From: a candidate division FCPU426 bacterium
GTDB lineage: Bacteria; Oederibacteriota; Muellerivitia; Muellerivitales; Muellerivitaceae
DNA: 64,000 nucleotides
NCBI GenBank assembly: GCA_963738405.1
Contig: CAVTWJ010000011.1
Coordinates: 1 to 64,000 of the forward strand
Reading direction: 5' to 3'
A model generated the notes under the pieces. It saw only the letters and a program-made list of their open reading frames with translations, did no database searches and was not told where the DNA came from. Below, one piece after another: positions 1-64,000 of the stretch. The number at the start of each line of letters is the position of its first letter. Position 1 is the first letter of the stretch. A program made the translations under genes and the position numbers.

Positions 1-3
1 AAT

Positions 4-636
4 TTGGCATTCTTTGAATCACTAGGGCCAAGGGGCTTTGAGATTCTGGAATTACTCCGCCAATCCATTCCCCAAAACTGTCTTTTCGTCTCGGACGCCA
101 AGCGGGGCGATATCGGGAACACCTCCCAGGCTTACGCCCGGGCTTTTTACGGGCTCTTGAAATCGGATGCCGTCACCCTCTCCCCCTATATGGGAAAGGA
201 TTCCATCGAACCCTTTCTGGACTATCCGGGAACCTGTTCCTTTGTCCTTTGCCTCACCTCCAATCCCTCGGCAGCCGACTTTCAGCTTCAAACCCTCCAA
301 TCGGGGGAACGCCTCTATGAGAGAGTCGCCAAAACGGCCATCGGGTGGGGTCAGGGGAAAAAGGGAGAAATCGGCCTGGTGGTGGGAGCGACTCAAACCC
401 AATACCTCAAGGAGCTGCGGGCCATGGCTCCTGATACGGTCTTTCTGGTGCCGGGCGTCGGGGCCCAGGGGGGCGACCTTCAATCAGTATTAAAAGAAGG
501 GCGGTCGAAGGATGGATTCGGGCTCTTGGTCAACGTATCCCGCCAAATCCTTTACGCTTCCTCCGAAAACGATTATGCCGAGTCCGCCAGGGAACAGGCT
601 CTAAAGCTGGTCGATGAAATGAAGGCTTATTTCTAA
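4..636 (+). CDS. pyrF: Orotidine-5'-phosphate decarboxylase, 5'-truncated by window edge
   Basis: DAKRGDIGNT catalytic motif, LVVGAT, PGVGAQGG; adjacent to pyrE. Confidence 0.95.
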   Translation: MAFFESLGPRGFEILELLRQSIPQNCLFVSDAKRGDIGNTSQAYARAFYGLLKSDAVTLSPYMGKDSIEPFLDYPGTCSFVLCLTSNPSAADFQLQTLQSGERLYERVAKTAIGWGQGKKGEIGLVVGATQTQYLKELRAMAPDTVFLVPGVGAQGGDLQSVLKEGRSKDGFGLLVNVSRQILYASSENDYAESAREQALKLVDEMKAYF

Positions 637-647
637 AAGGGGTTTTT

Positions 648-1235
648 ATGACGAATGAAGAGGCTCTGGCCATCTTTGAGGAAACTCACGCCCTGCTCAA
701 CGGGCATTTTCGGCTCTCCTCAGGCCGACACAGCGACCGCTACCTGCAATGCGCCATGGTGTTGCAATATCCCTGGCATGCCGAGAAACTATGCCGGGCT
801 TTGGCTGAAATGGTGAAGCCCCTGGGCGCCCAGTTGGTGATGTCCCCGGCCATGGGGGGCCTCTTTGTGGGCCATGAATTGGCCCGGGCCCTGAACGTCC
901 GGCATGTCTTTACCGAACGAAATAAAGAAACCGACGCCATGGAACTGCGCCGGGGCTTCAAAGCCGAAGAGGGCGAAAAGTTTTTCGCCGTGGAAGACGT
1001 GATCACGACCGGCAAGTCGGTGAAGGAATCCATCCAGGTTCTGCGCGGTCTGGGGGCGGAAGTCGTCGGGGTGGGAAGTTTGATCGACCGCACCGGCGGG
1101 GAATCGGCCTCGTTTTTTGACGTTCCGGTAAAATCGCTTGTCTCCTTGAAGGTAGCAAGCTGGGAAGAAAAGGACTGCCCCCTTTGCCGGCAGGGCCTGC
1201 CGCTGGTGAAACCCGGTTCCCGCGCTAAATTTTAA
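648..1235 (+). CDS. pyrE: Orotate phosphoribosyltransferase
   Basis: GHFRLSSGRHS motif and PRPP-binding VEDVITTG. Confidence 0.95.
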   Translation: MTNEEALAIFEETHALLNGHFRLSSGRHSDRYLQCAMVLQYPWHAEKLCRALAEMVKPLGAQLVMSPAMGGLFVGHELARALNVRHVFTERNKETDAMELRRGFKAEEGEKFFAVEDVITTGKSVKESIQVLRGLGAEVVGVGSLIDRTGGESASFFDVPVKSLVSLKVASWEEKDCPLCRQGLPLVKPGSRAKF

Positions 1236-1248
1236 AAGAGAGATTGGA

Positions 1249-1530
1249 ATGCCCGACAAGAAACCCAGCGCCAAACCTTCCCCAGTCCCATCCGAAAGAA
1301 ACACCGTTCGGGAATATGTTCAGGCCAATCTGCTGGTCTGGGGTTTCTTGGTACTGCTGGGAATCATCGCCTTTTTCGTCTGCGGGGCGGTTTGGGATGA
1401 CGTCTTTCAAGACACGCTTGAATTTCTCTTTCTCATCATGGGCTTCGGCTTTACGCTGGTTTCGATACTGGATTACCTTTACGACCGCAATGTCAATTCC
1501 CAATCAACCTCTGAGGAGAAACTATCTTGA
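1249..1530 (+). CDS. Small hypothetical membrane protein (2 TM)
   Basis: Two hydrophobic stretches; fills the gap after pyrE; stop overlaps next start. Confidence 0.7.
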   Translation: MPDKKPSAKPSPVPSERNTVREYVQANLLVWGFLVLLGIIAFFVCGAVWDDVFQDTLEFLFLIMGFGFTLVSILDYLYDRNVNSQSTSEEKLS

Positions 1531-2510
1531 ACATCTATTCTTTAAAGCCGATCGCGGTGCTTTTGGCGGGAACCCTGTTTTTTTCACCCGCCATGGCCAC
1601 CCTGGCCTTGGCCCAGGAAACCGCGGCGGCCACCCCCGCTCCGGCCGATCCCGATGAAACTGCCACGATTCACCGCCTGGCCCAAGCTGGATATTTGGGT
1701 GATTCGAAGGACACCTATCTTTCCGACAACCTGACGGAAGCCCAAATCACGGACGCATTGCTGGTGATCGGGAAACAATTGGACGCGGTGGATGCGCAGA
1801 AGTTGAACCCCAGCAACAACCAGTACTCGACCCAAGACTTGCAGGCCCTGCAGGCCCTGGTGGAAGACAAAGCGGATGACATCCGCGCCCGCAAGGTTTC
1901 CTCCTGGCGCTTTGACAACAAGATCAAAAAAATGATCGCGGCCCTGAACGCCCCCATGATTTCCGTCCCCGCGCCCGCGTCTACCCCGGTTTCCTCGCCG
2001 GTGCCCCTGCCCACGGCGACACCCATTCCCGGCCCTTCCCGTGATGAATTCAACGGCCTGCAAACCAATTTGAAAGACCTGAGCCAAAAGACCGAGGATT
2101 TGCAGAGGAACTATGATCAGAAAACAGCGGATCTTGAAAAAAACGGGGAGGATTTGAAAAAATCCGACGGCGAGACCAAAGAACAACTGGTACTGGTGAA
2201 GAATCTGCTGGACCGCGTGCAGGGAGACCTTCAAAAGAGTGAAACCCGGCTGGAGCAGGTGGCCCAGAAGGCGGAAGAGAAAAACATCACCGACACCGAA
2301 TTGGAACAAGAATTGACGGTCATGCACAAGGATATGCGGGATAACGTGCAGGATGTGAGTATTTTGAAGCAGGAAGTGGCGAAGCTGGATAAAAGCGGGG
2401 ACGTGAAGGCCGACAACGTTCTGGACCAGGTTCTGGATTCGAAGTGGCTTGCGGGCGGCGCTTTGGTGGTGGGCATCGCGGCGCTGGTTGTGGCTTTTAG
2501 CCGTAAATAG
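1527..2510 (+). CDS. Exported coiled-coil protein with degenerate SLH-like N-domain and C-terminal membrane anchor (Omp-alpha-like architecture)
   Basis: Signal peptide; IHRLAQAGYLG..LTEAQI; Pro-rich linker; long heptad region; C-terminal hydrophobic helix then RK. Confidence 0.6.
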   Translation: MNIYSLKPIAVLLAGTLFFSPAMATLALAQETAAATPAPADPDETATIHRLAQAGYLGDSKDTYLSDNLTEAQITDALLVIGKQLDAVDAQKLNPSNNQYSTQDLQALQALVEDKADDIRARKVSSWRFDNKIKKMIAALNAPMISVPAPASTPVSSPVPLPTATPIPGPSRDEFNGLQTNLKDLSQKTEDLQRNYDQKTADLEKNGEDLKKSDGETKEQLVLVKNLLDRVQGDLQKSETRLEQVAQKAEEKNITDTELEQELTVMHKDMRDNVQDVSILKQEVAKLDKSGDVKADNVLDQVLDSKWLAGGALVVGIAALVVAFSRK

Positions 2511-2528
2511 TTCACCAAGGAGAGAAAC

Positions 2529-3179
2529 ATGTTTCTAGGTCACTACGGGGTAGGGTTGGCCGCGAAAAAAATCGCTCCCAAGAGTTCCCTGGGGCTTCTC
2601 TTGGCGGCGGCCCAATGGCTGGATATCCTTTGGCCGCTTTTTCTGGTCTTGGGGATGGAGCATGTGCGCCTTAATCCCGGATGGACCAAGGTGACGCCGC
2701 TGGAATTTTACGACTACCCCCTCTCTCACAGTCTTTTGATGGCCGGGCTCTGGGCCCTGTTATGGGGATTGGTGGCGGTGGCCCTAAAAGCGGATTGGAA
2801 AATTTCATTGGTGCTTCCCGGATTGGTCTTGAGCCATTGGTTTTTGGACTTGCTGGTTCACCGCCCGGACCTGCCCATTACCCCCCGAGGCACCACCGTG
2901 ATGGGGTTGGGTCTATGGGATTCCCCCCTCTGGACCGTGATTTTGGAGTTCACTTTCTTTTTGGCCGGGTTCGCGGTTTATATCGCCTGCACCAAGGCCA
3001 AGGATTGGATTGGGTCGGCCGGGCCATGGCTTTTGGCGGCCTTGCTGACGGGCCTCTATGTCGGCAACCTTTTTTCACCCCCTCCGCCCGACGTCAATTT
3101 CGTGGCCTGGTTGGCCCTTTCCCTTTGGTTGATCTACCCCCTGGCCCATTGGATTGACCGGCATCGGACGGCTTCTTGA
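2529..3179 (+). CDS. Membrane-bound metal-dependent hydrolase-like protein
   Basis: MFLGH, PLSHSL and SHWFLDLLVH motifs; multiple TM segments. Confidence 0.7.
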   Translation: MFLGHYGVGLAAKKIAPKSSLGLLLAAAQWLDILWPLFLVLGMEHVRLNPGWTKVTPLEFYDYPLSHSLLMAGLWALLWGLVAVALKADWKISLVLPGLVLSHWFLDLLVHRPDLPITPRGTTVMGLGLWDSPLWTVILEFTFFLAGFAVYIACTKAKDWIGSAGPWLLAALLTGLYVGNLFSPPPPDVNFVAWLALSLWLIYPLAHWIDRHRTAS

Positions 3180-3622
3180 GACGCAAGCCCATTGCCGTAA
3201 GGCCGGCGGTTGATTCGGACGAAAGCGCCTTGGCTCCCATTTACCGCGCGGCCTTTTCCGCGGAGCCCTATCAGGAGGCTTGGAGCGACCCTCTGGCCCG
3301 CCTGAGGGTCCGGCAGTTGATCCAAGCCATCGACGGCAGGGGTTGGGTGGTGACCCTTTACGGGCATCCGGTGGGGTTTTCGTTCATTCAAATCAAAGAG
3401 GGTTTCAACGGGCGTTATGTGGAGCTGTTGGAGACGGCGGTTCATCCCTATCTTCAAAGGCAGGGGATAGGTTCCTTGCTGTTGCGGGAAGTTTTGAAAT
3501 TTAAAAAGAAGGCGAAGCTCAAGACACTCTATGGGGTCAACCTGAATCAAAAAATAGGTCCCTTTTTTAAAAAAAACGGGTTCAAGCCTTCCAGCCGTGC
3601 CAAGTTGTGGTCCAAGCCCTGA
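3176..3622 (+). CDS. GNAT family N-acetyltransferase
   Basis: AVHPYLQRQGIGSLL acetyl-CoA motif A; FFKKNGF. Confidence 0.85.
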   Translation: MRRKPIAVRPAVDSDESALAPIYRAAFSAEPYQEAWSDPLARLRVRQLIQAIDGRGWVVTLYGHPVGFSFIQIKEGFNGRYVELLETAVHPYLQRQGIGSLLLREVLKFKKKAKLKTLYGVNLNQKIGPFFKKNGFKPSSRAKLWSKP

Positions 3623-3623
3623 T

Positions 3624-3772
3624 TGTTAACAGGGCACTGAAAAAGTATTTTTTAGTACCCTGTCGACAGCCATTGGATAGAACGAGCCATTAAAAATATG
3701 GTTTTTATTTACTTTGGCTCGTTCGTAAATATGAAAAAGTCTAAAATTCAGACTTTTTCAACAACCTGTCAA
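3624..3772. repeat. Three-hairpin palindromic intergenic element (MITE/REP-like) between convergent genes
   Basis: Imperfect ~21-bp IR 3624-3668; perfect 10-bp IR 3680-3689/3715-3724; perfect 11-bp IR 3732-3742/3750-3760. Confidence 0.6.
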
Positions 3773-5427
3773 AGTTCCACCAACAAACTTCTTTCTTTGG
3801 TCAGCGTGACCATCCCCATGGGTGCCCCTGGGATGCGCCTTACGTTCTTCTTTTCCGTATAACTCACCGTCACCTTTTCTCCCGGTTTGGCTTTGCTCCG
3901 CTGGGCCGCGGTTTTGGCGGCCATTTGAATCAATTCGGGTGTGGGCTCTACCCCGCGCTGAAGGCGGCGTAAGAGTACGTGGGAACCTGGCAGGTCCCGG
4001 ACGTGGAACCAGAGATCCTCGGGCTGGGCCAACTGGAAGGTCACATATTCGTTGGCGGCGGCGGAGGTACCGGCACAGAGTTCGAATTCCTTGCCGATTT
4101 TTTCCCGGAGAATATTGGGCGTTGGAACCTTTTCCACCTTGGGTTTGGTTTGTTTAATCTTGGCGGTCTTGGTGGGTGGAAAGAGGTCTTGGTAAGCTTT
4201 TTTGATTTCCTTGGGGTCCTTCAAGGCTGGGAGGCTCCGCTGGGCCGACTTTAACTGCTCAATCCTGGCTTGTACTTCCTTTTCCCTTTTCTCCACCTGG
4301 GCCAAACCTCGTGAGCCCTTTTGGGCCTTCTTGAAATAACGCTGGGCGTTGACCAGGGGTGTGGCTTCCGGGTTCAGCGGGACCCTTTGGGTTTCGGGGT
4401 TTCCGCGAATGACATCTTCCAATAGAACCTCGGTGGAATGGATTTTGATTTTATGGAGCTGGGCCATGATCAACTCGCCCCACCATTGGTATTGGTCGGA
4501 CCTTTCGGCCTCTGCCCGGTCTTTCTTGAGCTTTTCTTGGATGCGTTTTTCATGCTTAAGGGCCCTGGTGATTTCCGATTCGAGGGTTGTTTTTTGGGAC
4601 AGCCAATGGCGGTGCTGGTTATCCTGCTGGAAAAGCCGGGCCAAGGCCTGGTAAGCGGTGGGAAAGGTTTCTCTTTCTTTGGCGGTGGGGATGGATTCGT
4701 GAAAAAGCCTCAAGGCGGGAGGCGGACCTAAGAATAGGTTGAAGTCATGCCAGGGCCCCTCCTCGGCGTTTTTTTTGACCCTGTCCCATTCCTCAAAGGC
4801 CTTTTCACCGAAGCTTTCCAGGTAGCCAGAAAGCTCCGGGTCCGTGCCCCTGACTTCCGTTTTTAGCCAATTCCCTAAGGGCGGACCGCCCGCCTCCATC
4901 CAGATTTTGTGCAGGGCTCCGGAGTTCAATTCCCAAAGATTGGGTTTATCACCAGGCTGGGGAGCGGGCGCGTAGGGAGCCTGGGGCAGGACGGGGCGTT
5001 CCGCGTCGTTGCGGTAGCGCAGGGCGCTGATGATGGCGCCGTCGGGTCCGGTAAGGATCAGGTTGGGGTATTTGGGAAGCCCCTCAAAGATCAGCCGGAA
5101 GGAACCCTCATGGGTTTTAAGCTGGATTTGAATGACCCTCTGGCCCGGCTCATGGAGAATATCCGTGACCTGGGCGTATTCCAGGTGCTTGCGGAGGGAT
5201 CGGCAGAAATTGGGAGGTTTATCTAAAGCCGAGGGTTTTTGTTCGGTTAAAAAAAGAATGGGTTTCAAGGTCATGAGAGCCGTGACCAGATGGAGGTTGT
5301 TGCGCTCCGGATGATAAAGGGTTAGCTCGACATGATCGGGGGAGGATTGGGAAATATGGGAGACCCTGGAACCAGGAAGGAGAGCCTTCAACTCCCGGGT
5401 CAGGAGCGTTGCGAGAAGAGGGGTCAA
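3769..5427 (-). CDS. rqcH: NFACT/RqcH (FbpA-like) ribosome quality-control protein
   Basis: N-terminal NFACT-N (PPNFCRSLRKHL), NAQRYFKKAQK coiled coil, C-terminal NFACT-R (DLWFHVRDLPGSHV). Confidence 0.9.
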   Translation of the reverse strand: MTPLLATLLTRELKALLPGSRVSHISQSSPDHVELTLYHPERNNLHLVTALMTLKPILFLTEQKPSALDKPPNFCRSLRKHLEYAQVTDILHEPGQRVIQIQLKTHEGSFRLIFEGLPKYPNLILTGPDGAIISALRYRNDAERPVLPQAPYAPAPQPGDKPNLWELNSGALHKIWMEAGGPPLGNWLKTEVRGTDPELSGYLESFGEKAFEEWDRVKKNAEEGPWHDFNLFLGPPPALRLFHESIPTAKERETFPTAYQALARLFQQDNQHRHWLSQKTTLESEITRALKHEKRIQEKLKKDRAEAERSDQYQWWGELIMAQLHKIKIHSTEVLLEDVIRGNPETQRVPLNPEATPLVNAQRYFKKAQKGSRGLAQVEKREKEVQARIEQLKSAQRSLPALKDPKEIKKAYQDLFPPTKTAKIKQTKPKVEKVPTPNILREKIGKEFELCAGTSAAANEYVTFQLAQPEDLWFHVRDLPGSHVLLRRLQRGVEPTPELIQMAAKTAAQRSKAKPGEKVTVSYTEKKNVRRIPGAPMGMVTLTKERSLLVEL

Positions 5428-5558
5428 GAAGGGTTCCTCAAGGTAGGCATGGGTCTCAATTTTACCATCCGGTTAGAAGGGTTGGCACTTGTTTGACGGC
5501 ACCAGGGGGAATAAACTGAATGGGAAATCAGCTATTTCCAAGGCAAAAGGGGACGCGC

Positions 5559-7232
5559 ATGGAAAGGCCGTGGCTTTCGTCCTACGATGAAGGAGTTCCA
5601 CGAAGCCTCGAATATCCGGAAACAACCCTTCCGGACCTATTAAAACATACCGCCGAGCAATACCCCAGCCACCCCGCCGTTTATTATTACGGCACCCGCC
5701 TGACCTACCAGGAACTCAACCGAAAAGCCGACCAATTCGCCAACCTGCTTCTTCAAGAGGAAATCAAACCAGGGGACCGGATCGCCCTTTATCTTCCCAA
5801 CTGCCCGCCGGTTTTGATCGCCTTTTTTGGCGCCTTGAGGGCGGGGGCTATCGTGACGCAGTTGAATCCCCTCTATTCCAAAACCGAGACGGCCCATCAG
5901 CTGAAGGATTCGGGGGCCCAATATGTAGTTTCGCTGGACCGTTTCGCTCCCCTGTTAGAAGAGATCGCGGGGGATTGCGGGTTAAAAAAAATATGGCTCA
6001 CCCGCATCAACGATTATTTTCCAATCCCTTTGAAATGGTTTTATCCCTTCAGGGCCTTGAAGGAAAAAAGCTGGGTGACTTGGCCTTCTCATCGGCTTTT
6101 TCATAGTTTTGTGAAGATCTTGAATACGGCACCCGACAGTCCTGTGATCTGCCCCGCGAAAATGGACGATACCGCCATATTGCAATACACGGGAGGAACC
6201 ACTGGGGTGGCCAAGGGCGTGATCTTGACCCATCGAAATTTGGTGGCCAACGCCTTCCAATGCAAGCTGTGGTTCCCGGGCATGCCCGATGGTGACCAGG
6301 TGTTTCTGATCGCGATACCCATTTTTCATTGCTACGGACTGACGGCGGGGATGACCTTTGCATTGACCAAGGCCGCTTCCATGGTTCTGCTAGCCAAATT
6401 CGATGTTCTTCAATCTTTAGAAGCCATTCAAAAATACAAAGTTACGGTCTTTCCCGGGGTCCAGGCCATTTACAACGCCATCAATCATTATCCAGGAGTT
6501 GAAAAGTTCAACTTGCGAAGCGTCCGGGCCTGCCTATCCGGCGCAGGGCCCCTGCATTTGGAAGTACAGAAAAAATTCGAGGAACTGACGGGGGGAAAGG
6601 TTTCGGAAGGGTATGGTTTAACCGAGGCCTCGCCGGTGACCCATTGCAATCCTATATTTGGCAAAAGGAAAGTAGGCTTCATTGGGGTGCCCTTCGTGGG
6701 GACCGACTGCAAAATAGTTGATCTGGAGACGGGAAAAAAAGAATTGGGAGTTGGCGAAATTGGGGAAATTGTCTTGAAAGGCCCTCAAGTCATGCAGGGC
6801 TATTGGAATCATCCGGCCGAAACGGCCAATGTCCTCAAAGACGGCTGGCTCTATACCGGCGATATCGGCTACATGGATGCGGACGGTTTTTTTGCCGTGG
6901 TGGACCGCAAGAAAGACATGGTCAAGGTGGGGGGCGAGAACGTTTATCCACGAGAGGTGGAGGAAGTATTGTTCCAAAACCCCAAGGTACTGGACTGCGT
7001 GGTGGCGGGCGTGCCGGATGACAAGTTCGTGGACCGGCTGAAGGCCTATGTGGTTTTGAAACCGGGTAGTACGGCCACACCGGAGGAAATACTGGAATTC
7101 TGCAAGGGCAAACTGGCCAAGTTCAAATTGCCCAAGGAAGTGGCATTCAAGGATTCCCTTCCCAAAAACATGGTGGGCAAGATGCTGAGGCGGCTGTTGG
7201 TGGAAGAAGAAAGAGAAAAGCTCAAAAAGTAA
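5559..7232 (+). CDS. fadD: Long-chain-fatty-acid-CoA ligase
   Basis: AMP-binding QYTGGTTGVAKG, EGYGLTE, GWLYTGDIG; ATG at 5559 after purine-rich RBS. Confidence 0.92.
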   Translation: MERPWLSSYDEGVPRSLEYPETTLPDLLKHTAEQYPSHPAVYYYGTRLTYQELNRKADQFANLLLQEEIKPGDRIALYLPNCPPVLIAFFGALRAGAIVTQLNPLYSKTETAHQLKDSGAQYVVSLDRFAPLLEEIAGDCGLKKIWLTRINDYFPIPLKWFYPFRALKEKSWVTWPSHRLFHSFVKILNTAPDSPVICPAKMDDTAILQYTGGTTGVAKGVILTHRNLVANAFQCKLWFPGMPDGDQVFLIAIPIFHCYGLTAGMTFALTKAASMVLLAKFDVLQSLEAIQKYKVTVFPGVQAIYNAINHYPGVEKFNLRSVRACLSGAGPLHLEVQKKFEELTGGKVSEGYGLTEASPVTHCNPIFGKRKVGFIGVPFVGTDCKIVDLETGKKELGVGEIGEIVLKGPQVMQGYWNHPAETANVLKDGWLYTGDIGYMDADGFFAVVDRKKDMVKVGGENVYPREVEEVLFQNPKVLDCVVAGVPDDKFVDRLKAYVVLKPGSTATPEEILEFCKGKLAKFKLPKEVAFKDSLPKNMVGKMLRRLLVEEEREKLKK

Positions 7233-7257
7233 TCCGAATCAATCTCGGGGGTGGGGC

Positions 7258-8448
7258 ATGAAAGAAGTGGTCATTGTGGACGGGGCACGGACGCCCATCG
7301 GCAACCTGGGCGGGGCCTTAAAAGACGTGACGGCGCAGGATTTGGCCGCTACCGTCATCAAAGAAATTATTAAACGCAACAATTTGAAGCCTGCCAACGT
7401 GGAAGAAGTGATTTTGGGATGCGTGGGCCAGTTTTCGGACGCTCCCAACGTGGCCCGGGTTGCGGCCCTCTTGGCGGGATTGCCGAAGGAAGTGGTGGGT
7501 TACACCGTCCAACGCAATTGCTCCTCAGGCATGCAGGCTCTGGTGAATGCCTTTCAGAATATCCAATGCGGGGACGCCGATTTGCAGCTGGCGGGGGGAA
7601 CCGAATCCATGAGCCGGGCGCCCTATGTGAATCGGGACATGCGATTCGGCAAACGCATGAGGGATTCGGTGATGATCGACAGCCTCATGGAAGGGCTGAC
7701 CGACCCGGTTTGCCATTTGGTCATGGGACAAACGGCTGAGAATTTGGCGGACGAATTTAAGGTTTCCCGCAAGGAACAAGATGAATTCGCGGTTCAAAGC
7801 CACAAAAAGGCATTCCGGGCCCAGAGGGAAAATAAATTCAAAGATGAAATTGTTCCCGTGATGGTGCAGAAGAAAGTGATGGGAAAGCCTGTGCCGCCCG
7901 AGCCGGTCACCCAAGACGAAGGTATCAATGCGGCGTTGAATGAACAGACACTTGCTTCCTATCCGACGATCTTTAAAGAGGAAGGTTCGGTCACTCCTGG
8001 AAACGCCTGCGGGATCAACGACGGGGCCTGCGTGATGCTAGTGATGTCGAAGGAAAAAGCCGACGCCCTGGGCTATAAACCGTTAGGGTCTATCCGGTCT
8101 TATGCCTTCGTGGGAGTTGAACCCGAGAGGATGGGAATCGGCCCAGCCCACGCCATCCCGAAAGCCCTTAAAAAAGCTGGTTTAGATTTGAAGGACATGG
8201 GCTTGATTGAAATTAATGAAGCCTTCGCGGCCCAAGTGATCGCGGTGGACCGGGTACTGAAGATGAACCGTGAAATCCTAAACGTAAACGGCGGCGCTAT
8301 CGCCCTGGGACATCCAGTAGGGATGACCGGAGCCCGGCTGGTCTTGACTGCCTTGAGGGAAATGGCCCGAAAGAACGTTAACTTATCCGTTATTTCCATG
8401 TGCATCGGCGGTGGTATCGGCGGGGCGATGATTTTGGAACGCAAGTAA
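7258..8448 (+). CDS. Acetyl-CoA C-acyltransferase (thiolase)
   Basis: NCSSG catalytic Cys, NEAF, GHPVG, CIGGG. Confidence 0.95.
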   Translation: MKEVVIVDGARTPIGNLGGALKDVTAQDLAATVIKEIIKRNNLKPANVEEVILGCVGQFSDAPNVARVAALLAGLPKEVVGYTVQRNCSSGMQALVNAFQNIQCGDADLQLAGGTESMSRAPYVNRDMRFGKRMRDSVMIDSLMEGLTDPVCHLVMGQTAENLADEFKVSRKEQDEFAVQSHKKAFRAQRENKFKDEIVPVMVQKKVMGKPVPPEPVTQDEGINAALNEQTLASYPTIFKEEGSVTPGNACGINDGACVMLVMSKEKADALGYKPLGSIRSYAFVGVEPERMGIGPAHAIPKALKKAGLDLKDMGLIEINEAFAAQVIAVDRVLKMNREILNVNGGAIALGHPVGMTGARLVLTALREMARKNVNLSVISMCIGGGIGGAMILERK

Positions 8449-8459
8449 GAGAGGAATCC

Positions 8460-9671
8460 ATGTTCATTTATAAAGCGGGGGTCGTTGGAGCGGGGGCTAT
8501 GGGTGCGGGGATTGCCCAGGTTATTTCTTTTTCCGGGCTTCCGGTGGTGTTGAAAGATACCGACGAGGACCGGGTCAAGAAGGGTATTGAAATGGTTCGC
8601 AAGGTCTATCAAGGCCGGGTGGACAAAGGCAAGATGACCTCTTCCGAGATGGATCAAAAGATGAACCTGGTAAGCGGCACCACCGCTTATGACGACTTCA
8701 AGGATTGCGACTTGGTGGTGGAGGCTGTGTTTGAAAGCATGAAGGTGAAACAACAGGTGTTTCAGGACTTGGAAAAGGTTCTGCCCGAAACGGCCATCAT
8801 GGCCACCAACACCTCTGCGCTCTCCATTAGCCAAATCGCTTCGGCGGTGAAGCGGTCGGAAAAGGTCATCGGACTTCATTTCTTTAACCCGGCGCCGGTG
8901 ATGAAGCTGGTAGAAGTCATTCCCGGGCTTCAAACCTCCCGAGATACGGTGGACGATACGGTGGCCTTTGCCGAGTCTCTTCGCAAATTGCCCGTCAGGG
9001 TCAAGGAGTGCGCGGGGTTTTTGGTCAACCGCTTGCTTCTTCCATATTTAAATGAGGCCGCTTACGCCCTGCAGGAAGGTTCGGCCCCGCCCGAAGAAAT
9101 GGATAAGGCTCTAAGAGCTTTTGGCATGCCCATGGGGCCCTTCGCCTTGCTGGATATGCTGGGTTTGGATGTCTGCGCTGAAGTTTCCATGATTCTTTAC
9201 GATTCCTTCGGGCCACGGATGAAGGCGGCCGAGATTTTGGGCGAGATGCACAAGGCCAATCGATTGGGAACCAAGAACGGCATTGGGTTTTATGTGTATG
9301 ACGAGTCCAAAAAGGCCGATTTAAAGCCTATGGTGGATGCGATCCAAGCCAAAACGGGCGTTAAGGGAACGCCTTTTTCGCCCGAACGGCTGGTGTTCCA
9401 AATGATTAACGAAGCAGCCTATTGTTTGGAAGAAAACGTGGCCTCGCCCGGAGACATTGATCTGGCCATGCTGGCCGGAACGGGTTTCCCCCAGGATAAG
9501 GGCGGGCCTTTGCATCTGGCCGATGGGATTGGGGTGGACGTGGTATTGGAAAAATTGAAGGAATTTTCGAAAACGTTGGGCCCACGTTTTTGGCCAGCCC
9601 CCATTTTAAAGCGCATGGTTTCAGCAAATTATTTGGGACAAAAGACAAAGAAAGGATTTTTTAATTACTAA
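8460..9671 (+). CDS. 3-hydroxyacyl-CoA dehydrogenase with duplicated C-terminal domain
   Basis: GAGAMGAGIA Rossmann motif, HFFNPA, GFLVNR, two dimerisation-type domains; GAGGA RBS. Confidence 0.92.
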   Translation: MFIYKAGVVGAGAMGAGIAQVISFSGLPVVLKDTDEDRVKKGIEMVRKVYQGRVDKGKMTSSEMDQKMNLVSGTTAYDDFKDCDLVVEAVFESMKVKQQVFQDLEKVLPETAIMATNTSALSISQIASAVKRSEKVIGLHFFNPAPVMKLVEVIPGLQTSRDTVDDTVAFAESLRKLPVRVKECAGFLVNRLLLPYLNEAAYALQEGSAPPEEMDKALRAFGMPMGPFALLDMLGLDVCAEVSMILYDSFGPRMKAAEILGEMHKANRLGTKNGIGFYVYDESKKADLKPMVDAIQAKTGVKGTPFSPERLVFQMINEAAYCLEENVASPGDIDLAMLAGTGFPQDKGGPLHLADGIGVDVVLEKLKEFSKTLGPRFWPAPILKRMVSANYLGQKTKKGFFNY

Positions 9672-9687
9672 CCAAAAAAGCAACGGC

Positions 9688-9762
9688 ATTTAGCCACGGA
9701 TTCATGGGATGCATGAGATTTTAAAGACATATCCTATGAATCCCATATATCTGTGGCCAAAT
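9688..9762. repeat. Nested imperfect palindrome (GCCACGGATTCATGGGAT...ATCCTATGAATCCCATATATCTGTGGC)
   Basis: Inverted repeats read directly in the intergenic spacer of the fad operon. Confidence 0.5.
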
Positions 9763-9796
9763 AAAGGTTTTCTTATCTTCGCTTTAGGAGGTTTTT

Positions 9797-10573
9797 ATGG
9801 GTTTCTTGAATGTAGTGGTAGAAAGTAAAGTCGCTACCGTAACCATCAACAATCCTCCCGTAAATGTCCTGACCCAGGCGGTCATGAAAGAACTGGAAGG
9901 GGTTTTTGATGAGTTGGCTGGCAACAAAGACGTTAAGTGCATTGTTCTCACCGGCACGGGACAAACCTTTATCGCTGGGGCCGATATTAAGCACATGGCT
10001 ACGATCCAAACGCCCGAAGACGGCAAAAAGGCGGCCGGGGAAGGCCAGCGCCTCTTTATGAGGATCGAACGTTTCGAAAAACCGGTTATCGCGGCCATCA
10101 ACGGCGTCTGCTTAGGCGGAGGAACCGAATTGGCTCTGGCTTGTCACATCCGCTTTTGCTCCGACCGGGCTAGGCTTGGACAACCCGAAACCAAGTTAGG
10201 GATCATCCCCGGATTTGGCGGCACCCAGCGTTTATCCCGTCTGGTGGGCCGAGCCAAAGCACTCGAATGGATTTTAACCGGCGATAATATCGCCCCCCAG
10301 GATGCCCAAGCGGCGGGGCTGGTGAATCATGTGATACCCGATGGGGAACTTTTGCGGCAGGTTCAGGGTTTCGCCAAAAAGGTGGCCATGCAGCCCATGG
10401 GAGCGCTGAAGCAGGTTTTGATCGCGGTAAGGGACGGGCTTCAGGAACCCAATATGGAAGCCGCTATGAAGATCGAGCTGGATGCCTTTGGCAGGACCTG
10501 CGAGTCCCCTGATATGAAAGAGGGAATCATGTCCTTCATCGAAAAACGACAACCCAAATTCACGGACCTATAA
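9797..10573 (+). CDS. Enoyl-CoA hydratase/isomerase (crotonase family)
   Basis: FIAGADI, CLGGGTELAL, PETKLGIIPGFGGTQRL. Confidence 0.93.
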   Translation: MGFLNVVVESKVATVTINNPPVNVLTQAVMKELEGVFDELAGNKDVKCIVLTGTGQTFIAGADIKHMATIQTPEDGKKAAGEGQRLFMRIERFEKPVIAAINGVCLGGGTELALACHIRFCSDRARLGQPETKLGIIPGFGGTQRLSRLVGRAKALEWILTGDNIAPQDAQAAGLVNHVIPDGELLRQVQGFAKKVAMQPMGALKQVLIAVRDGLQEPNMEAAMKIELDAFGRTCESPDMKEGIMSFIEKRQPKFTDL

Positions 10574-10577
10574 ACCA

Positions 10578-11480
10578 TTGAAAAAACCGGGGAGAGAAAA
10601 TCGAAGGACGAGCTTGAGTAAAAAAGTAAAAGCAAAAAAGCCTTTTCATACCTTAGAAGAACTTCGTGAATCCCAGAGGGAAAACCAATTCAAGGTCGGC
10701 GTCGCCCTTTGCGGGGGCGTGTCCTATGGTGTCGCTCAAATCGGGGTTCTGAAAGCATTGGAGGAGGCGGGCATTCATGTGGACTGCCTGGCAGGTACCA
10801 GCGCGGGAGCCATTATCGCGGCGGGGTATGCCTCGGGTCTTCCCATCGAACGCATCGAGGAAATCGGCATCCAAACCCATTGGGGAGAGCTTTTTTCTTT
10901 CAAAATGTCCCGTAAGGGTTTGGTTTCCTCCGGGCCCATTGAGGAATACATTCGAAAATATTTCAAAGTCGCGACCTTTGAAGAGCTCAAGAAACCCCTA
11001 GCAGTGGTAACGACCGATATTTGCTCGGGCGAGGAAGTGGTTTTTACCCAAGGCTCCTTGGATAAGGCGGTAAGGGCTTCCTGTTCGATCCCTGGTATCT
11101 ACGTGCCTGTGGAGATGGAGGGCCGCCAATTGGTGGATGGGGGCATGGCGGAAAATGTGCCGGTTCAGGCCCTGAAGAGCCTGGGGGCCGACGTGGTGAT
11201 CGCCTGCAATGTCTTCGGCCATCCCCAGGTTTTTCCCCCGGCCAGCAATGTGTTTCAGATTCTCATGCGGGTATGGTATTTCTTCGTGGCGGAGGAACAT
11301 GCCTGGCGGGAATCGGCGGATGTCATCATCGAGCCGGACCTACGCACCTACGACCTTTTCGATTTCCATGAGGGTAAAGCCCTTATCGAAAAAGGGCGCA
11401 AAGAAGCCCAAAAGCACATCCCCAAGCTTCAGCAGGTCATCCAAAGGCGCTTTTACCTGAGGCCTGAAATCTACCGCTAG
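10578..11480 (+). CDS. Patatin-like phospholipase/esterase
   Basis: Gly-rich loop CGGVSYG, GTSAG nucleophile, DGG motif. Confidence 0.88.
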   Translation: MKKPGRENRRTSLSKKVKAKKPFHTLEELRESQRENQFKVGVALCGGVSYGVAQIGVLKALEEAGIHVDCLAGTSAGAIIAAGYASGLPIERIEEIGIQTHWGELFSFKMSRKGLVSSGPIEEYIRKYFKVATFEELKKPLAVVTTDICSGEEVVFTQGSLDKAVRASCSIPGIYVPVEMEGRQLVDGGMAENVPVQALKSLGADVVIACNVFGHPQVFPPASNVFQILMRVWYFFVAEEHAWRESADVIIEPDLRTYDLFDFHEGKALIEKGRKEAQKHIPKLQQVIQRRFYLRPEIYR

Positions 11481-11551
11481 TTTTGAGCTGTTCTTATTTC
11501 CACAATGCCTTGAAATGGCCTTTTATCGGCTTTCTTTGTCCCTCTCCCTCC

Positions 11552-11581
11552 TTGACGCCTCAATAGCCTTGTCCTTATAGT
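11552..11581 (+). promoter_or_regulatory. Putative sigma-70 promoter of groESL
   Basis: TTGACG (11552) - 18 bp - TATAGT (11576), just upstream of CIRCE. Confidence 0.6.
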
Positions 11582-11590
11582 AACGCCGCC

Positions 11591-11617
11591 TTAGCACTCG
11601 CTTGTCTTGAGTGCTAA
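11591..11617. promoter_or_regulatory. CIRCE element (HrcA operator)
   Basis: Perfect TTAGCACTC-N9-GAGTGCTAA upstream of groES. Confidence 0.97.
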
Positions 11618-11704
11618 TCAGATGTTTCGGACGCAAATAAACAAGATTCATTTCCCGGAGGCCTTTTGAAGGGCTTCGGGATTCAAAAAACAGGAGGTTG
11701 GTTG

Positions 11705-11995
11705 ATGAAATTCCGTCCTTTGTACGACCGCATTATGGTTGAGCGTGTGGAAGAGGAAGAAAAGACCAAGACCGGGATCATTATCCCCGACGCGGCCCGC
11801 GAGAAACAGCAGAAGGGCAAGGTCATTTCAGTAGGGAAGGGCCGAGTCAACGAAAAGGGCGAAGTGATTCCTCTGATCGTGAAGGAAGGGGACGTGGTCC
11901 TCTTCGAGAAATACGGCGGGGAAGACCTCAAGATCGACGGCAAAGAATACGTGGTTTTGAAAGAAGAAAGCGTCGTTGGAATCATCGAAGGTTAA
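11705..11995 (+). CDS. groES: Co-chaperonin GroES
   Basis: MKFRPLYDRI..GIIIPD..; GGAGG RBS; upstream of groEL. Confidence 0.97.
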   Translation: MKFRPLYDRIMVERVEEEEKTKTGIIIPDAAREKQQKGKVISVGKGRVNEKGEVIPLIVKEGDVVLFEKYGGEDLKIDGKEYVVLKEESVVGIIEG

Positions 11996-12034
11996 TTCAA
12001 ACCCAGTTTAAAAAAACTTTTAAACATTCAATAA

Positions 12035-13693
<1,659 letters not shown>

Positions 13694-13720
13694 ACCGAAC
13701 CGAAAGTTAAGAAGTTTTTC

Positions 13721-13757
13721 AAAGCCCCCGGCGGAAGCGCCGGGGGCTTTTTTATTT
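13721..13757 (+). terminator. Rho-independent terminator after groEL
   Basis: AAAGCCCCCGGCG-GAAG-CGCCGGGGGCTTT followed by T-run. Confidence 0.9.
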
Positions 13758-13972
13758 CTCAAAGCGTTATGAGGAAGTAAATCACGGGCCCGTAAAAAAA
13801 TCGATTACCGTCTCAAGTTCTTGCCAGTCGGAACGTTCAACTTCACGGAAAATATTTTCAATGTTAAACGACTGGGTGGATGTTACTTCCGTCTTACGGT
13901 TTTTTTACGGGAACTTGCATCTTCCTCGTCACAATCCCTACAGCAGTTCAATCAAACGGGGAGGTCGTGAAG

Positions 13973-14950
13973 ATGAGGAATTATTTCTTGTTGTTGGCAG
14001 GTTTAGCCCTGGCGGTTGTTGGCTGTAACGCCAGTTCCACGCCCACGATGAACGGCTCGTCCAACGCCAATGCGCAGTCGGTTTCTTCCGTTCCGCAGAA
14101 CAATTCAATTACCTCGAATGACCGTAGCGATCGGGGTGATTTCGAGCGCTACAAGCACGTGGTGGTGGTGATTGAGGAAAACCACAGCTTCGGAGAGGTC
14201 GTGGGGGACGCCAATATGCCCTATTTCAACAACACCCTGGTCGCTCATGGCGCCCTGATGACGGATTCCCACGGCGCCACCCATCCCAGCGAACCCAATT
14301 ATTTGGCTTTGTTCGACGGGTCTTTTTACGGGATCCAGGATGACAGCTGCGGCAATACCGTCCCGGCCAATTCCCCGAATCTGGCGGCGGCCTTGATGGC
14401 GCATCACAAAACCTTCGCCATTTATTCGGAAGACTTGCCAGCCCAGGGTTCCACCACCTGCACCTATACGCCTCCAGCATTGGAGACCGCTACGGGTGAT
14501 GCTGCCGCGGGTTACCGGGAAAAGCACAATCCTTACGTGTTCTTCCAAATTGCGGGAACCCTTCCGCCGGAAGGGAACAAGACCTTCGCCCAATTCCCCC
14601 AGGGCGATTTTGACGACCTGCCCACAGTATCCTTTGTGGTGCCGGACCAATGGCACGATGAACACGACGGAACGGATGTGTTGTGCGATCAATGGCTCCA
14701 ACAAAACATCTCAGCTTATAACGAGTGGGCCAAGTGGCACGACAGCTTGTTGGTTGTCACCTGGGATGAGGACGATTTCACGGTCGTGAACCAGATCGCG
14801 ACGGTGTTTACAGGAGCGGGTGTGAAACCCGGCCAATACAGCCAGACGATTAGCCACTACAACGTGCTTCGCACGATTGAGGATCTGTTCCACCTAGATC
14901 CGAGCAACAATGCGGCGACTGCGGCCCCCATTCAGGGTATTTTCCGCTAA
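13973..14950 (+). CDS. Phosphoesterase-family acid phosphatase, lipoprotein
   Basis: Lipobox VVGC; HVVVVIEENHS, THPSEPNY, KHNP, VTWDED; GGAGG RBS. Confidence 0.88.
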   Translation: MRNYFLLLAGLALAVVGCNASSTPTMNGSSNANAQSVSSVPQNNSITSNDRSDRGDFERYKHVVVVIEENHSFGEVVGDANMPYFNNTLVAHGALMTDSHGATHPSEPNYLALFDGSFYGIQDDSCGNTVPANSPNLAAALMAHHKTFAIYSEDLPAQGSTTCTYTPPALETATGDAAAGYREKHNPYVFFQIAGTLPPEGNKTFAQFPQGDFDDLPTVSFVVPDQWHDEHDGTDVLCDQWLQQNISAYNEWAKWHDSLLVVTWDEDDFTVVNQIATVFTGAGVKPGQYSQTISHYNVLRTIEDLFHLDPSNNAATAAPIQGIFR

Positions 14951-14970
14951 TCCTATTAACAGGTTGAACC

Positions 14971-15007
14971 AAGCCCCCTCCGGGATTCCCGGTGGGGGCT
15001 TTTTTTA
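14971..15007 (+). terminator. Rho-independent terminator
   Basis: AAGCCCCCTCCGGGA-TTCCCGGTGGGGGCTT followed by T-run. Confidence 0.8.
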
Positions 15008-15032
15008 TGCTTTCGAAGTCAAAGCGGTGGCG

Positions 15033-15061
15033 TTGACACTCCCGGATTCAAACCCTATCAT
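15033..15061 (+). promoter_or_regulatory. Putative sigma-70 promoter
   Basis: TTGACA - 17 bp - TATCAT upstream of the FmdB-like gene. Confidence 0.65.
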
Positions 15062-15093
15062 TAAGTTGACTTACAGAGAAAAGGGGAAAAACC

Positions 15094-15369
15094 ATGCCGA
15101 ATTATGATTATGCCTGTGAAAAATGCGGGCGTTTTGAGGTTTGGCAATCCATCAAGGATAACGCCCTTTCCGCATGCCCCACTTGTGGGGCCAAGGTGGA
15201 AAGATTGATTTCCGCCAATGTGGGCTTCATTTTGAAGGGGTCGGGGTTTTACCAGAACGACTATAAAAATCATCCCGCTCCGGCGGTTGAGTCTAAACCC
15301 GAAGTTTGTGCCGCTCCGCCCGATAATTGCTGTGGGGGTTCCTGCGGAACCGCTTCGATGGATAATTAA
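15094..15369 (+). CDS. FmdB-family zinc-ribbon protein
   Basis: MPNYDYACEKCG...CPTCG...KGSGFY; Cys-rich tail. Confidence 0.88.
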   Translation: MPNYDYACEKCGRFEVWQSIKDNALSACPTCGAKVERLISANVGFILKGSGFYQNDYKNHPAPAVESKPEVCAAPPDNCCGGSCGTASMDN

Positions 15370-15395
15370 GCTAAAGACCTATTTGGGAGTTCAAA

Positions 15396-15581
15396 ATGGC
15401 GCCAGGCTGGATTATTGGAATTGTCGCGGGTTATGTTTTGTTCAATCTTGGATTGTGGAAATCTGATTCAACCCCCAAACCGGAGGATACCCTCTGGGCC
15501 CTGGTTATGTTGGGCGGCACCCTCCTGATGTTTCTTTCCGTTCTTTTATGGGCTGTTCCCAATTTTTTTTCCGCGACCTAA
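15396..15581 (+). CDS. Small hypothetical membrane protein
   Basis: Two hydrophobic helices; GGGAG RBS. Confidence 0.6.
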   Translation: MAPGWIIGIVAGYVLFNLGLWKSDSTPKPEDTLWALVMLGGTLLMFLSVLLWAVPNFFSAT

Positions 15582-15608
15582 TTTTCATATCCCTTTTCGA
15601 GGCATTCT

Positions 15609-15956
15609 TTGAAAGAACTTATTTCGGAAGAACAGGCCAATTGGATCATCCTGGGGCTCTCCATCCTCATCGCGCTGGGTGGTTTGGGATATGGCTTTTT
15701 CTTTTCGGCTTCCAACAAAAGCGAGGGCAAGTCAGCCCATTGGGCCAGGGCCTTGTTGGTGACGGTCGCTGGGCCGACGGTATGGGGTTTTTGGAGCGTT
15801 TATAATTCCATTGAGAATTACTACGGTTTGGACTCGCTCAAAGCGCTTGGCATCAACTTTCTCATTTCCATTTCCCTGGGCCTGTTGTTTTTCATTCTTT
15901 TCTCATATGTGCCCCGATGGGTCTCCAAATCCAAATCGGGAAGCCCCGGCCGGTGA
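15609..15956 (+). CDS. Hypothetical membrane protein (3 TM)
   Basis: Three hydrophobic segments; co-oriented in operon. Confidence 0.6.
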   Translation: MKELISEEQANWIILGLSILIALGGLGYGFFFSASNKSEGKSAHWARALLVTVAGPTVWGFWSVYNSIENYYGLDSLKALGINFLISISLGLLFFILFSYVPRWVSKSKSGSPGR

Positions 15957-16009
15957 TTAATATCTTTTCGTGGCAAAACTCCAGGCAGCCTGAAATCGTC
16001 TAAACATCC

Positions 16010-16891
16010 ATGAATCCCTCCGATCCCCTTTCCGTCTTACGAGAAGTCAAACGTTTGGAACTTGTCACCCGAGGGGCGGTGGATACCCTCCTCAAGGGAT
16101 CCTATAAAAGCACCTTTCGAGGCCAAGGCCTGGAATTTCACCAGGTCCGGGAATACGACCCCCAGGATGATTCGCGTACCATTGATTGGAACGTCACCGC
16201 CCGCCTGAACGCCCCCTATGTCAAAACCTTCGTCGAGGAAAGGGAACTGCAAGTTATTCTGGCGTTGGACCTTTCGGCCTCCCTCTGGTACGGAACAGGC
16301 CCATTTAGTAAAAGGGAAACCGCCCTGCGGCTTTGCGCGCTTCTGGCTTTCGCGGCGGTCCAGCACCAGGACCGGGTGGGCTTGTTGGTTTTCACCGACC
16401 GGGTGGAATATTATTCCCCGCCCAAAAGAGGCAAGGCTGCCACTTTAGGATTACTTCGAACCCTTATTTCTTTCAAACCAACGGGTAAAAAAACATTATT
16501 CCGCCCGGCCCTGAGAATGCTGACCAAGGTACTTCGGCGTCGAAGCGTCTTGTTCTGGATATCAGATTTCACTGAGCCGATCCCCATGGAAGAAGCCAGC
16601 TTCCTCGCCAAAAGGCATGACATGGTGGCGGCGGTATTGAAAGATCCTTTAGAAACAGGACTCAAGCTTCCCGCCCGTGTGGCGGTCCGCGACCCCGAGA
16701 CGGGAAAAGTGGGGTTTCTCTCGCCCGGTTCCCAAAAGGCCTACCAAAAAGCAGATCAGTTCCGAGAAGCCCAATTGAAGGCGCTGACTTCCAAGGGCGT
16801 GGACCGCCTCGATTTAACCGCGGGGGCCGGCGTGGTGACGGCCCTGAAGGGCTTCTTCAAAACCCGCATGGAACGAATGGGGAGGCGTTGA
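16010..16891 (+). CDS. DUF58 family protein (MoxR-associated, vWA-like)
   Basis: GLEFHQVREY..DDSRTIDWNVTAR, EEREL, DLSAS. Confidence 0.92.
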   Translation: MNPSDPLSVLREVKRLELVTRGAVDTLLKGSYKSTFRGQGLEFHQVREYDPQDDSRTIDWNVTARLNAPYVKTFVEERELQVILALDLSASLWYGTGPFSKRETALRLCALLAFAAVQHQDRVGLLVFTDRVEYYSPPKRGKAATLGLLRTLISFKPTGKKTLFRPALRMLTKVLRRRSVLFWISDFTEPIPMEEASFLAKRHDMVAAVLKDPLETGLKLPARVAVRDPETGKVGFLSPGSQKAYQKADQFREAQLKALTSKGVDRLDLTAGAGVVTALKGFFKTRMERMGRR

Positions 16892-17988
16892 TGATCCCCG
16901 AGGGTTTTCATTTCGCCGATCCCCAGTGGCTTCTTCTAGCGGCGCTTATTCCTCTGGCGCTGGCCGCTTTTTTTATTTCCGCTCGATTCAAGGTTTCTAC
17001 TCTCTATCTGGGGAACCCTCAGCTTGTGGATGCCGCACCAGGTTTTTGGTCGGGGGTTTGGCTGCCCTGGCTTTTGCGTTTATTGGTGCTTTTGCTTTGT
17101 ATTGTGGCGGCCGCCAGGCCTCAATCGGGCCAGAAAAAGGTCGAGCAAAAAAGGCAGGTCACCGATCTTTTTGTGGCCTTCGATGTTTCCTCTTCTATGG
17201 TCACCGATGATTTGAAACCCAATCGGGTTATGGCCGCTAAAAGGTTATTAAGCGAATTTTTGGATAAAGTTCAAGATATCCGAGTAGGTTTGACAGTCTT
17301 CGCCCGAATTAGCTTTACACAATGCCCCTTGACCACAGATTTGCGCGTAGTTAAGGAACTTCTCTCCGATGTGGATATTAATTCTGTGAGATTGGATGGA
17401 ACGGCGATTGGGGATGCCTTGGTTTCCAGTCTGAATAGACTTCAAGAAGGGTCGGGAAAATCCGCAGATGAGGAAAATAAAAAACCTTCGTTCGTTGAAA
17501 AATTTCTGCCAAAGTCGGTATCAACGGAAGATACGCCTCCCAAGGATACTCAAGCCATACTTCTATTAACCGATGGAGGCAATAACGCAGGGATGGTGGA
17601 CCCCTTGACGGCAGCCCGTATTTGCGCCTCTAAGGGCGTGAAGGTCTACGCCATCGGGGTGGGCGCCGCTGGTTCCTCTACTTATTTTTATCAGGGCCAG
17701 ACTTTCGCAAGAACGGATCCTTATGGAAATCCGGTTCCGGAAGAAGGTGTGGATAAGGTGCTTTTGACAGAAATCGCACGAATCACGGGGGGGAAGGTTT
17801 ACTTTGCCCAAAACAATCAGGCGCTTCAAAACGTCTTAAAAGACATCGCCCAACTTGAAAAAAGGGATGTGTCCACTGTCACCAGCTGGCAATACGATGA
17901 ATTGGGATGGTGGTTCCTTCTGGCGGCTTTCCTGTTTCTGCTTTTGGATATAGGTCTGGAAACCACGGTTTTAAGGACCCTGCCATGA
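16888..17988 (+). CDS. batA: BatA-like vWA membrane protein
   Basis: FADP N-terminus, AARPQ, MIDAS DVSSSM, GTAIGDA, LLTDG, C-terminal TM. Confidence 0.85.
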   Translation: MMIPEGFHFADPQWLLLAALIPLALAAFFISARFKVSTLYLGNPQLVDAAPGFWSGVWLPWLLRLLVLLLCIVAAARPQSGQKKVEQKRQVTDLFVAFDVSSSMVTDDLKPNRVMAAKRLLSEFLDKVQDIRVGLTVFARISFTQCPLTTDLRVVKELLSDVDINSVRLDGTAIGDALVSSLNRLQEGSGKSADEENKKPSFVEKFLPKSVSTEDTPPKDTQAILLLTDGGNNAGMVDPLTAARICASKGVKVYAIGVGAAGSSTYFYQGQTFARTDPYGNPVPEEGVDKVLLTEIARITGGKVYFAQNNQALQNVLKDIAQLEKRDVSTVTSWQYDELGWWFLLAAFLFLLLDIGLETTVLRTLP

Positions 17989-18989
17989 GCGGTGGAAATT
18001 GGATTCTGGCTAATCGGGACGGCCTGGTTCCCCTGACTTTGGCCTTTTTATTAATTATGGGGTTGGGAATCTGGACCCTGTGGAGGGATCGGAGGGATCT
18101 GGATTTATTAGGTAAACAAAATTTGGTTTGGCATCCCTTGTGGGTCTGGGCCCGGCGTTGCGTGAAGGGGATTTTGGCCCTGTCGGCACTTGGATTTCTT
18201 TTATTTGGAGCGGCGCGGTTACAGGGAAAACCTACCCCTCAGGACATCAATTTGGCCGGGTCCGACATCATGATCGTGCTCGACGTCTCCAAGAGCATGC
18301 TGACACAGGATCTTGTTCCCAATCGGTTGGAAGCCGCCAAGAAGGCCTTGATGAATTGGTGTTCGGGTCGTCAGGGCGACCGAATCGGATTGGTGATTTT
18401 CGCGGGCGAGGCGTTAGTTCAAGTGCCGCTCACCCAAGATATGGACGCCCTCTCGCTGGTTTTGGCTAAAGCGGACCCGGACGAGGTGGATAGGGGTGGC
18501 ACGGATATCGGGGAGGGGATTCAAACAGCACTAGATTCTTTCGGCAAAGACGAAGATAAAAAAAGGGGTAAGGCTATCATCCTAATTACGGATGGCGAGA
18601 TTACTGAAGGGTCAGCCATCCTTCCCAAGGTTCTTGAGAGGGCAAAACAGATGAATGTACCCATCGTTACTGTTGGAATGGGGACTCCCGAAGGTAGGGC
18701 TATCCCCGACGGAACGGCTTTTTGGGGTGAGGTTACCTATAAAAAAGACACCAACGGGGCCATCCATATCAGCCGATTGGATGAGAAAACCCTGCACCAA
18801 ATCGCCGATTCGACCCAGGGAACCTACATTGCTGGAAGCAGCGAAGAAAATCTGAACGCTATCGATCCAGCCATGGATAAGCTTCAAAAAACCGAAATGA
18901 AGGGTCAAGGCGGACTCAAACGTGAAGAACTCTCCCCCCGGCTGGCCCTGGGCGCGGCCTTTACCCTTTTGCTTTCTTCGGTTTTATAG
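17985..18989 (+). CDS. batB: BatB-like vWA membrane protein
   Basis: DVSKSM MIDAS, PNRLEAAK, GTDIG, ITDGE; ATGA overlap with batA. Confidence 0.85.
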   Translation: MSGGNWILANRDGLVPLTLAFLLIMGLGIWTLWRDRRDLDLLGKQNLVWHPLWVWARRCVKGILALSALGFLLFGAARLQGKPTPQDINLAGSDIMIVLDVSKSMLTQDLVPNRLEAAKKALMNWCSGRQGDRIGLVIFAGEALVQVPLTQDMDALSLVLAKADPDEVDRGGTDIGEGIQTALDSFGKDEDKKRGKAIILITDGEITEGSAILPKVLERAKQMNVPIVTVGMGTPEGRAIPDGTAFWGEVTYKKDTNGAIHISRLDEKTLHQIADSTQGTYIAGSSEENLNAIDPAMDKLQKTEMKGQGGLKREELSPRLALGAAFTLLLSSVL

Positions 18990-18998
18990 GAAAGAGAA

Positions 18999-20021
18999 AT
19001 GAAAACACATACCCTTTTTAATCAACAAATTCTTTTGTTCGTCCTACTCATCTCATGTTTGCCAGTGTCTGTCCTCGCTGACAGTCTTTCGGAAGGAGTG
19101 GAAGCTTACAATAATAAAGATTACCCTCAGGCTGAAAAGATTTTCGGGGAAGAAGCACAACGGAATCCATCGGATGCGGCTGCGGCCTATGGCTGGGGAA
19201 ACTCTCTTTATCAACAGGGAAAATTTCCCGAAGCTCAAAAAGCATATGAGCAGGTATTGGGGCAAAAGCCGAATCTTGAATCGGCTTGGTACAACCTTGG
19301 AAACAGTTATGTACAGCAACAAAGATATAAAGACGCTCTTGAGGCGTACCAAAAAGCCCATCAACTCGATCCCAAGGACATGGATGTCGAACACAACTTG
19401 AACTACGCCCAAAAAAAGTTAAATGAAAATCCAAGCTCCGATCGAAGCGACGAAATGCGTAAGGAAGAACAAAAACAACAAGCCATGCAAACGCCGGTCG
19501 CGGCAATGGTTTCTCCCGAACCGACTTTAGTTACCCCCGTCGCCACAATGGTTTCGCCTGTGCCAACTTTTGGAACCCCGCCCCCAGATCGAAAAAATGA
19601 ACAGGAAGATGAAAATTCAGATAATAAGGTCAAGGACCCAAACGCTAAAAAGAAATATCAGTCCCAGGGAAAATCGAATCAGGCAATGCAGGACAAAAAT
19701 GCCAAACAACAAATGCAGCAACAGCAGGCTGAACAGAAGCGCCAGCAAGAAGCCGCCCAGCAACGCCAGCAGGATGCCCAAAGGCAGGAAGAAGCGAAAA
19801 AACAAATGGGCTTAACGGATGATCAGGTGAAAAACCTGATGGCCCAGCTTCAAAAGCAAGAGGGACAAGCCCAGCACTTCTATTCTCCCCGTCCGGACCG
19901 TGAAAGGAAGAAACAGCAAAATGACATCTGGAACTTTTTGCCTAGGGAAAACCAGGAGTTTATGAAGAAGTTTTTTGGAGGACCCAGCGGAGATAAGGAT
20001 CAGCCAGCTGAGGATTGGTAA
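18999..20021 (+). CDS. batC: BatC-like TPR protein with Gln-rich tail
   Basis: Signal peptide, TPRs (AWYNLGNSY), Q-rich region, terminal EDW. Confidence 0.8.
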   Translation: MKTHTLFNQQILLFVLLISCLPVSVLADSLSEGVEAYNNKDYPQAEKIFGEEAQRNPSDAAAAYGWGNSLYQQGKFPEAQKAYEQVLGQKPNLESAWYNLGNSYVQQQRYKDALEAYQKAHQLDPKDMDVEHNLNYAQKKLNENPSSDRSDEMRKEEQKQQAMQTPVAAMVSPEPTLVTPVATMVSPVPTFGTPPPDRKNEQEDENSDNKVKDPNAKKKYQSQGKSNQAMQDKNAKQQMQQQQAEQKRQQEAAQQRQQDAQRQEEAKKQMGLTDDQVKNLMAQLQKQEGQAQHFYSPRPDRERKKQQNDIWNFLPRENQEFMKKFFGGPSGDKDQPAEDW

Positions 20022-20123
20022 AACCTTTCGGGGAAACTTTGTGCCTGTTAGGGGTAAAATACGCGGGTTTCGGGAATGGGTGAAATTGAAATGACTAAGC
20101 TATTTAAAACTGGAAGGAAAAGC

Positions 20124-21107
20124 ATGAAACGCATTGGAATTAAGGAATGGTTCCCTTGGGCGGCGATGTTCTTGTTTCTTTTATCCGCCCTGCCCTCGCC
20201 TGCCCAGACGCCCTCTCAGGGAGAGGAAGTCGGCCTTCGGATGGACGTGGATAAACGCCAGGTAGAGGTGGGGGAAAGCCTATCCCTCACGATTGAATTC
20301 AAGCAATTGGCGGTGGGCGGGAACAACATGTCCTCCGAGCCGAATTTCCCAACTCCTGAGCTATTTCAGGCCCGGGGCAGTTTTACCTCCAGCCAAGTTA
20401 CGATCGTAAACCAACAGACAGCCCAAACGACCACGACCCATTTGACCCTGGTGGCGGTCAAGCCAGGAACCGAATCCCTGGGCCCGGCCAGCATCATCTT
20501 TCAGGACCCCCAAGGGAAAAGACGGGAAATTACCTCTAATGTGATTAATGTGACGGTCACGGAAAAGAAGGGGTTCTCACTGTTTGGCGGGTCCAAATCA
20601 GAGCCGACTCCCGCAGCGCAGTCATCCCAGCCTCCGGACGACGGTTTGCGGGATGTGAAACCCCTTTTACCCGATCCGCTTCTTTGGTTGTTTAAGGCGG
20701 GGTTGGTAATCCTGATTATTTTGCTAATCGTGGGATATGTTTTGTGGAAAGTCTGGGGCCCCAAGAAAAAGACTCTCAAGGCCACGCCGATCCTGGGACA
20801 GGAAGGGCGTTTGCGGGAAGCTTGGAAGAAATTGGCGGATGAAGAACTTTCCGCCGATGATTTTTGCCGGTCCCTTTCCTCGATTATCCGGGAATGTTTG
20901 GAATATCATTTCGGGTTCTCGGCTTTGGATTTCACGACCGAAGAAATTTTCCGCGAGTTGAAGAATCACAAGCTTACGGACAAACAAACGGAAACCGTTG
21001 AAAAATGCCTCAAGGCCTGTGACCGGGTTCTTTATGCCGATGGAAACCTAACGGGGAGGGATACCCTGCGTTCCCTTGCCTCAAGCTTATTGCCGAAGAT
21101 TCAATAA
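20124..21107 (+). CDS. BatD-like Ig-domain protein with TM and cytoplasmic tail
   Basis: VDKRQVEVGESLSLTI BatD-type start; TM helix; C-terminal LSSIIRECLE..ALDFTTEE motif. Confidence 0.65.
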   Translation: MKRIGIKEWFPWAAMFLFLLSALPSPAQTPSQGEEVGLRMDVDKRQVEVGESLSLTIEFKQLAVGGNNMSSEPNFPTPELFQARGSFTSSQVTIVNQQTAQTTTTHLTLVAVKPGTESLGPASIIFQDPQGKRREITSNVINVTVTEKKGFSLFGGSKSEPTPAAQSSQPPDDGLRDVKPLLPDPLLWLFKAGLVILIILLIVGYVLWKVWGPKKKTLKATPILGQEGRLREAWKKLADEELSADDFCRSLSSIIRECLEYHFGFSALDFTTEEIFRELKNHKLTDKQTETVEKCLKACDRVLYADGNLTGRDTLRSLASSLLPKIQ

Positions 21108-21125
21108 AACAGAGAGGGAGATCCT

Positions 21126-22115
21126 ATGCCGACGCAAAACGAAGAATTAACCCAGGAAGGCCAGCGCCTGAGCGAGCAGTTTCAAAAGGCCAAGCTTGAG
21201 GTTCAAAAGGTCATTGTGGGTCAGGGGGATTTAATTGAACGCCTGCTTTTGGGGTTGTTAACCCGGGGCCACTTGCTTTTGGAAGGCTTACCCGGATTGG
21301 CCAAGACCCTTGCGGTCAAGACCCTGGCGGAGGTGTTGGGGGTTGGCTTTAGCCGTATTCAATTCACCCCCGATCTTCTTCCCGCCGACCTTTTAGGAAC
21401 CCGCATCTATAACCCTTCCAAGGGCGACTTTAAGACCCAAAAAGGGCCTGTTTTCGCCAATCTTGTATTAGCCGATGAAATCAACCGGGCACCCGCCAAG
21501 GTGCAGTCGGCCCTGCTGGAGGCTATGCAGGAACACCAGGTCACCATCGGCCCGGACACCTTTAAGCTGGATGAGCCCTTTTTCGTCATGGCGACCCAAA
21601 ACCCCATTGAGCATGAGGGAACCTATCCCCTCCCGGAAGCTCAGGTTGACCGCTTCTTAATGAAAATTTTCGTGGGATATCCCACCTTTGATGAGGAAAA
21701 AGAAATCATTGAACGGATGACCCGAGGCCTGACCTTTAAGACCTCGGAAGTTCTTTCGTCCCAGGCCATTTTGAAGGCCCAGAAACAGGTGGATGGGATT
21801 TTCGTGGGAGAGGCTTTAAAAGATTATGTGGTTCATTTGGTAACGGCCACTCGACGCCCCAAGGATTACCAGCTTCCAGCTCTTCAGCCCCTGATCGAGT
21901 ACGGAGCCAGCCCACGCGCTTCCATGGGTCTGACGGTCGCGGCCAAGGCGAGAGCCTTCCTCAACGGCAGGGGTTACGCCACGCCGGACGATGTCAAGGC
22001 ATTGGCGGCCGATATCATCCGCCACCGCTTAATCCTCACTTACGAAGCGGAGGCGCAAAATCTCACCACCGACCAGGTAATCGCGCAAATATTGGCCAAA
22101 GTGCCGGTACCGTGA
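21126..22115 (+). CDS. moxR: MoxR-family AAA+ ATPase
   Basis: EGLPGLAKT, RIQFTPDLLPAD, DEINRA, ATQNPIEHEGTYPLPEAQ. Confidence 0.96.
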   Translation: MPTQNEELTQEGQRLSEQFQKAKLEVQKVIVGQGDLIERLLLGLLTRGHLLLEGLPGLAKTLAVKTLAEVLGVGFSRIQFTPDLLPADLLGTRIYNPSKGDFKTQKGPVFANLVLADEINRAPAKVQSALLEAMQEHQVTIGPDTFKLDEPFFVMATQNPIEHEGTYPLPEAQVDRFLMKIFVGYPTFDEEKEIIERMTRGLTFKTSEVLSSQAILKAQKQVDGIFVGEALKDYVVHLVTATRRPKDYQLPALQPLIEYGASPRASMGLTVAAKARAFLNGRGYATPDDVKALAADIIRHRLILTYEAEAQNLTTDQVIAQILAKVPVP

Positions 22116-23155
22116 AAGTGCTGATCCGCCAAAAGAAAAATAGTCTCCCGAATCAATCGGGAATAGGAAAGTTCCTTTTCATCGGCACTTTCCTTTTGTT
22201 GATGTCGGGCTGCGGATCCAAACCCCACTACGTTCAAAACGAACTTCCCTTGCCCCCTTCGGAAGATTCAGGAATACATAACGGCGAATTTTTTCAAGCG
22301 CAGTATGGTTTTGCCTTTCCGGTGCCCGCCAAATGGATGAATCTGAGTCTCTCGGAAGACCAGGAGGTGGATGAAGTCGCCCGTTTTTCGGACCCCCAAA
22401 ATATTCTTATCGCAAGGTTCGCCGTACAACTTTTGCCCTCTGAGCAAGCGTTTTCAGAGAAGGACTGGTCCGCCTGGGTTGAAAAAGATTTACAGGCCCG
22501 CCAATTCCAAGTGGAATCGAAGGATGGAAGGGAAGAATGGAAAACTCTGGGAACTGAAAAATGGGTATCACAAAACTTTCATGTTTTGGACGTCAAACAA
22601 AAAGGCTGGTTAGATATTGAATGGGCTTTAAATCGGGGCGATTTTCTTCTCATTGTTCACGCGACTCTGCCTGAAGAAACGGCTTCGACGGATGAGGGCA
22701 AAAAGTTGCGAAAAGCTTTGGAAGGCTCTCTTACAAGGATCCACTGGTATATGCCCGTCGGCCCAAGGGGCATTTCACAGGAGCGTTATGAGCTTCAGGC
22801 TTTTACCGATGGTTTCTTGCAGGCTTTAGAATCCGGGTCGTTGGAAAAGACTTATTTGTTTTTTGACGATCTATATCCCGCTAGGGCGGAGTGGGCTGCT
22901 TGGTACCAACAGGCCTTGAATGGTAAAGACACAAAAACTATTCATTTAAAGGCCGCATTGGGAGGGCTAGTGATCAATGGTGAAAATGCCACAGCTACTT
23001 TTTTCTTAACCCTGGATAATCCGGCAATTTCCAAACCCGAGAAGTTTGAAAGAAGTTTCAAACTGTCTAAAAAAGAAAGAATCTGGAAAATTACCGAACC
23101 AACTGGAAAATCTAGTTCATTGCCCATGAAGGCTCCGCTCAAAGGCACCAACTGA
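22112..23155 (+). CDS. Hypothetical lipoprotein
   Basis: Lipobox LMSGC; GTGA overlap with moxR. Confidence 0.7.
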   Translation: MKVLIRQKKNSLPNQSGIGKFLFIGTFLLLMSGCGSKPHYVQNELPLPPSEDSGIHNGEFFQAQYGFAFPVPAKWMNLSLSEDQEVDEVARFSDPQNILIARFAVQLLPSEQAFSEKDWSAWVEKDLQARQFQVESKDGREEWKTLGTEKWVSQNFHVLDVKQKGWLDIEWALNRGDFLLIVHATLPEETASTDEGKKLRKALEGSLTRIHWYMPVGPRGISQERYELQAFTDGFLQALESGSLEKTYLFFDDLYPARAEWAAWYQQALNGKDTKTIHLKAALGGLVINGENATATFFLTLDNPAISKPEKFERSFKLSKKERIWKITEPTGKSSSLPMKAPLKGTN

Positions 23156-23362
23156 TAAAGACTATTTGATGTGTGGATTTTTTTGTTTAGATACGGCCTT
23201 TTCTCTTATCTCCATGTCATGACCTTCCCCAGAGTCCCGGTTTAACCAAGGATATAAGCTAAAAACGTTCTTTTACGGCCCATTGTGCAGGTCGAAAACA
23301 ATGGTAGAATTAGCGTTAAACCGTTTCCCGTTTTCTTATTTAGGGTCGAATAAGGGGAGCAT

Positions 23363-23760
23363 TTGCTCATTTCTATCACATTACTATTTCTTGCCCGTCT
23401 TTTTAAACCTCGATTGACCCAAAGACATTTAGCCTCGTTGGGCCTTATTGGATTGTTGTTCCTGTTAACTACTTCCGTTTTGGCCCAAAGTTATTTTGGA
23501 AACAAGGCCGCCTTTGCCCCGCCAAGCAATGACGCATCGATGAACAATTCGGATTTTTTTCATGTTCCTGTGTCCCGGCCCCGTCAGGCAATTAATAACC
23601 TTCACTAAAATAACGAGTCAACCGCATGAACCCTGGTAGTTACCACTTCACCTGGGATGGGTGAAACCGTTTGGGTCATTTCGTGGGGAACGGTGTTTAT
23701 TTGGTGGTGATCGAGCAACCATCAGGCAATTTCATAAGAAAAGTCATTGTTTTTAAGTGA
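23363..23760 (+). pseudogene. Remnant of a secreted CTD-bearing gene: signal-peptide ORF (23363-23608) plus out-of-frame CTD fragment (23626-23760) with internal TGA
   Basis: 23626-23760 translates MNPGSYHFTWDG*NRLGHFVGNGVYLVVIEQPSGNFIRKVIVFK*, colinear with the last 135 nt of the 23855-30502 gene (104/135 nt identical by hand count). Confidence 0.75.
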
Positions 23761-23854
23761 AAATGTGCTGATTTGAGTAGGCTTGTTTAACTTTAAACCG
23801 TGGTAAAATTTAAGTAATTATGGGTCAAAAAGTTAAATTTTTACGCATTTCAAC

Positions 23855-26800
23855 ATGTCCATGAAAAACAAAATACGAATTCTATCCCTCGTCCTGTGCA
23901 TTGGTTTCGCCGGGCTGTTGATGGCGTTTGTTGTTGTGAAACCTCTTCCGCATTCCGTACCAGGCGGTCCAGCGTCCAGGCCCAAACTCATACCTTCCGC
24001 GCCGGATGAGGCAGTTCAACTGACTCTCAACAAAAACTACGGAAAACTTCCGCTTTGTTTTGAACCTAACCCCCTGGAAGGATCGAGACAGGGTCCGCCG
24101 GAAGTGAAATTTATTTCTCGGGGAAGCGGATACACCCTCTACCTCACCCAGGCGGAGGCGGTGTTTGTCCTGAAAAAAGGCGGTTCGAATGCGAACCAGT
24201 CCGGACGCCTCCACCCTCTCCCCTTGGCGGAAAAATCGGAAGTTTTGCACTTGAGGATAGTAGGCGGAAACCGGAAGGCGGCAACTGAGGGCTCGGGACA
24301 AATGCCGGGTCAAACCAACTACTTTATCGGCAATGACCCTTCCCGATGGCGGACAAACGTTCCCCAGTATGCGCAGATGAAGCTGAAAGGCGTCTATCCG
24401 GGAATCGACATGGTCTATTACGGGAGCCAGGGGAAGCTGGAATATGATTTTGTGCTGGCTCCAGGCGCAAATCCAAAAAACATCCGCTTGAGGTGGGATG
24501 GCGCGAAAGGCTCGAAGGTGGATGGGGCAGGGAATTTGGTTTTAATGGCAAAAGATGGAAATGTAGTTTTTAAAGCCCCTGTCATTTATCAAATGAAGAA
24601 CGGCGAAAAACAACCCTTGGATGGGCGCTACGCGATGGTTGGGAAAAACGAAATAGGGTTCGAGGTGGCAGGCTACGACACTTCCCAACCTCTGGTCATT
24701 GACCCGCAGTTGGACTATTCCACCTACCTCGGAACCCTTGGATATGACTATGGTGACGGCCTTGCGGTGGATTCGTCGGGAAACGCCTATCTGGTGGGAT
24801 ACACCAACGGAAATTTCCCGACATCCACCGGCGCCTATCAATCGACATTCACAGGCAATGACGACGTATTTGTGACGAAAATAAACTCCTCCGGAACAAC
24901 CCTTCTCTATTCCTCCTACTTGGGAGGGGGCGGCTACAATTACGGGACTGCCATCGCGGTGGATGGATCGGGAAACATCTATGTCACGGGCCAGGCGGGG
25001 AATGCTTTTCCAACCACGTCCGGGGCCTACCAAACAAGCTGGACTTCGGGGAATTCACCTGCCTTCATCAGCAAGTTCAATCCCTCCTTAAACGGTATTG
25101 CTTCCTTGGTTTATTCGACTTATTTAGGAGGGAACGGTACGGGAGCCAAATATGGTTCCGGCATCGCGGTGGATTCGTCGGGAAATATTTATGTGACGGG
25201 TTTTACCGCTGCGAACAACTTCCCAACGACGAGCGGAGCTTACCAAAGCGCCATGGGTACGGGATCCACTCAAAACGCCTTCTTGGTCAAACTGACTCCG
25301 GCGGGCGGGGGGGCGAACGACCTGCTTTATTCCACCTATCTGGGGGGAAATAGCACCGATTCGGGTACCGCCATCGCGGTGGATTCGTCGGGGATCGCCT
25401 ATATAACCGGAAACACCAAATCAACCAATTTTCCAACAACCGGTGGGGCTTATCAAACGGGGCTTGTTGGGACTGCCGATGTTTTTGTCACGAAGCTCAA
25501 TCCAGCCATCAGCGGAGCGGGCGGCCTGCTTTATTCGACCTACCTGGGTGCGGGCGGGGGACAAGGCATCGCGGTAGATTCATCCGGAAACATTTATATT
25601 ACAGGCGGGAGTAGCGGGAACTTCCCTACGACCAGCGGAGCCTATCAAACCGTTTTCGCCGGCGATCAAGATGTGATTTTTGCCAAGATCAACCCATCCT
25701 CAAGTGGCACGGGTAGTTTGCTTTACTCGACTTACCTGGGGGGGAGTACCAATTTCACGGACACCGGCGCTGCCATAGCCGTTGACGGATCGGGAAACGC
25801 CTATATCACTGGCAATACGGGCATTGCGACCGGAAGTATTCCCACGACCGGCGATGCTTACCAGCCAAGTTATGGTTTTGGGTCCGCCGATGCCTTTTTG
25901 ATGAAACTGCATCCCGCTGGAAATGGCGCCAGTGATTTGGTTTATTCGACCTATTTGGGAGGGAGTCAAGCCGATATCGGCACGGGCATCGCGATTGATC
26001 CATCGGGAAATATTTATGTGGGGGGGTATACCGCTTCCACCAATTTCCCAACGACCAGCGGGGCTTACCAAATCGCAGAGGGAGGCGGCAATTATTCCGT
26101 TTTCGTCACTAAATTTGACGTTGCCGCTTTTAATACTCCAACTATTACTTCCACCCCCACCTTAACGCTCTCACCCACCTACAGCCCCACCCCGTCTCCC
26201 ACTCTGGCCTGTCCCCTTGGGGAGGTTTCCGCTTTCTCTACCTCCGGCAACAACGTCAGCAGCTTGAATCTTGGCGGCATTATTGTGAACGGCACAAATA
26301 CCCTACTGTTGCTTGAGATCGCCATTGAAAGCCCGGCTGTCACCGTTACCTCCATTAGCGATACCCAGGGAAACACCTTTTTGCCCCTGCCGTCTGGGAA
26401 TCCTTACACCGCCAACGGGAATACCCTCGAGGTCTTTTACGCCAAAAACCCCGGTTCGGCTACGGATAACGTCACGGTTCTATTGTCTGGAACCGCGAGT
26501 GCCTATCTGGGCGCCGTTGGTTATCAGGGGGTCAACCAAGTTGGAAGCCCCATCGGGGGCGTTTCAACGAACGCGGTGACGACCGCAAACACCGTGGGAG
26601 GGGACACGATCACGACCTTCGCGCCCAACAGCCGGGTGGCAGGTTTTTGCCAGATTTCCAATAGCGGGAATATCACCGTTAACTCTCCTCAGGTTTTGCG
26701 GTGGACTAACAGCACGGTAGGGGAAACCGCCGAAGAGGACGACCAGCCGACGGGGAATCCCGGAACCTATTCCACTAGTTATTCTGTTTCAAGCTCAACT

Positions 26801-29800
26801 AATTTCACCATGATGGCTGTAGAAATTGAGGCTTCGGGCTGTACCACCCCTACATTCACCAATACCCTTACCATCACCCCGACCATGCCTTGTGTTTCGC
26901 CAACCCCCACAACTACCTCAACGCCTTCGGGTTACTACTTGGCCGCGGCTGTTACCTACAACGGCTCTTACGGACCGGTTGGTTTTCCCCATACCATGTT
27001 CGTGGGTCTTTTCCCCTCCACGGGAACCATGAATGGGCCTATTAATTCACAAGTGGTGACCACTAACGGCCCGGTCACCATCTACGCGCCTTCTCCTGGA
27101 AACTACGACGTGGCGGCGATCTTTAACCGGGCTGGGTTCCCGGTAAACCAGATTGCCCATGTGGGGGATCCGGCCACTGTATACGGCGCCGTCAGCTGCG
27201 GCCAGCAGGTCGGCATTCCCGTCCTGGTAAACCCTGTCGGAAACGTTACCATTAATTTCGACGATAGCTGCCTCGTCCCTGGAACCAGCGGGGGACTCAC
27301 ATATACGGGCAATTTGGCCACGATCAGTTTTTGCCAAAGGATCTTTGTCCAGTCCTTCAGCGACCCGGACTATACCCTTCAGGTAGATCAGAACAACTTT
27401 ACGGCCAATGACACGACCTATGAATTGAACGATTCCAGCGTTCCGGCCGGGTCGTCCCTCTACCTGCGGGCCTTCGTGGACTTGACGGGCGGACAAACCA
27501 TCGCCTGCGGGGACCCCTATATTGAACTGGGCCAATACACCGTCAATTCTTCCAACACATCCAACACGATCAACTTTGGCGACGCCAACATTTGGTGCCA
27601 AACCACGCCCACCTATCCGCCCACCTGGACGATCACCCCGACCTTTACCGCGACTCCGGTTTTCACACCCACTATCACCCCCACCCTTCCGGCGCCGAAC
27701 TTTACCCTGACCGACAACCCCATTGCCGATTCGGCGGCAGTCAGCGGTTTGCAAATGTTCACTGTAGATTTTAACTTTGGCAATACTACGGGGGTCACCC
27801 TCATCACTTCGGTGCCGGCCAATACCACCCTGATCGAACCAGGTTACCAGGAAAGCGGGGCGGTGAGCGGGGCTGGGCCGGGAAGCGCGGTAACATGGAC
27901 TCTGTACAACAACGTGACCGCGTCGCCCCAACAGCAGGGGTCGGTTTACATGCTCTTAAGGGTGAACGCGGGGGTCACCACGGGAACGGTTATTTCCAAC
28001 GCGGTTACGGGCATCGCCAACGGCATCGGGACGGTTATTTCCAATACCGCCACGGCCGTCGTGGGACCCAACCTGAGTATCGCCAAGTCCGAGTCGGAAA
28101 TTTTGGGAAGCTTGGGCGATTCGGTTACCTACCACCTCAATTGGTCGGTTTCGGGAGAAACCCTGGGGTTGATTGACACTTACGATTATTTGTCGGGCGG
28201 GATTACCAACATTATAGGAGCGGATGGGACTTCCTATACTTCCTACAGCGGGCCGGTGAGCTGGAGTTCGTGGATCTCGACCAATTCGAACGTGTTCCTT
28301 GAAGCCTTCGGTTCTGGGGTGACGGGTTACCTGCTTCGAAACGCCCCCATCACGCTGTATGGCAATTACGCCATGTTTGGAAATGTTTATTTAGACCCAA
28401 ATGACAATCCCTCCAATGCCGGGATGGTGCTTGCGGCCGACGCAACCAACCAAAACGCCTATGTGGCGGGTCTTTCGGGTTCGGCCAACCCCGGGAACCT
28501 TTATTTGCAAAAGATCACTTCGGGAAACACTTCCAACATCCTCGGGTCTATCAATAACGCTACCCTGCCCACCACGGTGGGGTCGGGCAATTGGTACAGC
28601 CTCGAAGCCTATGTGGGCAGCAGCGGCGTCACCGGAAGCCCTGTTAGCATTTACCTAAAAACCTACCAAAGGGGCCAACCCCCGCCATCCAACTGGGCGA
28701 TCACCGTGGTGGATAACAGTCCCCTCCCTACCGCCGGGGTCGTCTATCAAGCGGGTTGGCAGGCATCTGGAAGCAGCGCCGTTTCTGGCCTGGGCGCTTT
28801 CGACAATTTGCAGGTTTATTTACCCAATGCCCCGGTCAGCACCAATATTGTGGATACCCTGCCAACGGGTATGACTTATGTTAGCTCGATCCCAGCGGCC
28901 CCGGTTACCTCACCCGAGGTTGCTTGGAATTTCCCACCCACCATTTATGGAGGGATGGGTAATTACACCCTTGTGGCGCAGGTCACAACCCCATGCCAAG
29001 GAACGATTGTTAACCAGGCTTCGATCAACGCCTCAAACTCTCTTTCGGGCTTTTCGAACCCGGTGACACTTACCATTGCCTGCCCGAACACGCCCACCAA
29101 CACCATGACGGTCACGCCCACGCAAACGATGACCGCCACCCCGACCGCGACCTTGACCTTCACGCAGACGGCAACCTCCACCAATACACAGACCGCTACG
29201 CCCACCTTTACTCAAACAGCCACACCGACCTTTACGCAGACTGTCACGCCAACTTTCACCCAAACCGCCACGCCCACGTTTACACAGACGGCAACCACCA
29301 CCTTTACGCAAACGGCTACCCCCACGAGCACCCAGACTGCTACCCCGACCGTTACCAAGACAGCGACTCTGACTTTCACGCAGACGGCCACACCCACCTA
29401 TACACAGACGGCGACCCCGACCTCCACGCCAACACAAACCCCAACCAATACCCAGACTTTGGTTTTTACCCCGACGGTCACTAGGACCTTTACGACGACC
29501 GCGACTCCTACATTCACCCAAACGGCAACCCCCACCTTTACCCAAACCGCCACGTCCACCTTCACACAAACGGCGACCCTCACCTTTACGCAGACAGCGA
29601 TCCCAACGGTTACTAAGACCGCCACACAAACATCCACACCCACTTCCACTCAAACCGCTACTCCAACTTTCACGCAAACCGCGACGCCTACTGTTACCAA
29701 AACGGCTACCTTGACCTTTACACCAACCTTGACCTCCACGGTTACGCAGACAGCCACAACCACAAGCACACCGACCAACACGGGTACCTTCACCTCGACC

Positions 29801-30502
29801 TTTACCACTACTTCCACGTCTACGAATTCGCCAACCGTGACTGCGACCTTTACTTTCACCTCAACGCCAACGACGACTCCTACGAAAACACAGACGGCAA
29901 CCCTTACCGCTAGCCCAACTCAAACCGCCACTTTCACCCAAACATCCACCTTCACGGCCGTATTTACCTCTACCCCCACTTGGACCCCATCCCCCACCAA
30001 TAGCCCCACGGCAACCTTTACCCCTTCCAATACCCCCACTTGGACCCCCAGCTTTACCGTGACCTGGACTAACACCCCCACCCAAACCCCTACGCTTACT
30101 TTCACCTCATCGCCAACGCAAACCAATACCGTGACCTTTACGCCAACCATTACCTTTACTCCCACTATTACCCTGTCGCCCACCCCCACCGGGTCAGTCA
30201 CTAATACTCCCACACCCGATGTGCCCATGTACCTGTCGGATAACTTTTTCAACCCGACTACTGGGGCCACTTTGGGAATAGATGTGCTGGTGGGGCAGGG
30301 CGGGGAAGTAAAGATCATCGTTTACAACATGCTGGCGGAAGAGGTGGATAAGCTAGTGGATCAAAGTCTTAACCCCGGCAGTTTCCATTTCACTTGGGAT
30401 GGGCGCAATAGTTTTGGGAATTTAGTGGGGAACGGCGTTTATTTGGTTTTGATTGAACAACCCTCGGGCAATTTCACGAGAAAAGTAATCGTCTTAAAAT
30501 AG
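23855..30502 (+). CDS. 2215-aa secreted surface protein: SBBP-type 7-repeat beta-propeller, Ig/DUF11-like domains, Thr-rich stalk, FlgD-Ig/T9SS-like CTD
   Basis: Signal peptide; seven YS(T/S)YLG repeats; VDTLPTGMTYVSS DUF11-like motif; TATPTFTQ repeats; C-terminal NFFNP..WDGRN..GNGVYLV..RKVIVLK. Confidence 0.88.
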   Translation: MSMKNKIRILSLVLCIGFAGLLMAFVVVKPLPHSVPGGPASRPKLIPSAPDEAVQLTLNKNYGKLPLCFEPNPLEGSRQGPPEVKFISRGSGYTLYLTQAEAVFVLKKGGSNANQSGRLHPLPLAEKSEVLHLRIVGGNRKAATEGSGQMPGQTNYFIGNDPSRWRTNVPQYAQMKLKGVYPGIDMVYYGSQGKLEYDFVLAPGANPKNIRLRWDGAKGSKVDGAGNLVLMAKDGNVVFKAPVIYQMKNGEKQPLDGRYAMVGKNEIGFEVAGYDTSQPLVIDPQLDYSTYLGTLGYDYGDGLAVDSSGNAYLVGYTNGNFPTSTGAYQSTFTGNDDVFVTKINSSGTTLLYSSYLGGGGYNYGTAIAVDGSGNIYVTGQAGNAFPTTSGAYQTSWTSGNSPAFISKFNPSLNGIASLVYSTYLGGNGTGAKYGSGIAVDSSGNIYVTGFTAANNFPTTSGAYQSAMGTGSTQNAFLVKLTPAGGGANDLLYSTYLGGNSTDSGTAIAVDSSGIAYITGNTKSTNFPTTGGAYQTGLVGTADVFVTKLNPAISGAGGLLYSTYLGAGGGQGIAVDSSGNIYITGGSSGNFPTTSGAYQTVFAGDQDVIFAKINPSSSGTGSLLYSTYLGGSTNFTDTGAAIAVDGSGNAYITGNTGIATGSIPTTGDAYQPSYGFGSADAFLMKLHPAGNGASDLVYSTYLGGSQADIGTGIAIDPSGNIYVGGYTASTNFPTTSGAYQIAEGGGNYSVFVTKFDVAAFNTPTITSTPTLTLSPTYSPTPSPTLACPLGEVSAFSTSGNNVSSLNLGGIIVNGTNTLLLLEIAIESPAVTVTSISDTQGNTFLPLPSGNPYTANGNTLEVFYAKNPGSATDNVTVLLSGTASAYLGAVGYQGVNQVGSPIGGVSTNAVTTANTVGGDTITTFAPNSRVAGFCQISNSGNITVNSPQVLRWTNSTVGETAEEDDQPTGNPGTYSTSYSVSSSTNFTMMAVEIEASGCTTPTFTNTLTITPTMPCVSPTPTTTSTPSGYYLAAAVTYNGSYGPVGFPHTMFVGLFPSTGTMNGPINSQVVTTNGPVTIYAPSPGNYDVAAIFNRAGFPVNQIAHVGDPATVYGAVSCGQQVGIPVLVNPVGNVTINFDDSCLVPGTSGGLTYTGNLATISFCQRIFVQSFSDPDYTLQVDQNNFTANDTTYELNDSSVPAGSSLYLRAFVDLTGGQTIACGDPYIELGQYTVNSSNTSNTINFGDANIWCQTTPTYPPTWTITPTFTATPVFTPTITPTLPAPNFTLTDNPIADSAAVSGLQMFTVDFNFGNTTGVTLITSVPANTTLIEPGYQESGAVSGAGPGSAVTWTLYNNVTASPQQQGSVYMLLRVNAGVTTGTVISNAVTGIANGIGTVISNTATAVVGPNLSIAKSESEILGSLGDSVTYHLNWSVSGETLGLIDTYDYLSGGITNIIGADGTSYTSYSGPVSWSSWISTNSNVFLEAFGSGVTGYLLRNAPITLYGNYAMFGNVYLDPNDNPSNAGMVLAADATNQNAYVAGLSGSANPGNLYLQKITSGNTSNILGSINNATLPTTVGSGNWYSLEAYVGSSGVTGSPVSIYLKTYQRGQPPPSNWAITVVDNSPLPTAGVVYQAGWQASGSSAVSGLGAFDNLQVYLPNAPVSTNIVDTLPTGMTYVSSIPAAPVTSPEVAWNFPPTIYGGMGNYTLVAQVTTPCQGTIVNQASINASNSLSGFSNPVTLTIACPNTPTNTMTVTPTQTMTATPTATLTFTQTATSTNTQTATPTFTQTATPTFTQTVTPTFTQTATPTFTQTATTTFTQTATPTSTQTATPTVTKTATLTFTQTATPTYTQTATPTSTPTQTPTNTQTLVFTPTVTRTFTTTATPTFTQTATPTFTQTATSTFTQTATLTFTQTAIPTVTKTATQTSTPTSTQTATPTFTQTATPTVTKTATLTFTPTLTSTVTQTATTTSTPTNTGTFTSTFTTTSTSTNSPTVTATFTFTSTPTTTPTKTQTATLTASPTQTATFTQTSTFTAVFTSTPTWTPSPTNSPTATFTPSNTPTWTPSFTVTWTNTPTQTPTLTFTSSPTQTNTVTFTPTITFTPTITLSPTPTGSVTNTPTPDVPMYLSDNFFNPTTGATLGIDVLVGQGGEVKIIVYNMLAEEVDKLVDQSLNPGSFHFTWDGRNSFGNLVGNGVYLVLIEQPSGNFTRKVIVLK
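29090..30220 (+). repeat. Coding Thr-alternating repeat tract (octapeptide consensus TATPTFTQ in its most regular part)
   Basis: Thr, or occasionally Ser, at nearly every second residue for ~370 aa; synonymous codons vary between units. Confidence 0.9.
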
Positions 30503-30599
30503 CCACGAGCCGCGTCATTTCCAATATTTCCAACCCCAAGATCCATTCCCCCAAGGCTATAATCCCATCGGTTTATTCAGATTAACCCCAGGAGGGTTT

Positions 30600-31472
30600 A
30601 TGCGCAGCATGACGGGTTTTGGCCGTGGCACGGGCCAGGGAAAGACAGTCCAGGTTGTGGCGGAGGTGAAGACGGTCAACCATAAGTACCACGATATTTC
30701 CCTCAAGGTGCCTTTGTCTTACCAGTTTTTGGAAACCGAAATGCGTGAACTTATCCTGGCCTCGGTCACCCGCGGCAAGGTGGATTTTTTCCTGAAAGAC
30801 CTTTCCCCTAACCGCTCCCGTGTCGTGGAAATCAATGAGCCGCTCTTGGCGCAATATCTTCAAGCGGCCCACAAAGCCGCCAAAAAACACAAGCTCAAGG
30901 GTGAATTTACCGTTGAGTCGCTTCTCAAATTGCCGGATGTCATGATGGTGGTTGAATCGGACCGCCAAGAAGCCGATCAAAAAAAGGCCGCGGTGGAAGC
31001 GGTGGCCGAAGCCTTGAAGGCCCTCGAGAAAATGAGGCAGTCGGAAGGAGCCCGACTGGCCAAGGATATTCTGGAAAGGGCCAAGGATATTTCGGCCACG
31101 GTTCAAACCCTTCGCATTCGGCACAAAACGGTGGTGGCCGAGAAAATGAAAGTTTTCAAAGATAAAATTGCGGAATTTCTTCCCGAACCCCTTCAAGATC
31201 AGACCCGGGTCGCTACCGAGGAGGCGGTGATCCTCCAGCGTTTTGATATCTCGGAAGAGATGACCCGGCTGGACAGCCATTTAACCGCCATGCAGGAAAC
31301 GCTCCGGGAAAAGGGAAGCGTGGGACGAAAACTTGATTTCCTCATTCAGGAAATGAACAGGGAAACCAACACCATCGGATCAAAATCCGCCGATTCCAAG
31401 ATGGCCCATGGGGTGGTGAGATTAAAGGAACTTTTGGAGCAGATTCGGGAACAAATTCAAAACATTGAGTAA
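30600..31472 (+). CDS. yicC: YicC/YloC family endoribonuclease
   Basis: MRSMTGFG, VNHKY, GRKLDFLIQEMNRETNTIGSK, REQIQNIE. Confidence 0.95.
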   Translation: MRSMTGFGRGTGQGKTVQVVAEVKTVNHKYHDISLKVPLSYQFLETEMRELILASVTRGKVDFFLKDLSPNRSRVVEINEPLLAQYLQAAHKAAKKHKLKGEFTVESLLKLPDVMMVVESDRQEADQKKAAVEAVAEALKALEKMRQSEGARLAKDILERAKDISATVQTLRIRHKTVVAEKMKVFKDKIAEFLPEPLQDQTRVATEEAVILQRFDISEEMTRLDSHLTAMQETLREKGSVGRKLDFLIQEMNRETNTIGSKSADSKMAHGVVRLKELLEQIREQIQNIE

Positions 31473-31493
31473 TTACTTTTGAGAAAGCCATTC

Positions 31494-32087
31494 ATGAAAC
31501 GTCGGGGATTTATGATCGTACTTTCCGCCCCCTCCGGAGGGGGGAAGACGACTTTGGCGGAATTCCTTTTAAAAAAAGAAAAAAACCTTATTCGGTCCGT
31601 GTCCTGTACCACGCGAAAACCCCGTATCGGCGAAAAAAATGGTAAAGATTATTTTTTCATTTCCTCCCCCCAATTTCGGGACAAAGTCCAAAAGAAGGGA
31701 TTTTTGGAATGGGCAAAGGTTCACGAACACTATTATGGAACCCCCAAGGGGTGGGTGAATGCCCAGCTTAAAAAAGGCAAGGATGTCCTGTTTGTGATTG
31801 ATGTGCAGGGAGGGAAGGCGCTAAAACGGCAGGATCCTCGGGCGGTATTGATATTCGTAAATCCGCCCAGTTTGAAGGTTTTGAAGCAAAGATTAATGAA
31901 ACGGCGTGATACGGGCCCGAAGGATTTGGCGATCCGATTGAAAAACGCTTCGGGGGAAATAAAGCAGGGGCGCAAATACGATTACCAAGTTGTGAATGAT
32001 CGAATTCCTAGGGCGGTTGCCGAAATAAGGGGTGTTTTGAAGGCAATTCGCGAAAAGGCCGCCCTCAAAAACCTTAATAAAGGGTAG
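31494..32087 (+). CDS. gmk: Guanylate kinase
   Basis: SAPSGGGKTT, SCTTRKPR..E..G.DYFF, YYGTP. Confidence 0.95.
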   Translation: MKRRGFMIVLSAPSGGGKTTLAEFLLKKEKNLIRSVSCTTRKPRIGEKNGKDYFFISSPQFRDKVQKKGFLEWAKVHEHYYGTPKGWVNAQLKKGKDVLFVIDVQGGKALKRQDPRAVLIFVNPPSLKVLKQRLMKRRDTGPKDLAIRLKNASGEIKQGRKYDYQVVNDRIPRAVAEIRGVLKAIREKAALKNLNKG

Positions 32088-32191
32088 AGGTCAAACTCCA
32101 TTTAGAGCCGTTTTTCAACATTTTTTCATTATTTTAAGTATAATTTCCATCCTTTGGCGGCAAGAAGCCGCTTAAATTTGCTGGAGGTAGC

Positions 32192-32428
32192 ATGGCAAGC
32201 ACGACTGATGAAAAACTGAATAAGAGTTTTGAAAACCCCGAGAACAAATATCTCTCGGTTTTGGCCGCCTCAAAGAGGGCCCGCCAACTGTTGGATAAGG
32301 CCGAAAAGCATAATTTGACCGTGGATACCGAAAAGGTCATTTTGCAGGCCTTGAGTGAGTTCAAATCGGGAAAAGTACAATTCACCCTTAACGAAACTCC
32401 CGTCAAAAAGAAAAAAGAAAAAGAGTAA
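32192..32428 (+). CDS. rpoZ: RNA polymerase omega subunit
   Basis: NKYLSVLAASKRARQL; position between gmk and coaBC; GGAGG RBS. Confidence 0.85.
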   Translation: MASTTDEKLNKSFENPENKYLSVLAASKRARQLLDKAEKHNLTVDTEKVILQALSEFKSGKVQFTLNETPVKKKKEKE

Positions 32429-32479
32429 AGGCTGCTGTCGGCCTCGGTGTTGCGTAACCGGCTGACGGTTGATACCGGG

Positions 32480-33739
32480 ATGACCCAAGCCATCCGAAAA
32501 CCTAGGGTTCTCCTCGGCGTAACTGGCAGTGTGGCCGCCTACAAAGCGGTTGAACTGATTAAGGCGCTGAAACCCCATGCCGAAGTGCGGGTCGTGGCCA
32601 CCAAATCCGCAAGTCAACTGGTTCCTCTTTCGGCGTTGAAGAAGACTTCCGGATTTCCCGTTTGGAGCAGTTTGTTTTCGGGATCAACCCCCATTCCTCC
32701 CGGAACGCCCAGCGGCACCCACCCTTCCGCCACTGTTCCCCATATCGAATACGCCAAGCAGGCCGATTTGATTCTCATCGCGCCTGTCACGGCCAACTTC
32801 ATGGCCAAGCTGGCTTTAGGCATCGCCGACGATCTTCTCTCTTCCCTCTGCCTATACGCCGAATGCCCCCTATGGCTTGCCCCGGCCATGAACGTGAATA
32901 TGTGGAACCACCCCGCGACCCGTCAAAACACCGGTGTTCTTCGCAAAAGAGGCGTTCGATTTCTCGGCCCGGATAAGGGCTACTTGGCCTGCGGGGATGT
33001 GGGGGAGGGAAGATTCGCGGAACCTTTGGAGATCGCCCTTCAGGTGCAAAAACATTTTGAGAAAAATGGAACTTGGCGGGGTTTGAGAGTTTTGGTGACC
33101 GCAGGTCCCACTCATGAAGCGCTGGACCCGGTAAGGGTATTAACCAATCACTCCAGCGGCAAGATGGGCTACGCGTTGGCCCAGGCGGCCTTGAACCGCG
33201 GCGCCCAAGTGACGCTGGTGCATGGTCCTGTTTCCCTCGCGCCTTTGACGAGGTCCAAAATGGTATCGGTTACCACCGCGCTTCAAATGAGGTCCGAAGT
33301 TTTAAAAGCCCTTCCCAATACCGATCTGGTCATTATGGCGGCGGCGGTCGCGGATTATCGCCCGGCCCAACAGGCATCGAGTAAGATCAAAAAAATAAAA
33401 TCGAATTTCCATATACAACTCACAAAAAACCCAGACATTTTAAGCGAAGTACTCAAGCGCCGAAAACCTAAGCAGGTCATCATGGGATTCGCCGCCGAAA
33501 CGGACCATCTACTCGCTCGGGCCGGCGAAAAGTGGAGTCGAAAGCCCTGCGACATTCTCGCGGCCAACCAAGTTGGGAAGGGCAAAGCTTTCGGAACAGA
33601 CCAAAATGAACTCAGGGTGTTTTCGAGGTTAAGCCAAAAGCCCCTAAAAATGGGGCCCGCGACGAAAGCTAAACTTGCGGAAGATCTTTTGGATTTGGCG
33701 GTGAAATTATTAAAACCCGGGCCTAAGGGTCATTCGTGA
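32480..33739 (+). CDS. coaBC: Bifunctional PPC decarboxylase/synthetase
   Basis: GVTGSVAAYK, APAMN..MW, LACGDVGEGR, TAGPT.E.LDPVR, AAVADY, GFAAET. Confidence 0.95.
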   Translation: MTQAIRKPRVLLGVTGSVAAYKAVELIKALKPHAEVRVVATKSASQLVPLSALKKTSGFPVWSSLFSGSTPIPPGTPSGTHPSATVPHIEYAKQADLILIAPVTANFMAKLALGIADDLLSSLCLYAECPLWLAPAMNVNMWNHPATRQNTGVLRKRGVRFLGPDKGYLACGDVGEGRFAEPLEIALQVQKHFEKNGTWRGLRVLVTAGPTHEALDPVRVLTNHSSGKMGYALAQAALNRGAQVTLVHGPVSLAPLTRSKMVSVTTALQMRSEVLKALPNTDLVIMAAAVADYRPAQQASSKIKKIKSNFHIQLTKNPDILSEVLKRRKPKQVIMGFAAETDHLLARAGEKWSRKPCDILAANQVGKGKAFGTDQNELRVFSRLSQKPLKMGPATKAKLAEDLLDLAVKLLKPGPKGHS

Positions 33740-35442
33740 AAATTCACATTTTTTGCTTATTGGCACTGACGGCAGGGACTGTTTTAGCGCAAGAATTGCC
33801 CAATCTGAATGGAAAACCTCTTTTTGTTCCGGGTGAAATTCTGGTTCGGCTCAAGAACGGAATTGTTGAGGCGGACAAGTCCCGTGTTTTAGGCGCGAAA
33901 GCACTGACTTCGACTACCTTTGAACCGGCAACTGGGGTTTACCGTATGGAGTTGGGGTCGGGGGAAGATGTTCGAGCCAGGGTTGATCTGCTGAAGAATG
34001 ATCCCGCAGTGGATTTAGCCCAGCCCAACTATTACTACTATGCGTCGGCATGTGATCCTACCACTGTAATGGATACCTACTATGCCGCTCCATACTATTG
34101 GCCACTCCAGAAAATATCAGCTCCCCAAGCATGGAACCTGTTCTCGAATTGTTCACTTTCGCCGACCGGCAGTGCTGTCACAATAGCGATTTTAGACACG
34201 GGTTTTTATGGTTCTCACCCTGATTTTTCTACTTTGGCTCCTGGGCCTGTTACCAATTGTATTTCCGATCAAGCGTCGAATGATGTTAGCGATAAATTTG
34301 GTCATGGTACCTACGTTGCGGGAATTATCGCGGCCCAATGGGGCATTTCATCGGGATACTCTTGTCCGTCCTCGGGTTTTACCACAGGCATGAAAGGGTT
34401 GTCTCCCAATGTTGTTTTGATGCCGATACGTGTTCTCGACGCCTGCGGAAGAGGAACCTCGGCTCAAATCGCGGCCGGCACCCTCTTTGCGGTCAATCAT
34501 GGCGCGCGCGTGCTCAATTTTTCACTCGGCGGGGCTGGGACCGACAGCTTGGAACAGGGTGCCATCCAACAGGCCTTATCGTCCGGCTGTGTGGTGGTAG
34601 CGGCAGCGGGAAACGAATCGAATCTCCCCCAATCGGTCGCTCCTATAAATTATCCGGCGGCCTATCCAGGCGTCATCTCGGTCGGAGCCACGGACGCCAA
34701 TGACAAGGTGGCCTTTTATTCGAACGGCGGTACGGGGTTAGACCTGGTGGCTCCAGGAGGATCCGCGGTGACGGGGTCTTCTGTCTCTATTCTTGCGGCA
34801 TCGGACATTTTCAGTACCCTACTTTGCCCTCTGCCGGCTCCATGCCCGGGGGTAAAATCATCCGATTTTATTGAGGATCCCTCGACTCCTTTTGGCGTGG
34901 CTTCTGGAACCTCCGCGGCTGCTCCCTATGTCACGGCGACGGCGGCGCTGATCTTTTCAATGTATCCCAATATGACCAATACGCAGGTGGCGGATGCCAT
35001 CATCAACAATACCGATAGTCTCAATAACAACACCGGCTGGGACGCTCAATCGGGCTATGGCCGGTTGAATGTTTTTAAAGCTCTCCTCAATGCTCAAAGT
35101 TCCATGGGGCAAATCACTACCTACCTCAAGACCTTTAACAGCCCTAACCCCTTTTATCCAGACGCGACCCCCCCCACCAATATCACCCTCGTCATGTCAT
35201 CTCCCCGACCCGTGGACCTCACTATCCGTGATTCGGGAGGAGAATTGGTTTTCCATAAAAGTTTCCCAGTGAGCGGCTTGAACAATAATCCCGCTAACCC
35301 CCAATTCAAATCCTATTACGTTTCCTGGGATGGAAGAAACGCTTCCGGCCAATTGGTGAATACCGGAGTTTATTTTTATTCCGTTACCTCCGGGGGCGTG
35401 ACAGGAAGAAACAAGATTGCCGTTGTTCGAGGCAACCCATGA
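33736..35442 (+). CDS. Secreted S8 (subtilisin-like) serine peptidase with FlgD-Ig/T9SS-like CTD
   Basis: Signal peptide; prodomain VPGEILVRLK; catalytic ILDTG, GHGT, SGTSAAAP; CTD NSPNPF..WDGRN..TGVYFY..KIAVVR. Confidence 0.92.
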   Translation: MKIHIFCLLALTAGTVLAQELPNLNGKPLFVPGEILVRLKNGIVEADKSRVLGAKALTSTTFEPATGVYRMELGSGEDVRARVDLLKNDPAVDLAQPNYYYYASACDPTTVMDTYYAAPYYWPLQKISAPQAWNLFSNCSLSPTGSAVTIAILDTGFYGSHPDFSTLAPGPVTNCISDQASNDVSDKFGHGTYVAGIIAAQWGISSGYSCPSSGFTTGMKGLSPNVVLMPIRVLDACGRGTSAQIAAGTLFAVNHGARVLNFSLGGAGTDSLEQGAIQQALSSGCVVVAAAGNESNLPQSVAPINYPAAYPGVISVGATDANDKVAFYSNGGTGLDLVAPGGSAVTGSSVSILAASDIFSTLLCPLPAPCPGVKSSDFIEDPSTPFGVASGTSAAAPYVTATAALIFSMYPNMTNTQVADAIINNTDSLNNNTGWDAQSGYGRLNVFKALLNAQSSMGQITTYLKTFNSPNPFYPDATPPTNITLVMSSPRPVDLTIRDSGGELVFHKSFPVSGLNNNPANPQFKSYYVSWDGRNASGQLVNTGVYFYSVTSGGVTGRNKIAVVRGNP

Positions 35443-36431
35443 AGGATTTTGTTTCAATGGGGCTGGCGTTTTTTTTCCTGATATTTGGATTTTTACCTAC
35501 GGCACTTTTGGCTTCGGGCGGTCAAAGGCCCGATGCTTACCTGGAATATGGAGTGGGAGGGGTCCCTGAAGCCATGGCAGGGGCCGCGGCCGCCTCCAGG
35601 GACGATCCTTCCTGCGGGTTTTGGAACCCCGCGGGTTTAACCGGAATTAAAAATATCGAGGTCGAGGCGCAGAATTCTTTTCTTTCGCTCAATCAGACGT
35701 TGGATTATTTCTCCATCGGCGCGAACCTTCAGGACAAGATTTACTGCGGGTTAACGCTCCTGGCTTACAGCGCGGGAAACGATTTGGAAGCGCGGAGCGG
35801 TCCCTCCTTGAATCCGGATAGTGCTTTCGGGGATTCGGAAATTGCGGGCCTGGTTTCTGGTGCCTTTCGCTTGAGTCCCAGATGGTCGGCGGGGTTCAAC
35901 CTAAAACTTCTTCTCAATAGCTTGGGCTCTATTCAAAACGCTGGAGGAACCGGTTTTGGGTTTGATCTGGGACTGCAATATCGAGTCGATAACGACACAA
36001 CCCTTGGTCTTGCCGCCCAGGACCCCTACACGGTTTTCACTTATCAAAATTCAATTACGACTGTCATTCCCATGACCTTGCGTTGCGGGGTGAATCGTTG
36101 GGTCGAGAGCCTTCAAGGGACGGGCGCCTTTGATTTGGAATGGAGTCAGGACCTTGGGTTTAGGCCCCGACTTGGCTTGGAATGGTTTCCGTTTGAAATT
36201 TTGGCTCTTCGGGGAGGGGCTTGGCTCGGCGATTTGACCTCGACTGGAACCGGGGCCCAGCCCAATCTCAACTTGACTTGTGGTGTTGGCTTTATTATTC
36301 CTCTTCATTCTTCAATGTTGGTTAGAAATTCCGAATCCGACCAGATTCTCATTGATTATTCGCTTTTGCCTGACCCTCAAGTGACCGGAGCGGTTCTTCA
36401 GCAGATAGCGGTTTCAGGAAAGTTTAATTAG
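35439..36431 (+). CDS. PorV/PorQ-like (FadL-fold) outer-membrane beta-barrel
   Basis: N-terminal YLEYGVG..AMAGA..DD.S..FWNPAGL signature; amphipathic strands; terminal GKFN. Confidence 0.78.
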   Translation: MKDFVSMGLAFFFLIFGFLPTALLASGGQRPDAYLEYGVGGVPEAMAGAAAASRDDPSCGFWNPAGLTGIKNIEVEAQNSFLSLNQTLDYFSIGANLQDKIYCGLTLLAYSAGNDLEARSGPSLNPDSAFGDSEIAGLVSGAFRLSPRWSAGFNLKLLLNSLGSIQNAGGTGFGFDLGLQYRVDNDTTLGLAAQDPYTVFTYQNSITTVIPMTLRCGVNRWVESLQGTGAFDLEWSQDLGFRPRLGLEWFPFEILALRGGAWLGDLTSTGTGAQPNLNLTCGVGFIIPLHSSMLVRNSESDQILIDYSLLPDPQVTGAVLQQIAVSGKFN

Positions 36432-36491
36432 GTCATTGAGGACAACTAAACCTTTGTTTAACTAAAAGAACAACCCGAACTTTAATTAAAG

Positions 36492-37328
36492 ATGGAAAGT
36501 GAAAGTATGAGTACGCAGAACTCTCTAAAATCTTATCTTGAACTTTGCAGACGGTTGGGCATTCGCTATCTTTCGGCGTCTTCACAGACGTTACTGGAAA
36601 AACCCCTTTCGCCCGAAGCTAATGCTGACTTAACCCAACAAGAACAAAGGGTGAGTGCGCCCGTTTCTAAATCCCAATTGGTGGTTGAAGAAAGGGTCTC
36701 TTCCTCCCCAACACCAATTCCGGCCCCCGGTGGTTGGCTGACGCTGGACCCTGATTCGCTTGAAGCCATGGAACTCAAAGCCTTCGAGGCTGATATCCAT
36801 GACTGCCAGAATTGCCCCCTGGGGGCTACAAGAAAGCGTTTTGTTTTTGGGAGCGGAAATCCGAAGGCGGAAATCATGTTCGTGGGGGAAGCTCCAGGGG
36901 CGGATGAAGACGCCCAGGGGCTGCCTTTTGTCGGGCGGGCGGGCCAGTTGCTCACAAAGATTATCGAATCCACTAAAACCTGGAAAAGACAGGATGTTTT
37001 CATTTGTAATGTTTTGAAGTGCCGTCCGCCAGGTAACCGCACCCCCTTGCCCGAGGAAGTGGAGCAATGCCGACCCTATTTGGAGGAACAAGTACGAATC
37101 ATTAAACCAAAACTAATCATGGCGTTGGGGGCAAGTGCTGCCCAAGCCCTTTTGTCTACCAAGGAACCGGTGGGGAAGCTTCGAAACCGGTGGCATGATT
37201 TTTCGGGGATTCCCTTGAGGGTAACCTATCATCCCGCGGCCCTTTTGAGATTTGAGGGTTATAAAAAGGATGTTTGGGGGGATATGAAGGAAATTACCGC
37301 CAAATACATGGAATTAATTGGAAAATAA
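36492..37328 (+). CDS. udg: Uracil-DNA glycosylase family 4 (Fe-S)
   Basis: Cxx[29 protein letters not shown]. Confidence 0.92.
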
Positions 37329-37400
37329 GCACTTTGGGGAATTTCGTTTTTCCGTTAAAACTGTATAATCCCTGAAAATTCTGCCCAATTTCAGTTTTGA

Positions 37401-40400
37401 ATGGCTTTCATGACGCGGCTTAAGTTACCTATCCCAGTCCTTTTGACTACTTTTTTATTGGGGTTTGCCCAGTTTTCCCTCCACGCCCAGTGCCTTGTCT
37501 CGGATACTTTTAATAACGAAATCTCACCTTCTTGGTCCGTGTCGGAAATAGGAGCCGCCACAGGTGGCGCCACGGTCCTGGGTTCGGCATTGACGTTAAC
37601 AAGCACCGATCCTGGAATGCCGGGAGGCGTTGGAACGGTGTCGGACTCTTTTTATTATCTTTATCAATCTTCAACCGGTGATCCGGAAGTAACACTTCAA
37701 ATTGACACCATGCCGTCCACAAGTGGAGCGCTATTGGGTTTGATGTTTCGAAATAGTCCGGATGCCGGGGATGTTTTTGCCTTTGTGGGCGCCTCAACAA
37801 CCTCAGCGGGCTCCGGCAAATTTTTTATGATGTCACGAATAGTCCCAGACGGTGATACAAGCTTTAATACCATTGGTGGCAATTGGACGAATGGATCTCC
37901 CGTTTATGTCCGGATGGTCAAGGCGGGCTCCTCATTTAACGCTTACTATTCCATTGATGGCAGTGCGTGGAGCAATCTAACGACCGTCAGCCCGAACTTC
38001 AATTCATCGCCTTTCGAGGTTGGAGTGGCGCTGGCCTCAGCCAATACCATCACCGGCGATACCGGTTCGGTAAGCAACTTCAATGTTTTATCTGGGTTTT
38101 GTACCCCGACGCCTACTTTGACGTTGACACCCTCACCATCTCCCACGGCTACTCCTTCTCCCACGAATTCCATAACCGATACCTTTACTTTAACCCAAAC
38201 CCCGACTTTCACCTTGACGCAGACACCAACCGACACTACGACATTCACAACAACGCCGACGCCGTATGTTTTAAGCGTGGCGACAGTAACCGGAACTCCG
38301 GCCGATTCGACGCAGATACCCGGGACTCAAAACGTGGGGATCATGCAGTTCAGCGTGAACAACCCGGGAACTGCCGGGACGACGATATTTGGGTTTGTCT
38401 TGCAGTCGGTGGGGGACGGCGCCCAGATTTCGGAGGTCAATCTTCTGCAAGGAGGGGTTGGAGGGTCGCCTTTGGTGAGTAAGGCTTACGGCGGGTCGGG
38501 CTTGGTGACCTTGGGCGGAGGGCCATTGACGGTGTTGGGTAATGGGACGGTGACTTATGGTGTGAGCTATAACTTCCAGCCGAACGCTTCAACGGGCAGC
38601 TACAGTGTTTCATTGACAGGTTTAAGGGGTTTGGATGATACAGGACAAGTACTGCAAGTGAATGGGGCGCCCCTTGGAGGCGCCATGATTAATATTGTTC
38701 TGCCAACCTCGACTCCAACGGCCACTCCGACCGCTACCTTAACCACCACCCCCACCTACACCCTTACCGATACATCTACTTTTACCAAGACTGAAACCCA
38801 AACCTTTACGGAAACTCCAACCCCAACGGATACATTGACTTGGACCCAGACCCAAACACCTATTGACACACCGACCTTTACGCAAACGGCCACACCAACC
38901 TTTACACAGACTGCAACCCCCACGGATACGCAGACCGCTACGCCGACTTTTACGCAAACCGCCACACCAACGGAAACACAGACGGCCACTCCGACAGATA
39001 CACCGACTGCGACAGCAACCTTTACGCAGACGGCGACCCCGACCTTTACCCAGACTGAAACCCCGACCTTTACGCAGACCGCCACGCCTACCTTCACGCA
39101 AACGGCCACCACGACCTCGACGGCGACGGTGACGCCGACGGTGGCACTGGCGCTTTCGTGGAACAATCAACCGGTCAGTCAGACCTATCTTTTCAATCAG
39201 ACCAACGTTTCAAGCCTGCAGTTGGTGCTTACCTCCACGGCGCAGGAGAACGTGGTAGTGAAGCAGTTGGCGTTTACGGGCGGGGGGAGCCTGAACTGGA
39301 GCACGGACGTGGTGGCGGGGAGCGTGAGGCTGTACCAGGACGCCTCGGGGAATGGGCTTTATTCCGCGGGGACGGACACACTTCTCATGGGAGGACAGAG
39401 TTTCAACGCATCGGGGTCGGTGACCTTCCAGAACGTTAACGGGGTAACGGCGCCCTTGGCGTCGGGAGCGCCCCAGACTTTCCTGCTGGTATTTGACCTG
39501 AATATGTCGGGATTGGCGACCAAGAACTTCTCGAACCTTTTGGCGAATTCCGGGATCACGGCCAATGGGCAGACAACGGGCCAGGCGGCCATCCTGTCGG
39601 GAGGGCCGGTCGGAGGGATTCTGCACACGGTATCGGCCGCGACGGCGACGCCGACGGTGACAACCACCTCGACGCCGACTGCAACAGCAACCTTTACGCA
39701 GACGGCAACTCCTACGGATACCCAGACGGCCACGCCCACTCATACACAGACAGAGACGCCTACGTTCAGCCAAACGGCCACTCCTACGACGACACCGACC
39801 TTTACGCAAACCGCTACCTCTACGGATACACCAACGGCGACACAGACCTTTACCCAGACGGCGACCCCAACGGATACATTGACTTGGACCCAGACCCAAA
39901 CACCTACTGACACACCGACCTTTACGCAAACGGCCACACCAACCTTTACACAGACTGCAACCCCCACGGATACGCAGACCGCTACGCCGACTTTTACGCA
40001 AACCGCCACACCAACGGAAACACAGACGGCCACTCCGACAGATACACCGACTGCGACAGCAACCTTTACGCAGACGGCGACCCCGACCTTTACCCAGACT
40101 GAAACCCCGACCTTTACGCAGACCGCCACGCCTACCTTCACGCAAACGGCCACCACGACCTCGACGGCGACGGTGACGCCGACGGTGGCACTGGCGCTTT
40201 CGTGGAACAATCAACCGGTCAGTCAGACCTATCTTTTCAATCAGACCAACGTTTCAAGCCTGCAGTTGGTGCTTACCTCCACGGCGCAGGAGAACGTGGT
40301 AGTGAAGCAGTTGGCGTTTACGGGCGGGGGGAGCCTGAACTGGAGCACGGACGTGGTGGCGGGGAGCGTGAGGCTGTACCAGGACGCCTCGGGGAATGGG

Positions 40401-43400
40401 CTTTATTCCGCGGGGACGGACACACTTCTCATGGGAGGACAGAGTTTCAACGCATCGGGGTCGGTGACCTTCCAGAACGTTAACGGGGTAACGGCGCCCT
40501 TGGCGTCGGGAGCGCCCCAGACTTTCCTGCTGGTATTTGACCTGAATATGTCGGGATTGGCGACCAAGAACTTCTCGAACCTTTTGGCGAATTCCGGGAT
40601 CACGGCCAATGGGCAGACAACGGGCCAGGCGGCCATCCTGTCGGGAGGGCCGGTCGGAGGGATTCTGCACACGGTATCGGCCGCGACGGCGACGCCGACG
40701 GTGACAACCACCTCGACGCCGACTGCAACAGCAACCTTTACGCAGACGGCAACTCCTACGGATACCCAGACGGCCACGCCCACTCATACACAGACAGAGA
40801 CGCCTACGTTCAGCCAAACGGCCACTCCTACGACGACACCGACCTTTACGCAAACCGCTACCTCTACGGATACACCAACGGCGACACAGACCTTTACCCA
40901 GACGGCGACCCCAACGGATACATTGACTTGGACCCAGACCCAAACACCTACTGACACACCGACCTTTACGCAAACGGCCACACCAACCTTTACACAGACT
41001 GCAACCCCCACGGATACGCAGACCGCTACGCCGACTTTTACGCAAACCGCCACACCAACGGAAACACAGACGGCCACTCCGACAGATACACCGACTGCGA
41101 CAGCAACCTTTACGCAGACGGCGACCCCGACCTTTACCCAGACTGAAACCCCGACCTTTACGCAGACCGCCACGCCTACCTTCACGCAAACGGCCACCAC
41201 GACCTCGACGGCGACGGTGACGCCGACGGTGGCACTGGCGCTTTCGTGGAACAATCAACCGGTCAGTCAGACCTATCTTTTCAATCAGACCAACGTTTCA
41301 AGCCTGCAGTTGGTGCTTACCTCCACGGCGCAGGAGAACGTGGTAGTGAAGCAGTTGGCGTTTACGGGCGGGGGGAGCCTGAACTGGAGCACGGACGTGG
41401 TGGCGGGGAGCGTGAGGCTGTACCAGGACGCCTCGGGGAATGGGCTTTATTCCGCGGGGACGGACACACTTCTCATGGGAGGACAGAGTTTCAACGCATC
41501 GGGGTCGGTGACCTTCCAGAACGTTAACGGGGTAACGGCGCCCTTGGCGTCGGGAGCGCCCCAGACTTTCCTGCTGGTATTTGACCTGAATATGTCGGGA
41601 TTGGCGACCAAGAACTTCTCGAACCTTTTGGCGAATTCCGGGATCACGGCCAATGGGCAGACAACGGGCCAGGCGGCCATCCTGTCGGGAGGGCCGGTCG
41701 GAGGGATTCTGCACACGGTATCGGCCGCGACGGCGACGCCGACGGTGACAACCACCTCGACGCCGACTGCAACAGCAACCTTTACGCAGACGGCCACGCT
41801 GACCTTTACACAAACGGCGACACTGACCTTTACGCAAACCCAAACACCTACAGACACCCAGACCGCAACACAAACTTTCACGCAGACAGCTACGCCTACG
41901 TTCACCCAAACGGCCACCCCTACGGATACACCAACGGCGACAGCAACCTTTACGCAGACGGCGACTCCTACGGATACCCAGACGGCCACCCCCACCTTTA
42001 CCCAGACGGCCACGCCGACCTTTACGCAAACGGCCACCCCAACAGATACACCGACTGCGACAGCAACCTTTACGCAAACGGCTACACCGACCTTTACACA
42101 AACCGCCACCCAAACCTTTACGCAAACAGCCACGCCAACCTTTACACAGACTCAGACGCCGACCTTCACCCAGACCGCCACGCCGACCCAGACGCAAACG
42201 GCCACCACGACCTCGACGGCGACGGTGACGCCGACGGTGGCACTGGCACTTTCGTGGAACAATCAACCGGCCAGTCAGACCTATCTTTTCAACCAGAACA
42301 ACGTTTCAAGCGTGCAGTTCATCCTGGAGTCAACGGCACAGGAGAACGTGTTGGTTAAACAACTAGTGTTAACCGGAGGGGGAAGCCTGGGTTGGAGCAC
42401 GGACGTGGTGGCGGGGAGCGTGAGGCTGTACCAGGACGCCTCGGGGAATGGGCTTTATTCCGCGGGGACGGACACACTTCTCATGGGAGGACAGAGTTTC
42501 AACGCATCGGGGTCGGTGACCTTCCAGAACGTTAACGGGGTAACGGCGCCCCTGGTGTCGGGAGCTCCCCAGACATTCCTTATTATATTTGACCTGAATA
42601 TGACGGGGCTGACGACCAAGAACTTCTCGAACAGCCTAGCCGTAGGCGGAATCACGGCCAATGGGCAGACAACAGGCCAGGCGGCCATCCTGTCGGGAGG
42701 CCCGATCACAGGAAATCTGCATACGGTATCAGCCGCGACGGCAACGCCAACGGTAACGACTACATCCACACCCACATCAACACCGACCTTTACTCAGACC
42801 CAAACTCCCACCTTTACCCAGACGGCCACTCCGACCTTTACCCAAACTCAAACGCCTACAGACACCCCCACCTACACCCAAACTACTACCCCTACCTTTA
42901 CCCAAACCTACACTCCCACCTTCACCCAAACGGCAACACCGACTGATACCCAGACGGCAACCCAAACCTATACTCAAACCGCAACGCCCACCTTCACCCA
43001 AACGGCCACTCCCACCGTCACCCAGACCCATACGGCCACCTTCACCCAAACGGCAACACCGACTGATACCCAGACGGCAACTACGACTTCAACTCAAACG
43101 GCCACCCCTACAGCCACTCAGACCCACACTCCAACTTTCACGCAGACGGCCACGCCTACCGTTACAGCAACATTCACTCAAACCGCGACAACGACTTCTA
43201 CCGCCACGGTCACGCCAACTCCCACCGCAACCTTCCAGCCGCCAGTCTCGCTAGCCATTCTTCCTGTTACAAGTTCTCTAATAGCCGGACCCGCTGGAGC
43301 GCCCTTAACCGTTGAAGCCTTAAATACTTCTGGTTTTCCGGCTACCCTTCAAACAGCTTTGACCTTGAGCTTGACTTCAACTTCAACGGGACAGAACGCC

Positions 43401-44708
43401 TTTTCGTTTAGTTCCGCCGGAGCCCCGATACAAACGGTCAACTTGTTAGCTGGCTCGGTAGCTCAAGCCCAGGTTTACTACAGCGACTACAAGGCAGGTA
43501 CATGGAATTTGACACTTTCGGGATCGGGTTACAGCGCCGCCTCTACCCTCGTGACGGTCATTCCCGGCCCTTATAACGGGCTCCAAGTTCTATTGCCCGG
43601 ACAAACCGCCGATCCTGGACAGCCAACCGCCGATCACTTAGGACGCATTGGAAACCCCGCGGCCCAGGCGGCTGGGTCACCCGTGCAAGTTACCCTTAAC
43701 GCGGTAGACGCCTATTTCAACCCGATAACTTCCAACAATGATTTTGTGACGTTGGTTTCGTCTGATCCGGCGATGCCAGCCGGTGGGTCGGTCAACCTGG
43801 TCAACGGAACGGGCTCAAAGCCTGTAACCTTTTACAGCCCGGGGAACCAGTCTGTCACCGCAACGGATGGAACAAAGAATGGAGTCAGCGACCTCTTAAC
43901 CGTTCAGGGTGGCACCACTAGCACACTTTTGAATGTTGTTCACAATTCTCCGGCGCTTTCAGGTCAAGGCTTGGGGGCGGTTGGGGTAACCTTTATGACA
44001 TTCCGGTTGACGGTTGGGAGCGGGACGGACCCCATCCAGTTGAATAACCTGGTCGTGCACGCGAGAGATTCAAATGGAACGGATGTGCCGTTCAATACAG
44101 CCCTTCAAAGCCTGTCCGTGTCCTCGGGCTCGCAAACGATAGTGACGTCTATGACCACGGTGAATTCGGCCATTGTCACCTTGGGCGCCTTTCCTACAGG
44201 AACCTTCCTGGTAAATCCTGGAACCCCCGTGACTCTGGTTTTGTCCGCTGATATTTCCTCCGGAGCCACGGCGAGCAGTCTTTCATTGAGCTTGGACGCC
44301 GCAGGATCGGTTGCGGCTATCGATTCCGTATCACCCTTTCCGCCCGTGGCGGTCGTCAGTTCGGGCGATCCTACCGGGTTCCCCATGTCGTCTGGGGTGC
44401 TTATCCTTGAGCCGGCAGACGTGGCGAAAACATTTGGCAACTATCCCAACCCCTTCCGCCCGGATGTCGAAAACACCACGATTGAATTTTATTTGCCAGC
44501 CCCCGCCAACGTTTCGCTGGTTTTGTATGATGTTCTTGGGAACAAGGTCTTGACGCTCTTAAACAGCCAAAACCTTCCCGCGGGCCTTCAACGCGAGATT
44601 TGGACCGGCCGAAACGGTGTGGGTTCCCAGGTACTGAGCGGAGTTTATTACGCCCAGCTCACCGTGAATGGAACGAATTATCTTTTGAAAGTGGCGGTGG
44701 TTAAATAG
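37401..44708 (+). CDS. 2435-aa secreted adhesin-like protein: ConA/DUF1349-like N-domain, four repeated Ig-like domains on Thr-rich linkers, FlgD-Ig/T9SS-like CTD
   Basis: Signal peptide; GLMFRNS..RMVKAGSSFNAYYSIDG; repeated LYQDASGNG domain; CTD NYPNPF..WTGRN..SGVYY..KVAVVK. Confidence 0.88.
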   Translation: MAFMTRLKLPIPVLLTTFLLGFAQFSLHAQCLVSDTFNNEISPSWSVSEIGAATGGATVLGSALTLTSTDPGMPGGVGTVSDSFYYLYQSSTGDPEVTLQIDTMPSTSGALLGLMFRNSPDAGDVFAFVGASTTSAGSGKFFMMSRIVPDGDTSFNTIGGNWTNGSPVYVRMVKAGSSFNAYYSIDGSAWSNLTTVSPNFNSSPFEVGVALASANTITGDTGSVSNFNVLSGFCTPTPTLTLTPSPSPTATPSPTNSITDTFTLTQTPTFTLTQTPTDTTTFTTTPTPYVLSVATVTGTPADSTQIPGTQNVGIMQFSVNNPGTAGTTIFGFVLQSVGDGAQISEVNLLQGGVGGSPLVSKAYGGSGLVTLGGGPLTVLGNGTVTYGVSYNFQPNASTGSYSVSLTGLRGLDDTGQVLQVNGAPLGGAMINIVLPTSTPTATPTATLTTTPTYTLTDTSTFTKTETQTFTETPTPTDTLTWTQTQTPIDTPTFTQTATPTFTQTATPTDTQTATPTFTQTATPTETQTATPTDTPTATATFTQTATPTFTQTETPTFTQTATPTFTQTATTTSTATVTPTVALALSWNNQPVSQTYLFNQTNVSSLQLVLTSTAQENVVVKQLAFTGGGSLNWSTDVVAGSVRLYQDASGNGLYSAGTDTLLMGGQSFNASGSVTFQNVNGVTAPLASGAPQTFLLVFDLNMSGLATKNFSNLLANSGITANGQTTGQAAILSGGPVGGILHTVSAATATPTVTTTSTPTATATFTQTATPTDTQTATPTHTQTETPTFSQTATPTTTPTFTQTATSTDTPTATQTFTQTATPTDTLTWTQTQTPTDTPTFTQTATPTFTQTATPTDTQTATPTFTQTATPTETQTATPTDTPTATATFTQTATPTFTQTETPTFTQTATPTFTQTATTTSTATVTPTVALALSWNNQPVSQTYLFNQTNVSSLQLVLTSTAQENVVVKQLAFTGGGSLNWSTDVVAGSVRLYQDASGNGLYSAGTDTLLMGGQSFNASGSVTFQNVNGVTAPLASGAPQTFLLVFDLNMSGLATKNFSNLLANSGITANGQTTGQAAILSGGPVGGILHTVSAATATPTVTTTSTPTATATFTQTATPTDTQTATPTHTQTETPTFSQTATPTTTPTFTQTATSTDTPTATQTFTQTATPTDTLTWTQTQTPTDTPTFTQTATPTFTQTATPTDTQTATPTFTQTATPTETQTATPTDTPTATATFTQTATPTFTQTETPTFTQTATPTFTQTATTTSTATVTPTVALALSWNNQPVSQTYLFNQTNVSSLQLVLTSTAQENVVVKQLAFTGGGSLNWSTDVVAGSVRLYQDASGNGLYSAGTDTLLMGGQSFNASGSVTFQNVNGVTAPLASGAPQTFLLVFDLNMSGLATKNFSNLLANSGITANGQTTGQAAILSGGPVGGILHTVSAATATPTVTTTSTPTATATFTQTATLTFTQTATLTFTQTQTPTDTQTATQTFTQTATPTFTQTATPTDTPTATATFTQTATPTDTQTATPTFTQTATPTFTQTATPTDTPTATATFTQTATPTFTQTATQTFTQTATPTFTQTQTPTFTQTATPTQTQTATTTSTATVTPTVALALSWNNQPASQTYLFNQNNVSSVQFILESTAQENVLVKQLVLTGGGSLGWSTDVVAGSVRLYQDASGNGLYSAGTDTLLMGGQSFNASGSVTFQNVNGVTAPLVSGAPQTFLIIFDLNMTGLTTKNFSNSLAVGGITANGQTTGQAAILSGGPITGNLHTVSAATATPTVTTTSTPTSTPTFTQTQTPTFTQTATPTFTQTQTPTDTPTYTQTTTPTFTQTYTPTFTQTATPTDTQTATQTYTQTATPTFTQTATPTVTQTHTATFTQTATPTDTQTATTTSTQTATPTATQTHTPTFTQTATPTVTATFTQTATTTSTATVTPTPTATFQPPVSLAILPVTSSLIAGPAGAPLTVEALNTSGFPATLQTALTLSLTSTSTGQNAFSFSSAGAPIQTVNLLAGSVAQAQVYYSDYKAGTWNLTLSGSGYSAASTLVTVIPGPYNGLQVLLPGQTADPGQPTADHLGRIGNPAAQAAGSPVQVTLNAVDAYFNPITSNNDFVTLVSSDPAMPAGGSVNLVNGTGSKPVTFYSPGNQSVTATDGTKNGVSDLLTVQGGTTSTLLNVVHNSPALSGQGLGAVGVTFMTFRLTVGSGTDPIQLNNLVVHARDSNGTDVPFNTALQSLSVSSGSQTIVTSMTTVNSAIVTLGAFPTGTFLVNPGTPVTLVLSADISSGATASSLSLSLDAAGSVAAIDSVSPFPPVAVVSSGDPTGFPMSSGVLILEPADVAKTFGNYPNPFRPDVENTTIEFYLPAPANVSLVLYDVLGNKVLTLLNSQNLPAGLQREIWTGRNGVGSQVLSGVYYAQLTVNGTNYLLKVAVVK
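38821..41795 (+). repeat. Near-perfect intragenic tandem repeat, period 1044 bp (348 aa), ~2.85 copies, plus a diverged fourth domain at ~42195-42750
   Basis: Identical blocks begin at 38821, 39865 and 40909; identical alternative-frame ORFs recur at 39158, 40202 and 41246; only one difference noticed (ATT vs ACT in copy 1). Confidence 0.95.
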
Positions 44709-46339
44709 TGAAAACTAACCGTCAAATTCTAAATTTAGGAGCGGCCATCTTTCTGGCTTGGATGGGGGTCCGGTCGGCTGTTCTCGGGCAGACCGCCGAG
44801 ACCGGTGGCGTGGTGGATCCATTCGAGCTTGGAGCTTCGGCAAGGATTTTGGGGATGGGAAACGCTGGGGTGGCCCTCACGGGGGATGGGGCCGGCTTTC
44901 TTCAAAATCCAGCACTTCTTTCCACCGTTAACCAGGATGAGCTGTTGACCTTTCACTCGCCTCTTTTCGTGGATACCCTTTATGACAGTGTTGGATTGGC
45001 CCTTCCGCTCTCTGGTTCCTCGGGCGTGGCGCTGAGCCTTTCCCGGCTTGGTGTGGATAATCTTTTTCTGACCCAAACCAATATTCAGCCGAGTTCAACC
45101 TTTTCCACTCAGGAATGGGAGGCGACGATCAGCCTCGGAGCTGAGATTTATCCGGGATTGGGAATGGGCATCCTCATGAAAGGGATTCAAGAGCAGATCG
45201 CCAATTATCAAGGAGAAGGGGTTGGCATGGACGCGGGAATGATTTACCGGTTCGCCCAATCCCGATTAGACTACTCGAAAATCGGGATTTTGAATTTAGA
45301 TTTGGGTTTGGCGGTCGCGAACTTAATACCTCCCCAGGTAACCCTTTTTCAGACCCCGGACAATCCAGCCGAGATTATCAAGCCCTCTGTCGGATACCGT
45401 TATGATATTTCGCAAAATGGCGACCGGTTGTGGATGGTTTTGGAAGGAGAGTTGACCCAGGGGGGGAGCAATCTGGTAAAGGCGGGGGCCGAATATTGTT
45501 TTCAAAATACCTTTTTTGTCCGGGCGGGGTTTGACGGCGTGAGTCCCACGGCGGGCGCTGGAGTGAGCCTAGCGGGCTTTGAGCTGGATTATGCCTATAA
45601 CCAAAGGGATTTGGGGACACTTCACCGTTTTTCCCTGGCTTACCGTTTCGGGGAATACCTGGATCCGGTTAGGGCCCAAAAGCTGGATCTTTTGAAATGG
45701 GTTGCCAGAAACTATGACCAGGACAATGATTACCCGGCGGCGCTGAAAGCTTGGACGGATGTTCAAAAAGAGGAACCTGATGACCTTGAAGCTCCGAAGG
45801 CGATCGAAAACCTTAAACAGCGCCGAGCCCAAGAGGTGGAGCTGCTCATGAAACAAGCCCGTCCCGCCATGCAAAAGGGCGATTATGCCAAGGGTGTGCC
45901 GCTTTTAGGGAAAGTGTTAGCCCTTGACCCAAGTAATTCTGAGGCCAAATCCCTGCTCCGGCATGTGGACAACCACATGGTTCTTGAAACCGACTATCTG
46001 GCTGGAGTGGAGGCCTACCGCCACGAAAACTATAAGGAAGCGGCCGATTATTTGGGAGAGGTCTACGATACCGATCCCAATTACCGGGACACGTCGGTCC
46101 TGTACCGTGACGCTCAAAGCCGGTTCCAACCTCTTGAGACCCTGCCAAAGGATCTTTCCGATCTATATTCTCAAGGTGTGGAATTTTATCTGAAAGGCCA
46201 GTATGCGCAAGCCATCTCGGTTTGGCAGAAGGTATTGGCCCGTTCTCCCAAAAACAGGCTGGTCGAAAGAAACCTGGAAGAGGCTCGAAGCCGATTGGGC
46301 GATTCCGTCCCCATTCCCCAAGCGACGGAGGCCCCGTGA
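44708..46339 (+). CDS. PorV/PorQ-like beta-barrel fused to C-terminal TPR repeats
   Basis: ELGASARILGMGNA..NPALL signature; barrel end LGTLHRFSLAYRFG; then TPR helices (VLALDPSNSEA, YLKGQYAQAISVWQKVL). Confidence 0.8.
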   Translation: MKTNRQILNLGAAIFLAWMGVRSAVLGQTAETGGVVDPFELGASARILGMGNAGVALTGDGAGFLQNPALLSTVNQDELLTFHSPLFVDTLYDSVGLALPLSGSSGVALSLSRLGVDNLFLTQTNIQPSSTFSTQEWEATISLGAEIYPGLGMGILMKGIQEQIANYQGEGVGMDAGMIYRFAQSRLDYSKIGILNLDLGLAVANLIPPQVTLFQTPDNPAEIIKPSVGYRYDISQNGDRLWMVLEGELTQGGSNLVKAGAEYCFQNTFFVRAGFDGVSPTAGAGVSLAGFELDYAYNQRDLGTLHRFSLAYRFGEYLDPVRAQKLDLLKWVARNYDQDNDYPAALKAWTDVQKEEPDDLEAPKAIENLKQRRAQEVELLMKQARPAMQKGDYAKGVPLLGKVLALDPSNSEAKSLLRHVDNHMVLETDYLAGVEAYRHENYKEAADYLGEVYDTDPNYRDTSVLYRDAQSRFQPLETLPKDLSDLYSQGVEFYLKGQYAQAISVWQKVLARSPKNRLVERNLEEARSRLGDSVPIPQATEAP

Positions 46340-49185
46340 TTCTGGATCGTTTATTCCTCAACTTGCTTTTTATAACTACCCCGGATTCCAAGCGCCGCCA
46401 GTTTAGGCTGGAAGTACCAGCCCAGGAATTGGAGCTCTTGACGATTAAGGATTTTGTCCAGCGGGTTTGTGATTCGGCCGGCTGTTCACAAAAAGAAACA
46501 TCCGGTATCAAACTGGCCATTGATGAAGCCTGTACGAACATTGTCCGTCACGCCTACCGCGGAAAAGGGGATGGGAAAATTCTATTGGAAATGGGGATCG
46601 GCCTCGGGGACCTCAAAACCAAGATCACTGATTACGGCAAACCCTTTGACTTTAAGGGCATCAAAGATCCGGATCTCAACCGTTATGTCGATATCGGCAA
46701 AAAAGGCGGCTTGGGGATTTGGCTGATCCGAAAGGTCATGTCCCGCGTCACTTACAAAGCCTATTCGGACCGCAACGAATTGGTGATGTACAAGAGCCTT
46801 TCGAAGGCTCCCCCGCCTCAATTAGGACTGAAGAAGGGAGCTGTTTCAGTTTCCATCAAATTTACCGTGGGTGCCGTGCTTTTAGTAGCCATTCTTTTCA
46901 TCACCTTTTATTTTTCCCTGAGCCGTCGTCAAGAAGCTGACGCCCTTAAACAACAGCGTGAGAACGTGAATTTGGTGCTTGGCTCCCTCGCTTCCCAATC
47001 GGGCCAATCGGTATCCCGTAAAGACGATTTAGGACTGGAAAATCTTGTCCGTCAAGTGAAGGCGCAGGATACGGGCAAGATGCTCGATTACGTCTTTATT
47101 GTGGGCTCTGAAGGTTTGTTTTTGGCCCACTCGGATATTCAACAGATCCTGCATCCCTACCAGCCCCCTCCCGGCGCCCGCCTTAAGCCCAAGGGCGGAA
47201 TCCAAGCTTTTCAATTTCAAACCCCCGAGGGGGGAGTCAGCGATTACGGGTCTCCGATTTATTACCGCGGGCAATTTGTGGGGGAAGTGCACGTGGGGAT
47301 CACCGATACGACCCTTCGTAGGGCTGACCGGCGCATCAAAAGTGAAATTCAAGGACAGCTCCTATTCGCTTCTGTTTTCATCATGTTGGCGCTCTGGATA
47401 TTGTCCCGCATCGTGATTCATCCCTTCCGAAAGATTTTGGATGGAGTGAACGCCATGTCCGCAGGCGATATGAACGCGAAAATCGATTTGGACACCCAGG
47501 ATGAATTCGGCCAATTGGCGGGTATTTTCAATGAAATGACCAACAAACTTCAGGAATCCCAAAAAGGAATGGTGGAAACGGAGCGGATGCAGAAAGAAAT
47601 GCAGGTCGCTCAGCAGATCCAGCATACCCTTTTACCCGCGGATTTTCCCCAGGTGGAGGGCTATGAGATTGGCGCTACCTATCGGGCCGCCAAGGAAGTC
47701 GGCGGCGACTATTACGACTTTTTCTGGGTGGACCCCACCACTTTGGGGATCGTGGTGGCGGACGTGTCGGGTAAGGGCGTGCCCGGCTCCATGGTGATGA
47801 CCATGATCCGTACCGCCATGCGTCTTGAGGCGCGCGGCAATAAGAGCGCCTCGGACGTGCTGGGAAAGGTCAACCGGCACGTGACTTCGGACATGAAAAA
47901 GGGAATGTTTGTCACCATGTTTTATATCATCCTGGATTCACGCACCCGGGCCATTAATTTCGCCAGCGCGGGCCACAACCCTATGATTCTTTATCGGGGC
48001 GAAACCCAAGAAGTTTATTTCCTCAAACCCAAGGGTTTCCCCGTCGGAATCGATCTTCCCGAAGATGACATGTTCGCTAAAAGCTTAGCCCTGCAAAAGG
48101 TGAGTCTGGAAAAGAACGATATGCTGGTGATCTACACCGACGGCATCACCGAAGCCATGAACGCCGAAAAGGACCAATACGGCGAGGCGAGACTGATCCA
48201 GGTGATCAAGGACAATTCTCATTTGACGCCCCAGGAATTCGTCGAGCAATTGAATCTTTCAATAGCCCAATTCACCAAGGGCGCGGAACAAAACGACGAC
48301 ATCACCGTGGTCGCCATTAAGGAAAAGATGCATGCCGAATCGGTGGAATACAAATTCAGAAAAAAACTATTGGAGCTGGTCGAAAAGAAGGGGCTTTCAG
48401 TGGTTGAAGCCTGCCGGCAGATGAATGTATCGACAAAGGCTTACTACCGGTTCAAGAAGATGCTCGCCGAAAAGGGGAAAAAGGGACTTCGGCCCATGAG
48501 GTCAGAGCGCAAGGGGGGCATTCGTGAACTGACCTTGCCCCAAAGGGACGCCTTAATGGCCTTGCTGTGCAAGAACCCCGAATTGGGGCCTCAAAGGCTT
48601 TCCGAGACGCTTAAGAAGATGGTGCCTCCCATTCGGGTAGAAGCCCGGCTGATTTATGAACATTTGAAACGGAAGAACTTGAGTACGGCGAACCAGAGAA
48701 AAGCCTTTTCTTCCCTTTCGGCCGAAGATACGGGAAGCCAAACAGAGGGGGATTCTCAAGCGTCTGAGGATGCCACCGATCAAATACAAGTAAAAAAAAA
48801 TGACGGGATTGGCGCGGGATCGTCCCAGCCCAAGCGGAAGGGCGTCAAACGGCAGTTGACGGCGCCCCAGAAAGAAGCCTTGATGAAGGTTCTTTGCCGG
48901 AACCCTGAATTCGACGCGTTGAAACTCTCCGAGGTCCTGCGGACGGATATGACGCCTTCCATTCGAGTGAAGGCCGGATTGATCTCGGATCATTTGAAGC
49001 GAAAGAATTTGAGTACCGTGGATCAACGGAAAGCTTTTGCCCTTATCTCGGGCGTGGAGGAGCGTCATCAGATGGAAGAAAATGCCAGGCCGGCTGATGC
49101 TTCCGCCGGTTCCATCGAGAGCGGCAATAGAGTTATTGACGCCGGCGGGGTCTCGGTTGACACGGAGAAACCTGAAAGCCCATAA
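46336..49185 (+). CDS. Membrane fusion protein: RsbW-like Ser kinase (HATPase) + 2TM sensor + HAMP + SpoIIE/PP2C phosphatase + transposase-type HTH domains
   Basis: LAIDEACTNIVRHAY, DYGKPFD, GGLGIWLI; two TM; HAMP DEFGQLA; VGGDYYD, ADVSGKG, SAGH, YTDG, DDIT; SVVEACRQMNVS..YYRFKK; GTGA overlap with the upstream gene. Confidence 0.9.
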   Translation: MILDRLFLNLLFITTPDSKRRQFRLEVPAQELELLTIKDFVQRVCDSAGCSQKETSGIKLAIDEACTNIVRHAYRGKGDGKILLEMGIGLGDLKTKITDYGKPFDFKGIKDPDLNRYVDIGKKGGLGIWLIRKVMSRVTYKAYSDRNELVMYKSLSKAPPPQLGLKKGAVSVSIKFTVGAVLLVAILFITFYFSLSRRQEADALKQQRENVNLVLGSLASQSGQSVSRKDDLGLENLVRQVKAQDTGKMLDYVFIVGSEGLFLAHSDIQQILHPYQPPPGARLKPKGGIQAFQFQTPEGGVSDYGSPIYYRGQFVGEVHVGITDTTLRRADRRIKSEIQGQLLFASVFIMLALWILSRIVIHPFRKILDGVNAMSAGDMNAKIDLDTQDEFGQLAGIFNEMTNKLQESQKGMVETERMQKEMQVAQQIQHTLLPADFPQVEGYEIGATYRAAKEVGGDYYDFFWVDPTTLGIVVADVSGKGVPGSMVMTMIRTAMRLEARGNKSASDVLGKVNRHVTSDMKKGMFVTMFYIILDSRTRAINFASAGHNPMILYRGETQEVYFLKPKGFPVGIDLPEDDMFAKSLALQKVSLEKNDMLVIYTDGITEAMNAEKDQYGEARLIQVIKDNSHLTPQEFVEQLNLSIAQFTKGAEQNDDITVVAIKEKMHAESVEYKFRKKLLELVEKKGLSVVEACRQMNVSTKAYYRFKKMLAEKGKKGLRPMRSERKGGIRELTLPQRDALMALLCKNPELGPQRLSETLKKMVPPIRVEARLIYEHLKRKNLSTANQRKAFSSLSAEDTGSQTEGDSQASEDATDQIQVKKNDGIGAGSSQPKRKGVKRQLTAPQKEALMKVLCRNPEFDALKLSEVLRTDMTPSIRVKAGLISDHLKRKNLSTVDQRKAFALISGVEERHQMEENARPADASAGSIESGNRVIDAGGVSVDTEKPESP

Positions 49186-49223
49186 TGAAACATCTATCGG
49201 TTTTTTATTAATCTGGAGGAGTC

Positions 49224-49586
49224 ATGGACAATATCACGGTCAATGTGGCCGACCATTCCAATCATAAAGACATTGTTGTTTTGACGGTTAAAGGGTTTAT
49301 TGACACCACAACGGCCCCGGAATTCGAGAAAAAATTCCTGGGCGTCTTAAATGAGAAAAAATATAAACTGCTTGTGGATCTCAAGGACGTGAATTACATC
49401 AGTTCCGCGGGCTGGGGCATTTTTATCAGCGAAATTAAACGGATCCGGGCTCAAAAGGGAGACTTAGTTTTGGTCGGCATGAACCCCGAGGTGGGGGAAG
49501 TGTTTGAGCTTTTGGAATTCAATTCAATCCTGAAATCCTATCCTAATGTTGAGTTGGCCCTGAAAAAGGGATTCGAAAAATCATAA
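49224..49586 (+). CDS. STAS-domain anti-sigma factor antagonist (RsbV/SpoIIAA-like)
   Basis: GFIDTTTAPEF, VDLKDVNYISSAG phospho-Ser motif; GGAGG RBS. Confidence 0.93.
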   Translation: MDNITVNVADHSNHKDIVVLTVKGFIDTTTAPEFEKKFLGVLNEKKYKLLVDLKDVNYISSAGWGIFISEIKRIRAQKGDLVLVGMNPEVGEVFELLEFNSILKSYPNVELALKKGFEKS

Positions 49587-49669
49587 AGGAGACTCCGGGC
49601 TTGGGAGGGAATCGGGATTCCGATTTGCTTTTTACCACAAGGATTTGAAGATCCGGAAAATGGACCCCT

Positions 49670-50812
49670 ATGGACGGCAACACTCTTAACTCGCTTCTGG
49701 AAATCAACGGAAAGCATTTTGCCGTCGAAAGCAGCCTACCCCAGGGCAAGAACCGGGTCCTTTCAATGGCCCAACTGGAAGGAAGAATCCTTTCCCAGCG
49801 CGAATTTGAGATGCCGGATGGATTGGATGAGGACAACCGTAAACGGTTTCTCCAGGATACCCACAAAAACCGTCTCGTCGAGTTGGAATCCATTTTTAGG
49901 CTTAACCGCAAAATAGACGAAAAGCCCACCCCTGACGCCTGCTGGAAAATAGGGGTTATTTTCTTGTCCAATGGTTTTTACGAGGACGCCCGCCAGCGGT
50001 TTTTAAAATCCATGGAAATGGATCCCCAGCATCTTCAAGCGCTTAAATGCTACGGGATCAACCTGACGCTTCAGGAAGATTACGATGGCGCCTTGGCCAT
50101 TCTTAACCGCGCCAAGGAATTGGGACCATCATTCGCCGACATTTATTACCATCTTGGCAATGTTCACCTTTACCGCAGGGAATTGGATGAAGCGGTCCAA
50201 TCTTATCTCCAAGCTCTCCAGATCAATCCTCGTTATGCGGATGCCAGGCTGCGCCTCGCGACAGCCTGCGTGGGATATTTGACGATCGGGGATATGAGCG
50301 TCAGTGACTCGGAAAAAACAGCGGAATTGGCCGAAAGGGCGAAAACGGAGGCGGAAACGGCTGCGACCCTGAATCCCAAACTGCGCAACCGCGCCTTCAT
50401 GATGGCGACCGATTACCTGAAAAGCCGAAGGTATTCCAACGCTTTTCAAACCTTTTTGGGGGTGCGGCCTAAATTTGTCCCGCGGATCGGCGACGAGATC
50501 ATTTTTTTCTTCACGCTGACGCTTCTTTATGGGAGCGAGGGAATCGATTTGCAGATGACGGAGCAGTACATAGAAAAATTATCAAAAGTCATCGAAGAAT
50601 ATCCCCATTACGCCGATCTTCACCACCATCTGGGAGTGGCTTACTTGATCAAATGCCGGTTTGATGTGAGCCGGTCCCTTAAAGAATTCAAAAAGGCTCT
50701 GGATATCAACCCTCAGTTCCAGAAAGCCTTAACCAACGCGGCCGATACCGAGGATTTGCACCGTCGCGTGCTGGTTTCTTTGAAAAAGGCGATTATTACA
50801 AAAGGAAATTGA
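49670..50812 (+). CDS. TPR-repeat protein
   Basis: Multiple TPRs (FADIYYHLGNV, ALQINPRYADA, YADLHHHLGVAY); no signal peptide. Confidence 0.85.
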   Translation: MDGNTLNSLLEINGKHFAVESSLPQGKNRVLSMAQLEGRILSQREFEMPDGLDEDNRKRFLQDTHKNRLVELESIFRLNRKIDEKPTPDACWKIGVIFLSNGFYEDARQRFLKSMEMDPQHLQALKCYGINLTLQEDYDGALAILNRAKELGPSFADIYYHLGNVHLYRRELDEAVQSYLQALQINPRYADARLRLATACVGYLTIGDMSVSDSEKTAELAERAKTEAETAATLNPKLRNRAFMMATDYLKSRRYSNAFQTFLGVRPKFVPRIGDEIIFFFTLTLLYGSEGIDLQMTEQYIEKLSKVIEEYPHYADLHHHLGVAYLIKCRFDVSRSLKEFKKALDINPQFQKALTNAADTEDLHRRVLVSLKKAIITKGN

Positions 50813-50878
50813 TGAGCTGAATGGACGGCACCGCAGGAACCGTTCGGCTAGGTCTGGATGATAGATGGTTTTACCGGG

Positions 50879-51259
50879 TTATTCTTCGGGAACGGTGCTG
50901 AGGGAGTAGTGCTTTTCGAGAAAATTGACCTGATCCAGGGTTGGATTTTCAAAATTGATCCCGTAAGCGAATCTCCCCATCGTCTTCATGGGGTTTTTTC
51001 TGGCCCAAACGACCTTGCCAGGAAAAGTCACGGCATGGCTTCCGTCAATGGAATCAAACTCAAGGATCAAATCCGTTTTGTCATTCATGGTTTTGTTGGA
51101 ATAAATTTGGGCTCCGGTCGAGCTAACATTGACCAGTTGGGCGCGGAAGGTGTCTCCCTGCGCTGAATTCAAGACACGGCCCTTGATGGATTTCACCATC
51201 ACGACCCTTTGGTTGGTTCTCTTGAAGCCTTCAGGATGAGGCCGGGGAATCTTTTTCAT
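50879..51259 (-). CDS. Single-domain PilZ (c-di-GMP-binding) protein
   Basis: RTNQR (RxxxR) and NVSSTG (D/NxSxxG) motifs, GKVVW, YGINF; GGAG RBS before ATG at 51259. Confidence 0.85.
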   Translation of the reverse strand: MKKIPRPHPEGFKRTNQRVVMVKSIKGRVLNSAQGDTFRAQLVNVSSTGAQIYSNKTMNDKTDLILEFDSIDGSHAVTFPGKVVWARKNPMKTMGRFAYGINFENPTLDQVNFLEKHYSLSTVPEE

Positions 51260-51377
51260 TTTGGTTCTCCAGGTCGTTTTATCGTTATAGCATATCATTC
51301 GTTTCCGCCTCTTGGGCGATAAAAATCCCATAAGATGGGATTCCATTTTAAGCATGGAAGAAGAGGTTTGTTTTTAT

Positions 51378-52877
51378 ATGTCCCAGGTCCGAGTACGTTT
51401 TGCTCCCAGTCCCACGGGTTATCTCCATGTCGGCGGAGCCCGAACCGCTTTGTTCAACTGGCTTTTTGCGAGGCATTTGGGCGGTAAATTCATTCTGCGA
51501 ATTGAGGATACCGACCGGGAGAGGTCTAAGGCCGAATACGAAGAAGGCATCATCAGGGACCTTCAATGGCTGGGTTTGGATTGGGACGAAGGACCGGGAT
51601 TGGGAGGACCCTTTGGTCCTTATCGGCAAACCGAAAGGGCGCCGCTCTACCGGGACCAACTTAAGAAACTCATGGCCGGAGGCCACGCCTACCCCTGTTT
51701 TTGCAGCCATAAAGAATTGGAAGTGGAAAGAACAAAGGCCCAGGCCGCGGGCCAGGGTTATCACTATTCGGGGAAATGCCGGGCCCTCTTGCAAGGCGAG
51801 GCGGACGCCCGCAAGAAGGCCGGGGAAACTTTTTCGGTCCGGCTTCGTGTGCCGGAGGGGCGAACGGTTTTTAACGATCTGATCCGGGGCGAGGTTGCGG
51901 TCGAGCATTCCGAATTGGACGATTTCATATTGGTGCGAAGCGGAGGGGAGCCCACTTATAACTTCGTCGCGGCGGTTGACGACGCCTTGATGCAGATGAG
52001 CCACGTGATCCGGGGCGAGGATCATATTTCCAATACACCCAAACAAATTTTGATTTACCGGGCCCTTGGGATGAGTCCGCCCCATTTCGCCCATATCCCT
52101 CTCATACTAGGGCCTGACCGCGCCCCCCTCTCCAAACGGCATGGAGCCAGTTCCGTTGGGGAATTCAAGCGCCAGGGTTACCTGCCCGAAGCCATGCTGA
52201 ATTACCTGGCTTTACTGGGGTGGTCGCTGGACGGAAAAAGCGAACTTTTCTCCAAGACGGATTTGGTACGCAAGTTCAGTTTGGAACGGGTTCAAAAGAG
52301 CCCCGCGGCCTTTGATTACGAAAAGCTTCAATGGCTCAACGGCCACTATATCCGGGAGGCCGATCCGGAAAGGGTGTACCAGCTTTGCCTGGAATACCTC
52401 TGGGACGCGGACGCCATCAACGAGAATTTTATGCGCCATGGGGGGGAAGCCCTCAAACGGATGGTGACCTCCGTCAAGAGCAGTCTGAAGACCATCTCCG
52501 AAGTCGGCAGCCAGCTGACTTATTTCTTGGGGGAGGTCCACACCTACGATCCCCAGGGACTGGCTAAATATATGGTTCCAGGCTCCATCCCGGCGTTGGA
52601 ACGGGCGGCTTTTCTCCTGGAAGAAACCATGGACTTTACAGCCATGACGCTGGAAAGCAAAATGCGGGAGGGTGCCGCCGAGCTGGGCGTGAAATTCGCC
52701 GAAATGGTGCATCCGATGCGGTTGGCCATTACGGGGCGTACCGCTTCCCCGAATATTTTTGAATTGATTGAAATTTTAGGAAAGGGCCGGTGCATTGTCA
52801 GGATTTTGCGTTTTATTCGAATGATTCGAAACACTCCCGTAACCTCTCCTCTCCCTGAAACCGGGGAAAAACAGTGA
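51378..52877 (+). CDS. gltX: Glutamate-tRNA ligase
   Basis: VRFAPSPTGYLHVGG (HIGH), RIEDTD, HVIRGEDH, LSKRHG (KMSKS). Confidence 0.97.
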   Translation: MSQVRVRFAPSPTGYLHVGGARTALFNWLFARHLGGKFILRIEDTDRERSKAEYEEGIIRDLQWLGLDWDEGPGLGGPFGPYRQTERAPLYRDQLKKLMAGGHAYPCFCSHKELEVERTKAQAAGQGYHYSGKCRALLQGEADARKKAGETFSVRLRVPEGRTVFNDLIRGEVAVEHSELDDFILVRSGGEPTYNFVAAVDDALMQMSHVIRGEDHISNTPKQILIYRALGMSPPHFAHIPLILGPDRAPLSKRHGASSVGEFKRQGYLPEAMLNYLALLGWSLDGKSELFSKTDLVRKFSLERVQKSPAAFDYEKLQWLNGHYIREADPERVYQLCLEYLWDADAINENFMRHGGEALKRMVTSVKSSLKTISEVGSQLTYFLGEVHTYDPQGLAKYMVPGSIPALERAAFLLEETMDFTAMTLESKMREGAAELGVKFAEMVHPMRLAITGRTASPNIFELIEILGKGRCIVRILRFIRMIRNTPVTSPLPETGEKQ

Positions 52878-52956
52878 TGAAAGGGCCCTCGGGAAGGTTG
52901 TCATAAAGGAAGGCTTGGGTTAGGTTAGGGTCATCCTATTTGTTTGAGAGGGCACC

Positions 52957-53514
52957 ATGCACGAAAGCATCGAGTTTGTTTTCCACCGGGGCGAGAAAAA
53001 AGGCCGTCTGAGGCCTGTGAGCCGAAAGGACTGGGCCCAGATCGTCGGCTGGTGGAACGACACAGAGGTTCGCCGTCTATTCGACGTCCATTTCGTTGAC
53101 CAAACCTTTTCGGACGCCGAAAAGTGGTTCGCCCGCACCAATTCTCCCGATGACGAGAAACTACCCCGTTCCTTCGTTCTGGAGGTGGATCAGGATGGAA
53201 AATGGATTCCGGTAGGCACAGCGGAGTTTTATAACGAGAGACCTTCCCACAAGAGCGCAGATTTTGGCTTTTTGATCGGCGACAAAAAATGGTGGGGAAT
53301 GGGAATCGGCACCGAGGCCGCCAAACGCATGGTCAAATACGGCTTGGAACAGTTGGAGTACAAGCGGATCGGCGCGGTTTCGGCCGCTTATAACGTACGT
53401 TCCTTGAACGCCCTTCAGAAGGCGGGGTTCCAAATCGAGGGTATCCGCAAGAGCTTTGTTTTCCGCGACGGGGAATGGCACGACCAGACGATGATGTCCA
53501 TCGTGAAGCCCTGA
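52957..53514 (+). CDS. RimJ/RimL-type GNAT acetyltransferase
   Basis: WWGMGIGTEA, NVRSLNALQKAGFQIEG. Confidence 0.87.
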   Translation: MHESIEFVFHRGEKKGRLRPVSRKDWAQIVGWWNDTEVRRLFDVHFVDQTFSDAEKWFARTNSPDDEKLPRSFVLEVDQDGKWIPVGTAEFYNERPSHKSADFGFLIGDKKWWGMGIGTEAAKRMVKYGLEQLEYKRIGAVSAAYNVRSLNALQKAGFQIEGIRKSFVFRDGEWHDQTMMSIVKP

Positions 53515-53655
53515 CTCTTCGATAAATCACATTTCAATCCCTTTTGGTTCAAACCTGGACATTAGGTTTGTTGGCTATTTCTATGTTTATTGGGAAAAAT
53601 GCCTGTGATAAAATCCCACCCCCGCAAAAAGGGGGTGGCGCTTTTTGCCGTCTGT

Positions 53656-53729
53656 TGGGAGATCGTCTAATGGTAGGACAGCAGATTCTGGATCTGCTTA
53701 TCTAGGTTCGAGTCCTAGTCTCCCAGCCA
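53656..53729 (+). tRNA. tRNA-Gln (anticodon CTG)
   Basis: Acceptor TGGGAGA/TCTCCCA, anticodon arm GCAGA-TTCTGGA-TCTGC, T-loop GGTTCGAGTCC, encoded CCA. Confidence 0.96.
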
Positions 53730-53793
53730 TTTTTCATTATTAATACTAAGATGTGAAAATAACTTGCCCGGCTTTTCATCTATTGAGGGAAAT

Positions 53794-54600
53794 ATGAAAA
53801 AAACCATTCTTGCCTTGGCGCTGATCCTGTCCGGAACTGCCGGGGTTTATGCCACTACCGCCGAAGAATATTACGTAGCCGGACTTCAAACCTTTAAAGA
53901 CAGCGACTACGACAAAGCCATCCGTTATTTCCACGCCGCCTTGCTTGAAAAGCCCGACTACTGGCAAGCCTACCAGTTCATGGGAGAGGCCTATTACCAA
54001 AGCGGCAACCGCACCGAGGCATTGGTCGCCATGAACGAGAGCCTGAGGCTCCATCCTGACAATTCCGAATTGGTAAGATTTGTTTCGAAGGTGGAAGCCA
54101 GCAGCCCCTGGATCTCCTCGGGTTCCCTGAGTTTCCGGGATAAGCTTTCCCTCATCTCCATTCTTTTATCTTTGGCGACCTTGGGTTGGGTGGGCTATTG
54201 GGTCTATTGGCTGCGCCCGAGGGAAATTGTCACGTTTCTTTTGAACTTCGGGGAACAGGACGCGAACGGGCTTGTCTCGCAGGTCACGGTTGACTTTACC
54301 GCTTTTAACTCCGGCAGCCGCCCGGCCCAAGTGGCGGGGTACAGGGTTCGAAAGTTCGGAAACAAGGCCTGGGAGTCATGGAAATACTTTGATCCTCCAA
54401 CGCTTCTGAACGCCCCGGACAGCAAAAAGGTCCTGCACTTGGCCTTCACGCACGCCCATGAAAAGCTCGAAGGCCTGGAATTTGGAGATGCCGGCCGATG
54501 CCGGTGGGCCTTGACCCGCAATCAAATCAAAGTTACGAACGATGCCATTGAGGCGATTGGCCGTCCCAATCGGGAAATGCCCAAGTCGGTTTTGGGATAA
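53794..54600 (+). CDS. Exported TPR protein with TM and C-terminal domain of unknown function
   Basis: Signal peptide MKKTILALAL; two TPRs; hydrophobic helix; beta-rich tail. Confidence 0.7.
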   Translation: MKKTILALALILSGTAGVYATTAEEYYVAGLQTFKDSDYDKAIRYFHAALLEKPDYWQAYQFMGEAYYQSGNRTEALVAMNESLRLHPDNSELVRFVSKVEASSPWISSGSLSFRDKLSLISILLSLATLGWVGYWVYWLRPREIVTFLLNFGEQDANGLVSQVTVDFTAFNSGSRPAQVAGYRVRKFGNKAWESWKYFDPPTLLNAPDSKKVLHLAFTHAHEKLEGLEFGDAGRCRWALTRNQIKVTNDAIEAIGRPNREMPKSVLG

Positions 54601-54630
54601 AACCGCCGTTTCCGCAGTCAACCCTTTTTC

Positions 54631-55233
54631 TCACTGGGGCGAAAGATAGGTCAGATAGGTCCCGATGAGCCCCGAAACAAAAACGATAAAAAATCCAAGA
54701 CCCATTCCTAGGGCCAAAAAAGCCCGTAAGGGACCCAGGCGTTGGGCGTAAAGTCCCGCCGGAATTCCTATTAAATAGCCGACGCCAATCCCGACAAGTG
54801 AGGCGCAAAGGCCGGCCGAAAAGGGAAGTTTTAAAAAGACGCCCGGGGCCAAAAATCCTCCGAAAAATCCAACAAACGCGAAAAACAAAAAGGTCCAAGG
54901 TTCGAATTCCAAATAGCTTAAAGGAGTTCCGGCGGTGGAAATCAGGCAATAAACCAAAAGTCCTATGATTCCGGCCGCGCCCAAGAGGCCCGCGAGCCAT
55001 CCAATCGGGGAGTGGTTTTGAAGGGCATTGGGCATGCCCCAAGCGATTAAAAAACCGCAGACGGCAAGAGCTATGGGGATTTCAAAAAAGATATGGCCTT
55101 GCCGGGAATCGGGATGGTTTTTCATGTTTCGCCAAAGGCATTTGGGGAAATAGCGGAGGTGATACGCCATCGTCCAAAAGGAAGGCGCGGGGCCTAACGC
55201 CGTCTCTTCTTTAGGGGTTTGGAAAACAAGCAT
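54631..55233 (-). CDS. Hypothetical polytopic membrane protein
   Basis: About five Gly-rich hydrophobic helices; AGAGG RBS. Confidence 0.65.
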   Translation of the reverse strand: MLVFQTPKEETALGPAPSFWTMAYHLRYFPKCLWRNMKNHPDSRQGHIFFEIPIALAVCGFLIAWGMPNALQNHSPIGWLAGLLGAAGIIGLLVYCLISTAGTPLSYLEFEPWTFLFFAFVGFFGGFLAPGVFLKLPFSAGLCASLVGIGVGYLIGIPAGLYAQRLGPLRAFLALGMGLGFFIVFVSGLIGTYLTYLSPQ

Positions 55234-55419
55234 TTAAACCTCTTTTTAAAATTTTAAACCTGTTCGAAATAGGGTTAATTCAACATCGGTTTATTATACT
55301 AGCCTTCCCAACTTGTTTCGTGTTTCGTCGGATGGATTCGACAAGGTGTCGCTGTGGCGAAAAGCACCGCCGTAAAATGGAAACGGTTCTGGATGCAAAA
55401 AAACCGAGAAAAGGGCCGT

Positions 55420-56730
55420 GTGAAAAAATCATCCTTTGTCTTTCTTATGTTGGCCCTGCTTTGGGCTTCGGTCCGTCAAGATGTTCTTGGCGCCGATAGC
55501 TCAGTTCGAACCGAAACGGCCGCCACAACCAGCGTAAGGAGTGGTATTTTCCTGGACCCCGCCCAGGCGGGTCCCGGGGAAGTTTGGGATGTGGATGAGG
55601 AAAAGGCAGCAGCTTTCCCCCATGATTCTCCATCCCAGGGATATTTAAACCTCCATGGAAACGGTTTTTTTGAAGCCATGGCGGAAGAGGGGCCGGATAG
55701 GGGCCGAGCCGATTTTTCAGCGCCCAATCGGCTGACGGCGGACCTGGGAATCCCGTTGGGCTCTATTCAGTTTGTGAACTTGGAAGTCGCTCTGACCAGC
55801 GACCTCGCGCTGGTTCCTCAAACGGGAACTCCGCAGATTTTTCAGATCGGGGAAAACCAAATGAGTTCTCCTTTCGTGGACGCGCAGGCCCCCAATCGCA
55901 CCCCCCTGTCGGGTCTTACCTTAAGCGACACTTTGGCCTTGGACTCGGCGGATAAGAGCTGCCTAAAAATCTTCGCGGCACCGCGCGGCCAATCCACCGA
56001 AGGCCCTATCGCTTATTTCGACCGCCTTTCCGGAATCATGAATCCGGATAGGCCCCTGGGAGACTCGGTGGGACAGGGGGAAGGGATAGAATCCAGCATG
56101 GTCATCGGAGGGGCGTTGGAACTCGGGGGTCTTCATATTGAAACCTCCATGTTTAACGGAATGGAGTCCAATCCCACTCAGGTGGATCTACCCATCGGTA
56201 CCCCCGATTCCTATGCCATTCGGCTGATTCAGGTGATCGACTCTGGGCTGATGCTCATGGCTTCCTATGCCGATGCCCATGATCCTGAGCCGGGTATTGC
56301 CGATTCCAACCGCTATTCCGTTTCACTTTATACGGGTCTTCCCCTTTCGCCAGCCTGGACATGGCATAACACCCTTGTTTATGGCGGCATCACGAATATG
56401 GATAACGCAGCATTTCTCAATTCAGCCCTGGAAGAGTTCACTCTTATTAATGAGAAGATGGCTGTTTATGGGCGGTTCGAGGCGGTTCAGAGAACACCCA
56501 ACCAATTGGGTATTCCTGGTCTTCCAGAACCGGATACCGGCCGGTGGGTCACGGCGCTCACCCTGGGTTACAGTCATCAGATCATCGCTTGGGATGGATG
56601 GGAACTAAGGGCCGGTGCCGAAGTGGCCAATAGCCAGACTCCGGCGGATTATTCGCTTTTTTACGCGGGCAATCCCTTTTCCTATAAATTTTTCTTTCAG
56701 TTGGGCGGGTTTCAGTCATATGGCCTGTAA
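55420..56730 (+). CDS. Putative outer-membrane beta-barrel protein
   Basis: Signal peptide; amphipathic strands; aromatic-rich C-terminal strand YKFFFQLG; start uncertain. Confidence 0.65.
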   Translation: MKKSSFVFLMLALLWASVRQDVLGADSSVRTETAATTSVRSGIFLDPAQAGPGEVWDVDEEKAAAFPHDSPSQGYLNLHGNGFFEAMAEEGPDRGRADFSAPNRLTADLGIPLGSIQFVNLEVALTSDLALVPQTGTPQIFQIGENQMSSPFVDAQAPNRTPLSGLTLSDTLALDSADKSCLKIFAAPRGQSTEGPIAYFDRLSGIMNPDRPLGDSVGQGEGIESSMVIGGALELGGLHIETSMFNGMESNPTQVDLPIGTPDSYAIRLIQVIDSGLMLMASYADAHDPEPGIADSNRYSVSLYTGLPLSPAWTWHNTLVYGGITNMDNAAFLNSALEEFTLINEKMAVYGRFEAVQRTPNQLGIPGLPEPDTGRWVTALTLGYSHQIIAWDGWELRAGAEVANSQTPADYSLFYAGNPFSYKFFFQLGGFQSYGL

Positions 56731-56774
56731 CCCTTTGGCCCTTTATGTTCTACAAACCTAGGGGAGGAGATGAA

Positions 56775-57389
56775 ATGAATCGAGGGTTCAAAAAGCTTAA
56801 CTTCGCGGTTTTAACGGCCATTTTTCTCGCGGTCATGCCTCAAGTCTTTGCCGCGGGGGCCGTCGCAACCTCAAAAAATGAGCCTGTCACAGAGACTCCC
56901 ATGTCCCTGGAGGACTTAGGTTTTACCAAGCAGGACATTCAAAGCGACCCCCAATTTCAGAAGGATTTGGAAACCCGTTCCGACATGCTAAGAATTCACC
57001 AGACCCTGGGGCTCATCACCGCAGTGCCCATGACGGCCCAATTCGTGATCGGCCTTTCCACGGAGAACAGCGTGGCCCATGGAAATACGGATACCACGCT
57101 TCATACCACTTTAGGCCTCGCCACCGCGGCCCTTTACGGCACCACCGCCATGTTCGCCATCCTCGCGCCCAAACCGCCGGGGCTCAAACCCAGCGGAAAC
57201 ACCGAAGTTCATGAGGACCTTTCCTGGATCCATCTGCCCCTCATGATTCTGGTACCTCTGGTGGGTGATATGATCAATGACCGTATCGCCAACCACCAAC
57301 CCATCGGAAATTTGGGGGTGGTTCACGGCATCATGGCCACCACCTTGCTGGCTTCCTACCTAACTTCCGTGACGGTCATGACTTTTTAA
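56775..57389 (+). CDS. Hypothetical membrane protein with His-bearing helices
   Basis: Signal peptide; four hydrophobic helices with His (IHQTLG, LHTTLG, WIHLP, VHG); GGAGG RBS. Confidence 0.65.
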   Translation: MNRGFKKLNFAVLTAIFLAVMPQVFAAGAVATSKNEPVTETPMSLEDLGFTKQDIQSDPQFQKDLETRSDMLRIHQTLGLITAVPMTAQFVIGLSTENSVAHGNTDTTLHTTLGLATAALYGTTAMFAILAPKPPGLKPSGNTEVHEDLSWIHLPLMILVPLVGDMINDRIANHQPIGNLGVVHGIMATTLLASYLTSVTVMTF

Positions 57390-57402
57390 GGAGAGGCGCC
57401 CT

Positions 57403-57969
57403 ATGAAACACTTTTTAATCTTTATTGCGACCCTCTGCCTCCCCACTATCGGGTTTTGCGGTGAATCCCAATGGATACTCGACAAGTCGGAAATTTCCTA
57501 TCAGGTGACCCATCCATTGCACGTGGTTCATGGTAAAAGTTTGTCCGCCAGGGGAAAGGGCATCCGGGAAGGGAGCCATTGGAATTTTTTAGTGGCCGTA
57601 CCCGTGAAAACTTTTGATTCCGGGGATAACAACCGGGACCTTCATATGCTAGAAGTCACCAAGGCGGGCCTCTATCCCATCATTCAAGTGACCGCGCGAA
57701 CGGGTGAAATCCCGGCCAATTCCAAGCCTTCGACCCTAACGGCTGATTTAGAAATCAACTTCGCGGGCAAAAAGGTGAAATGTCCCAATGTTTCCTTGAA
57801 GGTGATTGATTGGACAAAAGACGGAGCCCATATCGCCGCAAAAATCTCCTTAAGCCTCAAGGCCTATGACATTACGCCCCCAAGCCTTTTGGCCATGCCG
57901 GTGCAGGATGAAGTTCCGATCACTTTGGATATGGTTTGGAAGAGGGTTGAAAAGTCGGCCAACAAATAA
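57403..57969 (+). CDS. YceI-like periplasmic lipid/polyisoprenoid-binding protein
   Basis: Signal peptide; SEISY.V.H, FDSGDNNRDLHM, YDITPP motifs. Confidence 0.75.
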   Translation: MKHFLIFIATLCLPTIGFCGESQWILDKSEISYQVTHPLHVVHGKSLSARGKGIREGSHWNFLVAVPVKTFDSGDNNRDLHMLEVTKAGLYPIIQVTARTGEIPANSKPSTLTADLEINFAGKKVKCPNVSLKVIDWTKDGAHIAAKISLSLKAYDITPPSLLAMPVQDEVPITLDMVWKRVEKSANK

Positions 57970-58042
57970 GTTTCCTTGGAAAATTTATTCTTTTCGGGTC
58001 TTTTATGCTAAGTCTTGGATGAGTGAAAGGATTTAACGGGTT

Positions 58043-59668
58043 ATGAAATACGCTTTTTTTCTATTATTCATATTTAAAATGACCCCCATTTTTGCCGCTC
58101 CGGCCACCGCGCCAAAAGATAAACCCTTTGAGCTTTATCCCCAGTCCAACGGCGGCACGCCTGTCACCTTCACTAAAACCCCCATTCCCTGGGATAAAGA
58201 CGGCAAAAACTGGGATTTCAAATACGGCACCAAGGTCAATATCACCATCGATGCCAGCCAGGTTCTGCGCAACATCACCCCCTACCAATTCGGCAACAAC
58301 TTGTGCTGGTACGACGGGCGTGATTGGGTCAATGATTCGGACCGGACGGATAAGGCCCAGCAGGGCGGCTTTCGTTTCTGGCGTTTTCCGGGAGGCAGTT
58401 CCTCGGACCTCTATAACTGGGACGGCATTTACGACCAGGCCGCCCCGGACCAAACCAACCCCGGCCACATGAACGAAAGCTGGGCCACTTCCACGGACAA
58501 TTACATCGAATTTTGCGAGAACACCAATTCGGAAGGCATCATCACGGTCAATTACAGCGCCGCGCGCTATGCCACGGTGAAATATGCCGCCGACCTGGCC
58601 TCCCGCTGGGTGGGATATTTCAAACAGAAGGGCTTCAAAATACGTTACTGGGAAATCGGAAACGAGCTTTACGGCAACTGGGAAGAGGGAAATACCCTTG
58701 CCGGTAAGCCCCAACTGACGGGCGATGTCTATGGCGCTGATTTCCAGGTCATTGCCCAAGCCATGCGCCAGGCGGACCCGGATATTTTCATTGGCGCGGT
58801 GACCTATGAAAAGGACGGGCCGGGGGAATGGGATGGCCACCACAACTGGACCCGCAAACTCATCGGCGCCCTAAGTGGAAAAGCCGACTTTTTCATTTTG
58901 CACCAATATTTTCTTTACCCATTTAAAAATGGCGACGCGAATCAATATGTGGACCCTTCCAATGAGACCCTTTTCGGCAACCTGCATGAACTGGGAGATG
59001 ATCTAGCTTCCATGCGAAAGATGGCGGCTGAAACCTCTCCGGGCCAAGAGACCCTGCCGGTGGCCCTGACCGAATTCAACATCCTCAACGCCTCGCCCAC
59101 CCAGACGATTCAGTTGATCAATGGGCTCTATACCTCCGAGGTTTTGGGAGAATCCATCAAGGTAGGTTATGCCGCTTCAAACTATTGGGACTGGAAAAAT
59201 GGTATGGATACCAAATTGAATGGGGATATGGGCATGCTGGCCTGCCGGGATAACAACACCCGGGATGATACTCCCCGGCCCAGCTATTACGCCTACGCCC
59301 TCTATAACAAGGCCTTCGGGGACAAGATGATTGAGGCCGAGAGTTCGGACCCCGCTTTCAAGGTTTACGCCAGCCGCTTCTCGACGGGGGAGGTGGGTTT
59401 GATTTTGGTGAATGAAAGCGGCGATAACCGCTGGGCCTCCTTTGATATCAAGGGTTTCCAGCCCAAGGGAAAGTTGATGGGATGGGTTTTGGCGGGGAAG
59501 GGCCTCAACGAAACCCAATGCACCTGGAACGGCCAGCCCGGGCCCATTGGCGGGGGCGGTCCCTTCCCGCTGGATAACATCAAACCCTATCGCGGAAGTT
59601 TCAAGACGGACCGAACGCTTCAACTGCCCCTGGCGCCCTATTCGGCGACGGGAATTATTTTGTATTGA
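58043..59668 (+). CDS. Secreted clan GH-A glycoside hydrolase (GH51/GH44-like)
   Basis: Signal peptide; WRFPGG, YWEIGNE (acid/base Glu), LTEFN (nucleophile). Confidence 0.8.
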   Translation: MKYAFFLLFIFKMTPIFAAPATAPKDKPFELYPQSNGGTPVTFTKTPIPWDKDGKNWDFKYGTKVNITIDASQVLRNITPYQFGNNLCWYDGRDWVNDSDRTDKAQQGGFRFWRFPGGSSSDLYNWDGIYDQAAPDQTNPGHMNESWATSTDNYIEFCENTNSEGIITVNYSAARYATVKYAADLASRWVGYFKQKGFKIRYWEIGNELYGNWEEGNTLAGKPQLTGDVYGADFQVIAQAMRQADPDIFIGAVTYEKDGPGEWDGHHNWTRKLIGALSGKADFFILHQYFLYPFKNGDANQYVDPSNETLFGNLHELGDDLASMRKMAAETSPGQETLPVALTEFNILNASPTQTIQLINGLYTSEVLGESIKVGYAASNYWDWKNGMDTKLNGDMGMLACRDNNTRDDTPRPSYYAYALYNKAFGDKMIEAESSDPAFKVYASRFSTGEVGLILVNESGDNRWASFDIKGFQPKGKLMGWVLAGKGLNETQCTWNGQPGPIGGGGPFPLDNIKPYRGSFKTDRTLQLPLAPYSATGIILY

Positions 59669-59669
59669 G

Positions 59670-59796
59670 ATATCTGAAAAACTCTAATAGAGCGTCAACC
59701 AGAGATCTCGACCCCTAAGATTTCCGCAGGAAATCGAGGGGTTACCTTGGAATGTTTTCCTGAAAAAGGCGGTGAAGCCGACTTTTTCAGAGGTTA
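59670..59796. repeat. Palindromic intergenic element (MITE/REP-like), same architecture as 3624-3772
   Basis: Left TCTGAAAAACTC; central hairpin 59711-59742; right CTGAAAAAGGCGG-TGAAG-CCGACTTTTTCAG. Confidence 0.55.
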
Positions 59797-59826
59797 AATA
59801 TTAGAAACGGCAAGGATTTACCAGCC

Positions 59827-60357
59827 GTGAAGAAACGATCCTTCGAAAAACAAAAGTCCACTGAAACCCCGGCGCAAAGGTTGGAACACGGCCTTCAGAT
59901 CGGCATTCGGGCATCCCTGGCGGCCCTTCTTTCGGCCCTGGTCGCCTTTCGTTTGGGCATGGCCTATCCCATTTACGCCGTCATTGCCGCTGTGGTCGTT
60001 ACCGATAATTCCCCGGAAGTGACCCGCCGTCTGGTTATGGCGAGACTGATGGGAACAATCATTGGAGCCATTTTGGGCGCGCTCTTTGGCACCCTTCTAG
60101 GCCATGGACCGCTTGCCATGGCGGCTGGGGTTCTCATTTCTATCTTGTTTTGTGATTTGATCGGCTTAAGGAATACTCAACGCATCACAGGTTATATCGC
60201 TGGAATTGTCATTTTATTCCATGGGGATTCCCCTTGGAGTTACGCCAGGGACCGCTTTATCGAAACAACTCTAGGATTGGCATTCGCGTTTCTCGTCGGG
60301 TGGGCCATGGAGGTTGTGATGAAAAAAGCGAAGCTTGCCCTTCCGGTGAAGGATTGA
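59827..60357 (+). CDS. FUSC/aromatic-acid-exporter-like membrane protein
   Basis: PIYAVIAAVVV, RLMGTIIGA, RFIETTLG. Confidence 0.8.
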   Translation: MKKRSFEKQKSTETPAQRLEHGLQIGIRASLAALLSALVAFRLGMAYPIYAVIAAVVVTDNSPEVTRRLVMARLMGTIIGAILGALFGTLLGHGPLAMAAGVLISILFCDLIGLRNTQRITGYIAGIVILFHGDSPWSYARDRFIETTLGLAFAFLVGWAMEVVMKKAKLALPVKD

Positions 60358-60359
60358 AA

Positions 60360-61133
60360 ATGCTCCCGCAGATGTTATTGATTCTTGTTTGGGTGATTGG
60401 CTTTGGAATTTTTGGACCGGCAAATGGAGGGGTTTCGGAACCCGCAGTAACGGAAGTTCAGATTCAAAACCACCGTTGCTTATTGGTAACTCCCTCAAAC
60501 CTTTCGGCGGAAGCTCCGGTGGTCTTTATTCTGCATGGCCTGGGCGCCAATGCCGAAGATCTGTTCCCCCTGATTGAAGCGATGAACCTGCCCCCCTGCC
60601 GCTATATTTTGCCGGACGCGCCTATTCCGATATCCGACCATGCTTTCGCCTGGTACAACCAACAAACCAACAGCCGCGAAGATGTGGTTAAGAGCCGGGA
60701 TTATTTGTTCGGGCTCATGAACCGGTTTTCAACCGAGGGTGAAAAACAAGGCCATGCCCGTCCGGTCATCCTGCTGGGTTTTTCCCAAGGGGGCGTCATG
60801 GCCCTGGAGGCAGGTTTGAATGACAAAGGCAAGGTGGCGGCGATTGTTTCAATGAGCGGTTATATCTGGAACCCCGGCAAAACCTTGGCCCATCCCCTGG
60901 CGCCCCTAAACACACCCATTCTCATGGTGCATGGAACGGAAGACGTAATTGTGCAGGAGGACTTGACCCAAAAGACTGTCACGGCACTTAAACAGGCAGG
61001 ATACAAACCGATTTTTAAGGAATTTGAAATGGGCCATCAAATTTCCAAAGACTCCCTCGCCGAAGTCACCCAATATCTTCAAAAAATATTGATCCCTTTA
61101 TCCTCTAATCCGGCTCCTTCTTCTATTATGTGA
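60360..61133 (+). CDS. Phospholipase/carboxylesterase (alpha/beta hydrolase)
   Basis: LHGLG, GFSQGG, HGTED, MGH triad motifs. Confidence 0.9.
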   Translation: MLPQMLLILVWVIGFGIFGPANGGVSEPAVTEVQIQNHRCLLVTPSNLSAEAPVVFILHGLGANAEDLFPLIEAMNLPPCRYILPDAPIPISDHAFAWYNQQTNSREDVVKSRDYLFGLMNRFSTEGEKQGHARPVILLGFSQGGVMALEAGLNDKGKVAAIVSMSGYIWNPGKTLAHPLAPLNTPILMVHGTEDVIVQEDLTQKTVTALKQAGYKPIFKEFEMGHQISKDSLAEVTQYLQKILIPLSSNPAPSSIM

Positions 61134-61210
61134 GTATGCAGCCTGACAAGCGTTTATAATTTTAGATAAGGTTTATCCCCCAATCCTTCGGCATTCAAGA
61201 AAGCCTTCCC

Positions 61211-61606
61211 ATGGCGCTCACTTTTCAAATTGAAACTCAAACGGACTATCTGCTGATGATTTATCACGGTGCCTACGATTCTTCGTTGGCTGATGAGTTC
61301 ACGGATCAAATATTGAACGCCTGTAAAACCCATAAGCCCGCCAGGCTTTTAATCGACCTGCGCAAGGTGAAGGGGAACATGACCACCATGGACAGGTTCA
61401 ACCTTTCCGTCATCGCGGCCGCAAAATATTTAGGAGCCAAGCTGACCGGAAAAATTCCAAGCTGCCGGTACGCCATCGTGGGGAACCATCCCTTGGTGGA
61501 CCCCGGAAAATTCGAGGAAACGGTCGCCATTAACCGGGGAATCAACGTAAGAACCTTCACTTCAATGGACCATGCAGTTTCCTGGCTGGAAATTGGACTT
61601 CCATAA
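61211..61606 (+). CDS. Hypothetical STAS/SpoIIAA-like small protein
   Basis: RLLIDLR, FEETVAINRG, FTSMDHAVSWL pattern. Confidence 0.6.
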   Translation: MALTFQIETQTDYLLMIYHGAYDSSLADEFTDQILNACKTHKPARLLIDLRKVKGNMTTMDRFNLSVIAAAKYLGAKLTGKIPSCRYAIVGNHPLVDPGKFEETVAINRGINVRTFTSMDHAVSWLEIGLP

Positions 61607-61607
61607 G

Positions 61608-63497
61608 GTGCCCCAACCCTTTCGATTTTCCTGGTGGTTTCTGCCACTGCTCGCGGGCTTTCTCCTTCTCTTCCTCTTTTCCGCCAAAGCCATCGTCAAT
61701 TCGGACCTAGGCTTCCACTTAAAGAGCGGCCAGTGGATGGTTCAAAACCATGCCGTTCCCAGGGTGGATAGTTACACCTACACCTCGGCAGGGAACCCCT
61801 ATGTGGATTCCCATTGGTTTTATCAATTGGTACTTTATGGAGTTTATAAAGTTGGAAGTTATCCGGCTCTAACCCTCATGAATATGGCGGTTCTGGGCGC
61901 GGTTTTTATGCTCATTCTTGTTCGCTTTCGTCTGGCCCAGGCGCCTCTTTGGGCCTATTCACCCCTCATGGTCACGGCGGTATTTTGTATCGAACGCAGG
62001 ATTCTCATCCGCCCTGAAATCTTTTCCTGGTTTCTCCTTTGCGCCACGCTGGTCGTTTTGGACCTCTGGTATATGGAAAAGAAGAACCTCTTATGGGTAT
62101 TGGTCGTTCTTCAGTTTTTTTGGGTGAACATTGAGGGACTGTTCGTTTTGGGCTGGATTGTCACGGCCTCCTATTGGGCCGGAAGCTGTCTCAAACGCAA
62201 AAGATTAGACAAAAAACTACTGCAATATGGGTTGATGGCCCTAGCCGCGGATTTGGCAAATCCTAATTTCATCACTGGCATGGCCTATCCCTTTTCCTTT
62301 ATCTCGAAACTTCAAGGCGATATTTACCATGAAACCATCACGGAACTTTTTTCCGTCTCTAAGTTTTTGTCCAAGCAGAACCTGCATTTCGACTCTAATT
62401 TGAACCTTTTTGTCTTTTTTGCCTTTGCGGGGGTTACCTTTGCGCTGGTGTTGTTAACCTTCCGGAATCGAAAAGCACATGAAATGCTGATTTTGGGGAT
62501 ATTCTTTTATTTGGCCATGACCGCGGTGAGAAACATTCCTCTTTTTGTGCTGACGGCCCTTCCGATTTGCGCTGTTTCCTTGCGCGATTTGAAACCCCGT
62601 TGGGATGGCTGGGTGGGGAAGGCCATTCCCTTGGTTTGGACAAAGCGAAACCTTCCCATTCTTTTGACCCTCTTGTGTTTGCTTTTTGGCCTTCGGATTG
62701 TCACCAATGCCTATTACCTTTCCGACCGCAGGTCGGAAAGGTTTGGGTTAGGGTTGGATAAAGACCAAATGCCGGTGGGCGCGGCTGAATTTCTGACCCA
62801 AAACCATCTCGACGGCAAGATCATCAACATGACCAACTTCGGGGGGTGGTTCGATTGGGCGGCGCCCCAGCCCACCTTTATTGACGGCCGGTGGGAAATC
62901 CAAAACGGCGATATTTATAAACAATATTTGGATATGGCCTTCAACAATGGTCTTGCCCGTGGGGTCATTGTCTATAACCCACAATTGATCGTGTTTGAAC
63001 CCCGCTATCCCCCCTCTTGGGTCAAGCAATTGATCCAGATGCCCGACTGGCGGCCCATTTACCTGGATGGATGCGCGGCTATTTACGCGAAAAAGGATTA
63101 CGACCCTCAAATACCGGCGTTGGAAGATAAGAATATTTTAAATGGGTTCGGCCTCAAGACGGCTAGCGACGCGGAAACGGAAAATGCCCTCAACCTTATC
63201 CATCCCTCGTCCTTGGGCTCTTGGCTTGATGGTTTTATCAACCCGCAAAGCTATCCCTTGGGACTTCTGAATGGAGGCGTTTTCGCCAGTGATAATAACG
63301 ACCCCGTCCTCTCGAGCGCTTTCTACCTGGAAATGCTTCGGGAGACGGGGGGCCTCTATGAGGAAATTTGGTTTGATCTGGCCAACGAGAGCCTGAAATT
63401 GAGGAATTTAGAAACCGCGAAACTTTGTTATCGCAAGGTCCTGGAGGTTGATCCCTCCAACGGCATCGCAAGGCAAATGGCTCTCAAGAATTTTTAA
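61608..63497 (+). CDS. Polytopic membrane protein, GT-C glycosyltransferase-like, with C-terminal TPR
   Basis: DLGFHLKSGQW..D.YTYT..HW.YQ loop, RPEIFS, WVNIEG, FIDGR; many TM; terminal TPR; start uncertain (61572 or 61608). Confidence 0.7.
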   Translation: MPQPFRFSWWFLPLLAGFLLLFLFSAKAIVNSDLGFHLKSGQWMVQNHAVPRVDSYTYTSAGNPYVDSHWFYQLVLYGVYKVGSYPALTLMNMAVLGAVFMLILVRFRLAQAPLWAYSPLMVTAVFCIERRILIRPEIFSWFLLCATLVVLDLWYMEKKNLLWVLVVLQFFWVNIEGLFVLGWIVTASYWAGSCLKRKRLDKKLLQYGLMALAADLANPNFITGMAYPFSFISKLQGDIYHETITELFSVSKFLSKQNLHFDSNLNLFVFFAFAGVTFALVLLTFRNRKAHEMLILGIFFYLAMTAVRNIPLFVLTALPICAVSLRDLKPRWDGWVGKAIPLVWTKRNLPILLTLLCLLFGLRIVTNAYYLSDRRSERFGLGLDKDQMPVGAAEFLTQNHLDGKIINMTNFGGWFDWAAPQPTFIDGRWEIQNGDIYKQYLDMAFNNGLARGVIVYNPQLIVFEPRYPPSWVKQLIQMPDWRPIYLDGCAAIYAKKDYDPQIPALEDKNILNGFGLKTASDAETENALNLIHPSSLGSWLDGFINPQSYPLGLLNGGVFASDNNDPVLSSAFYLEMLRETGGLYEEIWFDLANESLKLRNLETAKLCYRKVLEVDPSNGIARQMALKNF

Positions 63498-63853
63498 AGC
63501 CGCCGGTTTGAAATCCCCGGCTTTAGCCAAGGACGTGCGAACTACGCGCGTGGCAGCCGTGCCAACCGGTCCCCTTAAGGGGATCCGTCGTGGTGGTGAA
63601 AGAATAGGTTTTGTTTGAATCTCTAAGGATCGGTCAAGCCTTGCAACCTTCGAAGAAAAACGATTGGAAAAACCCCAAAACAGGCGATTATCTACCGAAC
63701 CCAAGATCTCAAGCCCTGTGAATACCCCTCTTTCCCACCCGGTTCCATGTACCGGAGTTTATTTACCAACCTAAGGGACAAAAAAATGCTCAGGTATCAC
63801 GGTACAATGGAATAAACCTGTTGGGTTAAAGCATTAAGGTGTTAGGAGATCTT

Positions 63854-64000
63854 TTGGAAGCAAGGGAATTAGTCCAAAAAGTCCTCCAGGGCGACGCGAA
63901 GGCGGCCCAGGAATTCGTGGATCGGTACCGAGGCTATATGTATAAGACCTGTTCCAACATCCTGGGCTATCGCGACCCCGATGCCGAAGACATGGTGCAA
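63854..64000 (+). CDS. ECF-type sigma-70 factor, 3'-truncated by window edge
   Basis: TTG after AGGAG; translates MEARELVQKVLQGDAKAAQEFVDRYRGYMYKTCSNILGYRDPDAEDMVQ (region 2 DAEDxVQ). Confidence 0.75.
   Translation, partial: MEARELVQKVLQGDAKAAQEFVDRYRGYMYKTCSNILGYRDPDAEDMVQ

Follow-up and report, generated by a model that had tools for sequence, protein, structure and literature searches.

A T9SS-type cargo gene, a PorV-family barrel with a periplasmic TPR arm and a Cache-type kinase/phosphatase sensor: a candidate envelope-spanning relay to a STAS protein

According to the accessible portions of the papers cited here, SypE of Vibrio fischeri is both the Ser kinase and the phosphatase of the STAS protein SypA (PMC8256260, PMC10120452), and in SiaABCD of Pseudomonas aeruginosa a phosphatase, a kinase and their substrate control biofilm formation via a diguanylate cyclase (PMC7647112, PMC8457831). 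In the T9SS, PorV carries type A CTDs (PMC10994853), PorP/SprF is encoded beside type B cargo and is accompanied by PorE (PMC12618676, PMC9143113), and PorE has a TPR domain (PMC12773672); the accessible parts of these texts mention no signalling role for the carriers. Relays from the outer to the inner membrane are already known: in PorA-PorY/PorX-SigP of Porphyromonas gingivalis a CTD has a histidine kinase as its periplasmic binding partner (PMC12152298), in NlpE-OmpA-CpxA an outer-membrane part relays a surface signal to the inner-membrane sensor (bioRxiv 10.1101/2022.10.18.512811), and in NsrA-CyaK/CyaD an outer-membrane component signals to an inner-membrane sensor (PMC7529298, PMC13001267). 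In addition, the FadL/PorV-like proteins TP0548, TP0859 and TP0865 of Treponema pallidum combine a barrel of 14 strands with a helical TPR extension at the C-terminus, on the periplasmic side; they were proposed to act in transport, passing substrate on to a TRAP system, with no sensor link described in the accessible part of that report (PMC8407342).

The locus compared with these systems lies in a 64,000-nt stretch of DNA (the window) and has the following features:

37364-37369, + strand: TATAAT, a -10-like box without a good -35, before the cargo gene
37401-44708, + strand: cargo ORF, 2435 aa
38864-41794, + strand: exact tandem repeat within the cargo gene, roughly 2.8 copies with a period of 1044 bp (348 aa)
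44391-44705, + strand: cargo CTD, last 105 aa, of the cognate type, above the TIGR04183 cut-off
44708-46339, + strand: barrel-TPR ORF, 543 aa; aa ~39-316 predicted as an outer-membrane barrel of 14 strands, the C-terminal part as a periplasmic arm (NF033709, AlphaFold model)
45656-45958, + strand: variable arm spacer (aa 317-417), long-helix TPR hairpins here and a charged helix elsewhere
45959-46300, + strand: conserved C-terminal TPR head (aa 418-531), about 115 residues, from alignment and co-folding
46336-49185, + strand: sensor ORF, 949 aa counted from GTG
46924-47358, + strand: periplasmic sCache domain (aa 197-341), from domain match and co-folding
49157-49186, + strand: sigma70-type promoter TTGACA-18-CATAAT; it overlaps the 3' end of the sensor gene and precedes the STAS and TPR380 genes
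49224-49586, + strand: STAS ORF, 120 aa, with Ser61 in a YISSAG motif; likely substrate
49670-50812, + strand: TPR380 ORF, 380 aa, accessory TPR protein by domain match, no evident signal peptide

All five ORFs were found on the + strand where an earlier note on this DNA had placed them, and the overlaps TAGTG (cargo/barrel, 44706-44710) and GTGA (barrel/sensor, 46336-46339) and the gaps of 38 bp before the STAS gene and 83 bp before the TPR380 gene were exact. The sensor reading frame is open from TTG at 46222, and GGAGG stands 6 nt upstream of the GTG start. As far as we found in a literature search that took in few subscription papers, a cluster or wiring of PorV, SpoIIE and STAS is undescribed.

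The second protein belongs to the PorV/PorQ family (NF033709, 99.1 bits vs the cut-off of 90), with TPRs attached, and is not PorV proper, the Bacteroidota orthologue, according to the equivalog NF033710 (33.2 vs 250 bits). Folding from the single sequence was poor (pLDDT 45.6) and was replaced by an alignment-based AlphaFold model with 14 strands and a helical C-terminal arm (pLDDT 92.6), whose best fold matches were the PorV chains 8gl6_F and 6h3i_F (E 4e-13); the PorV-TPR barrel proposed in the earlier note is thus upheld. The spacer of the arm (mean top-residue frequency 0.27-0.28, many gaps) varies between lineages in length and even in fold while the head stays conserved, its alignment having no gaps and a top-residue frequency of 0.40-0.47, with Y487, G490, A502, W506, P514, N516 and N522 each at 93% or more. 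The head motif also ends barrel-less TPR proteins, e.g. C5:56065-57885 (68.5 vs 74.7 bits). Other barrels in the window genome end in OmpA or fn3 domains.

The cargo has a signal-peptide-like N-terminus and beta-rich domains spaced by Thr/Pro stalks (25% Thr). No Pfam domain was found in it at cut-off, and its passenger region gave one weak PDB match (E 4e-4). The C-terminus is a T9SS type A CTD (TIGR04183, 26.1 bits vs the cut-off of 23), and its profile matches the PorU CTD 6za2 (E 4.6e-6). The tandem repeat, which includes a 1887-base exact run at an offset of 1044, reflects either a recent expansion or an assembly effect; orthologues are about 900 to 3000 aa long. The window genome (G000) encodes 75 CTD-like proteins and 18 PorV-like barrels, and CTD-barrel gene pairs are common there, so that such a pair alone is ordinary. 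When models trained on other phyla only were applied, the window CTD ranked first of the 75 (78 vs 64 bits), and the window barrel and head each ranked first among their genome paralogues. A SprA-like ORF of 1968 aa (C20:75216-81122) matched TIGR04189 in five pieces, below the cut-off (best E 1.8e-30), and neither GldL/M, GldN nor PorU was found in this 90.7% complete genome, a search in which no control genome passed the cut-off either. The locus resembles the T9SS carriers in its PorV fold, in a gene for CTD cargo that immediately precedes the gene of its own barrel and in a periplasmic TPR partner. It differs in that a type A-like CTD has a dedicated barrel and that the TPR arm is fused to this barrel, which, unlike what is described for the treponemal proteins, is encoded beside a sensor gene.

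The sensor matches HATPase_c_2, sCache_3_2, HAMP, SpoIIE and HTH_32 and is laid out as an RsbW-like Ser kinase (aa 33-153), TM1, sCache_3, TM2, HAMP and SpoIIE/PP2C (to aa 662), followed by an IS481-like HTH (aa 674-789) and a second copy of the distal HTH half; the two predicted TM helices lie near residues 177 and 343. Both enzymes are cytoplasmic, and there is no cytoplasmic input domain. In a 59-row alignment, the residues E64, N68, D99, G101, G125, G127, D458, D476, D602, D654 and D655 do not vary in any ungapped row, and YISSAG is near-invariant among the STAS proteins of these loci. This conservation argues for the opposing catalytic domains and the STAS partner named in the earlier note: the STAS protein is likely their substrate, and we take Ser61 to be the phospho-acceptor by analogy with RsbV/SpoIIAA motifs. 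A phmmer search of the window genome gave a single SpoIIE-like and a single HATPase_c_2-like domain; unlike a CTD-barrel pair alone, the recurrent place of this fusion behind the barrel in homologous loci goes beyond chance. The TPR380 protein, which has no evident signal peptide, is probably cytoplasmic.

SypE is a response regulator with a REC domain as its input. The likeness to SypE/SypA lies in a kinase and a phosphatase in one chain, with apparently intact active-site residues, in a linked STAS protein with Ser61 in YISSAG, and in STAS as the putative downstream output. Here, however, there is no central REC, the input being TM-sCache-TM-HAMP, and the IS481-like HTH tail and the gene tie to an outer-membrane barrel are further differences. 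The SiaA model matches the sensor (E 6e-20) yet stays far below its cut-off (71 vs 700 bits), and a GGDEF gene recalls SiaABCD at the Zixibacteria loci, where a GAF-GGDEF gene and genes for Wza-type export follow. The Sia kinase and phosphatase are separate proteins, whereas the two are fused here, and we know of no barrel or CTD cargo in SiaABCD. No exopolysaccharide or cyclase gene was found at the window's locus. It differs from canonical RsbU/V/W in having no cognate sigma factor, as surveyed by ORFs and domains; 13 sigma70 region-2 matches lie elsewhere in the genome, and a sigma factor encoded away from the locus may be a distant target. None of the five proteins has a TonB-dependent transducer, FecR-type anti-sigma or ECF sigma domain, which sets them apart from TonB-receptor/FecR/ECF signalling.

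The earlier note had envisaged a single mRNA for the five genes. The promoter at 49157-49186, which that note had missed, matches the consensus at 11/12 positions in 21 of the 22 family/order loci, compared to 1.9% of shuffles and to controls of 0/19 and 0/18. Since the STAS and TPR380 genes thus have a conserved promoter of their own, the locus is not one simple operon, and one five-gene mRNA is ruled out as the simple picture, though read-through may occur. The box at 37364-37369 is weak by consensus (8/12); on visual inspection, most of 11 relatives have a similar box ahead of their first gene, and the window's box is a possible promoter of the cargo, barrel and sensor genes.

Co-folding of the TPR head with the Cache domain passed our mark, with scores of 0.67, 0.65 and 0.67 compared to 0.06 for the best control, a contact agreement of 91% and a partner pLDDT of at least 86. 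Among solved pairs 116 of 157 attain this mark, and among mismatched pairs 2 of 215; the calibration is only rough here because custom alignments and a dimer were used, and unrelated proteins rather than paralogous TPR heads served as controls. The plausible TPR-sensor interface expected in the earlier note is therefore borne out as a model, in which the head is predicted to bind the Cache domain through the conserved Y487, Y494, N522 and E525 on one side and a patch of D231, L232, E235, N236, R239, I268, I271 and L272, of only moderate conservation, on the other. We also considered covariation: the predicted contact pairs had a mean z of 1.16, reached by 0 of 5000 random draws (with kinship kept in). 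This was discounted as support, as the contacts come from the same alignments, kinship is uncorrected and only 2 of the top 20 pairs lie within the interface.

We found the kinase-Cache-phosphatase fusion at 91 loci from five phyla (a metagenome scan gave mostly generic PP2C loci, and 5 of 80 were taken), and in 87 of them the PorV-TPR gene or its TPR arm lies directly upstream. Of the gene order in the earlier note, this barrel-TPR/sensor pair stood across the five phyla, but the five-gene set is not the unit, because about 22 loci of one clade, with a short arm, keep only these two genes adjacent. Barrel and sensor are the invariant core of the locus. In this clade the cargo gene is not adjacent, a cognate-type CTD being encoded elsewhere in the 4 genomes tested, and a search of its 4 near-complete genomes gave no TPR380 gene in any of them, whereas 23 of the 24 family genomes have it. 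Overall, only 52 of the 82 complete pairs have the cargo gene next to the barrel gene.

Three sensors without the periplasmic Cache domain have neither barrel-TPR nor STAS at their loci. Their genomes gave no head orthologue (58-75 bits vs 130 in an intact relative) and retain other PorV-family genes. They form one clade (support 100/99 in a 27-row tree, with a long-branch warning for the outgroup), so that the co-loss is a single event and several events are ruled out. In G015 (99% complete) the cargo CTD was lost together with the barrel and Cache; no cognate-type CTD was found there (70 bits vs 99-115). Absent parts in G007, G010, G016, G021 and G023 were excluded from the losses because the matches lie at or near contig ends.

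This anatomy, together with the folds, linkage, co-loss and conserved active sites, is in line with an outside-in relay across the envelope, from cargo through barrel, arm and sensor to STAS, towards which we lean on balance. The phylum's 18 paralogous Cache-HAMP-PP2C loci speak for it too, as a TPR protein lies within three genes in 14 and a PorV-like barrel in 8. Speaking against it are the single co-loss event, the roughly 22 loci without an adjacent cargo gene, the barrel-less TPR proteins ending in the head motif, the moderate conservation of the Cache side of the interface, and a window locus with neither an exopolysaccharide nor a cyclase gene. The predicted head-Cache contact could instead report barrel assembly or intermembrane distance independently of the cargo, which would then be a passenger or a regulated output. 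Such a gauge would fit barrel and sensor as the sole invariant pair, with cargo, STAS and TPR380 missing from one clade's locus, and an arm length of ~165-330 aa depending on lineage. It would also fit the loci L139 and L142, where stand-alone TPR proteins with the same head precede paralogous sensors without a barrel. However, the CTDs of these cargo proteins make up an orthologous subfamily of their own, one that stays beside the barrel across phyla, and it disappeared along with barrel and Cache in G015; we consider this explanation unlikely.

Slightly less probable are co-regulated neighbours without contact, the arm being a PorE-like tether or scaffold and the Cache domain binding a small molecule. 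Tethering has a precedent in PorE-PorP-PG1035, as far as the accessible text shows (PMC9143113), the nearest solved relative of the Cache domain is the DcuS sensor (E 5e-4), and the commonness of CTD-barrel pairs in the window genome and the other C-terminal domains of its barrels agree with this. Against it stand a poorly conserved Cache domain with one invariant residue, a Gly, and no evident conserved ligand pocket, the co-folding model, and the joint loss of Cache and barrel-TPR.

Control may also run inside-out, likened to LapD/LapG, the sensor state changing the grip on the arm and thereby governing cargo display or release. The same co-folding model would serve this explanation, as would three STAS domains fused to the sensor in Krumholzibacteriota, which could be inputs, and, in the family, a CTD-bearing S8 protease encoded three genes ahead of the cargo. 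By their residues, though, the cytoplasmic domains appear to be intact enzymes rather than degenerate receptors, and the protease has its own barrel and is retained where cargo and Cache were lost, which makes inside-out control improbable. Feedback from unexported cargo binding the Cache domain in the periplasm has the PorA CTD-PorY precedent in the accessible part of that report (PMC12152298) and the joint loss in G015 in its favour, but it explains neither the conserved head nor why barrel and sensor invariably stay adjacent at loci from which the cargo gene is gone, and we regard it as the most doubtful of all.

In the outside-in relay, the cargo would be exported by a reduced T9SS-like route, the genome having a SprA-like gene, and, by analogy with PorV and PorP/SprF, would be held at the surface by its own barrel via the CTD. 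The barrel C-terminus would lie in the periplasm, where the spacer is modelled to bring the head to the tip of the Cache domain. As to the nature and direction of the signal, we infer that the head-Cache contact is altered when the cargo docks, or when adhesion exerts force on this long, stalked protein. This change would pass through TM2 and HAMP to the balance of PP2C phosphatase and RsbW-like kinase in one chain and so set Ser61 phosphorylation. With no sigma factor encoded at the locus, STAS may then act downstream in the manner of SypA or SiaC, and the functions most likely to be affected are those of the surface or of biofilms. PorA-PorY likewise links T9SS cargo to an inner-membrane sensor; the predicted contact here is instead made by the barrel arm, the output would be Ser phosphorylation, and the sensor has no HisKA match, having HATPase_c_2/SpoIIE instead. 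The NlpE and NsrA relays, in the accessible parts of their reports, use a lipoprotein or a large barrel and a histidine kinase or CHASE2 cyclase, with no secreted-cargo antenna. Since two small soluble domains and residues on each side can be named, the contact could be tested in vitro without culturing.

More tentatively, and with the chances rather against it, the locus might represent a general, undescribed class of envelope-spanning receptors, in which a T9SS-type cargo antenna, a PorV-family barrel transducer and a spacer with TPR head act on Cache-type sensors with interchangeable outputs (the kinase/phosphatase fusion, PP2C alone, or a histidine kinase at G000 C13). If true, many uncultured diderm phyla would need neither TonB, FecR nor a T9SS motor to detect contact with a surface or the display of an adhesin. 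The known roles of PorV-family barrels are those of carrier or anchor; the one described here appears to be a transducer reaching an inner-membrane sensor directly. If so, this would be a further entry among the few known outer-to-inner-membrane relays and would assign a function to the barrel-TPR fusions found in several little-studied phyla, perhaps also to those of treponemes, which lack an explanation, and it bears on bacterial surface-contact sensing and on the output of SypA-type STAS proteins.

Re-reading of the sequence showed that the five ORFs, two overlaps and two gaps described in the earlier note had been positioned exactly:

37401-44708, + strand, cargo of 2435 aa, 25% Thr, ending in a T9SS type A C-terminal secretion domain (CTD)
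44708-46339, + strand, barrel of the PorV/PorQ family with TPRs, according to a domain search
46336-49185, + strand, sensor
49224-49586, + strand, STAS protein
49670-50812, + strand, TPR protein of 380 aa (TPR380)

The cargo gene contains an exact 1044-bp repeat (38864-41794). The sensor is ordered kinase (HATPase_c_2)-TM-sCache_3-TM-HAMP-SpoIIE-IS481-like HTH, after which the distal half of the HTH occurs a second time; its active-site residues are intact in the alignment, and kinase and phosphatase activities are predicted. The putative STAS motif is conserved among the STAS proteins of the homologous loci.

The alignment-based model of the barrel comprised 14 strands followed by helical hairpins, including two helices of 28-29 residues (pLDDT 92.6), and its best fold matches were PorV. 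The even number of strands implies that the C-terminus should be periplasmic, as has likewise been assigned for treponemal barrels (PMC8407342). The C-terminal extension, or arm, varies from about 165 to 330 aa across loci, and its proximal part differs between lineages, being built of TPRs or of a simple charged helix. Over the last ~115 residues the alignment is free of gaps, and this combination is the pattern that would be expected of a spacer carrying a binding head (aa 418-531).

The earlier note had proposed that secretion or attachment of the cargo is relayed through the barrel TPRs to the sensor, setting STAS phosphorylation. When the head was co-folded with two copies of the periplasmic Cache domain (aa 197-341), using an 83-row alignment for each, the TPR tail and the sensor loop did yield a predicted interface, with scores of 0.67, 0.65 and 0.67 versus 0.06 for the best of three unrelated-protein controls. 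These passed a mark that 116 of 157 solved complexes attain, as against 2 of 215 mismatched pairs, a calibration that is only approximate for head-Cache co-folding. At least 91% of contacts were shared between the runs, and partner pLDDT was 86 or higher. The predicted interface involves Y487, V491, Y494, L518, N522 and E525 of the head, where conservation is good, and D231, L232, E235, N236, I268, I271 and L272 of the Cache, where it is moderate. Sequence searches of the PDB matched the head to generic TPRs alone and the Cache to DcuS-type sensors, and no complex resembling head-Cache was seen among these matches. We consider it most likely, at slightly better than even chances, that the cargo would be held on the barrel, the arm would contact the tip of the Cache, HAMP would set the balance of phosphatase against kinase, and Ser61 of the STAS protein would be the output.

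We examined 96 loci from the organism's own phylum, metagenomes and records titled Krumholzibacteriota, Zixiibacteriota, Latescibacterota and Calditrichota; five were excluded (four at contig ends without a called kinase-bearing fusion, one split paralogue). Kin among the 91 kept are not independent, and the counts describe a pattern and not a statistical test. A barrel+TPR gene lies immediately 5' of the sensor gene in 82 loci and two genes 5' in one; in five, a TPR-arm ORF occupies the barrel position (split genes in two cases, contig ends in two, and a stand-alone TPR close to a barrel in the last), and in three barrel-TPR is absent. Of the 82, 52 have a CTD cargo gene immediately 5' of the barrel. 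Gene order is conserved for barrel-TPR and sensor but only partly for the cargo. Among the 30 loci without adjoining cargo, about 22 form one short-arm clade (RNase R-family gene upstream, hisD downstream), and the rest, judged as a group, are mostly cut loci. An envelope gauge working independently of the cargo, a reading to be weighed beside such loci, seems to us unlikely. Four genomes of the clade encode elsewhere a CTD of the subfamily of the window's cargo (99-115 bits). With models from 26 other-phyla loci, the window's CTD ranked first of 75 and its barrel and head each ranked first, and therefore the parts travel together.

Three loci (genomes G015, G017 and G072) lack barrel-TPR and are ordered UDG-sensor-TPR380. 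Their sensors retain kinase, phosphatase and HTH, and the Cache is absent: in two a short loop stands in its place, and in one both TMs are deleted with it. A profile search found no head orthologue in these three genomes, in which other PorV-family genes are still present. STAS orthologues were searched for in G015 and G017 and the cargo-type CTD in G015, and none was found. Since the Cache-less sensors form one clade in the tree, a single loss event is indicated, and the co-loss fits a Cache function depending on barrel or cargo. Co-regulation of the genes without contact between their products appears somewhat less probable than the gauge; a head-Cache contact of some kind is common to three of the readings. 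The Cache-less genomes show that the sensor enzymes persist without the locus's STAS. Control from the inside out is improbable in our opinion, and sensing of the CTD in the periplasm, a reading to be set beside its absence from G015, is the least probable of all. In G071, whose two congeners are Cache-less, locus L286 (contig C2) has an intact cargo-barrel-sensor unit placed in the tree with another genus and lying apart from TPR380, which may reflect transfer or a binning effect.

A predicted sigma70-type promoter (11/12 consensus match) overlaps the 3' end of the sensor gene and is present in 21 of 22 family and order loci, including the three Cache-less ones; the background was 1.9% of shuffles, and 0/19 and 0/18 in control regions. 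Among 13 loci of two more distantly related families, only 2 reach 10/12. The conserved promoter therefore points to cargo-barrel-sensor as the coupled unit, and STAS and TPR380 probably have a transcript of their own, which argues against the single mRNA over all five genes suggested earlier.

Several observations concern the downstream genes. In the short-arm clade (L129, L131, L303-L320) the sensor HTH scores 35-86 bits versus 117-178 in most other loci, with a biased profile, and TPR380 was not found in four of its genomes; this one clade, seen through that profile, suggests that the two may act jointly. The STAS protein itself bears a sensor-like HTH in other families (L291, L295, L296, L298, L301, L302, L179). 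A STAS paralogue, 66% identical and C-terminally extended, lies at C1:47400-49076 in the window's genome, followed by a 356-aa gene of no assigned family. Up to six STAS genes of this type occur per family genome, and therefore a single sensor may have several STAS substrates. A stand-alone PilZ gene (50879-51355, - strand), convergent with TPR380 and kept in most family loci, makes a c-di-GMP link possible.

The protein repertoire of the window's genome, in which the window lies on contig C11, is suggestive of candidate phylum FCPU426. CTD-like proteins number 75 in this genome and PorV-like barrels 18, about ten of which follow a CTD gene, so a cargo-barrel pair is ordinary there; the kinase and phosphatase domains of the sensor have one phmmer match each. 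GldL, GldM, GldN and PorU gave nothing above cut-off, as was also the case in control genomes. A SprA-like ORF of 1968 aa (C20:75216-81122) precedes a CTD protein of 1599 aa, and the SprA-like gene and the 75 CTD proteins could possibly represent a motor-less T9SS-like export route. The window also contains a second giant CTD protein (23855-30502; 2215 aa), which carries an SBBP propeller and DUF7948 and lacks an adjacent barrel gene, and an S8 protease that bears a CTD and is coupled to a PorV-like barrel of its own, without an arm (33736-36431), a pair conserved in the family and retained where the giant cargo is lost.

Among 18 hand-picked paralogous Cache-HAMP-PP2C loci, which usually have STAS and a separate RsbW-like gene, a TPR protein lies at most three genes away in 14, by a profile that also matches generic TPRs, and a PorV-like barrel in 8. 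A second unit of the window's genome (C13:39820-45037, L159) encodes a CTD protein, a barrel-TPR (617 aa), a HAMP histidine kinase whose periplasmic domain did not match the Cache profile, and an OmpR-type regulator. In Zixibacteria a ParA/BcsQ-like ATPase, STAS, a GAF-GGDEF gene and genes for polysaccharide export follow on from the cluster, and the Krumholzibacteriota sensor has three STAS domains fused. At C5:56065-60877 of the window's genome, a PorV-OmpA barrel and an unassigned gene accompany a TPR protein of 606 aa whose C-terminus has the same head motif; a similar TPR gene in G017 (L174) lies immediately 5' of a Cache-HAMP protein whose relative in the window's genome is an adenylate/guanylate cyclase.

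The switch of this locus would work like SypE/SypA (PMC8256260, PMC10120452), but the sensor has no REC domain and is thus not SypE. Dedicated cargo-barrel pairs are already known (PMC12618676, PMC9143113, PMC10994853), as are outer-to-inner-membrane relays: NlpE-OmpA-Cpx (bioRxiv 10.1101/2022.10.18.512811), NsrA-CyaK (PMC7529298, PMC13001267) and PorA-PorY (PMC12152298). A literature search covering few subscription journals returned no description of the cargo/PorV-TPR/kinase-phosphatase/STAS combination. The present analysis yielded the predicted head-Cache interface, the single event of co-loss, the division of the arm into spacer and head, and the internal promoter. The cluster is real and widespread, a putative variant of trans-envelope signalling that apparently has not been described so far.
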